Positions 1 to 58,945 of a stretch of DNA of 58,945 nucleotides are shown here, one piece after another (within the stretch, counting starts at the first letter, position 1; each line of letters starts with the position of its first letter). Location of the stretch: assembly GCA_964016885.1 (NCBI GenBank), contig CAXHJY010000933.1, positions 1 to 58,945 on the forward strand, written 5' to 3'. The DNA is from Eledone cirrhosa (lineage: Eukaryota). The notes under the pieces are model-generated. The model was not told where the DNA came from. It saw nothing but the letters and a program-made list of their open reading frames with translations, and ran no database searches. The position numbers were made by a program, and so were the translations under genes.

Positions 1-926
<926 letters not shown>

Positions 927-1185
927 CATCATCATCATCAACGTTTAACGTCCGTGTTCCACGCTTGCATGGGTTTGGACGGGGGTAGTCCCACTTGAGG
1001 CAAGAGTGATTTTCTTGCTCGCATAGGACTGTCTGGCAGGTTTTCTACAGTTGGATGCCCTTCCTAACACCAACCACATTTACAGTGTGGGGCTGGGAGG
1101 TTTTTACCGTGTTGCCTACACGGCCACATTACAGCGTGGACTGTCTGGCGGGTTTTCTACAGCTGGATGCCCTTCCTAACACCAT
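927..1185 (-). mobile_element. RTE family A 3' UTR fragment inside TA microsatellite
   Basis: (CAT)n tail, terminal AACGTCCGTGTTCCACGCTTGCATGGG and GGATGCCCTTCCTAACACCA motif; internal duplication of 1026-1072 at 1138-1183. Confidence 0.88.
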
Positions 1186-1186
1186 A

Positions 1187-1885
<699 letters not shown>

Positions 1886-1889
<4 letters not shown>

Positions 1890-2022
1890 CTATCTATCTA
1901 TCTAAGGCGGGTAAAATTCCCGAGATCCATGGACGAGTTCTCTCCAGCAGTCTCTGTCCCTCATTATCGCTGCCATATCCTGCATCTCCAACAGACCAGT
2001 GTCTGTCCTTAGGGCATCAACA
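1886..2022 (-). mobile_element. 3' tip of a different RTE-like LINE with (ATAG)n tail
   Basis: Minus strand reads [39 protein letters not shown], a typical RTE C-terminus, followed directly by ATAG repeats. Confidence 0.6.
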
Positions 2023-2099
2023 TATGTATATATACATATATATATATGTATATATATATATATGTGTATATATATATATATAAATATATATGTGTATAT

Positions 2100-2495
2100 A
2101 TAAAATATTAAACAAATAATGAATAAACAATGAAACAGTTCCTTATATTAAACAAAAAAAGTTCATTATTTAACGATCGTTTCTAGGATATATACGTGTT
2201 AGAATTGGCATGCATATTCAACAGATCTATGTACAAAATTATACAAAATTATACAAACTATCAAGATTAAATATACATACCAACACATATATACGCCGTC
2301 GTATATATGTGTTGGTATGTATATTTAATCTTGATAGTTTGTATAATTTTGTATAATTTTGTACATAGATCTGTTGAATATGCATGCCAATTCTAACACA
2401 TATATATCCTAGAAACGATCGTTAAATAATGAACTTTTTTTGTTTAATATAAGGAACTGTTTCATTGTTTATTCATTATTTGTTTAATATTTTAT
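2100..2495. repeat. Near-perfect palindrome, 196-bp arms, 4-nt spacer
   Basis: 2100-2295 is the reverse complement of 2300-2495 with one mismatch seen (near 2196); spacer CCGT. Confidence 0.95.
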
Positions 2496-2627
2496 CTTGA
2501 CTCTGTATACCGTTTATCTTTCACCGAAAGTGATTTTTCATTACATCTCTTCTTTCCATGATATCCGGAATACATCGAGTTCTTCATACGGATTGGACAC
2601 TACCGTAAACTCTTGGTAGATTTATCT

Positions 2628-4037
<1,410 letters not shown>

Positions 4038-4229
4038 ATACATATATACACACGTATATATTCTAACACACTGACACATGCAAGCACGCGGTAATCAAAC
4101 ATATTTACATACATAAACATTATGATACTTAGTTTGCCTTTAGAATCAATGTAGTGGCATAGCCTTCTGAAATCACCACAGACTATAAACAACTATAACA
4201 AAAAAGAAATATGGAAATATTTCTCTCCT

Positions 4230-4301
<72 letters not shown>

Positions 4302-7300
4302 ATATTGTGATTCCTTCCAAATTATACCCACTTTTTGGTGTGAGGATAACGAAAATGTTTCTCCTGATTAAACAAATACCTGAGATTTAGATCACCGCCA
4401 CCACAACCAGCGACAACACTACCGGCTTAAAAAAATTCTCCTATCATACCTTTTTAACGCTAAAATTTTTGTCTTGGTGGTGGTAAGGGGTTGAAATTAA
4501 ATTAAGAAAAAAACAGGAAAAAAAACGGAAGCTTGAGGAATTAAGTACTAAGCGACAGTGTACAGAAGATAATGAGTTATGACGGAACATAGTCATAAGA
4601 TAGATACGACACACACGCACACAGCGTAAGCTGCGATATAAAAATTGAAGTCATATCGCCCATAAAATAAATAAAATGGAATTAAAATTTTATAAATTAT
4701 ACATTAATCCTCTTTCCCCTCACCATTATTATTACTATCAACATCATCGAAAGCAACGTTAACAACAACAATCATAGTAATGATAATGGACATAATGATA
4801 AAGACAAATCGACCTTCGGATTAACGAATTATATATATATATATATGAATATATATTAAAAAAATATGAAATATATTCGCAAAGACCCTACATACTGCAA
4901 TCTGCCATAACTACAAACATATATACATCACCATCACACCATCAAATTAACAGAAACGGGGGGGGGGGGGACATTCGATAAATAACCTTAGCCATCTATC
5001 TAGCATATACATTGAAGAGATGAAACAATCATCAAATGGACAATGAAAATAATAATGGCAACAGAAATCATGAGGATTAAGAGGGTGGCAGCGGCGTAGA
5101 GTATATGGAACGAACATTTATATTATATACGTTATATACACACACACACACACACACACAGGCTTAGCATTGATGGTCGCGAGAATGATTACTTCAATAT
5201 CTTGAAGATATATATATATTTCATTTTAGAAATGACTTTTACATGACTTGAACTGTATCATTCGTAAGAAATCATACATATATATATATATATATAATAT
5301 ATATATATAATGTTTTATGTGTGTGTGTGTGTGTGTGGGGGTGTGTGTGTGTGTGTGTGTGTATGTACGCGTGCGCGCGCAAAAGACCGAGGACATGCAA
5401 AATTATTTCAAAAATGTCAAGTCGGAAAAGGGGAAAGAGAAAGACGACCACTGTCATATTACTAAAATTACTGCTATATTCGACTGAAACAGCGGGGCGG
5501 AGAAAAATAAGACTTAATAATACTAACAACAATAAAATCATCATCATTTCTAATACAAATTGTAGGCAGAGAGGAGCATAATCGAGTGAATCGAACCCGG
5601 AACCTCAATGGTACTACATTGTATCAAAAAGATAAAACAAATGTCGACAAAAACGGAATTTGAAATCAATAAGTAAAGGGCTTGTAACTAAAAGCTTCAA
5701 AGGTCCGACGCTGTACTGATTTTGCTAATCAACCCGCATTGATAATAATAGTGGTACTAGTAATAATGGTGATAATTTCTTTATTGTAATCACTATTTTA
5801 AAGGCACAAGACCTAACATCTGGGAAAGGAGAGACACAGTACTAGACTGGTCGTTATTTTATCGACTATGGAAGGGTTAAGAAGAGAAAATTTACCTAGA
5901 GAGGGATTTGAATTCAGAACGTATAAGGACGTAACTAAATACTGTAAGACATTTAGCATGTCACTCTACCGCTTCTGCCAATCCACTTGCCTTACGACTA
6001 CTCATAATAATAGTGGCATTTGATTCTCCTATATGGTCACAAAGTTGATGATCAGAATGTGCTCAGAGTCTACCCGTAAACCAATAAAAGTATAAGAATG
6101 GGAAGGAAAAGACAAGATAAATCAAACAAAAAATCAGAATGTTTGAACATGAAACGTTCGGAAGATTAACAGAATGTACATGTATTTATATATTTAACTG
6201 ACATTTGCTTTCGAGGGTGACAGAACAGTTTCGTTTTATCTATTTATCTCATCCACATCAATGAAGTAAAATCTTTACATCAAAACAGAATATAAGCTTC
6301 TACATGGTCGCTCGATATGCTAGAAACAGCAACCAAATTTCCATTATTTTACACCCTACTCTTCTACAAAAATTGAAGGGCTCGTTGCTTGATATATTCT
6401 ATCAGGTAAAAAATGATTAGATGGCCACACAGAGAATACTTTGAATAAAAGATATTTAATCAAAGCTGACATGGACTAAACGACGCATGAAGGGAGGGGA
6501 TAAAAAAAAAATCAGCCGACCACTAAAGCCAGCGATAGAACCTATGATCGTTCGGCCTGCTACCGACAAGTCAAATCTCCATCAAATCACATAAAAAAGT
6601 AAAATAAATTGAATAATGTAGTTCACGAAAATGGAATCGGAGATAGGATGGTCACGGTTGGAACTTCTTTGATCATCATAGGTCTGCTTGACCTGGGGCT
6701 GAACAACAAGAATCACTATACTACTACATCTCTAAATGTATCCGCTACCCCAACTACATAGATGAGCGAGAAAAGCAAATGGGTGGGTACACGCCCTCGT
6801 TACTTAAATAATCTGGGTTCGTTTCAGCCAACATACTTAAGGCCATATTAGAGTACAACACTAAGATAATTTTGCTTGGTAACACACACGCAAATATATA
6901 TATATTTGCGTGTTATATATATATATATATACACACGGACATATATGTGTGTGTGTGACGTGTTTAAGATAATTTCAGTTTCAAACAAATTCTAAAGCCA
7001 ATTATTTTTTCCTTTATGAAAAGATCTGAATTTCGTTGAATATGTTTCATGAAAAAAGTAGGCATTCTGCGTCTCTGTGTAGCAAGCTGGACAAAAACTT
7101 AACGTCAACATATGCAGAAGAAGCTAATCCATCTTTCTATCCATCTCTCTCTGCCGGAAGTTGTTGACTGTGGACATCTGACAAGGAGGATATTATTTTA
7201 ATATATTTTATATAGAAGGAATGTTGAGCGAATAGAACAACAAAACACAGAGAAACCAAACAAGAAAAACTATATAAAACTTCATTTCCGTCAATTTTAA

Positions 7301-7406
7301 AAGAATTGGTTTGAGAAAAACGATATAAATGAAAGTAAACGGGTGTGTTAGAGTCATGTGGTGTGGTATGTGCTGAAATCTTCCTTTGGATTGTACTAAA
7401 TTCTAG

Positions 7407-7453
<47 letters not shown>

Positions 7454-7767
7454 CATGTGTGTGTGATGGTTAGAACGATAGACAGATATGTCTTCACAGA
7501 TTTCTTTCAGTGTTTGGTGTTTGTGAAATGAGAAATAGACAGACAGGCACAAATAGACAGAGAGATACATCAATATAGTTAAGATAGCTTACACTATAGC
7601 CCACGCCGTATATATTTGTGAAGAGGAAGAATTAAAAAGTAAAAAAAATTGATAGATAGATAGAGACAGACACCCGCGCTTCTCACGAAAAGAGAATTCT
7701 CTCAAATCGATTGCGACATAGATAACTCATTCGGATGTGTTAGTTTTAGTTAGCTAGAACTACTTAC

Positions 7768-7874
7768 CTCCTTCGATTATAGTTAAAAGATGCGACATGA
7801 AACTCCTTTAGAACCTTTCACATGCTTTCTACAGACTCTAATCCCATTTCCATCAAGATTCTCAAAATGGCGAC
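7768..7874 (-). other. Putative first exon of a divergently transcribed gene (possible coding start MSHLLTIIEG, ATG at 7798)
   Basis: Perfect minus-strand donor GAG|GTAAGT (GT at 7767-7766). A YY1-type motif GCCATTTTG lies at its 5' end. Unique sequence about 270 bp upstream of the CDC40 ATG. Confidence 0.45.
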
Positions 7875-8142
7875 ATAATATCCAATCAAGCTGCTTGCAT
7901 TTACTGCCAACATAATTATACTTCACTTTATCATTTACATACTTTATTTATTTTAACGACACTCACAAAAAAATAGTTGAAAAAATAAATAATAACCTAA
8001 TCCGCAAGCTGTAATTTTTTAAATCAGTTTTCGTATTTTCGATAGATATTTTTCTTTTTTTTTATAAGGGTAATGTAAGTTGTGTAATATCAACCAATCA
8101 GATACAAGTATTGAAAATTTCTGCTGCATTATTATAGCAGAA
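7860..8142. promoter_or_regulatory. Candidate bidirectional promoter / CDC40 5' region
   Basis: CAAAATGGCG (YY1-like) at 7863-7872 and CCAAT boxes near 7882 and 8094, lying between two oppositely oriented first exons. Confidence 0.4.
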
Positions 8143-8307
8143 ATGTCGTCGATGTTGTCATTACAGCAGTATGCGAGTAGTTCGGAGGATTCTAACAAGT
8201 CAAACTCTGACGATGAAGATAGGAGAATTCACTTGAAAGCAGTTGACAAGAGCAATTCTTTATCTTCAAAAATTGCTATTGTTGCAGCCCCTGATGTTGT
8301 TTCGAAG
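8143..8307 (+). CDS. CDC40: CDC40/PRP17 pre-mRNA-processing factor 17, first coding exon (55 codons, phase 0)
   Basis: MSSMLSLQQYASSSEDSNKSNSDDED...HLK...IAIVAAPDVVSK resembles the CDC40 N-terminus as I recall it (human ...MHLTK...LAVAVDSAPEVAVK). It ends at AAG|GTAACT (GT at 8308) and splices in frame to the exon at 58549. Confidence 0.85.
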
Positions 8308-8869
8308 GTAACTTGATTAGTAACAATAATAATGTATCTTTTCCCAAGCCATGTGCTTCTCGTTGTAACTATTCTCTATCTGCCTTTTACACAAACTTTT
8401 TTGTTTACAAGATCATTTTACCTGCATCGATGCGTCCTCACTTTTTGATGTACGATATTCTAGCATTAGATCGAAGAAACTCTTCGGTCCCGTCAAATAT
8501 AAATTGACCTCTCATGTGCTGATGCACCCAAAATACTCTGCCAAAAAAAGTAGTAAAGACGACTCTTCAGTCGCGTCAAAGACGAGATAACCTTTGGTGT
8601 TAGCGCTAAGATAAAATGCACTGAATACACTCTCCAAAGTGGTTGGTATTAGGATGGGCATCCAACCGTAGCAACCATGTCAAAATGGAATGTATTTTTA
8701 ATTGATTCCTCTCTCCAACGTAATTTTATCTCGGTGTCACTAACCACTGCAACTTAGACAATTTCTGCCACACTGTTATTCAGTGAAATCTAATATTACT
8801 TCCTGTTTATATAAACTAGTGGAACCTGTGAGAATTCCACAGTTGTCAACTTTCTTCCTCTTTAGTTCC

Positions 8870-9790
8870 TTGTGATCCCTATAGAGCATTCGGCAACAAG
8901 GAATCTCCTTTTTGCACGGTTGCAAGCTTTGTCAGGTCATGAGAAGTTTACTTGTTTCCTAGGTGCTCCTTCTGGCTTCCCTTGAATGGAAGCCTTCACT
9001 GGTCTCTTTATGAGCATTCATAGCACATAGCCAAGCGTCTTCCACCATTGTACAGTGATGATATTTTACAGATTACTCAGCTGGGCCCTTACCATGACTT
9101 TCTCATTTGTGATGTGGTCACACCAAGAAATCTCTAGGCAACAACTATAGAAGACATTTGTAGTTCTGTAGATTTTTACAGGTGTTTTTTTCTGTGTCTC
9201 GCGAACACATATCACCATTGGCAAAATGATTGATGTATTCAGGTGGAGCTATGTGCCTTGGTTAATGAAGGAGTTGAACTGTATAGACTGCAGGTGTTAA
9301 AAGACAGCTGCAGCTTTAGAGAGTCTCTTTTCCACATCAGTTCTTCACTTGCCATTTTAACAGGGATGTGAAGGTGTCAGCAGTCTCCAGATTCTGGCCC
9401 TCCAGCTGGACTGGTAGCTGTTGTACCTCCCCAATAAGCATCACTTTTGTATTTTCACTGCTGATCTTAAGACAAACCTTCGAGCTACTGTTACTAAGAT
9501 TGGTGGTAATTTCTTGCATCATAGTAGATGTAGTACTAAGAAATCCCAAATCATTGTGGAAGTCAAGGTCTGTCTCTTCCTTGTCCCTATTTGAGGCCAT
9601 ATGCTGCATCCTCACATGGACTTCCTCATGATGAAATCTACCACCAGCAAAAACAAAAAAAGGTGACAGTACACATCCCTGATGCATTCCTATGACATCA
9701 TCAAAACTCTGTATTTCCATCTTTGGCTCTGATGCAGCAGTCCATCCTCCAATAAAGGGATTGCACGATGTTATTGTTGCAAGTAGGCAC
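8870..9790 (-). mobile_element. Old RTE (BovB-like) RT remnant
   Basis: GMHQGCVLSPFF, DLDFHNDLGFLS and LKISSENTKVM are degenerate RT motifs. Confidence 0.7.
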
Positions 9791-9796
9791 TCAATA

Positions 9797-11260
9797 CATC
9801 ATCATCATCATCGTTTAACATCTATCTTCCACGCTAGCATGGGTTAGAGATGTTTGTCCCATTTAGAGACAAGTTGGCTTGGGTGACCGTGTCTCACTCA
9901 TATAGGGCTGTTTCTGGCTGCTTTTCTATGGCTGAATGCCCTTCCTAATGCCAACCACATTTACAGTGTGTGCTGGGTGCTTTTGTTGTGCCTTTACGCG
10001 ACCACTTTACAGTGTGGGCTGGATGTTTTGTGGTACCAACATAACATACACATATATATTTGTGTGTATATACATATATCATCATCACCTCGGCCTTACG
10101 TCCATTTTCCATGCTAGCATGGGTGAGACAGGTTGTCCTGTTGTGGGCAATGTTAGGTCAGGTGACCATGTCTTGCTCATATAGGACTGATTCTGACTTG
10201 GTTTCTACAGCTGGATGCTCTTCTTACTGCCAACCCCATTTACAGTGAGTACTGGGTGCTTTTTGTTGTGACACCTACACAACCACTTTACAGTGGGCTG
10301 GGCACTTTTTGCCATGTCACCATCACGACCATTTTACAGTGTTGGCTGGGGGCTTCACTGGATGCATTTACTTTGGCCTGTTCTCATGGGGGGGTGTGGG
10401 AGGGGGGGTTGGAGTATACTGTGTATATGCTTTGGCTTGTGCTTGTAGGAAGTCAAGTCTTCTGTATTACAGCATATCGCCAGAGATCTCGGTTATGTGC
10501 CGTCGCCTTTGAGAGGTGCAATTGGGCATGGTCAGCTTTTATCACCTCATCCCAAGTTTTCCTTTGTCCGCCCACTCCAAGGAGTCCATCGACTTTGAGT
10601 GCTCTGCACTTTTTTATGCAGCTGTCATCCTTCATACGCATCATATATCCATACCAACGCAATCTCCTCTCCTGCACACAGCATTTGATTCCTTTTATGC
10701 GTAGTTTCTCTCTCAGTTCATTTATGCTTCGCCGTTCTCGTATGTTACTATTACACATCCATCGGAGCATGCAAACTTCATTTCTTTCCAATCTACGTAA
10801 GTCTTCTGCACACAGTGCCCAGGTCTCACTGCCATGCAACATAGCTGTTCGTATGCACGCATCATACAGTCTGCCTTTCATTCTGAGGGAGAAGCCTTTT
10901 GTAGCTCCCTGAACTTCCTCCATCCCGTTCTTACTCTGGCTACAGTTCTTTCAGAACACCCACCTCCGCTGCTAATTCGTTCACATAAGTAGCAGAAAGA
11001 AGCTGTCTACTGTTTTTACAGAGCCCTTACAGAATTTGGTAGCGCTTGTTTCCTGCAGTCGTTTGCTGCTTACTGTTCCAGTGCAACTGCTACATATGAA
11101 GCCTACATTCTTAGCTAAACTTCCTGAGATCCCACTACATCTCTTGTGTACCCATAGTTTGCATATGGGGCAGAGGATGCAGTTTTTACCTACATCTTTC
11201 CAACATACTGAACAAGGCCATTTTTCCGAGGGGATCTGGGTTCTGTTTACTCTTCTTCAA
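9797..11260 (-). mobile_element. Two stacked RTE 3' fragments (9797-10042 and 10078-11260)
   Basis: Two (CAT)n tails; ORF 10453-10923 (KGRLYDACIRTAMLHGSETW); finger remnant near 11085-11230. Confidence 0.85.
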
Positions 11261-11726
11261 CGTGATGATTTTCCATAGAGACTTGCTGTGTACACTGTCA
11301 AAGGCCTTCTTGAAGTCAATAAAGTTTACCAAAAGCAGCTGCTGGAACTAAGACATAATAATTAATTTAACACCAATTTGAACAATCACTCAATTTTGTT
11401 GAAGTAATTTATTACCTGTGGATGGATAGGTGAGAATGAAAACGGTTTAAATTTATTTTGTTCCAGCACTTGATATTACAATCGCTACACTGCTATCATC
11501 ATCTTTTAATGTCTGCTTTTCCATGCTTTCATGGGTTGGATCGGTCTTTTCTAGCACAGACACCTTCCAGTTGATGCGTTCCTTTGTCGTCTCTTCTGAA
11601 GGTTCAGCATTTTGAAATCCACTCTCACCACCTCTGCCAAGTCTTCGTTGGTCTTCCTCTACCAGGGGTGGTGGAATTGGCATTCCCCCTCCCCCCCAAT
11701 AATTATATTTTTCTCTCATCTATTTG

Positions 11727-12382
11727 TATCATCATCATCATCAATCACCGTTTTACGGGTTAGACGGGTTGTCCTGTTGTGGGCAGTGTCTGGTCGGCTG
11801 ACCATGCCTTGCTCATACAGGAACTGATTTGGGTTGATTTCTACAGCTGGATGCCCTTCCTAACACCAACCTCATTTACAGTGAGTGTTGGGTGCTTTTT
11901 CGTGGCGCCTACACGTCCACTTTACAGTGTGGGCTGGGTGCTTTTTTGCAGTGGGAGGGTGTGGGGGCATATTGTCTATATGCTTCAGCATGTACCCATG
12001 GGAGGTTGGGTACTCTGTATTACTGCGTGACGCCAGTGGTCACGGTCGTGTGTCATCGCCTTTGAGAGGTGTAATTGGGTAAGGTCGGCTTTTATCACCT
12101 CATCCCAAGTCATCTTGGGTCTCCCCACTCAGTGATTTCCATCGACTTCTAGTGCTCTGCACCTTTTTATGCAGCTGTCATTCTTCATACGCATCACATG
12201 TCCATACCAACGCATCCGCCTCTCCTGCACACAGCATTTGATTCCTCTTATGCTCAGTCTCTCTCTCAATTCATTTATGCTGTGTCGTTCGCGTATATTA
12301 CTATTACACATCCATCGGAGCATGCAGGCTTTGTTTCTCTCTAATCTACGTAAGTCTTCCACCTTCAGCGCCCAGGTCTCAC
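11727..12382 (-). mobile_element. 5'-truncated RTE (young subfamily A1)
   Basis: (CAT)n tail and ETWALKVEDLRRLERN; near-identical to 30051-30914. Confidence 0.88.
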
Positions 12383-12559
12383 ATTGTATATGCACTACAA
12401 TTGTATATGCACTACAATTCATGTACATGTTATGTTTATCACATATCAAAGTTTTCTGGCCAGTTTAACGTGCAAAGAGCTAAAATAATCATTACAACCA
12501 AATTGACCATTTTTACCCCCTCACTCCACCCCCCAATTCGGAAATGCTTCCACCGCCCC

Positions 12560-13330
12560 TGACTACAGCAGCTCCCTTCCATTTGGAACTTCTTCAACCA
12601 ACGATCACCATCCATATGCATCACTTGTCCATACCAGTACAGTCTTCTCTCATACACACTATATTTGATTCTTCTTATACCTAGTTTCTATCAGCTCAAC
12701 CATGTTTCACCATTCATGCACATTAATATCGTCCATCCATCAGAGCATACTCGCTTAATTTCTCTCCAGGTTTTGCATAAAATCTCCATTTACTACCCAT
12801 ATTTCAGTCTCATGCAATATCACACTTCACACACAGCCATTATACAGCTGGCCTTTTAATCATATGGAGAAACCTTTTGTTGTCAACAAATGTAATAGCT
12901 CCTTGAACTTTTTCCAGTTTGTTCTTATTCTAGTTACTATACTTTCAGAGCAATCTCCTCCACTGCTAATTCAGTTACCTAGGCAACAGAACTATCAACT
13001 ACTTCTATGTAGAAAGTTTATTACACTGGGGCTCTTACTACTAACTACCTCTGTGCATCTCCTTCATACAAAAACTACCTTTTCTGTTAGTCTGCCTACA
13101 ATACTACTACACCTTTTGTGTACCCATACTCTCCCTAGTGTATATCATGTAGAGTCCCTACCTACTCTTTTCCTAAATATTGAGCATGGCTACTTCTGTG
13201 ATGGGACCAGTGTCCTGTCTTCTTTTCTACTTACTTTGGTCTTTGCTAAATTTACTCTGCACCCTTTTGATTCTGTTTCAACAGTAGAAATTTCTTCTGA
13301 AGTTCTTCCACAGAGTCAGCAATAAGAACC
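12560..13330 (-). mobile_element. Older degenerate RTE RT fragment
   Basis: ERRLYWYGQVMHMD plus recognisable homology to the finger region. Confidence 0.7.
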
Positions 13331-15730
13331 CCTTCCTATCACCAACCACCTTACAGTATGTACTGGGACCATTTTTTGCAGCATCAGCACTAGAGGTTTT
13401 CATGTCATAACTGGGGGTGGGGGGGTCCTCTCAACCCTTTTCGGCAGGGTTTTGTCCATAAATGAAAGAGAAAGTTTACTCTGGCAGGATTTGAACTCAG
13501 AACCAAAAGAGATGTAGCTATATAATCTAAGAGTTTGTTTTTGATTTTGCTCCTTACACCATAGCAATTCTACCATTCACTGCCCTCCTCAATGTTAATA
13601 TTTATTTATTATAATTTAATGCCTATATTCACTGCTCTTGTTTTCCTCCCATAAGCAATACATTCTTCATAAGCCCTTGTGACCTTTATGTAAAGAGAGA
13701 GAGTGCGTTTGTTACCTACAAAATCAGCAGTTTCACTTAATATTTCCAACATAAAATGAATATAAGTTTAGAAAACATGTTTTATATTTTTTTTTTCATT
13801 TCTAACTACCTCTTTTGTAATTAAATTGAAAACAAGTTAAGCTGCTGTGAATCAAATTTTTTTGGACAGTTGTTAATATGTATTCAGAGAATGAACAATC
13901 ATCACTGTGTACTTCAGCTGTTTACAGAATTTTTGTTTACAAAAGATCGTTTATCCACCAACACTAATTAAAGGCCACAGTCAGTGGAGTTTCTTGAAGT
14001 TATTATGTAAATTCCTGTAAACTCAGACAATAATTTCTACTGTTGTTGTCAATCAATATTAAACCTACCAAGTATGGGGAATTGTCATAAATAATGGTGG
14101 GATAAATACTTTCCAATTTAGTCTTATTGCTATATTTACATCAGTTTGAATTATACCAAGGACAACTTTGTCTTTCACTTTTCTGCTATGATGCGGCTTC
14201 ATTAAATGCTACTACTATTACTGATAATATATATATAATTAAGACTGTTGTTAGCCTTACAAATAATAATCCTACAGTCAACCCTACCCACCATACACCA
14301 GTCCTCCCAGTAAAACAACAATCAACCTACTCCAATATATATATATGTGTGTGTGAAAGTGTGTCTGATAAATAATGGTTTTCGGAAGAGATCACAGTTA
14401 AACAAGGTACTCACTAGATTAAGTAGAGAAGATACATATTTATTTCAGATAGTAATGATTTATACAAGATTAAAACTGCTTCATTTGTTTGAAATCATCA
14501 ATGACTCCAAATGGATGATGCAGTAATACAGTGTAGAAGTCATTTTTAATTACATATATATATTACTGTTTAGTTGGGGATGGAAGAGCAGTAGCCTTGA
14601 CCCTTTTTAGGTCTTCCAAGAGTTGTGGGAGGCAGAAATGAAGGTATCCTTAAATCAGAGACCTGATCCGAATATTTGCAATAGAGTGGTTTCCTCTAAA
14701 GGCATTCAAACCTCAGGTATTAAAGTGAGCAATGGATTAAATTAGCAACAGCAGGATTTGAATGCAGGACCCAAAGTGATAGTAAAAAAGTAGCCAACTC
14801 TCTAACAATTCAGCTAATCCACTGTCCTCAATTGCTATTTTATTTTATCAACCTCGAAAATATGGAAGAATTTGAACTCAGAGCTGGAACAATTACATTG
14901 CCGAATGCTTTAACAACTCAATTTGCTTTGTCATTTTAGTTATCTTTTAATACTTCCATCTTTATCATGAGCCAGCAGAAAAGAGAGATTTGGCTGGTAT
15001 TTCTTGCAGATCGAGTCTCCTCTGCTGATGAGAGTAAGCTTATAAAGTGAAGCACATACAATACACACCAAGTCAATACTGATTGAGCAGATCTATGATT
15101 AAATACATTCCAACCCTAACCATCACATTTTTTAAGGCATAGAGTGTCTTGGACACTATCCAGTATATGCATCTAGTACACTCTGTAATGTGGTTGGCAT
15201 TAGGAAGGGCATCCAGCCATAGAAACTACATTAAATATGAAGCGTAATAATCAAAACAGGTTTCTCTGACCAGTCTAGTTTTGGACTGTAACAATCCATG
15301 CCAACATGGAAAGCAGACATAATATGATTATATGTTCGGGGAGGTTATTGAATGCTTAATTATCTATACAAGAAGGTATGCAAATGTCTTATTGAACTTG
15401 TCTACATTTAGGAAAAGAAAGGCTTCCCCCTTCAATCATAGCTGGGCATGGATTATGCTCCCATGACTGAATGACCATGGGTTTGTCTCCCATGCAAGTT
15501 TTCCCACAACACCAATGTTGTCCAAGGGCAAAGATAAAGGCCTCTACAACATTGCACCAATGTCATCACAATTCAATTTTTCTAACTGAATAGACTGGTG
15601 TAATGGTAAATAAAATGTTTTGCTCAAGAACACAATACACTGCCCATTCTGGAAATCAAAATCACAACCTTATGATCATGAGCCCTGCACCCTAACAACT
15701 AAGCTATACATTTTCATTTAACAACTACAG

Positions 15731-17557
15731 ATCATCATCATCATCATTTTACGTCCGCTTTTCCCTGCTTGCAAGGGTGGGACGGGTCTTATTCAGCACA
15801 GCATCTCTCCACTCGTCGCGGTCCCTCGTCATCTCCACCGTGAGCTTCAATGATCTGAGCTCTGTTCTCACCACCTCCGCCCATGTTTTTCGTGGTCTAC
15901 TTCTACCACGTGTTCCTTCAACTGGCAATTCCTGGCACTTCTTCACCCATCGGTTATCCTCCATGCGCATCACATGTCCATACCACCTCAGTCTCCTCTC
16001 CCGTACACTACATTCTATCCCTCTCAGACACAGTTTCTCTCTCAACACATTTATGCTGGGTCGTTCACGCACATTTACACTGCACATCCAACGGAGCATG
16101 CTTGCCTCATTTCTCTCCAGCCGTCGCATATCCTCTGCAGTTGCTGCCCATGTCTCACTACCATGCAGCATCGCGCTCCTCACACAGGCATCATACAACC
16201 GGCCTTTCGTACGCAGGGAGAAACCCTTCTTCGTCAACAGAGGAAGCAGCTCCCTAAACTTCTTCCACCCCGTCCTTATTCTAGATACTATGGCCTCGGA
16301 ACACCCTCCTTCCATGCTAATCTGATCTCCTAGGTACCGGAAGCTATCCACCACTTCTATAGCGCCCTCTTGCATTTGAAAAATGTGTCTATCAGTGCGA
16401 CTTCTACTGTCTAATTTCCCTGTACATCTACGGCATACATATTTCTCCCTACCTGTTAGTTTGCCTGCTATCCCGCTACATCTCTTGTGTACCCAGGATC
16501 TGCATTGTGTGCATTTTATAGAATTTATGCCAGTTCCTTTTCTGCATATCGAACATGGCCATTTCCCTGACGGAATCAGGGTTTTGTCCTCTTTTCTACT
16601 CATCAACACTTTTGTCTTAGCTAGATTCACTCTCAGTCCTCTTGCTTCCAACTGCTGTTTCCATAGCCAGAATTTATTCTCTAGCTCCTCTACTGATTCT
16701 GCTATAAGAACCAGATCGTCAGCATAGAGAAGTTCCCATGGACAGCCAGTCTTAAACTCCTCTGTTATGGCTTGGAGGACTATAATGAACAAGAGCGGGC
16801 TGAGGACCGAACCCTGATGTACTCCTACTTGTATCTGGAATTCCTCACTAAACTCCATTCCCACCCTGACTTTACTGAGAGTACCTCTGTACAAAGTTTG
16901 CACTGTCCTCACAAGCCATTCTTCAACACCTAGCTTCCTTAGGGACCACCAGATGACAGATCGGGGTACCCTATCAAAGGCCTTCTCTAGGTCAACAAAG
17001 GCTAAGTATAGTGGCTTATTCTTCTCTAAGAACCTCTCTTGCATTTGTCTCACCAAGAAGAGGGCATCTGTTGTACTCTTCCCAGGCACAAAACCAAACT
17101 GCATCTCATCTAGTTTGACCCTTTCTCTAATTAGTTGTGCTAAAATCCTTTCTGCCACTTTCATAACCTGATCTATCAGTTTTATACCCCTATAATTGCT
17201 CCTCTCCAAAGCATCCCCTTTACCTTTGTAGCAATTTATGAGAATACTGCTGCACCAGTCTTTGGGTATGACACCACCATATATAGCCTGATTGATGATG
17301 CGTGCAACCAGTTTAGTGCCTACGTCCCCTGATGCCTTCAGCATCTCAGCAACTATTCCCGATGGTCCGGCCGCCTTACCATTTTTCATTTCCCAAATCG
17401 CCTCTTGGACCCTATATTCGTCAATCTCAATAGCTGGTCCCTCTGTCGGATTTACCAAGGGTAATTTCTCTCTCTCCCATTCGTTCTCCACATTCATCAG
17501 TCTCTCATAATGACATTTCCAGGCCTCCTTTTTCTGATCATTCGCATCATCCCGGAC
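15731..17557 (-). mobile_element. 5'-truncated RTE LINE (family B) with uninterrupted 582-aa RT ORF (15749-17497)
   Basis: YADD RT and embedded finger; the ORF runs up to the (GAT)n tail. Candidate TSD ACAGAT at 15727-15732 and 17558-17563. Confidence 0.92.
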
Positions 17558-17719
17558 ACAGATATACTATATAAAGACTGAAGGATAAAGAGAGAGAGAT
17601 GAGAAATATATTCTGCTAAATATATGCCATTAAATAATGCAGAAATATCATTCAACTTAATTTTCTAAATATTATTTTCAATAAAAATAAATAAATGAAA
17701 TAAACTACATTTGATGTAC

Positions 17720-17720
<1 letters not shown>

Positions 17721-17753
<33 letters not shown>

Positions 17754-18762
17754 TAACGTCCATATTCCACGCTCGCATGGGTTTGGACGGGAGTTTTCCC
17801 ACTTGAGGCAAGAGTGGTTGTCTTGCTCGCGTAGGACTGTCTGGCGGGTTTTCTACGGCTGGATGCCCTTCCTAACACCAACCACATTTACAGTTTGGAA
17901 CTGGGAGGTTTTTACCGTGTTACCTACACGGCCACATTACAGCGTGGACTGTGTGTTTTTTTGTCGTGACACCTACACGACCTCATTTGTTTCGGGCTGG
18001 ATGTTGTGGTACCAACATAACTTTACATTGAAAGGGGTAGTGGGACGGGGGGTGTATTTTGTTAGAGGTGCCTACTGACTGTAGAGAAACGAAGCATGCT
18101 AGCTTCGTTTCTCTCCAGTCTGCGTATATCCTCTGCACACAATGCCCAGGTCTCACTGCCATGTAACATTGTTGTTCGTATGGCACTTGGCACTTAGGTA
18201 AGGCGGGTCTTCTCTATTACTGTGTAGCGCCAAAGATCTTGGTCCAGTGACATTGTCTTGGAGAGGTGTAAGTGTGTGAGGTCGGAATTTATCAAGTCGT
18301 CCCAGGTTTTTCTGGGTCTGCCTACTCCGTGACTACCGTCTATTTTTATTGCCCTGCACTTTTTTATACAGCTGTCGTCTTTCATGCACATCACGTGACC
18401 ATACCAACATAGTCTTCTCTCGAGTAAACAACATCTGATCCCTCTTATTTCTAATTTGTCCCTTAGTTCGTTTAGGCTTTGCCGTTCACGTATATTACTA
18501 TTACACATCCAGCGGAGCATGCTAGCTTCGTTTCTCTCCAGTCTGCGTATATCCTCTGCACACAATGCCCAGGTCTCACTGCCATGTAACATTGCTGTTC
18601 GTATGCAGGCATCATACAGCCTGCCTTTCATTTTTAGAGAGAACCCTTTAACGGCCAATAGTGGTATAAGCTCTCTGAACTTTTTCCATCCCGTTCTGAC
18701 TCTAGTTACTGTACTTTCAGAGCACCCTCCCCCACTGCTGATTTTATCAACCAGGTAACGGG
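17721..18762 (-). mobile_element. 5'-truncated RTE family A with an internal 90-bp duplication
   Basis: ORF 18194-18658 ends DLWRYTVIEKTRLT; long (CAT)n tail. Confidence 0.9.
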
Positions 18763-19896
18763 TGCAATATATATATATAAATGGATTTTTAAAAGTGTTT
18801 TCATCAAAATACGAATAATATCATTTGAAAAGTGCTTATAGATATATTTAACAACCTCTTTGGATTTGTATGGTCTTTTTATGGGGGATTTATTGTAAAA
18901 TCATATTATATCAAAAATATATCTAATATATTTCAGAGAGGAATAGAAATGACTGTGTATGTAGGCATATAGTTTATTAGCTATCTTAAGTGAGCAATAA
19001 TATAGTGTAATGAGATGATACTGTTGAGATAAGCCAAGAATTAAATTGTGATGGATATTTTGGTCTCAGCGAATTTGATTGTTATATTCTTTGCTGTTTT
19101 TAAACAGTGTAAAAGTAGGATGGGTGAATGTGATTAAAATATGTGACTGTTGGATTACCACCACAATTGACATATACTAAATTTGAAGCCTGGCAATATA
19201 TCACATTTAGAGAAAAGCCAATGGACTAATTAGCATAAAGTTACTCATAGATACTCTCCAGCCCACAGACATGCTGTTTCCTCTCTCTGCTTTTTTTTAT
19301 CATTACTACAGTGGCCTCTGTTCCTTGAATTGGTTGGTCACATACGCATCCAACTTAGTCATCTGCTAGAAATAGCTGCCAATTTTCCCTCATATTACCT
19401 CCTTGATGAACACATTGAACAATGTAATCCCAGATATGCAATTTCTGAGAGACGTATAGGATGGCCATTACTGGAGGAATGCCTTTGATCCTAGTTGTGT
19501 TCAGTTGGAGATGACTGCAGGCTAAACAACAACCTACATTATTTTCCCAACTGTAACTCATATTTATGTGTGTCTGATAGAAAAAGTGATGGAGCAAGTG
19601 ATTTATTGTCAGTTCTGTCATGTTTGGTAGTCACCCATGACATAATGTTCAACTTTCTTTGAACCAGCTGCCTCTTCTTCCACAGCTGATCAATGATAAT
19701 CAATAACAATTATTATATTAATGTTCTAACATACCAATTTTAATCACATTATTAACATTGAAGAATACCAGTCAGAAAATTCTAGAGGATTACCATATTT
19801 TCTGGCAGCAGACAAAGACACACTACATTATATTATTTTCCCTCCACCACCATGAAGTGTATTAGATGGGATGGTGTACTCTCTAGCTAACCACTG

Positions 19897-20095
19897 TATA
19901 CAGAAATATTCACTTACATAATTCAATTACTGTATTACCCCAAGAAAGTGCTTTAGTATCTACCACATATATCAAGTCATCATTATCATCAATGGATTTT
20001 ATGATGATGATAATTTCCATTTATATGTGGTAGATACTAAAATGCACTCTTGGGGTAATACAGTAATTGAATAATATGAGTGAACATTTGTGTAT
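19897..20095. repeat. Degenerate inverted repeat (MITE-like)
   Basis: ATTCAATTACTGTATTACCCCAAGA and TTTAGTATCTACCACATA have inverted partners at 20023-20072. Confidence 0.75.
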
Positions 20096-21081
20096 GTAGT
20101 GTACATGCTGGACACTGAGAGAAGTAAATTCTACTCCAGAGAAAACTTGCACCAAAGGTGTGTTTGTCTAAAATAAACGGTAGCATTTTTGGAACCCAGC
20201 AACAAAAACAAGAGCAGCACAGAGTAGATAATCTTAAAATTTATCTCTTAAACCAGCGTTAAGTTGTGGTTGTAATTGTTGTTTAGCTCCAGCCAAGTCA
20301 TGTGATCAAGCATTCCACATGTGACCATCCCATCTATTTTATGACAGCTGTGTGTGGTTTTTAACAGTTTAAACAAGCACATAGAACACTGGCACACTTT
20401 AGAGCACTTAATGCAAAAAAACAAAAGAACATAAGCAAAGATATCAAGACTTTATGGTTAGAATTTCATCTTTGATTTTTCAAATTTAAAAAGATTTTAT
20501 TTTCATAGTACAGGGAACCAATGACATTGTTTCAACTCAAATTTTCCTTGTCTTTGTCATATTTAGTGGTCTAAAACTTACATCTTGAATTGAATAAGAT
20601 GATCATCATTTTCACTGGCTGGAACTATTAATTTTCACTTACACAGTATTCGTCAACCTGAGCTTATATTTGCCCAAGGTACGATGCTGTAGGACTGAAA
20701 CCAAAACTGCATGGTTGCAAAGTGAACTTCTTAACCATTCAGCCAAGTCTGCACCTATTATAATTCAATTCACTATATAAAACAACTTATTTCAGATGCT
20801 GTGTGTGCATGCATGTGTACCTGTTGTCTTTAAATGCCAGTGTAAGTAGGCCATATATGCTTTATCACCATTTCCCAGTTGTATCTGAATCTTCTACTAG
20901 CAAAATCACCAAATTACTTGCTCTCTCTGTTGTATGTGTATGTATTGTGTATGTGTATATGTGTTACAGAAAGAATATGGGACCTTATTCCTCTTTATTG
21001 CTTTAAATACACCTCCTTCACCTCAAATTCTCCTCCACTAGTAAAAGAATCCATTAAGGATTGTGTGTGTGTGTGTGTATG

Positions 21082-21340
21082 TATCATCATCACATCGTTT
21101 AACGTCTATCTTCTGTACTAGCATGGGTTGGACGGGAATTGTCCCATTTGGGGCAAGATTGGTCGGGTGACCGTGTCTCGCTCGTATAGGACTATCTGGC
21201 AGGTTTTCTACGGCTGGATGCCCTTCCTAACACCAACCACATTTACAGTGTGGACTGGGAGTTTTTACCGTATTACCTACACGACCACATTACAGCGTGG
21301 ACTGTATTTTTTTCCCTCTTTTTTTGTTGTGACACCTACA
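21082..21340 (-). mobile_element. RTE 3' UTR fragment
   Basis: (CAT)n tail, terminal motif and GGATGCCCTTCC motif. Confidence 0.8.
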
Positions 21341-21347
21341 TGATGGA

Positions 21348-21381
<34 letters not shown>

Positions 21382-21403
21382 CATACACACACACACACAT
21401 ATA

Positions 21404-21504
21404 CAGGGTGCCCCAAAAAATGAATACATACTTCAACAGCATTCTAATAAATATTGCCTGTACAGATAATCAAAGTGTGTATACATTTTTTTGGGGACAC
21501 CCTG
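21404..21504. mobile_element. 101-bp Tc1/mariner-type MITE
   Basis: TIRs CAGGGTG(T)CCCCAAAAAA(A)TG with TA flanks. Confidence 0.8.
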
Positions 21505-21513
21505 TATATATGT

Positions 21514-21785
21514 GAAGGTGTGTGGCTTAGTGATTAGAGTTTTCGGCTCATGAGTTTAGTTCCCAGACCAAGTGGTGTGTTGTGTCTTTGAGCAAGTCAC
21601 TTAATTTCATGTTGCTCCATTCCACTCAGCTAGCTAAAGGAAACATGCTGAATCTCCCTGAGAAATAGATTATGAGTGCACATATCTGTGGAACATTTAC
21701 TTTTTAATTTCACTATCAGACAGTGGCATGGATTGAATCAGCTGAAGCAGTTGCCATCAAAATTGGCAGAAGTCCAGCAACAACA
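21514..21785 (+). mobile_element. tRNA-derived SINE remnant
   Basis: TGGCTTAGTGA A box and TTTGAGCAAGTCACTT core, like the 32974 element; minus-strand relatives near 15600-15710 and 20670-20755. Confidence 0.6.
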
Positions 21786-21820
21786 TATACATATATGTTT
21801 ATCTCTCTCTCTATATATAT

Positions 21821-21850
<30 letters not shown>

Positions 21851-21852
<2 letters not shown>

Positions 21853-23098
21853 AATTAGAAATAAGAGGGATCAGATGTTGTTTACTCGAGAGAAGGCTAC
21901 GTTGGTATGGTCACGTGATGCGCATGAAAGACGACAGCTGTATGAAAAAGTGCAGGGCAATAAAAATAGACGGTAGCCACGGAGTAGGCAGACCCAGAAA
22001 AACCTGGCATGACTTGATAAATTCCGACCTCACACACTAACGCCTCTCCAAGACAATGTCACTGGACCGAGATCTTTGGCGCTACACAGTAATAGAGAAG
22101 ACCCGCCTTACCTAAGTGCAAAGTGAAACCTACTACAGTCAGTAGGCACCTCTAACAAAATACACCCCCGTCCCACTACCCCCACCCCATCCACACCACC
22201 CCTTTCAATGTAAAGTTATGTTGGTACCAACATCCTGGCCGAAACAAATGAGGCCGTGTAGGTGTCACGACGAAAAAACACACAGTCCCACACTGTAAAT
22301 GTGGTTGGTATTAGGAAGGGCATCCAGCTATAGAAAACCCGCCAAACAGTCCTATGCGAGCAAGACAACCACTCTTGCCTCAAGTGGGAAAACTCCCGTC
22401 CAAACCCATGCAAGCATGGAATATGGACGTTAAACGATGATGATGAGGATATATATAAGCATTAACGAATTGAGAGAAAGACTAAGCATAAGAGGTATCA
22501 AATGTTGTGTGCAGGAGAGGGGATTGTGTTGTTATGGACATGTGATGTGTATGAAGGACAACAGCTGTATAAAAAAAGTGCAGAGTGATCAAAATTGATG
22601 GAAGCTATGAAGTGGGTAGACCAAGAAAAACCTGGGACGAGGTGATAAAAACTGACCTTGCTCATTTAAACCTCTCTAAGACAATGTCACTGGATTGAGA
22701 TCTTTGGTGCTATGCAGTTATACAGAAAACCTGCCTTCCCTTACATACGAACTTAAACCTAGTCAGTAGGCACCTCTTAATCCAATATACACCACACCCC
22801 ACACCCTGTACTCCATCCTCCTACTTCTGTTCACTGTAAAGTGGTCGTGTAGGTGTCATGACAAAAATCACTCAGTCTACACTGTAAAGTGGTCGTGTAG
22901 GATACACGGTAAAGAGGCTTCCACTCCATACTGTAAACGTGGTTGGTGTTAGGAAGGGCATCCAGCCATAGAAAACCTGCCAGAAACAGTTCTGTACGAG
23001 CGAGACATGGTCACCCGACCAATCTTGCCTCAAGTGGGACAAATCCCGTCTAACTCATGCTAGTGTGGATGATGGACGTTAAATGATGATGATGATGA
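21851..23098 (+). mobile_element. Two head-to-tail RTE 3' fragments (21851-22447 and 22455-23098)
   Basis: KLEIRGIRCCLLERRLRWYGHV; two (GAT)n tails separated by a short TA run. Confidence 0.88.
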
Positions 23099-23108
23099 TA
23101 TATATGTA

Positions 23109-23355
23109 TGTAAAAGGTTAACAGAAATAACAAAACCAACAGCACAGTATATGAAAGGAATATATTAGTTTAACACTTGAAATAGCAGGAAGAAGGTCTT
23201 AACGTTTCGGATGCTAATCCTTCATCAGAAGAAAGAATGAGAAATTGGAAAGATTGAGGGGATGGGCAGGGCGGAATCAGGAAAAAAAAATTTTCTAGAG
23301 AAAAATAACAGGACCATTCATGTTGCCATCTCTTGGAAAACTGTTGATGCTGGCG
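23109..23355 (-). repeat. PLE pLTR-like repeat, copy 1
   Basis: About 245 bp homologous to 25632-25865; carries the hammerhead motif. Confidence 0.65.
23197..23232 (-). ncRNA. Minimal type I hammerhead motif in a PLE pLTR-like repeat
   Basis: Minus strand: UCUU-CUGAUGA-A-GGAU-uagc-AUCC-GAAA-CG-UU-AAGA. Confidence 0.65.
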
Positions 23356-24269
23356 TTTTGTAAAAGGTATACTTTAGAAAGTGGATGATGGAGTGCATCT
23401 ATCTGAAAGGGAAAAAAAAATATTTTGTATACAGAGCTATACTTGTGTGTGTTATATGTCCATACAAAGCTAAGAGGATATGTGTGAGTATATAAGTAAA
23501 AGGGTGTGTGTGTGCTTGTAAGTTCGAAGCTCTGAGCAAAAGTATGTTAGTATAAGGGAGTGTGTGTGTACAGAGTTGTGAAGGTAAAAGTAGAGGTTTG
23601 TGTGTGTATTTTGTTGGTCTGTATAAGCTATAAGAGTATATGTTTCTGACCATAAGAGAGCCATAGGAACCTAGGGGTGAATGTATGTGCGCATGTGTGA
23701 CAATGGACGGGGTAAATGTGACGGTGACCAGGAGTATAGAAGTAAGCACGAACATATGTGTATAAGATTAAAGAAATAGGCGAGGGGAGTTGAGTCCATT
23801 GGAGTAACTGGACCCATGGCAGAAAATCCGACTCTGCTTGCCACTGTTTAACAACTATTTTCAATTCTTGCATGAGTTAGACAGGGTGTCATATTTTGAG
23901 ATACGTCTGGTCAGGTGATCGTCGTGTCTTGGTCATATGAAACTGTTTATGGCTCTTGGTTTCTATAGCTTAATGTGCTTCCTAAAACCAACAGCATTAC
24001 AGTGTGGGCTGTGGGCTTTTTATTGTGTCCCCACCATATATATATGGAACAGAAGCCACAAAGTCGTGTGTAACTAAATAATTCCTTATTTCGCATGAGT
24101 TTAAGTAGGAGTCCCAGCTCACTGATGTCAATCCCACAGAATTTTGCTGATCATCTCAACAAATTTTTCTACAGCAAAATATATGTCCAACAAGGCCAGG
24201 GAGAGGCACACAAGTTGCATTTTCAAGAACCTGAAAAAAATAGGCCATGCTATCCCATGGACACTATTA

Positions 24270-24900
24270 ATTTGTGAAATTTGAAGATGATATCACCACA
24301 GTTTCAAAGATAAGACATCACAAATATGGCTAATTATTCATTTAAGTCTAATTAGGCAAGATTTCGACCAATTCGCTGACGATTCAAATTGTCATATTTC
24401 CTAAAATATCAAAATCTTTCTTTTTGGATGCTTTCTAAGAAATTAGATTTAGTAGAAGTAAATATTTTCAAATATTCCTAATGACACCTATTTACCTATA
24501 TGGCATCGCAGCTATCCTAGACATTTAATCCATACAAATAACACTAGCATCTCCAAGGTTGTGCTCTATTTTGAACTGAAATGTGGGAACCATCAAAGAA
24601 GACACCCAACACTCCATTAGGATGTCATCAAACGTAACCTCAATGACCTGATTATAACTATATGGAAGAAGACGACTGCCCACAAAAAAAAATGGAGGAG
24701 AGCTATAAAGAAAGGAATAAAAGTTGCCAAATCAAATTGGTTGGAACAACAAGAATGGAAGAGAGAAAGAGCCAGAGCAAAATTGTCCACATAGACATTA
24801 CTAACTGTATTCTGCACTGGGTTTGGGTGTAGTTGTACCAGTGTTTTGGGTCAATAATCTCATGAAAGATCAAAGCATTGTTGGAGTTTCTTCATTCTAT
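24270..24900 (+). mobile_element. Very old RTE-like C-terminal remnant
   Basis: Degenerate RIPK.VLYFELK.G...GRHP...I....W...A....KWRRAIKKG followed by a Cys/His-rich end. Confidence 0.45.
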
Positions 24901-25631
24901 AATAATTTGTGAAAAAAAATCTAACGAACTATACTCCATTATGAGGGACTGCCAAGGAGGAAGATATATATATTTAAAAGAGGAAAATCAAAAATTAGAT
25001 GTCACAAGATTACTACCATCACCTTCACCACCACACACATACAAAAAAAATTGATGAAATTCCCTTCCACTCCTAGAAATAAAATTGTTGAATTAATATA
25101 ATTTGGTGTTGGCTGCAGCAGTTTGTTGTTGATGGTGGTGGTGGTGGTGGTGGTGGTGGTGGTGGTGGTATAGAGAAAGGAAGAAAAGAAGGTGGGGCTG
25201 GGAGTCAAAGAAGAATCATGAATAACAGTCAGTGTGTATATGTGTGTTTGTAAAACTGCATACTTTTAAATTTCAGTGAAATGTTGATGTACTTGACAAG
25301 TGAGCAGTTAAGTTAAAGAAATAAAATAAAATTAATACTTGGGTTGTTGATATTTATATTTTGTATCCCTGCTTGACCATCCTGCAATCACGTTTTGACA
25401 ATAGGAGCTTAATAGGATCTACTAAAGTCTGAATCTACTTGTATGTATATATGTGGGTGTGTGTATAAAATAGTAATTTGTGTTTTACTGGTTAATTTGT
25501 TTATGTTACAGTTAGTTTGTTTTGGGGAAGGAAAGTTGTTTTACTCAATCTTATCTCATTAATGAATCGTAAGATTTTTTCATATCATCACACACCCACT
25601 GTCTGGCTATATATGTATATATATATATATT

Positions 25632-25865
25632 TGTAAAAGATAAACAGAAATAACAACTCAAATGGTACAGTTTATGGAAGGAATATATTAATTTAACACT
25701 TGAAATAGCAGGACGAGGGTCTTAACGTTTCAGACGCTAGACCTTCATCAGAAGAAATTAGAAAGATTGAAGGGACGGGCAGGGCAGAATCAGAAAAAAT
25801 GTTTTTAGAGAAAGATAGTAGGTCCATTCAAGTTGCCATCTCTTGGAAAACTTGTTGCTAGTGAT
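25632..25865 (-). repeat. PLE pLTR-like repeat, copy 2 (hammerhead stem II degraded, 25720-25755)
   Basis: Shares TTTAACACTTGAAATAGCAGGA...GTCTTAACGTTTC...CCTTCATCAGAAGAAA...GTTGCCATCTCTTGGAAAAC with copy 1. Confidence 0.65.
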
Positions 25866-26119
25866 AAAAAACGGGAGGTTATATCCAAATTTGGTAGAAC
25901 ACTCAGTCCTTGTTATCAAACTATCGACATATTCTGTGCAGAGTCCAGTCTGCTCATATATACTTCCGTTCTCACTGCAACCATACATGGGTTGAAAGTC
26001 CCTCTGATGAAACGTGTCCTCAAATATGGTTTGTTAATTTGTTGTGAAGCTATCTCTATCTATCTTTCTCTATATGTGTGTGTGTGTATATATATATATA
26101 TAGAGAGAGAGAGAATAAA

Positions 26120-26395
26120 ACATGTCTTCATACCAGAAACAGTAAGCTTCTACCATCTCATCGAAACACATAAAACAGGACTGTACTTAAAAGTTAGACC
26201 TATCATTTCTGGCATAAACTGTCCTTTCTATAAAATCTCCTGGCTTCTTTCCAGATTTCCCAAACCTTTTCTTCACACTTTCCCCAGACTCATAGAAAAC
26301 TCACAAGTATTAGTCAACAGACTAAAAGAACTTAACTCCACACTTGGACTGAATAGATACCCTTTTAGTTTAGGCGTAGTTTCCCCTCTATACCA
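26120..26395 (+). mobile_element. Penelope-like element reverse transcriptase fragment
   Basis: FYHLIETHK...VRPIISGINCPFYKISWLL...LIENSQVLVNRL...FSLGVVS.LY matches the PLE RT pattern FY.LPK.HK...RPIIS...P...S..L...IKNS...SLDV.SLY. Confidence 0.75.
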
Positions 26396-26399
26396 GGTT

Positions 26400-27280
26400 C
26401 TGCTTCAGTTGTTAATACTGCGGGCGAAAGAGGCTTGGTGAGGCACCAGATGGCAGGAAGACTTCTTGGTTCAATCAAGAAGTCAAAGATGCCATCCAAA
26501 GAAGGAGGCTTACAGAGCTTGGCTTGGAAATAAGTCCTTCTTCTTGCGCTTGCGGTATAGGCAGTCATGAAGAATTGCAGCAAAGACAGTAAAGGCGTCC
26601 AAAGTTAAAACATGGGAGAACTTTGGGGTTAAGCTAGAATCTGACTTCAGATCAGCAAATAAAGTGTTCTGGCAGACCATCTGCCGACTTGCTATCAAGA
26701 ATGTGTCTGGAGTTCTCCTCTCTCAAGAGAGGTGCATCCACGCGAAGTGGAGACAATACTTTGCTGATGTCCTAAACCCGATCACAACAGCATTTTCGGA
26801 TATACATGAGGTGTATCTAGGAGCAGTGACTAATCTATCAAAGGCTGAGGTTACAAGAGCAGTTAAAGAGATCAAATGTGGCAAGATGTTAAAAGTCTTA
26901 ACCCTTTAGCATTTAAACCAGCCGTATCCGGCCAGAATTCTCTCACCTCTTTCTGTTCAAACTGGCTGTAACTAGCCACTCATACTAATGTAAGGTATTG
27001 TTCTCAAAATATATAATATCAAAATCTCATAAATTCAATATTATGTGAGATAAAGCTTTTACCGTGAAAATACAATAGTATATATTGGGTAATGCAAATG
27101 CTAAAGGGTTAAATAGAGAAGGTATTCTCTGGCTGACTCATTTGTGCTGGGTGGCCTGGATCTCTGGAAATGCACCTAAGCAATGGCAATCGGGAGTTAT
27201 AATCCTAATTTTCAAATAGGGACACTAGAGAGATTGTTCCATAAAGGGACCGCCTTATTAAGCCTCCTTGGTGAAGTCTA
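26400..27280 (+). mobile_element. Old RTE-like LINE remnant split by a TTAA MITE
   Basis: KWRQYFADVLNP...EVTRAVKEIKCGK; MLKVLN|REGILWLT is restored when the MITE is removed. Confidence 0.7.
26902..27108. mobile_element. piggyBac-like MITE with TTAA TSD
   Basis: TTAA|CCCTTTAGCATTT ... AAATGCTAAAGGG|TTAA; relatives near 52970-53163, 53816-53960 and 54931-55147. Confidence 0.85.
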
Positions 27281-27803
27281 TGTTAATCAGAGTTATCTAT
27301 CAAATTATAAATGTGAGGAAAAAATAGACAAAATATACTACAGTTTTGCCAATTGGTTTGCAGCTTTAGTGCACCATAAAAGTACACCAGGGCTGTGAGG
27401 CTGCCAGCTTTTCAAGGGATCCCTGAAGTGAAAAATCGATCACGTGTCATAGCGGTTACAGAAAAGATTTAACGTGTGTGTGTGTATATATATATGTATA
27501 TTTATTCTGCATATATCACACACACACCCCTTTATCTTTCCCTCTTTATAAATCCTTTTCCAGTGGCTATCACTGGCTGTTATGATTCGTGAGATGTTTT
27601 CCTAGATATATCGTAGTATCATACATTTTAAAATCTCTAGAACAGTTTCAGTAAGCAACGTTTTTCTTACTCACACATTCTCTAATGAATTTATTACGTT
27701 TTCACATTTTCTCATAATTAGGCTATATATGTAAAATTTTCTCTTGGGTTAATCACTACCTTGATTAAATCTTAACCATTTAACATCTCAGGGTATGTCA
27801 TGT

Positions 27804-27873
27804 ATCATTATATTTTGTCTGATGAGGACGTACTGTTGTACATCCGAAATATGTATAATAAAATGTAATTGAT
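27804..27873 (+). ncRNA. Minimal type I hammerhead ribozyme
   Basis: CUGAUGA (27819-27825); stem II GGAcGUAC-uguu-GUACaUCC; GAAA (27846-27849); 2-bp stem III with AUGU loop; UA cleavage site after 27857; stem I of 12-15 bp (AUCAUUAUAUUUUGU / AUAAAAUGUAAUUGAU). Confidence 0.8.
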
Positions 27874-27905
27874 CGAAAGAACATCTATTTTATTAATATT
27901 TATAG

Positions 27906-27949
<44 letters not shown>

Positions 27950-28048
27950 AAAAGTCAAATGATTAAAATTTAGTGTTGGTATACAACCAACATAAACTCA
28001 AAATCTCTATATATATATATATTTTAATATATATATATATATATATAT

Positions 28049-31000
28049 ATCATCATCATCGTTTAACGTCCATCTTCCATGCTAGCATGGGTTTGGATAG
28101 GAATTTTCCCACTTGAGGCAAGATTGGTTGTCTTGCTTGCATAGGACTCTGTTTTTTACGGCTGGATGCCCTTCCTAACACCAACCACATTTACAGTGTG
28201 GACTGGGAGGTTTTTACCGTGTTACCTACACGGCCACATTACAGCGTGGACTGTGTGTTTTTTTGTCGTGACACCTACACGCCCTCATTTGTTTCGGACT
28301 GGATGCTGTGGTACCAACATAACTTTACATTGGAAGGGGTGGTGTGGATGGGGTGGGAGTAGTGGGGCCGGGGTGTATTTTTGTTAGAGGTGCCTACTGA
28401 CTGTAGGTTTTGCTTTGTACTTAGGCAAGGCGGGTCTTCTGTATGACTGTGTATCGCCAAAGATCTCGGTCCAGTGACATTGTCTTGGAGAGGTGTAAGT
28501 GTGTGAGGTCGGAATTTAGCAAGTCGTCCCAGGTTTTTCTGGGTCTGCCTACTCAGTGGCTACCGTCTATTTTTATCGCCCTGCACTTTTTTATACAGCT
28601 GTCGTCTTTCATGCGCATCACGTGACTGTACCAACGTAGTCTTCTCTCGAGTAAACAGCATCTGGTCCCTCTTATTCCTAATTTCTCCCTTAGTTCGTTT
28701 ATGCTTTGCCGTTCACGTATATTACTATTACACATCCAGCAGAGCATGCATGCTTCGTTCCTCTCCAGTCTGCCTATACAATGCCCAGGTCTCACTGCCA
28801 TGCAACATTGCTGTTCGTATGCAGGCATCATACAGCCTGCCTTTCATTTTTAGTGAGAACCCTTTAGCGGCCAATAGTGGTATAAGCTCTCTGAACTTTT
28901 CCATCCCGTTCTGACTCTAGCTACTGTACTTTCGGAGCACCCTCCACCACTGCTGATTTTGTCGCCCAGGTAACGGAAGGTGTCCACTATTTCTATAGAA
29001 CCATCTGTGCAATGGAATGAGCTAGTATTCTGTGGGCACTTGCTGCTACTTATTGCACCAGAGCACCGGCCACATATAAAATCTATATTCTTAGTTAGCT
29101 TACCTGTGATCCCACTACATCTTTTATGCACCCATACTTTGCATTTGAGACATAAAATGGAGTTTCTGCCTACTCCTTTCCTACACACTGAGCATGGCCA
29201 TTTCCCAGATGGGACTGGTGCCCTATTTTCCTTCCTACAAACTAGAACTTTAGTCTTAGACAGGTTAATTTTAAGGCCTTTTGATTCTAGGCCATGCTTC
29301 CATATTTGGAATTTCTTCTCTAGTTCGGTCATTGATTCAGCTATGAGCGTTAGATCATCTGCGTATAGGAGTTCCCATAGGCAGCCGGTCTTGAACTCCT
29401 CTGTTATAGCCTGAAGGGCAATAATAAATAGGAGGGGGCTAAGGACGGAGCCCTGATGAACACCAACCTTTACGCTAAACTCTTCACTATATTCGTTGTT
29501 AATTCTAACCTTGCTGACTGTTTCTTTATACATGGCTTGTATAGCTCTCACAAGCCATTCACCTAGTTTTCTAAGAGCCCACCAGATAATGGAGCGGGGG
29601 ACTCTGTCAAAGGCTTTCTCCAAGTCAACAAAAGCTAAGTATAGGGGTTTACTTTTAGCTAGGTACTTCTCCTGTAGTTGTCGTACAATGAAAAGAGCGT
29701 CTGTGGTACTTTTACCTGACACAAACCCGAACTGCATTTCATCTAGATCAATTCGCTCTCTGATTAGTTGCGCTATTACTTTTTCTGTGACCTTCATGAC
29801 CTGGTCGATTAATTTAATGCCTCTATAGTTACCCCTATCTAGGGAATCTCCTTTACCCTTGTAGCAGTTAATGATGGTGCTGCTGCGGCAGTCCTTCAGA
29901 ACGACCCCATTCTGTATGACTTGGTTTACTATCCGGGTGACCATAGTGTCCCACCGTTCCAGATGCTTTCAGCATTTCAGCAACTATTTCCGAAGGCCTA
30001 GCCGCCTTACCCGTCTTCATATCTTTGATTGCCTTACTTATTATACCACCAATCTCTGGGAGGGCTCTGTAGAGACAGTAGACAGCTTCTGCTACCTAGA
30101 TGACCGAATTAGCAGCGGAGGTGGGTGTTCAGAAAGTACAATAACTAGGGTAAGAACGGGATGGAAGAAGTTTAGGGAACAACTACCACTGCTAGCTGCA
30201 AAAGGCTTCTCCCTCAAAATGAAAGGCAGACTGTATGATAAGTGTATCCGAACAGCAATGTTACATGGTAGTGAGACCTGGGCGCTGAAGGTGGAAGACT
30301 TACGTAGATTAGAGAGAAACGAAGCCTGCATGCTCCGATGGATGTGTAATAGTAATATACGCGAACGACAAAGCATAAATGAATTGAGAGAGAGACTGAG
30401 CATAAGAGGAATCAAATGCTGTGTGCAGGAGAGGCGGATGCGTTGGTATGGACATGTGATGCGTATGAAGGATGACAGCTGCATAAAAAGGTGCAGACAC
30501 TAGAAGTCGATGGAAACCGCGGAGTGGGGAGACCCAAGATGACCTGGGATGAGGTGATAAAAGCCGACCTTACCCAATTACACCTCTCAAAAGCGATGAC
30601 ACACGACCGTGACCTCTGGCGTCACGCAGTAATACAGAGTACCCGACCTCCCATGGGTACAAGCTGAAGCATATAGACAATATGCCCCCACACCCTCCCA
30701 CTGCAAGGTGGTCGTGGAGGCGCCACGGCATAAAAGCACCCAGCCCACACTGTAAAGTGGACGTGTAGGCGCCACGAAAAAGCACCCAGCACTCACTGTA
30801 AATGAGGTTGGTGTTAGGAAGGGCATCCAGCTGTAGAAATCAAGCCAAATCAGTTCCTGTATGAGCAAGGCATGGTCAGCCGACCAGACACTGCCCACAA
30901 CAGGACAACCCATCTTCAACTAGCACTGCTGGTCCCTCTATTGAATCGATGTGGGGGAGACTGTCTTTCTCCCATTTATTCTCTTCATTTAGTAGCCTTT

Positions 31001-32780
31001 CGTAGTGACACTTCCAGGCTACCTTCTTATCAGCGTCAGTGATGACAAGTACACCATCATCATTTAGGACACACTTCTCCCCGACAATATCGCTGTTTTC
31101 CTTGACACATTGCCTAGCAATCCTGAACACCTCACGTTTTTGGTCCTCGCGCTGTAGAACATGCTTGAAATTTCTTTCCTCTGCTTCCCTTCTTGCGAAG
31201 TACACTTGTCGCCTAGCTTCCCTCCTGGCCACTTGATAGTCTTCTCTACTTCCCCCATCCCGCCATACTTTCCAAGCCTGCTTTTTGGCCTTAATTGACT
31301 CCTCCACCTTACTGTTCCACCACCACGTTACTCTTCTCCTGCCTACAGGCCTGCTCCAGCCACAGACGTCATCTGCCGCCTTCAGCGGGTTAGCTTTCAG
31401 GAATTCCCACTGTTCCTCTATATTGTACGACTCTAATTGCTCTTCCTTACTGTCAAAGGCATCAAGTAATATGCTTTTAAATTTATTACTGGCTGTGGGG
31501 TCCTTTAGCTTCCATATTTTTCTCCTGAGGATAGTCCTCCTTTGTTGTCGAGTATGTCTTGTCCTGACTACGAGGTCGCTGACTATGAGTCTATGTTGGG
31601 AGGTGCATTCTTCATGGGGAGGGATTTAGTGTTTACGACAGACACTCTATCACGTCTTCTGGTAAGGATATAACCTATCTGACTGGTGTGTTCCCCTGAT
31701 CTATAGGTGATCAGGTGATTGTCTCGTTTTTTGAAGTTAGTGTTACAGACAGTTAGGTTATTTGCGTCACAGAATTCCAGGATTCTGGCGCCTTCCTCAT
31801 TTCTACTACCAAACCCATAGTCTCCATGGATTCCGTCATAGCCATCACAATGTTGTCCAACATGACCATTTAGGTCGCCAGCAATAATTATGTAGTCATT
31901 GTCGGTTATTTGGGAGGTTGTGAGCATCAATGTCTCATAGAATCTGTCTTTTATAACGCCAGGCAGTCCGGATTGGGGTGCGTACGCAGATATTACTGCC
32001 ACAGTAGTTCTATTTAGGACAAGTTTTATTTTAATTATTCTGCCGTTCACTCTATTTACGTCTATTATCTTATCTACCCATTTTTCTGCTAACATGATTC
32101 CTACCCCACCCAGAAAAGCTTATAGCATCGTTTTTTTACCCACAATGAATCTAGCAGACCCACTCCTCCACCTGGTCTCTTGAATACAGCAAACATCAAC
32201 CTCCTTACATTCAAGCATTTCTACAACCTCGTTAGAGCGACCTTTTAAGGTGCCTACATTCATGGTACCAAGTCTGAAGTTTTGGATTGCGTTTGGTGGG
32301 TGGGAACGGTGGGGTGCGGTGAGGAGGTTGGGGTTATGTTGGCCATCCGCGGCCGAAATAAAGAGGAGGAGTCCTTGCTTTTTCGTTCAGCAGCATGAGG
32401 TGAATTTGTCTTTATCTTTGGCATTGTCACTCAGTGTCCAGATTTTTTCAGACTCTCCAGAATTTCCTAGTCCAGCCATCATATCGAAAGGCAACCGGAA
32501 GAAGTGATAGCATAGGCCGCTGACTTATAATTAGTCGAAATAATAATAATGGTGGTGAGTGGGGGCGGGTATGAGGTAGTTAGCGAGAAGGTTTAAATAA
32601 AATCCTTGAAATTTGGGCATAATTGGACAAGCATATAACAGTAATAATCGAATAATATTTAGTTCAACCTGACAGAATTATAGAATAGCATATAACAGTA
32701 ATAAGCGAATAATATTTAGAACAACCTGACAGAATTATAGAATAGCATTGGGGAAATGTAGAGAACGAAAGAAAATGGCA
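28049..32780 (-). mobile_element. Near full-length degenerate RTE family A copy, interrupted by a + strand RTE fragment
   Basis: ORF pieces 31583-32095 (APE), 30915-31307 and 28850-29944 (RT) closely match the 43402 ORF. (CAT)n tail at 28049; conserved ATGATG start near 32480. Confidence 0.92.
30051..30914 (+). mobile_element. Nested RTE 3' fragment lacking its terminus and tail
   Basis: Encodes LWEGSVETVDSFCYL...RRMRWYGHVMRM. 3' UTR near-identical to the copies at 11727, 36798 and 56568. Confidence 0.88.
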
Positions 32781-32973
32781 TTCTACTTACATTTTTTCAC
32801 AGGAGAACGAACAGTGTGACCATTAATAAGATTTGACAAATTCTGAGATTTGTACCTCGTAACAGGTTCATTTTATATTTGGTGAGATGGGGGGGGGGGG
32901 GGGTAGTAAAGATTAGGAGGAGCAAGGAGGCCATTTTATAAACCCTAGGATATATATATATATATATATATAT

Positions 32974-33368
32974 GGAGGCACATGGTTTAGTGGTTAGAGC
33001 ATTGGCTTTGCAATAAAAAGGTTGTGAGTTCAATTCTCAGACCGGGTGATGTGTTGTTTCCTTGAGCAAGACACTTTATTTCACATTGCTCCAGTTTACT
33101 CAGCTGTAGAAATGAGATGATAGGGACTGAGGTCCCTATCATTCCACTGCAAAGTGGTCGTGGAGGTGCCACGGCAAAAAAGCACCCAGCCCACACTGTA
33201 AGGTGGACGTGGAGGTGCCACGGCAAAAAAGCACCCAGCACTCACTGTAAATGAGGTTGGTGTTAGGAAGGGCATCCAGCTGTAGAAATCAAGTCAGAAT
33301 CAGTTCCCGACCCACCCTTGCAAGCAGGGAAAAAGCGGACGTAAAATGAAATGATGATGAATGATGAT
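32974..33368 (+). mobile_element. tRNA-derived SINE with RTE-derived tail
   Basis: A box TGGTTTAGTGG, B box GAGTTCAATTC, CCTTGAGCAAGACACTT core, then RTE 3' motifs and (GAT)n. Confidence 0.75.
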
Positions 33369-33375
33369 ATATATA

Positions 33376-34659
33376 CAGGGTGCGGACGATATTTGTTTGC
33401 AAGATTACTTTCTAGGAAAAAATAACACAGTAGTTTTATTTTTTAAGATTTATTTATCAAACTTGGGTCAGTTTGTCTTCATGACTTGTTCTTTCGATCT
33501 CACTCGATAAACCCGCCATTGGCTTTGATGACGGCCTCAAAGCGGCCTCGGAACCGGCTACAGGCCTTCATCACTGTCCCCCAACTTAGGCACTTGTGAT
33601 CCTGGCTTTCAGATCGTCTTTCGTATTGCAGCTAGATCTGTTGGTGTCTCGTTCCACTGCGCCCCACACAAAGAAGTCGAGGGGGTTGCAGTCAGGCGAG
33701 CTGGGAGGCCAGATGTCAGGTGAAATGTGGTCAACGAAGTTCTCTGACAGCCAGGCTTGGGCCTTCAGCTGGTTTGGCAGGGCACTGAGTCTTGCTGCCA
33801 CACGTACAGCCTACCTGCAGCTATCTAGTCGATCCAGGGCTTTACTACCTCGCTCAGAATGCGGATGTAGCCATCGGTGTTCAGCTTGAGGCCCTCAGGG
33901 AAGAAGTGAGGTGGCATCACGTCACCTTGACTGCTGACGACACCTAAGACCAATGTTGTCACTGGAAACTTTGTCTGCATGACTCTGGGCATGTCTTTGG
34001 ATGAGACTGCGAGCCACCTGTGGTTCTGGGAGTTGATCTTCTGGTTTTGGCAGAAGTTTTTCTCATCGGAGAAAAACCACAGCATGTCTGGCTCCAGTGG
34101 ATGTTTCAACTTGTTGATCAGCTTCTTTGCGTGCTTCAGTCGCTTTTCTTGCATCGCCTTTGACAGAAATTGTCCTTTCCTCATCTTGTATGAAACGTAG
34201 CGAATGTCTTCATGTACCACCAGCCTAATGAGCTTTTCATCCACGCCTTTCTCCCTTGCAATTGCACGCATCGACTTGCTAGGTTCATTGTTGATGATAT
34301 CCTGAACTTCAGTGATGAACTCGGGCATTCTGAAGGCGTCAGATTGTCGATCATGTGTTTTCCTCTCTGATGTTGCTTCGTAGTCGAATCCTGTATCTTC
34401 CAAATCCTTTCTGACCTTTTCCACCATTCTCCTGCTGACGCTGAGAAAGTCTGAAATTTCCTTATTTGTCCTCCCAGCGCGGATTCCAAGAAGAACTCCA
34501 TGTATCGTCCACAAATTTGTAGGTTCAAAATTATTCATAATCAATTATTCTGAAAATAAATAATGGAAATATAGTCACTGTTTTTATGAAGACAAGAGTG
34601 ACAACGGAAGTAATAAAATTAGCAGTTGAAAATTGCGAACAAATATCGTCCACACCCTG
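33376..34659 (-). mobile_element. Tc1/mariner DD37D (maT) transposon, full length 1284 bp
   Basis: 27-bp TIRs CAGGGTGYGGACGATATTTGTTYGCAA (2 mismatches), TA on both flanks. Confidence 0.92.
33500..34538 (-). pseudogene. DD37D transposase pseudogene
   Basis: FFSDEKNF, WQQDS, WPPSSPDCNPLD (37 residues between the last two catalytic Asp after frame repair); ends EAVIKANGGFIE*. Stop at 33825 and frameshifts downstream. Confidence 0.9.
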
Positions 34660-35420
34660 TATATATATATGTCTGTGTATATATTTGTATATATCTGTTA
34701 GACACGCAGTGACTAACAACAAAATGTTTTAAGTCTGCGTGTCTGACATATATGCGTAGCTTGTGAATAAAAAAAATTCAAGGGGTGTCGCTGGCCGTGG
34801 TGATCGCTGCCAAACACGTTTTGTAATGTATAGTCTTATTGGCTAATCAACCAACGAGAGTAATTGTTGCTCAAAAGCATCTGCCATTTCGTTTGCACGT
34901 TTATTTATCGTTTCGCTTTTGAATCTTCCTCTTGTATTTCGTTGTTTATCATCAAAATATTTTTCTCGTTTTGGTAAGTTATATTCTTAATTTATACATG
35001 ATTTTTTTTAAATTTATATTAACTATTTTTTTTTTTCGTTATAACATGCTTATAATATTGGTTGTATCATATTTACTTGTATATTTGTCCATATTATTAT
35101 TCGTTTTATGTTAGATTATTTTATTATTATTATGTTAGATTATTTTTTTATTATTATGTTAGACTATTTGTATGTAATATTTAATTTTTATTAATTCAAC
35201 TATAACAATTATTATGTAAAATATATTTATTTAATATTGATTGTTTTTTTGTAGTTTATATTAAGTCTGAAAATATTTTTATACATCTTACAATAATATT
35301 TATAACATCATTTATAAAATAATAATTATATAATCTAATTACATTACAATGATAATTTATTATTAATATATATCATGTGTAACTAGAGTTATTACAAGCA
35401 TTGCCTTAAAAAAATATTAA

Positions 35421-35867
35421 ACTAGACCTGAAAAATGCGCAAGCTCAAAAGAGCCACAGAATGTTATAATACACCTTCAAAAGTGTGGGACTAGAGTTGT
35501 CGCTCAAAAATATTGTAATCATTATCTATCGTACACTCTGTGGCATCCTTTTATAAAAAAGAGACTCATAACGAACTCAAGACGACACAATAATTATTTA
35601 AGTGAATTTATAATATCGAATTCGATTTAAGTGCATTTCGTATTAATCATTATTAAACATCTAATATGAGATATTAAACATTAGCTTAAATAATTATCAT
35701 GTCGTCTTGAGTTCGTTATGAGTCACTTTTTTTATAAAAGGATGCCACAGAGTGTACGATAGATAATGATTACAATATTTTTGAGCAACAATTCTAGTCC
35801 CACACTTTTGAAGGTTTATTATAACATTCTGTGGCTCTTTTGAGCTTGCGCATTTTTCAGGTCTAGT
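35421..35867. mobile_element. Foldback/MITE element with ~180-bp inverted arms
   Basis: ACTAGACCTGAAAAATGCGCAAGC... (35421-35602) pairs with 35685-35867 with few mismatches; ~80-bp AT-rich spacer. Confidence 0.85.
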
Positions 35868-35910
35868 ATATATATATATATATGTGTGTATATATATATA
35901 TATGTATATA

Positions 35911-37247
35911 CTAGCAGTGGTACCCGGCGTTGCATGAATTATGGTATTTTGGAACGCGGGCCGCCAACAGACCTAATCGTGAATAAACTGCATGCCTGGA
36001 CAATATGTAAAGAAAATAAACCGAATACTCTGATGGCTCGATAATCTTTAAGATTTTCCTCAATGAAGCAGGAAAAATGCAGGTTTTCATCTCGGGGATA
36101 AAAAATGAATTTTTTATGTGCATAATATGCTTTGAAATTTCGGGAAAATCAGCTCGACGTAACATCTCTACAAAGCCCTAAAAAGCTGAAAAAATGAAGT
36201 TTTTCACCTAATGTGGGCCCTAGGCCATAAAAAAATTGGATTTTCTTTGCTTACGGTATGAAGAAGAGACTGACTAATACATAGTTACAATTTCAAGGAA
36301 ATCGGTCTGACATAACGCCTCAAAAAACCCCTAAAAAGCTTCAAAAACGCAGTTTTTCACCTAATGAGATCAAAATGTAAAATTTTTTTTATGTGCATAA
36401 CACTCCCTGAAACATAAGTAATAAACATGTAAAGTTTGAAAAAAATCGGTTGGGTACTTCTCGAGTTTTAGGGATTCAAACTCACAGACACACACGCACA
36501 CACAGAGACAGACATCCTCAGGGAAGTGACGTAATGCAGACAGCCAAACATACAGACAGATATTATAAGGGCGCGACGTTATATGTATGTATCTAAAAAG
36601 AGAAAGACTAAGAATTATAGAGAGAGATCGCAAAATCGCCTAATGCGGTCCCTAGGGCATTGAAAATTTGAGATTTTTTTTTGCTCAGAACACTCCCTGA
36701 AACATAAGTATTACATGTGTAAAGTTTGAAAACAGTCGGTTGGGTGTTCTCGAGTTTTAGGGATTCAAACACACACACACACACAGACAGACATTCTCAT
36801 CATCATCATCATCACTGTTTTACGTCCGTTCTTCCACGCTAGCATGGGTTAGACGGGTTGTCCTGTTGTGGGCAGTGTCTGGTCGGCTGACCATGCCTTG
36901 CTCATACAGGAACTGATCTGGCTTGATTTCTACAGCTGGATGCCCTTCCTAACACCAACCTCATTTACAGTGAGTGCTGGGTGCTTTTTCGTGGCGCCTA
37001 CACGTCCACTTTACAGTGTGGGCTGGGTGCTTTTTTGCCGTGGCACCTCCACGGCCACCTTGCGGTGGGGGGGGGGCATATTGTTTATATGCTTCAGCAT
37101 GTACCCATGGGAGGTCGGGTACCCTGTATTACTGCGTGACGCCAGAAGTCACGGTCGTGTGTCATTGACTTTAAGAGGTGTAGTTGGGTAAGGTCGGCTT
37201 TTATCACCTCATCCCAAGTCATCTCAGTTTTATATATATATATATAG
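35911..37247 (-). mobile_element. Non-autonomous Helitron with internal direct repeats
   Basis: A|CTAG plus TACCCGGCGTTGC (reverse-complemented 3' end) at 35910-35933. The other end, ACAGACAGACATTCTCA/GTTTTATATATATA, is split by the RTE insert. Direct repeats at 36176/36329 and 36401/36691. Confidence 0.7.
36798..37224 (-). mobile_element. RTE A1 3' fragment inserted near the 5' end of a non-autonomous Helitron
   Basis: (CAT)n tail; near-identical to the 11727 and 56568 copies. Confidence 0.88.
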
Positions 37248-37259
37248 GTATATATACAT

Positions 37260-38330
37260 GTATGCGCGGGGACATAGAAATAATCGGGCTGGATACCCGA
37301 TCACACAATTAAACCACTGGTAGTGAAGGACCCGTAGCCCTTGTCAGGGCATTCTTCTAGGAGAAGGCAACTCAGAAAACTGAGATAACTCCAACATAAA
37401 AACTGCGACTCAGTAGTAACCATTGATGTTGATCTTTTCTTCTTTTCGGGTTATAGCTACTCTCGCTCAGAGAGTGGAATTGGCTAAGTGCACAGTCTTT
37501 CCTCACTTTAAAAAAATCTTCATCCACAGGCATTGCACGATAGCATTAATTGATCTGCAAGACTTTCTGAATGTACTGGCCAAACATTTGCTGGAGGCTG
37601 GCTTACACATCAACATCATCATCATCGTTTAACGTCCATCTTCCACGCTAGCATGGATTAGACAACATCTCCAAAACAAAGTGTATGACAACTGATAAAA
37701 ACAATGCCAATCTCCAACTCACAATCTACAACCAGCAAATCGCTCGAGTTACGGGGCTTGTATATCTCGGCCACAAACTATCATCAAACACTAATGGAAT
37801 GGCTACTGTGCAGTATCGCATCGCTCTAGGTTGGGCAGCTTTCAACAAGAACAAGGAAGTACTAACATCAAAACGAGTTTCCTATCATTTGAAGGCTAAG
37901 ATATTTGATACTTATATCCTACCAGTTGTGTTATATGATTTTGACTGTTAATTGGACGACAAGGTCACTTCAGAAGCTCTCTACATTCCAGAACCACATC
38001 ATGAGACTTATGACTGGCAAGTGACTCAACGACCTGCTGAACATTACCAAATTTAGACCAATTATATCAATTGTCAAGTCAAGAGTACTCAAACTATACG
38101 GTCATATAAAAAGATCAACTCGTGGTGTGAGTAGGTTATGCCTGGAAGGAAGGTTGGCTGGTAAGAGAAGCAGAAGTCGACAGCCAAAATGATGGTTTGA
38201 TAATGTCAACTTATGGACTGGACTTGATCTTTGCACTTTAAACTCTGCTGCTGGTGATCGAACTTTGTGGCGAAAAATATCTTATGTTGATGCACAGTCT
38301 GCAACTGGTGGAGTTTAGCGTCACAAGAAG
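37260..38330 (+). mobile_element. Internally deleted old RTE-like LINE
   Basis: GLHINISKTKCM, LVYLGH, RIALGWAAF, KIFDTYILPVVLY, LKLYGHIKR; CTAGGAGAAGGCAACTC resembles RTE 5' UTR sequence. Confidence 0.7.
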
Positions 38331-38397
38331 ATTAATTGATAATTATTAATAATGTTATATTGTGCAATGGCTATACTCGATAACGAGGTGGCAGCCA

Positions 38398-41300
38398 TCA
38401 TATATATATATATATTTATTAATTTCAAGAACGCCCGTATTCCGTGTGTCATAATTCTCGATTATCATTGGTTCATAGGTTTCAAACGACTCCGCCCACC
38501 TCAACGACGCCAAACTGAAATTAATATGCATAATGCCAATGAGGGAGTGAGAGGGGAGAGTGTGAACGGTGTGTTCAATAACTATTAACATGTGTGTATG
38601 TACGTGCAAGTATGTTTATGTGTGTGTGCATGCATGCAGCGTTCCACGGAAAGTAAAAACTATCAACATGTGTGCGTGTTTAAGTTTGTGTGTGTGGCGT
38701 TCCACAATCGCCACCCAGTTTATCTGTCTGTCAGTCTAATATACACAGAGTTGTGAAGGGAGTAAATGGGGACCTTTCTTTATATTGACGGACATCTTTT
38801 ATATTTATTATTGTGTCATTTTTTGACAATTGCTCGAAATGAATACTGATAATAAAAGCAATTCGACTTTATCAAACAGTGAACTACAGCGGCGACGGCG
38901 TGCAGCCAGCAATGAAGAAAAACGGGCCGAACTTCAAAGGCGAAGATGTGCCGCCATGAATGAAGAGGAGCTGGCTGAACCAAGCCAACGAAACACTGGA
39001 GCCAAGCAGCAACAGCGTGCTGCGATGGTTGAAGACGAACTAGATGAGCATCATCAGCAGATGGCCATAATTCAGCAGCAATGGCGTGCTGCTATGGATG
39101 AAGAGGAGCTGGCTGAACAGCGCCAGCGCAATACAGAAGTTCAGAGAATGTGTCGCCAAAGTGCTCCTCATTCCAGTAAAGAGGCTAGAAGGCGAACAAA
39201 TGATATTAAAAATGGATCATGGCAACCGTGTCATTTTCAGATTGGTGGACAAGCAGAGTGTCCACATTGTGGAGCATTGCTTTGGAGGCACGAAAAGATG
39301 TGGACCACAATGTGCTGCCATAAAGGAGCAGTTCAACTAGAACCCTTGCGAATGCCGGATGATGAGGAGTCACCGGAGTTTAAAATACTAAGTATGTGGG
39401 GTGATCAAGGAGACCGAGGTAGATTACTGCGCAAATATTCGCGGCAAATTAACAATTCATTAGCTTTAGCATCGCAGAGAGTTAGTGAGATGTTTGAGAG
39501 TGGAACATGGCAACCGAATGTAGTCATTCAAGGCCGTTTGTTTCATTGTATCGGTAATTTAGACGTTACCCCAGGAGATAGGCCTCGATTCGCTCAAATT
39601 TTCGTTAACGATCCAGATTATAGTGAATCGGGGGAGGATATCAGGATTGGTTGGATGAAGTTGCCGGGAAATATAACTGAACTTGAACAGTAAAGGTTAA
39701 GTGATTTGATCCGTGATTTGCAATCATGGCTTAGACAGTGTAATCCTTATGTTATGGATTTCATGTTGGTGGCTGAACTGCAAAATGTTGAGCAGCAAAC
39801 ATTGGTGATTAAGGCTGACGCAGTGCCAAGGAATCAACACGAACGGCAATATAATGCCCTTGAAGGATTTCGTGAAGTTGCTGTGCTGATGGACGATAAG
39901 CCTGGATCGAGAGATATCGTCCTCAATCGCAGAGATGGTGGTCTCAAGACTATCAATGAGTCAAATAGGGCATACGATCCATTGCATTATGTTCTTTTAT
40001 TCCCAAAAGATGAAAATGGATGGAACATGTCTGTTCATTTAGATGATCATGAGAATCAGCATCAACAGGGAGGTGGCAATAGACACAATAATTCGATTTG
40101 CGACTTTTACGAGAGGAATCAACAGAGAAATGCGTTATTTCAAGCCAGCAGATTGTTCCAGGAATACTGTTGTATGGCATTCGCAAAGATCGAAAATCAA
40201 AGGCTAAATTATATAGCTACACATCAGCAACATATCAGAGCTGAATTGTATAATAATATACAGGATGTGATAACAGCCGATGATGCCAATTACAAGCAAA
40301 TTGGTCGACGCATCATTTTGCCATCGTCGTTCATCGGCGGCCCGAGATATATGAACATTCGCTATCAGGATGCAATGGCTATTGCCAGAAAGTTTGGAAA
40401 GCCAGATTTGTTTATAATGGTTACATGCAATCCTGAATGGACTGATATTAAGGATGCACTTTTGCCAGGACAACAGCCAAAGGACCGTCCTGATATTGTG
40501 GCAAGAGTATTCAAAGGATATCTGAAAAAGATAATGGATGATGTGGAAAAAGAGGGAATCTTTGGAGGTATAGTTGCTTTTACATACGTAATTGAATTCC
40601 AAAAAAGAGGATTACCACATGCACATTTGCTGATCATTTTACATTGAGATGTGCTGAGGATGTCGACAGCATTGTGTGTGCTAAACTGCCGGAGAATGAG
40701 GCACTACGCAACTTGGTGGCAAAGTCAATGGTGCACAACCAATGCGGAGTGGCAAATCGGAAAGCGCCTTGCATGAAAAAAGGCCAATGCAGTAAGCACT
40801 TTCCGAAATCTTTTGTCACGAACACTTCCTGGAACGACGCGGATGCTCATCCCTCATACAGAAGACGGTCGCCTGCAGATGGCGGTTTGGTCGAAAATGT
40901 AAATGGTCGACAGGTTACAAATCAATGTTTGATTATGAAATATCGTTGTAATATTAATGTGGAAATTTGTATCTCAGGGAAAGCTTACAAATATCTATTC
41001 AAATATGTTTACAAAGGTCATGATCGGGCAATGATCGATGTCAGGAATGAGGAAGCGAACCAAGGAGATGAAGTTGGCAGGTTCCAGGATGTTCGTTCGA
41101 TTGGATCTAGCGAAGCTTGTTGGAGATTGTTCGATTTTGATCTCAATGAACGCAAACCCAGCGTTCAGAAACTGACGGTTCACTTAGAGAATAGGCAAAT
41201 GGTCTGTTTTCAGGACACTAGAAGAGGTCTCGAAAGAATCGCTAACGCACCACCTCCTAAGACGGAATTGACTGAGTGGTTCAAACATAATAGGGAACAT

Positions 41301-42817
41301 GCTTTGAACCCGGATCAAAGGCAACTCTACTGCGATTTCCCTTCGCACTATACGTGGGATAAGAGGAGAAAGAAGTGGAATGGTAGAAAACAAAAGTTGA
41401 GATTCATGACTATTGGACGGGTTTGTAATGTCCATCCAGCATCTGGTGATGTGTTTTATCTCCGAATTCTATTGCATAATGATTTTTCGAGAGGTAAACA
41501 GCTTCGCTGATTTGAAAACAATCAATGGCGTGGAATATGAAACATACCAGGCTGTGTGTCAGCATCTGGGACTCCTTCAGGATGACGCTGAATGGAATAG
41601 CGCCATGGAAGCTGCAGGAACAACACAGATGCCAGCTCAAATAAGGCAGTTTGTCACGATTCTAGGATTCTGCAATCCTGCCGATCCAAGAGAGTTATTT
41701 GAATGCCATGGCTGATGATTTTAGGCATCATCTTCAAGTCGATGATGAAAATTTGATGAAAGCTATTGTTTTGCTCAATATTGAGCAACTGCTTGAAGTT
41801 CATTTCAAATGTTTAACAGATTTCAATTTGCCAATTCCTGATGAAGAAATGCGGCAACGTGTCTTAGCATTGAACATGAGATTGCAGCTTAGATGGTTGC
41901 CACTCGATCGGAGGGAACTATTCCAGTTTGATCCACTGGAACAGCAACGTATTGTGGATGAACGTATGCCAATGTTGACCCAATCTCAGAGAGAAATGTT
42001 CGATGGCGTTCTCCACTCGATTTCCACTAATGAGCAACTTTGTGCTTTCATAGATGTTCCAGGAGGCACCGGAAAGACATTCTGTTTCAACACTATGTTA
42101 TCGGCAGTCAGAGCTCAGAGGAAGATTGCTCTCCCTGTGGCCACCAGTGGGATCGCTGCCACTTTGCTGAGTGGTGGAAGGACCTTCCACTCATGCTTCA
42201 AGGCTCCATTGGCTCCGGATGAGTTGAGTGTCTGTAACATTACAGGACAAAGTGAACTCGCGGGCCTTATACGCAATACGTCTCTGATTATTTGGGACGA
42301 GGCTCCAATGACACATAGATATTTGCTGGAGGCATTGGACAGAACTTTGAGAGATATCTGCGATAGTGACCTGCCATTCAGTGGTAAGATTATCGTTCTT
42401 GGTTGCGATTTCAGACAGGTGCTACTAATTGTTAGGAATGCTCAAAGAGCGCAAATTGTCGATGCATGTCTGAAAAAGTCCCCGTGGTGGCACCATTTCA
42501 GAGTTTTGCGATTACACGATTGGAACTTCCATCATCCTTTTAAGATACACGTTTTATAGTCAGGCAGAAGATGAACCATCTCCTAGAGGTCACTATTCTA
42601 GGTGGGAGCACCTAGAATTGTACATATACTATGCACAAACGATACAACAAAGAATCTGGTATATCTGGAAGATTTTTTTTTACTGTTTTTTGTACCACAC
42701 AGACACCACAGACTCACCTCATACTGTAACCAGACAAACATCCAATACAGTCATTTTCTCTTTTACCTGTCTTCTCTTATCATCTGTTTACCCGGGCGAA
42801 GCTGGGTACGTCAGCTA

Positions 42818-42818
<1 letters not shown>
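38398..42818 (+). mobile_element. Autonomous-type Helitron, disrupted (5' boundary uncertain)
   Basis: RepHel coding region; 3' hairpin TACCCGGGCGAAGCTGGGTA followed by CTAG|T at 42815-42819. Confidence 0.88.
38830..42675 (+). pseudogene. Helitron Rep/Pif1-helicase pseudogene
   Basis: CPHCGALLW...CCHKG zinc finger; Rep motifs PDLFIMVTCNP, VIEFQKRGLPHAHLLI, YLFKYVYKG; helicase motifs GTGKT, IIWDEAPM, DFRQ; C-terminal TKNLVYLE. In-frame stop at 39691 and frameshifts near 40645, 41500 and 41705. Confidence 0.93.
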
Positions 42819-42819
<1 letters not shown>

Positions 42820-42870
<51 letters not shown>

Positions 42871-43002
42871 CGTATATGTATGTATATATATATATGTGTG
42901 TGTGTATGTATATGTATGTATATATATATGTGTGTGTGTATATGTATATGTATGTATGTATATGTATGTATATATGTGTATGTATGTATATATATATATA
43001 TA
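42820..43002. repeat. TA/TG microsatellite between the Helitron 3' end and the LINE 5' end
   Basis: Direct reading. Confidence 0.95.
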
Positions 43003-46000
43003 TTTTCTCTATCGTATTTTCTTAAACAAAACAAATCTTGTATTTTCGTTTATTGTTAAATTATGCCCAATTTTTTCTCGATTCTTCTCTCCATTCGAAC
43101 CCATTCATTCAATCACTTCTATGTCCTAATTTCACACTATATCATATTTTCACCATTCTATATCATATCTTTTCTCTAAAAATCATATTTTCCCTATCAC
43201 CGCATTTTCTCTATCGTATTTTCTTAAACAAAACAAATCTTGTATTTTCGTTTATTGTTAAATCATGCCCAAAATACGGCGATCTTATCTTAAACCTTAC
43301 ATTCTCGCTAACAACCCATCATCCCTCCCTCCCGCCCCCACGCACCACCATTATTACGTGGACCAATCATAAGTCAGAGGCCCATACTATCGCTTAACTG
43401 GTTGCTTTTCGATATGATGGATGGACTACGGAATTCTGGAGAGTTGAAGAGAGAAAAATGTGGACGCTCAGCGACAATGCCAAAGATAAAGCCAAATTCA
43501 CCTCGTGGACGAGAATGCAAGCACTCCTCCTTGTTTCGGCCCAGGATGGCTAACATAACCCCATCCCCCCCCGCGCCCCACCGCTCCCACCCTCCAAACG
43601 CAATCCAAAACTTCAGAGTTGGTACCATGAATGTAGGCACCTTAAAGGGTCGCTCTAACGAGGTTGTAGAAATGCTTGAACGTAAGGAGGTCGATGTTTG
43701 TTGTATTCAAGAGACCAGGTGGAGGGGAGGGTCGGCTAGATTCATCGTGGGTAAAGAACGATGCTATAAGCTTTTCTGGGTGGGAAATGACAATGGGTTG
43801 GGTGGGGTAGGAATCATGGTAGCAGAAAAGTGGGCAGATAAGATAATAGACGTAAATAGAGTGAACGACAGAATAATTAAAATAAGACTTGTCCTCAATA
43901 AAACTACGGTGACAGTAATATCTGCGTACGCACCCCAATCCGGACTGCCCCGCGCTATAAAAGACAGATTCTACGAGACACTGATGCTCGCTACCTCCCA
44001 AATAACCGACAGTGACTATATAGTTATTGCAGGCGACCTAAATGGTCACGTTGGACAACATTGTGACGGCTATGACGGAATCCATGGAGGCTATGGGTTC
44101 GGTACTAGAAATGAGGAAGGCTCCAGAATCCTGGAATTCTGCGACGCAAATAACTTAACTATCTGTAACACTAACTTCAAAAAACGAGACAATCACTTGA
44201 TCACCTATAGATCGGGGGAACACACAAGCCAGGTAGATTATATCCTTACCAGAAGACGTGACAGAGTGTCTGTTGTTAACACTAAATCCCACCCCCATGA
44301 AGAATTCACCTCCCAACATAGACTGATAATTAGCGACCTCATAGTCAGGACGAGACGTACTAGACAGCGGAAGAGGACTATCCTCAGGAGAAAAATATGG
44401 AAGCTAAAGGACCCCATAGCCAGAAATAAATTTCAAAGCAAATTACTTGACGCTTTCGACAGTAAGGAAGAGCAATTAGAGTCGTATAATATAGAGGAAC
44501 AGTGGGAATTCCTGAGAGCAAACCTGCTGACGGCGGCAGACGAAGTCTGTGGCTGGAGCAGGCCTGTAGGTAGGAGGAGAGTAACATGGTGGTGGAACAG
44601 TAAGGTGGAGGAGTCAATTAAGGCCAAAAAGCAGGCTTGGAAAGTATGGCGGGATGGGGGAAGTAGAGAAGACTATCAAGTGGCCAGGAGGGAAGCTAGG
44701 AGACAAGTGTACTTCGCAAGAAGGGAAGCAGAGGAAAGAAAGTTCAAGCATGTTCTACAACGTGAGGACCAAAAACGTGAGGTGTTCAGGATTGCCAGGC
44801 AATGTGTCAAGGAAAACCGTGATATTGTCGGGGAGAAGTGTGTACTTAACGATGATGGCATACTTGCCATCACCGACGCTGATAAGAAGGTAGCTTGGAA
44901 GTGTCACTACGAAAGGCTTCTAAATGAGGAGAACAAATGGGAGAAAGACAGTCTCCCCCAGATCGATCCAATAGAGGGACCAGCAGTGTTAGTTGAAGGT
45001 AGTATAATAAGTAAGGCAATCAAAGATATGAAGACGGGTAAGGCGACTGGGCCTTCGGAAATAGTTGCTGAGATGCTGAAGGCATCTGGTTCGGTGGGAC
45101 ACACCATGGTCACCCGGATAGTTAACCAAGTCGTACAGAATGGGGTTGTTCCGAAGGAATGGCGTAGCAGCATCATCGTTAACTGCTATAAGGGAAAAGG
45201 AGATGCCCTAGATAGGAGTAACTATAGAGGCATTAAATTAATCGACCAGGTCATGAAGGTCACGGAAAAAGTAATAGCGCAACTAATCAGAGAGAGAATT
45301 GATCTAGATGAAATGCAGTTCGGGTTTGTGTCAGGCAAAAGTACCACAGACGCTCTTTTCATTGTACGACAACTACAGGAGAAGTACCTAGCTAAAAGTA
45401 AACCCCTATACTTAGCTTTTGTCGACTTGGAGAAAGCCTTCGACAGAGTCCCCCGTTCCATTATCTGGTGGTCTCTTAGAAAACTAGGTGTTGACGAATG
45501 GCTTGTGAGAGCTATACAAGCCATGTATAAAGAAACAGTCAGTAAGGTTAGAATTAACAACGAATATAGTGAAGAGTTTAGCGTAAAAGTTGGTGTCCAT
45601 CAGGGCTCTGTACTTAGCCCCCTACTATTTATTATTGCCCTTCAGGCTATAACAGAGGAGTTCAAGACCGGCTGCCCATGGGAACTCCTATACGCAGATG
45701 ATCTAACGCTCATAGCTGAATCAATGACCGAACTAGAGAAGAAATTCCAAACGTGGAAGCACGGCCTAGAATCAAAAGGCCTTAAAATTAACCTGGCTAA
45801 GACTAAAGTTCTAGTTTGTAGGAAAGAAAATAAGGCGGCGGTCCCATCGGGGAAATGGCCATGCTCAGTGTGTAGGAAAGGCGTAGGTAGAAACTCCATT
45901 TTATGTCCCAAATGCAAAGTATGGGTGCATAAAAGATGTAGTGGGATCACAGGTAAGCTAACTAAGAACATAGATTTTACATGTGGCCGGTGCTCTGGTG

Positions 46001-47027
46001 CAATAAGTAGCAGCAAGTGCCCACAAAATACTAGCTCCTTCAACTGCGCAGAGGGTTCTATAGAAATAGTGGACAGCTTCCGTTATCTGGGTGACAAAAT
46101 CAGCAGTGGGGGAGGGTGCTCTGAAAGTACAGTAGCTAGAGTCAGAACTGGATGGAAAAAGTTCAGAGAGCTTATACCACTATTAGCCGCTAGAGGGTTC
46201 TCCCTAAAAATGAAAGGCAGGTTATACGATGCCTGCATACGAACAGCAATGCTGCATGGCAGTGAGACCTGGGCATTGTGTGCAGAGGATATACGCAGAC
46301 TAGAGAGGAACGAAGCTTGCATGCTCCGCTGGATGTGCAATAGTAATATACGTGAACGGCAAAGCATAAACGAACTAAGGAAAAAATTAGAAATAAGAGG
46401 GATCAGATGTTGTTTACTCGAGAGAAGGCTACGTTGGTACGGTCACGTGATGCGCATGAAAGACGACAGCTGTATAACAAAGTGCAGGGCAATAAAGATA
46501 GACGGTAGCCACGGAGTAGGCAGACCCAGAAAAACATGGGACGAGCTGATAAATTCCGACCTCACACGCTTGCACCTCTCCAAGACCTTTGGCGGTACTC
46601 AGTAATAGAGAAGACCCGCCTTACCTAAATACAAAGTAAAAACCTACTACAGTCAGTAGGCATCTCTATCAAAACACACCCCCGTCCCACCACCTCCACC
46701 CCACCCACACCGCCCCTTTCAATGTAAAGTTATGTTGGTCCCACAACATCCAGGCCGAAACAAATGAGATCGTGTAGGTGTCACGACAAAAAACACACAG
46801 TCCACGCTGTAAATGTGGCCGTATAGGCAACACGGTAAAAACCTCCCAGCCCCACACTATAAATGTGGTTGGTGTTAGGAAGGGCATCCAACTGTAGAAA
46901 ACTCGCCAGACAGTCCTATGCGAGCAAGACAACCACTCTTGCCTCAAGTGGGAAAACCCCCGTCCAAACCCATGCAAGCGTGGAACACGGACGCTAAACC
47001 TGATGATGATGATGATGATGATGATGA
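43003..47027 (+). mobile_element. Full-length RTE-clade non-LTR retrotransposon (family A), inserted in (TA)n-rich DNA
   Basis: About 400-bp 5' UTR, a single APE-RT ORF, about 400-bp 3' UTR and a (GAT)n tail at 47001-47027. Both flanks are TA/TG microsatellite. Confidence 0.93.
43402..46605 (+). CDS. RTE ORF: apurinic-like endonuclease + reverse transcriptase with embedded C4HC3 finger (first ATG 43414)
   Basis: APE motifs GTMNV, IQETRW, SAYAP, AGDLNGHVG, QVDYIL, SQHR. RT motifs NYRGIKL, QFGF, FVDLEKAFD, GVHQGSVLSP, LLYADD, FRYLG. RTE C-terminus ERRLRWYGHVMRM...GRPRKTW. The last codons are frameshifted. Confidence 0.95.
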   Translation: MLFDMMDGLRNSGELKREKCGRSATMPKIKPNSPRGRECKHSSLFRPRMANITPSPPAPHRSHPPNAIQNFRVGTMNVGTLKGRSNEVVEMLERKEVDVCCIQETRWRGGSARFIVGKERCYKLFWVGNDNGLGGVGIMVAEKWADKIIDVNRVNDRIIKIRLVLNKTTVTVISAYAPQSGLPRAIKDRFYETLMLATSQITDSDYIVIAGDLNGHVGQHCDGYDGIHGGYGFGTRNEEGSRILEFCDANNLTICNTNFKKRDNHLITYRSGEHTSQVDYILTRRRDRVSVVNTKSHPHEEFTSQHRLIISDLIVRTRRTRQRKRTILRRKIWKLKDPIARNKFQSKLLDAFDSKEEQLESYNIEEQWEFLRANLLTAADEVCGWSRPVGRRRVTWWWNSKVEESIKAKKQAWKVWRDGGSREDYQVARREARRQVYFARREAEERKFKHVLQREDQKREVFRIARQCVKENRDIVGEKCVLNDDGILAITDADKKVAWKCHYERLLNEENKWEKDSLPQIDPIEGPAVLVEGSIISKAIKDMKTGKATGPSEIVAEMLKASGSVGHTMVTRIVNQVVQNGVVPKEWRSSIIVNCYKGKGDALDRSNYRGIKLIDQVMKVTEKVIAQLIRERIDLDEMQFGFVSGKSTTDALFIVRQLQEKYLAKSKPLYLAFVDLEKAFDRVPRSIIWWSLRKLGVDEWLVRAIQAMYKETVSKVRINNEYSEEFSVKVGVHQGSVLSPLLFIIALQAITEEFKTGCPWELLYADDLTLIAESMTELEKKFQTWKHGLESKGLKINLAKTKVLVCRKENKAAVPSGKWPCSVCRKGVGRNSILCPKCKVWVHKRCSGITGKLTKNIDFTCGRCSGAISSSKCPQNTSSFNCAEGSIEIVDSFRYLGDKISSGGGCSESTVARVRTGWKKFRELIPLLAARGFSLKMKGRLYDACIRTAMLHGSETWALCAEDIRRLERNEACMLRWMCNSNIRERQSINELRKKLEIRGIRCCLLERRLRWYGHVMRMKDDSCITKCRAIKIDGSHGVGRPRKTWDELINSDLTRLHLSKTFGGTQ

Positions 47028-47059
47028 TATATATGTATGTGTGTATATATATGTATGTG

Positions 47060-47101
<42 letters not shown>

Positions 47102-47146
47102 CTGGTTAAGTCTATACCCAATAATAGCAACACTGTTATTATTATT

Positions 47147-47336
47147 GGTGGGTTGGCAGTATCGGTAGAGGGTCGGACGCCATGCTTTCCAGCATAGTTA
47201 CGTCCCTTTACGATCTGAGTTTAAATCCTGCCGAGGTTGACTTTGCCTTTCATCCTTACAGGGTCGATAAAATAAAGTACCAGTAATGCACTGGGTAATT
47301 GCTGGCCTTGTGCCTAAAGTAGAAACAATTATTATT
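47147..47336 (+). mobile_element. SINE with Meta-like central domain
   Basis: B-box-like GAGTTTAAATCC then GCCTTTCATCCTTACAGGGTCGATAAAATAAAGTACCAG and an ATT tail; decayed minus-strand copies near 5560-5745, 5800-5995, 13430-13590 and 14750-14900. Confidence 0.6.
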
Positions 47337-47779
47337 AAAGTTTTATATATATATATATACATATATATATTTATTTAAAAATAAGAGGAAAGCCCAAACG
47401 GGGAACATTCCCATCATCAGTTGTCTACTGGGGATCACGGACATTTCAACACATTAAAGACAATATGTCTAGCTCTATTGGAAGTTATTGGGGAGAAAAG
47501 GGAGAGAGAAAAAAAATCACAGAAGGGAAAAAAAGAAAAAAAATGCAGAGAACAACCGAAAAAGAGGGGAAAAGCACATGTATGTATATAAGTAACCAGG
47601 AGAGAGAGAGAGAGAAGTAAAAAACAGCTACTGAACATAAGTCCGAGGCTTTTGTTGACGGTGAATTAGAGAGAGCGAAGAAAATAGGTCTGAGCTCTGC
47701 AAGAGTAGGCGAAAAGAGGCAGATATGAGAGAAAACGGAAGTAGTATGAGGAGCAGAGAGAAGGAGAGTAAAAGTGAGA

Positions 47780-49235
47780 GGGACCAGGTCATGAAAGTCA
47801 CAGAAAGAATTATAGCAAAGATGATTAGTGACCGGATTAATCTAGATGAGATGCAGTTCGGATTTGTGCCAAGTAAAAGTACCACAGATGCTCTCTTTCT
47901 TGTGAAGTAGCAACAGGAGAAGTACCTACCTAAAAGTAAGCCGCTCTAACTGGCGTTTGTTGATCTTGAGAAAGTTTTTGACAGAGTCCCCCCATGCTAT
48001 TATCCAGTGGACACTTAGAGAAAGAGTAAAAGAGAGGCTTGTGAAGGCGATACGAGCCATGTATAGGGGAGCGGTCAGCAAAGTTAGGATTAACAATGAC
48101 TATAGTGTGGAATTTAGCATGCAGGTTGTCGTCCACCAACGCTCTGCCATTAGCCCTCTCCTGTTTATTATCATTCTGCAAGCTATAACAGAGGTGTTTA
48201 AGACTAACTGCCCATTGGAATTCCGGTATGCAGATGATCTTACACTCTAGTTGAATCTATAGCAGAATTACAGAAGAAATTTCAAACCTGGAAGCATGAC
48301 CTAGAAACAAAAGGTCTTAAAGTCAACCTTACAAAGACTAAGGTCCTAGTAAGTAGAAAGGAAAAAATTCGAAATCCCCTCAATTGCTCAGTATGTAGGA
48401 AATGTGTAGGTAGAAATTCCATCCACTGTTCCAAATGCAAACTATGGGTACACAAGAACATAGGTCTTTCATGTAGCTATTGCAGTGGAGCAGTAAGTAG
48501 CAAACAACCACAGGAAACAAGCACTATCAAATTCTGGGAAGGTTCGGTAGAAGCGGTAGACAGCTTCTGCTACCTAGGTGACCAAAGTAGCAGCAGAGGT
48601 AGGTATTCTGAAAGTACAGTAGCCAGAGTGAAAATGGGATGGAAGTTCAGGGAGTTGCTACCACTGTTAGCTGCAAAAGGCTTTTCCCTCAAAATGAAAG
48701 ACAGATTGTACGACGCATGTATACAAACAGCAGTATTGCAGTGGGGCCTGGGCACTGTGTGTGCAGAGGACTTACTAAGATTGGAAAGAAATTAAGCTTG
48801 CCTGCTTCAATGGATGTGTAATAATAATATCTGTGAACGGCAAAGGATAAACGAACTGAGAGAGAAACTAGGCATAAGAGGAATCAGATGCAGTGTGCGG
48901 GGGAGGAGATTGTGTTGGTATGGATATGTGATGAATATGAAGGATGACAGGTGTATAAAAAAAATGCAGAGCACTCAAAGTTGATGGAAGCGATGGAATA
49001 GAAAGGCCCGGGAAGCCTTGAGGTGATAAAAGCTGTGCTTGCACAATTGCACCACTCAAAGGCCAGCCCACACTGTAAATGTAGTTAGCGTTAGGAAGGG
49101 CATTCAGATGTAGAAACCAAACCAAAATCAGTTCTGTATAAGCAAGACCTGGTCACCTGACCTTGGTTTCCCTCAAATAGAACATCCCATCTAACCCATG
49201 CTAGCATGGGTTAGATGATGTTGATGATAATGATA
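47780..49235 (+). mobile_element. Degenerate 5'-truncated RTE
   Basis: DQVMKVTERII...EMQFGFVP and RYADDLTL with many stops; (GAT)n tail. Confidence 0.85.
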
Positions 49236-49253
49236 TATATATGTATTTATATA

Positions 49254-50205
49254 CAGGGTGTAACAGATAAATTGGGACCATTTAGATATTTATTATAATT
49301 GGTATAACTTGGAAAAATCTAACACTGCAAATTTTATGTTTATGCAATTTATTGTGTAGTGTTTAGCTCTTATTACAGTTCAATGTGACCGCCATTTGCT
49401 TTCTTTACTAGTTCAATCCATTTACGAAATGATGGGCATGCCTTCACTAAAAACACACAGATGTGAGAAGTTGCCTTGGATATTGCTTCAACTGTACCTC
49501 ATTGCCAAAAATTTCACGGGTTCAAATCTGGTGAGCTAGAGGGCCAGTTATCTTTTAGGACAAACATGACAATTCCTTCAAAAATTCTTGCACTCTTTTC
49601 GAAGAATGGGCAGGCACAGAATCTTGTACAAACATGACTCAACTTGCATCATAATACTTCCTAATTCAAGGCAACAAAACTTCTAAGATTTTGAGATACT
49701 CTGCTGTGTTGATTTTAAGACCTGCTTCAATGAAATGAGAAGGCATCAATTTCCCATTACTTGCAACAGCTCCAAAGACCATAATGGAGGCTGGATTTTT
49801 GCTATGTATAGCTGAAGGAACTTCTTTTCATCCACGAAGATGCAAACGTCTCTGCCACGATGTTTCGGATGACTAAGAAGTTTGGGACTTCTTGGAGCAA
49901 GTAGTTAGGATGTGATGGTGTCTCCTCACATATGATTTCATATGGAGATCTTGTCTCACAGCCCTAGAAATGGTCGTTTTAATGATTCCTGCATCTTGAG
50001 CCAACTTCGCCGTCGATTGTGATGGGTTTGACTCAATCAATCTTCTAAGTCCTGCTTAGAAGCAAGGTGTACATTTTTGGTCACTGCAAGGACTGTGAGA
50101 CTTTCTCTGAACATCCTGACTTTTCTTCAAATTGGCTACAACTCTAAAAACAGTAGATTTGGCATACTTTGTGGCTCTAACAATCTCACCAGCACTTTTG
50201 CTGAT
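49254..50205 (-). mobile_element. Degenerate, truncated second DD37D-like mariner
   Basis: TA|CAGGGTG end; minus-strand WPSSSPDLNP near 49518-49546. Confidence 0.7.
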
Positions 50206-51430
50206 CATCATCCCTGCACATCACATGCTCATACCATGCAGTCTTCTCTCCTGCACACAACCTCGGATTCATTCCTCTTAAACCCAGCTTCTCTCTCAAC
50301 TCATCCAATGAAGCATGGTTACTTTGTTTCTCTCTTGCTCTCTTTGTTCTCATTTGTTGTCAACAGTGGGAATAGCTCTCTAAACTTTTTCCATCCTATC
50401 CTTATTCTAGCTATTATGCTTTCAGAGCACACTCCTCTGTGGTTAATTAAGTCACCTAGATAGCAGAAGCTAACGACCATTTCTATGGACCCTTCCTTTG
50501 ATTGGAAAAGGTTTATATCATTGGTACTCTTCCTCTTGATTACTCCCGTGCATCTTCTTCATGCAAAGTTCTCTCTTCCTGTTAGTCTAATTGTTATCCC
50601 ATTACCTCTTTTGTGTGCCCAAGATTTACATTGTGTACATCATATGGAGTTTATGCCTACTCCTTTTCTACATATAGAGCAGCCACTTCCCTGAAGGAAT
50701 CAGTGTCCTATCTTCTTTCCTACTCACCAGCACTTTAGTTTTTGCTAAGTTTACTCTCAGATCTTTTTGATTCCAAATTCTATTTCTGTCATCAGAACTT
50801 GTTTTCTAGTTCTTTTATGGATTCAGCTATAAGGACCGAATTATCTGCATAGAGATGTTCCCATGGACAGGCAGTTTTAATCTCCTCTGTTTTGGCCTGG
50901 CGAACTATGATGAACAGCAGTGGGCTAAGAACAAACTTTAATGAACTTGAATTTTTCACTAAACACACTTCTTACTTTCACTTTACTGACATCTCTTCCG
51001 TACATAGCTTGCACTGCTCTTACACGCCATTCTTCTACCCCTAATTGTGAAAGGCCTTTTCTAGGTCAACAAAAGCTAAATATAGCGGCTTATTCTTGGC
51101 TAAGAACTTCTAGTAGTTGCCCCACTAAAAAGAAGGCATCTGAAGTATTTTTCCAAGGCATGAAACCAAATTGCATGTCATCTAATTTGACTCTTTCTCT
51201 AATTAGCAGTGCTATAACTCTTTCTGTCACTTTCCTAACTTGGTCCATTAGTTTTATTCCTCTGTAGTTGATCCTTTCTAAATCATCATCTTTGCCCTTC
51301 AATTTCTGATTGTACTGCTGCACCAGTCATTGGGTGTGACTCTGTCCTGTATTACCTGACTGACTATGTGGGGTACTAGTTCAACTCTTACTTCTCCAAA
51401 TGCTTTTAGTATCTCCTACAGTCCAACAGC
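50205..51430 (-). mobile_element. Degenerate RTE RT fragment
   Basis: NYRGIKLMDQVRKVTERVIA...MQFGF; finger remnant near 50545-50690. Confidence 0.8.
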
Positions 51431-51724
51431 TTTATGATTCTTCATTCTCTGTGTGTATATATACATGTGTGTGTGTGTGTGTATAATATATCATCATCAT
51501 CACCACCGTTTAACGTCCATTTTCTATGCTATGTATATGTGTTTGTGTATGTGTCTATACATCTAGATGACCAAATCTCCTCTCCCCCATCCATACACCT
51601 CCCTCGTCTTAACACTCCACCCTTCACCAGCTAAGTACCCCACCTTAGACCTACTTCTCCAATCCCCATCCTGCATACAAGCATAGAAAGCTTGAAGCAC
51701 TCTTCTAAAATGTTGCTGAAATGG

Positions 51725-52465
51725 CTAAAATCTTTTAGTCCACCCTGAATAGTGGTCGTGTTGGTGGCTTGACAAAAAGCACCCAGCCCACTCTGTAAGA
51801 TGGTCTTTTTGGTTATATGACAAAAAACATTCAGTCCACCCTGTAAGGTGGTCGTGCTGGTGACAATGTAAAAGTACCCAGTCCAACCTGGGAGATGGTC
51901 TTTTTGGTGCCATGCTAAAAAGCACCCAGTCTACGCTGTAAATGTAGTTTGCATTAGGAAGGGCATCCAGCCATAGAACCCAAACAAGAAACAGTTCTGT
52001 ATGAACAAGACACCACCATCTGATTTGACTTGTCTTACAACGGGACAACATGTTTAACCCATGCAAGCATAGAAACTGGACATTAAATGGGTGATGATGA
52101 TATATATATATATATCCCCCACTGCAAATAGCATATAAAACGCCACACCTTGGCAGTGTGATGTCTGTACCCTTTCAAGTACCAACTCACACCAATGCCT
52201 CCCTAGCCAGACTAAGGGTACTGGACACCCTAGTGTTGTAATGAGGTAATGCTGGTGCCACAACCTAAAGCACTGTAGTGCTGGAGTCATGATAAAATGG
52301 TCCCAGTACATACTATAAAATGGTTGGTGTTAAGAAGGGCATTTAGCCATAGAAATGAAGCATACAAGCATGACTAAGTCATCTGACCTGTCCGGCCTCA
52401 ATATTTGACAGCCATCTGGCCCATGCAAGCATGGAAAATAGGCATTTAATGCTGATGAAGATGAT
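51725..52465 (+). mobile_element. Old RTE/SINE 3'-end remnants with amplified ~58-bp subrepeats
   Basis: Repeated CACCCAGYCCACYCTGTAAGGTGGTC units, TTAGGAAGGGCATCCAGC motif, GAT tails at 52092 and 52452. Confidence 0.6.
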
Positions 52466-52969
52466 GTAGTCACCCCTACCCCTGTCACATCCCTGATACA
52501 CCTTTCCTGTCCAACTCATGCATGTATGGAAAGCCAAACATGTTCACCAATATACTGCCAAAAACAACTGCTAAACACAATTCACTATCTTCAAAGCCAC
52601 TCCATAACATGTCATTCTGCCATTGCTGGTACCACAACAAAGAAGAAAGACAGTCAACCCTGTACTGATGCCACATCGAAAAGTACCCAACCCACGCTGT
52701 TAGGTGATAGTAGTGGTGCCATGAAAAACAGCTCCTACTGCATACTGTAATGTCATTGGTATGAGGAAGAGCATCCAAATATAGAAAACCAAGCAAAACA
52801 TGGTCACCTGACTTGTTTGGAAAATAGAAGTTAAATGGTGATGGTAATGTTGATCATCACTCTAACATAGACAGCTTTATATCATGGAACCATGGGTTGT
52901 TTCAGTTGGGTTTGGTATCCTGAGTTAAAGCCAGAATGACAAAATGGGATGGTTTCTACTGGTATGCGT

Positions 52970-53163
52970 TTAACCCTTTAGCCAGAATACTCTCACCTCT
53001 TTATGTTCAAACTCGCCATAACTGGCCACTTATACTGATGCTAAGGTATTGTTCTCAAAATAAATAATATCAAAATCTCATAGATTTGATATTATGTGAG
53101 GTAAAGCCTTTACCATGAAAATACAATAGTAAATATAGAGTAATGTAAATGCTAAAAAGTTAA
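52970..53163. mobile_element. piggyBac-like MITE copy
   Basis: Homologous to 26902-27108, TTAA flanks. Confidence 0.75.
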
Positions 53164-53648
53164 TCATTTGTGCTCACTCAGAGTTGGCCGAGAGTTAAAC
53201 AACACAGCAGTAGTTTATGTTGTAGGGATAAAATGTTATCAATCCACATCTGTGTAATGAATAAGACATACATGAACAATTCTTTTCTTTGAGCCATAAA
53301 CTATTACAAAATAACCAGTTATCCCCTCCTTCTTCCCACGCCAATCTCAGTTGCTTCAAATCATCACAGCAGCAACTGTGAATTTGTTTGTTTTTTTGTT
53401 ATTTTTCTTAATCTTTCACTTCATCAACATTTTATCATTGTGGGTGTCACAGTAATGAAAATAATATCCTTTTGATAAAAAAAAAAAAGCACAATGAAGT
53501 GTCTTGTCATAGGCAAAAGTAGACAAACTAACATTAAGGTTTTAGACTAGGTTGAATCAACAACCAGTATATTACTGGATGTTTGGTATTCTTCAATCTC
53601 TGGAGGTGGAAAATCTAGAAGCCTGTTCCCCCCTCCTCCCGGTAGCTT

Positions 53649-54011
53649 TTAACCCTTTCATTACTGTATTTCTAATGAAAAACACTGCCAATCATGTACA
53701 AATAACTTCAAAATAATCAAGAATTTGAAGGAATTTAGTAATGCAACTAACTTTCTCATTAATTTCGTTCTTGCACAAAATTATGATGGGTAGTTGTTAC
53801 ATAAATATAAGCACTTTAACCCTTTAGCAGTTGCATTACTCTATATTTACTAGTGTATTTTCGTGGTAAAGGCTTTATCTCACATAATATCAAATCTATG
53901 AGATTTTGATAACAATACCCAAACATCAGCATGAGTGGTTGGATATGGCTAAACGGTTAAACAAACAGTTTTGAATCAGAACTAAGGGCGGTTTAGTTTC
54001 AAAATGGTTAA
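53649..54011. mobile_element. Second TTAA-MITE family with a nested copy of the first (53816-53960)
   Basis: The TTAACCCTTTCATTACTGTATTTCTAATGAAAAACAC end matches an inverted copy at 54875-54909; internal TTAACCCTTTAGCA element. Confidence 0.55.
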
Positions 54012-54930
54012 GTTGCTCGAAGTTCAATACTTGCTGTGGGCATGCATTAAGTTAAATCAACAATCGGTTACATTTTACAGGATGATTCAAATTTTCTTGA
54101 GTGAAAACATATAGAAGCCTGTTCATATGAATGTTGTTCAATTGGGCTGAGATCAAATTACATATTGTCACAAATCCAGTATCAAGTTACTGTAAAATAA
54201 ACCAATATATATATATGTATGTGTGTGTATGTTTATATATGTATGTATATATGTGTGTGTGTGTGTTGTACATGATTCAATGGACTATAGACTTCTTCCT
54301 TCCACTTTGATTTAATATTTTATCAGTTCTATATTAACTGTCTAGTACACTGCTCTCTCTCTCTCTCTGTCTCTCTTTCTCTCTCTCACTCTCTCATCCT
54401 TTATTTCTATATCCTTCTTTCGCATCTCTTTTCTTCTAAATAAATGTAGCTGCCTTGTATTCCTATTTATTTTTCAGAATGTATGTAAGTGTATGTACTT
54501 GTGTCTGTGCATGTGTGTAAGTGTGAACTTGTGTGTATGTCAGTGTTTCCATCATAGCTTTCCTTTGCCTGCCACCCTCATTTTTCATTCGAAATTTATC
54601 ATGTTTGGGGGACAAAATCTCCCTCCTGTTACTTCAAATGCTTGTAGTATCTTTACTACTCGACAGACTATTGTAACAATTTGTTGGTCATAGTGTTGCT
54701 TTGTACTTTTCAAGAATGTTTTGCTAATGTCATTTTATATGGTACAACCTGTTCAAAACTGGCTCTAGTTTTATGAAACAAAGCCACTCATTTTAAATGG
54801 TTTTTATTTAAATTAAAATCTTCCAACATAATCTTAGTAAATCCTGTAAAACTTTTCATTAATTAATTAAAATAGTGTTTCATTAGAAATACGGTGACAA
54901 AAGTGTTAAATGTGTCGCCATGAAAGATCT

Positions 54931-55147
54931 TTAACCCGTTGGCATTTACATTACTCTATATTTAATATTGTATTTTCATGGTAAACACTTTATTTCACAT
55001 AATTATCTCGCATAATATCGAATCTAGAAGATTTTTAGATTATTTATTTATTTTGAGAACAATACCTTAACATAAGTATGAGCAACCAGTTATAGCCGGT
55101 AGGAGAATTCTGACCAGATACAGCTGGTTTAAATGCTAAAGGTTTAA
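54931..55147. mobile_element. piggyBac-like MITE copy (reverse orientation)
   Basis: Reverse-complement homology to 26902-27108. Confidence 0.75.
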
Positions 55148-55457
55148 TTATTGTTTTGAGGAGCTGTAGAGGCTTAGGGACCTTTGTTGTGCATGTGACC
55201 AACATATATGTAGACATACACATATAAAACAGTGACAGTCTGTCACTGTTGCTATTTCTGTTGTAATTCACTGGCTCCATTTTTGTATCATGAAAGTTTT
55301 TATATATTTTTCAAATATATGTAATTTTTAGTTTTTCCTTTATATATATATATCTATAAATATATGGAGGAAGTATGTTTTTAGAAAGCAGTGAACAAAG
55401 TTTGAAAATTGAAATAGAAATGTTACGGTGGAACCTTCTATTAATATTTCAGTATAT

Positions 55458-56150
55458 ATCATCATCATCATCATCATCATCATTTTACGTCCGCTTTTCC
55501 CTGCTTGCAAGGGTGGGACGGGTCTTATTCAGCATCTCTCCACTTCTCACTGTCGTTCGTCATCTCCTCCATGAACTTCAGCAATTTGAGGTCTGCTCTC
55601 ACCACCTCCACCCATGTTTTTTGTGGTCTTCCTTCTACTGGGATTTCTTGGCACTTCTTTACCCAGCAGTCATCCTCCATGCGTATCAAATGTCGATACC
55701 ATCACAGTCTTCTCTCTCGCACACTACAACTTATCCTTCTTATTCACAGTTTCTCTCCCAACTCTTCTATGCTTGGTCGTTGACGCACATTGACATTACA
55801 CATCCAACAAAGCATGCTTGCTTCATTTCTCTCCAGCCGTCGTATATCCTCTGCAGTTGCTGCCCATGTCTCACTACCATGCAGCATCGTGCATCTCACA
55901 CAGGCATCATATAACCGGCCTTTTCTACACAGGGAGAAACCCTTCTTTGTCAACAGAGGAAGCAGCTCCCTAAACTTCTTCCAACCCATCCTTATTCTAG
56001 ATACTATGGCCTCGGAACACCCCCTCCCATGCCAATCTGATCATCTAGGTACCGGAAGCTATCAACCACTTCTATAGATCCTACCTGCATTTGAAAAATG
56101 TGTCTATCACTGCGACTTCTACTGTCAAATTTCCCTGTACATCTACTGCA
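55458..56150 (-). mobile_element. 5'-truncated RTE family B copy
   Basis: Terminus identical to the 15731 copy; GWKKFRELLPLLTKKGFSL. Confidence 0.88.
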
Positions 56151-56521
56151 TGTATAAAGTGTGAGATGAATCCTAAATGCAAAATAACTGTAACAACAGT
56201 CGAGTGCTATAAATACTAGCTTTGAAAATCTGGTAAAGTACTTCTAGAGATGGGAAAATCTGGCCAGTAGCATCATTGAATCAAACTCCATATCTCTGGA
56301 ATACTGTGAAAGTTCGTTAATCTTTACTCTAAGGGACAACTGACCACCTATTGCATCTATTTTAAAGTACTATACTAAATAGCTTGCAGCTAGAGCTAGA
56401 AGTAAATACACTTTATGAATTAACGAAATACCAGAACTTATTTTACCTGATTTTCTAAGCAATCAACTGTTCTTACAGTTATTTTCTGCATTTGGGATTC
56501 CCACATTTACAAATCTATCAA

Positions 56522-56567
<46 letters not shown>

Positions 56568-56570
<3 letters not shown>

Positions 56571-56931
56571 TCATCATCATCATCATCACCGTTTTACGTC
56601 CGTTCTTCCACGCTAGCATGGGTTAGACGGGTTGTCCTGTTGTGGGCAGTGTCTGGTCGGCTGACCATGCCTTGCTCATACAGGAACTGATCTGGCTTGA
56701 TTTCTACAGCTGGATGCCCTTCCTAACACCAACCTCATTTACAGTGAGTGCTGGGTGCTTTTTCATGGCGCCTACACGTCCACTTTACAGTGTGGGCTGG
56801 GTGCTTTTTTGCCGTGGCACCTCCACGACCACCTTGCGGTGGGGGGAGTGGGGGCATATTGTTTATATGCTTCAGCATGTACCCATGGGAGGTCGGGTAC
56901 CCTGTATTACTGCGTGACGCCAGAAGTCACG
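56568..56931 (-). mobile_element. RTE A1 3' UTR fragment abutting (TA)n
   Basis: (CAT)n tail; near-identical to the 36798 copy. Confidence 0.88.
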
Positions 56932-57737
56932 GAAGACAACAGAAGGCTGGACTCAAAATATCCTTTTTATGTTGCAAAATCAGAATACGTATTTCTATGG
57001 CATGGTTACATCATCAGATCTTGAGTAAGACTTTGGCAATGTCATCAGGTGTAGATTGTAAAGCTTAGGTAATCAATAACAGGATTGTAGCAGACACAAA
57101 CAGAAAATAGACTTCATTTGGTGACATGTTATTGTTGCAATGAACTGCCTCTGAATGGCACACACGCAGCGATGCTATGCCTTGTGGGTCGGGTAGGCAT
57201 GAAATTCTGCTGTTCCCAGATAATACCCACACCATTAACCAGAACCAACAATCTGCCACTCAGGGGTACTAAACATAGTGTCAGCAGATTCTGGCCAAAA
57301 ACCAGCATAGCAATATGGTGTAAAATTTAAGGAGGAGATAGGTGCTATAAAAGTTTAAAGAATTATAAAAACAAGGGGTAAATGTTCCAGTAAATAAATT
57401 AAAAAAAATATAGAGAGTTGTGAAAAGTATTAAGATTATAAGGTTACGAAAAGTGGGTAATTATATTCCTAATGTAAGTGATTAGTTAAAAGTAAATCAT
57501 TAATTGATTAAAGGGTAAATGTAAACTATGTGTGTTTGTATTGTGAAAGAAAATTGTGGCATGGCTTTCTCTACAAAATTCCAGTAGGGTTTCAGTGACC
57601 GAGTATTTTCAATATATTGAAGGAAGGGGAAATTAATTCTAAGCACTCAAAGTATAAAAACCGAATTCCAGTGTCTTACATGTAACTCAGAAGACAACTA
57701 AATGGTCTGTCAGTGGTGGTAACGCATACCCAGATAA

Positions 57738-58049
57738 TCTATACTATAATAAGAGCCATGTGTGTGCATTTCTGTATGTCCTTCAACATATAGACAACAC
57801 AACACAAGACTTTTTTTTTTTTAAACTTTCACTGAGAGAGCAATAAAGTGAGAGAGAATATGTGTGGAAAATAGGTAGGATTAAAATTTGTTTCAAGGAA
57901 AAAAAAGCGTGTTGTTGTTTGAGAGAGTGTGTGTAAAAGTTAGATAGCTAGAGAGAGTTGTCACGACACTAAAAGTTTTGATTGAAAATGCAGGAATTTT
58001 AAGTGTAAGACAAAAAGAGTGTTTTAAGGAAAATTGAGTTTGCAACTAG
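57738..58049 (+). mobile_element. Candidate short non-autonomous Helitron
   Basis: A|TCTATACTATAATAAG start and CTAG|T end; subterminal hairpin is poor. Confidence 0.45.
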
Positions 58050-58548
58050 TGATGATAATAATGATAATGGTAATAATCATTCCAGTTAAAATATTATCCT
58101 TCATGGCACAATCAATGTATATACATTAATAAAATTACCTAGTGGATAATTTTATAACTATGATTAGGTAAAAAAATGCAAGTGCATAGTTGAAAATGGA
58201 ATTAAATCGGTAGCTGGTGGTGTGTCAAAGGGGTCGTGTAATATGAGATTACATATGGAAATACAATATAAAGATATACTATAAGATAAAATATGAAAAA
58301 TATAGAAAAATAAATTAAGGTGTAGATCAAAGCTATATGCTATAATGAGTAGTATATATACTCCCCAGTATAAGTATTATAATATAAATGAACTATAATG
58401 AAGAATTATATATATAAATTTATCCGAAAATAAAAGTCTTGGTGAGAATTCAACATCAAACAGATCAAAGAACATAGTTTAGATATTAACTAAGAACTCC
58501 TCTCAAACATGTCGATGTTAACGTTTCCTCCTCTGTCTTGTTTTCCAG

Positions 58549-58635
58549 CATGATGTCAACTCCCTACGTCCAGTGGATCCAACAGAAAAAGAGTTGAAAC
58601 ACAACCCCAAATTTGAAGAACTCTTCACTCCCACG
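58549..58635 (+). CDS. CDC40: CDC40/PRP17 second coding exon (87 nt, 29 codons)
   Basis: Polypyrimidine tract and TTTTCCAG acceptor, then HDVNSLRPVDPTEKELKHNPKFEELFTPT, then a GTAAAA donor. Aligns without gaps to the recalled human 29-mer EDLETGVHLDPAVKEVQYNPTYETMFAPE. Confidence 0.88.
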
Positions 58636-58945
58636 GTAAAAAGAAGTTTGTTTTTTTTTATATTTACTAGCGTAGTACTCGTAAAAAATTATGGAGTTTA
58701 TTGTAAGAAATATTAATTTAATAATTCCTTGATTACAGCATCTATATGTAAATTTTTGCGATTATGTCACAGCACGTAAAGAGAAAGGAGTCGTTTGACT
58801 ACCTCATACTACTCCTCCCTCTTTACGTGAATGTATGTGTATGTAAAAGGAAGGGAGAGGAAGCATGTATGTGTTTGCACGTTTATATTTATATACACAT
58901 GCATATAAATGTATGCATATGCCCATACACACATACATGTCAGCA

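Follow-up and report, generated by a model that had tools for sequence, protein, structure and literature searches.

A LINE in the genome of Eledone cirrhosa carries a cysteine- and histidine-rich segment in the middle of its reverse transcriptase (RT), which raises the question of what this segment is and what it may do inside a polymerase. The window analyzed in our study is the whole stretch of 58,945 nucleotides in which this element lies. The initial annotation described a C4HC3 finger just after the catalytic YADD, within the RT. Translation, Pfam searches and the position between RT motifs 6 and 7 bore this out, and the region 45862-45993 (+), residues 851-894 of the open reading frame of the element (family A), encodes a true PHD finger with the ligand pattern C-x2-C-x10-C-x2-C-x4-H-x2-C-x14-C-x2-C. 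The PHD profile PF00628 matched with 26.7 bits within the whole family A frame (cut-off 24) and with 31.4 bits in a 100-residue cut-out around the finger. C1_1, C1_2, Prok-RING_1 and zf-RING_16 all stayed below their own cut-offs on the same frame and FYVE was absent from its Pfam matches at E<=1, so that the suggested comparison with PHD and RING profiles came out in favor of PHD. The finger is bracketed by motif 6 (residues 823-832, 45778-45807), which aligns with the motif 6 region of L1 and R2, and motif 7 (YLG, residues 923-927, 46078-46092). It starts 57 residues past the YADD (residue 794, 45691-45702), which is invariant in 122/122 rows of our protein alignment. Including the linkers on both sides, the insert comprises about 90 residues (45808-46077, +); PHD-less relatives have 25-30 residues there.

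The finger is part of a single open frame of 1097 residues from stop to stop (43312-46605, +) that encodes an AP-endonuclease (EN), the PHD-containing RT and a thumb. The EN domain (residues 105-328, 43624-44295) was recognized by Pfam (PF03372) and by its fold match to the L1 EN, and Pfam placed the RT domain at residues 635-835; beside EN and RT, no C-terminal finger was reported by Pfam in this frame. The match to a second element copy starts near 43255, and the 3' UTR of about 400 nt is followed by a (GAT)n tail (47001-47028, +) and then by a TA-rich microsatellite. Typical of the RTE clade are one ORF that encodes both AP endonuclease and RT, the absence of an ORF1 and of a C-terminal zinc knuckle, and a short 3' UTR with tandem repeats at its end. 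Family A shows one EN and RT frame, a short 3' UTR and a tandem-repeat tail. We therefore call it an RTE-type LINE, a label based on architecture and the general definition of the clade, the tree described below having been built without named Repbase elements. Near the end of the ORF (46586-46605) the window copy lacks about 19 nt relative to its sister copies, and its last few residues differ.

Family A is young, since the best match to the window copy was 97.8-99.9% identical in 29/30 fetched loci (96.7% in the remaining one). For a 110-residue stretch, 150/150 scored matches were 100% identical; they were drawn from 61,698 first-look candidates, a figure that is not a copy number. Matches span one 443-Mb contig of the 3.0-Gb host genome from 0.06 to 434 Mb and also occur in the first part of a second contig. 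For a divergent relative, family B, the 150 scored matches lie on many contigs with 97-100% identity. The closest named relative of the family A protein is from Octopus bimaculoides. PHD-bearing RTE families and their relatives cover 19,351 of the 58,945 bases (33%) of the window. Evenly placed stretches of large contigs contained 2,168 such bases in 200,000 at a slightly stricter E-value, and the small contig is thus a dense nest. The window also holds a Helitron in several frames (38827-42559, +; Helitron_like_N E 5e-58, PIF1 helicase E 2e-60). Besides, we take a 239-residue frame (33825-34544, -) to resemble a Tc1/mariner transposase, with no Pfam match at E<=0.001, and a 210-residue frame (25809-26441, +), likewise with no Pfam match, is possibly a decayed piece of a Penelope-like RT.

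The finger recurs within the window. Family B had been described as having the same 44-residue spacing, and a 5'-truncated copy with the frame 15749-17566 indeed encodes, by translation and Pfam, a finger of identical spacing at 16424-16555 (-) that scored 26.6 bits to PF00628. All five remnants listed earlier were recovered as well. These are the finger of an older copy of family A at 29063-29206 (-) and a remnant at 11083-11223 (-), both with 8/8 ligands, a decayed remnant at 13055-13189 (-), one with an 11-residue deletion at 48385-48483 (+) and a decayed, family B-like one at 50550-50681 (-). A sixth, partial remnant at 56019-56156 (-) retains only the final CxxC. Two other RT remnants of the window, 9337-9798 and 37667-37936, had been read as old RTEs with a short linker in place of the finger. 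The short linker was found in both, with a motif 6-7 interval of about 25 residues, but the remnants are separate, distant families whose ancestry to the PHD lineage is only putative.

A PHD fold is also predicted by structural modeling. The AlphaFold2 model of a 997-residue protein reached a mean pLDDT of 89.7 and a pTM of 0.85, with 77-88 for the finger and about 61-63 for both linkers. In a structure search the full model matched only L1 ORF2p, R2 proteins and AP endonucleases, and the geometry between finger and DNA lies outside these matches. The model of the isolated finger, a prediction in which zinc was not modeled, had a core pLDDT of 79-88. Its top seven Foldseek rows were all Pygo or TAF3 PHDs (probability 0.99-1.00, TM about 0.6, E 0.03-0.07), led by Pygo 2vpe (probability 1.00, TM 0.59, E 0.03), and no match of the isolated finger reached E<=0.001. 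The AlphaFold check proposed earlier thus pointed to PHD: the finger is predicted to have a cross-brace PHD fold, around which the RT fold would be intact. A search with the family profile placed Pygo first among PHDs; in a single-sequence search the top match was Jade-1, followed by Pygo2. When the finger was co-folded, without an alignment, with zinc and unmodified H3 residues 1-30 from the host genome, the score was 0.03 against a mark of 0.34, a value that speaks neither for nor against binding.

The finger marks a whole lineage of animal RTE-type LINEs and is not a local oddity. A query including the finger found 128 proteins, the best 120 of which were listed, and in the resulting alignment of 122 rows seven ligands were invariant in 122/122 and the eighth in 121. 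As a query of this kind is biased toward the finger, we repeated the search with RT residues 620-832 only. Among the best 120 of the 950 matches, 115 contained all eight ligands (107 canonical, 8 with a longer His-Cys gap) and the remaining five resemble broken copies. The eight members with the longer gap have 3-4 residues between His and Cys6 rather than 2 and retain every ligand. The expectation that similar inserts exist in other invertebrate RTEs was confirmed by members from Octopus bimaculoides and Branchiostoma floridae, and a further named member is from the catfish Neoarius graeffei. A full element is also filed under a bacterial MAG of a bivalve symbiont, where it is probably host DNA contamination. 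Moreover, an RT-PHD without EN lies within a catfish gene model named as an slc22a21 isoform and probably reflects an element that was annotated as part of this gene.

With increasing distance the finger becomes rare. Among 150 representatives at 50% identity that were found with the RT core, 17 had a finger, 78 had a short loop (26 residues in 64 of these) and 55 were unclassifiable. At 45% identity or more, 15 had a finger and two did not, one of the latter being a deletion remnant; below 45%, the numbers were 2 with and 76 without. A quick maximum-likelihood tree of the RT core, with the finger excluded, was computed from 56/105 usable rows, including 20 low-identity short-loop rows drawn at random. 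When it was rooted at the midpoint, a single branch (SH-aLRT 89) had every one of the 34 rows with a finger on the same side. The RT phylogeny called for earlier therefore requires only one gain, and the finger was likely gained once, long ago, which fits the quick tree but is not proved by it. In a metagenome scan motif 6 was readable at 33/79 loci; the first six ligands were matched in 20 of these 33, most of the other 13 were decayed fingers and a short loop was seen in none. Automatic clusters combining PHD and RT are already held by the ESM Atlas. An Atlas search excluding RT clusters gave unnamed PHD clusters without taxa and identified no donor PHD. We infer that the donor may have been among the Pygo-like PHDs of CR1/L2 elements.

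The finger is under purifying selection. Between families A and B the synonymous sites are saturated (pS 0.83-0.90), so that dN/dS was not computable. The pN values were 0.23-0.25 for the finger, 0.13 for the RT core and 0.50 for the second linker. None of the eight ligands is lost between the two families, and 6/8 show a synonymous codon change. Neutral evolution of the Cys and His ligands, named earlier as a ground for refutation, is contradicted by their near-complete invariance, by the low pN at saturated pS and by the conservation across fingers at <=60% identity.

The site of the insert gives a first hint at its function. R2Bm carries an insertion, termed 6a, between its motifs 6 and 7. 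This insertion reads the target DNA on the upstream side and nicking depends on it; according to the authors of that study, R2 is the only non-LTR RT to have it (PMC10499050). The 6a loops of vertebrate R2 elements likewise wedge into target DNA (bioRxiv 10.1101/2024.11.11.623112). R2Bm residue 666 aligns with residue 834 of family A, six residues ahead of the 6a loop (672-677), and the start of our insert therefore coincides with the start of that loop. A 6a insertion has been described for L1 ORF2p, too (PMC10830420). In the passages of the L1 ORF2p literature that were available we found no account of DNA contact by the L1 6a; it is thus by analogy to the R2 loop that we infer a location of the finger near upstream target DNA, facing it.

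A second hint comes from the residues around the ligands. In Pygo1 the cage for H3K4me2 has W366, Y341 and D352 as walls and V350 and A356 as base (PMC2726290). By ligand spacing and an alignment with Pygo2, the residues W849 (45856), V858 (45883), S862 (45895) and W871 (45922) correspond to Pygo1 Y341, V350, A356 and W366 and form a putative methyl-lysine cage (45856-45924, +), next to a conserved N861 (45892). In 65 fingers at <=60% identity, the cage positions held W in 65/65, V in 64/65, S in 63/65 and an aromatic residue (Y/W/F/H) in 63/65. Outside the ligands, W871, V858, S862, P850 and N861 varied least in this set. All four cage residues were retained in 177 of 195 fingers taken from 201 proteins; the aromatic residue at C1-2 was missing in some deep members (13/195). 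The finger thus has the divider Trp at H-2 and the aromatic or hydrophobic cage of H3K4me readers. Readers of unmodified H3K4 of the AIRE and BHC80 type have no cage and carry an acidic cluster ahead of Cys1 (PMC3241642). In our fingers the cage is there, and K/R instead of acids occupies C1-3 in 54/65.

The charge of the finger differs from that of Pygo. Its mean net charge is +6.8, with +4 or higher in 188/195, and K/R is conserved at C2+2 (55/65), H+1 (52/65) and H+2 (60/65) as well as at C1-3. An acid is found in the loop ahead of C7 in 162/195. Pygo D352 has no counterpart, an acid anywhere in the C2-C3 loop being present in only 20/195. Pygo E360 is required for histone binding (PMC2726290), and its position (C3+1) is acidic in 7/195. 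The acidic histone face made up of D352, E360 and an acidic R2 pocket is therefore not found in this lineage. Such residues are described as frequent but not universal among H3K4me readers (PMC3241642). Pygo1 leaves H3R2 exposed and the R2 pocket of RAG2 contains no acid (PMC3241642), so that the missing acidic pocket would be tolerable.

Taken together, the reading that we prefer, at about an even chance, is that the finger acts as a chromatin tether. A PHD finger would have entered the RT palm between motifs 6 and 7 of one RTE-type lineage and would have been kept there by selection. Its small aromatic cage would grip the methylated H3K4 tail while the basic surface of the finger would rest against nucleosomal or target DNA, with an effect on dwell time or on the preference for certain chromatin states while target-primed reverse transcription takes place. 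The target sequence would not be set by the finger, as the (TA)n bias described below arises without it. The tether is favored by the W, V and S cage positions, which rank with P and N as the best-conserved non-ligands, by Pygo as the closest PHD in profile and fold, and by the acid ahead of C7 in most fingers. The initial annotation had proposed a grafted module that reads chromatin or nucleic acid, and this idea gains support from the conserved cage residues and from the site, which is that of the R2 6a loop. Against a tether, however, stands the basic finger, compared with the acidic histone face of Pygo, with D352 and E360 unmatched, and so does the loss of the C1-2 aromatic in some deep members. 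Moreover, the conserved W/V/S/N patch may serve another purpose, either packing against the RT or base stacking, and for APE-type LINEs an R2-like course of the target DNA around motif 6a is no more than putative.

The young copies also give no sign of promoter targeting, being dispersed and adjacent to (TA)n. We scored an alternating A/T run of at least 8 within 20 nt of the start of each distinct flank. Such runs were found in 14/25 3' flanks of family A and 8/17 of family B, compared with a background frequency of 6.3% in 199,600 windows, taken from 20 stretches of 10 kb at even spacing; after an AT the background is 18.1%. The 5' junctions showed the same bias (10/16 and 5/8). A PHD-less family of the same genome, whose copies are older (90-97% alike), had (TA)n at 4 of its 7 tails; of its 5' match ends, several of which are not true junctions, 1/8 had TA. 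We therefore rejected (TA)n targeting driven by the finger, since the bias at the 3' flank is equal in a family that lacks it. Three LINE families with differing tails, (GAT)n and (ACTAAG)n, all adjoin (TA)n microsatellites far above background. The earlier suggestion that the finger steers integration toward a transcribed intron was not upheld: copies are dispersed along the 443-Mb contig, the (TA)n bias is shared with the PHD-less family, and among 101 non-RTE frames of at least 62 residues in the window Pfam found only Helitron domains and no host exon, which leaves the intron unconfirmed (short exons would escape this search).

A nucleic-acid clamp that involves no histone reading is in our view a less likely explanation and the main rival. 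With its conserved Lys/Arg and a stacking Trp, the finger would hold either the upstream target DNA or the RNA of the element itself and thereby improve priming or processivity. The net charge, the four conserved K/R positions, the location at the site of the DNA-reading 6a loop and the absence of the key acids of Pygo all agree with a clamp. The best-conserved non-ligand positions, however, are the small and aromatic ones of the cage rather than the basic ones, and the (TA)n bias is present without the finger (4/7 tails in the PHD-less family vs 14/25 and 8/17). Still less probable is a docking site for a non-histone partner, such as a host cofactor, a silencing factor or another methyl-lysine protein, or a structural lid on the RT. 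The Pygo PHD also binds BCL9 HD1 by its rear face (PMC2726290) and some PHDs bind non-histone proteins (PMC3241642), and the N-S-I patch appears to be conserved beyond what a histone reader would need. On the other hand, no partner is known, and the variable linkers with their lower model confidence suggest a mobile appended domain. A neutral passenger in a tolerant surface loop is hardly credible: sister RTs work without a finger, the loop being short in 78/95 classifiable representatives, but the near-complete invariance of the ligands, the low pN at synonymous saturation and the broken appearance of the five RT-only matches lacking the full ligand set all speak against it.

On a bolder reading, this old and distinct animal lineage might be a LINE analogue of the chromodomain integrases, with a histone-mark reader in the polymerase at the 6a site that would couple H3K4 methylation to target-primed reverse transcription, and motif 6a might be a general socket for targeting modules. 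We put this forward tentatively and regard it as less likely than not. The finger bears on how LINEs that are not site-specific sense chromatin, and the PHDs of LINEs had no functional study as of a 2014 survey (PMC4120745). With a single ORF, copies that are young and nearly identical, and a sister group that lacks the PHD, the lineage offers a direct test system. Should motif 6a accept and use a whole reader domain, it would also suggest itself as the place for fusions when retrotransposons are engineered into tools for gene insertion. Given the abundance of the family in the genome, any chromatin preference would shape cephalopod genome structure.

In the open literature (apart from Repbase, Dfam, subscription journals, supplements and Kapitonov and Jurka 2003) we found no description of a PHD in an RTE element or between motifs 6 and 7. 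The RTE treated in a paper on octopus LINEs is another one, which has a C2H2 finger, and no PHD is mentioned in the text available (PMC9115989). There is a precedent for a PHD within an RT, since Craig et al. reported in 2021 that five families of Chlamys Penelope-like elements carry PHD inserts, either between RT2a and RT3 or inside the EN (PMC8557442). Both cases share a PHD within a retroelement RT and a putative function. However, the Chlamys elements belong to Chlamydomonas and have a GIY-YIG EN, whereas the insert described here lies between motifs 6 and 7 of an APE-type LINE and is fixed in a whole animal lineage.

The PHD domains of CR1/L2 elements are reportedly also treated by Kapitonov and Jurka 2003. 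Metcalfe and Casane described them in 2014 in ORF1 and at the ORF2 N-terminus, proposed a general role in genome targeting, knew of no functional study and regarded the structure of ORF2 as highly constrained (PMC4120745). Several of these domains share the best PDB matches of our finger, Pygo 2vpb and 3zpv, but they are located upstream of the endonuclease and not inside the RT palm, and the descent of our finger from them is a conjecture. The R2 motif 6a loop is likewise an insertion between RT motifs 6 and 7, and that of R2 contacts upstream target DNA. It is, however, a short loop of a site-specific RLE-type element rather than a zinc module of about 90 residues in a dispersed APE-type one. 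The Pygopus PHD is closest by profile and fold, and four of its five K4me cage positions are retained; in contrast, our finger is basic, leaves D352 and E360 unmatched, has a shorter C2-C3 loop and has no known counterpart of the BCL9 partner. The PHD finger of RAG2 has a role in recombination. It resembles our finger by function only, as an H3K4me3 reader with an acid-free R2 pocket that is tied to a DNA-cutting, transposon-derived enzyme (PMC3241642). Unlike our finger, it is part of a separate subunit of a domesticated DDE recombinase, and the homology between the two is that of the PHD fold.
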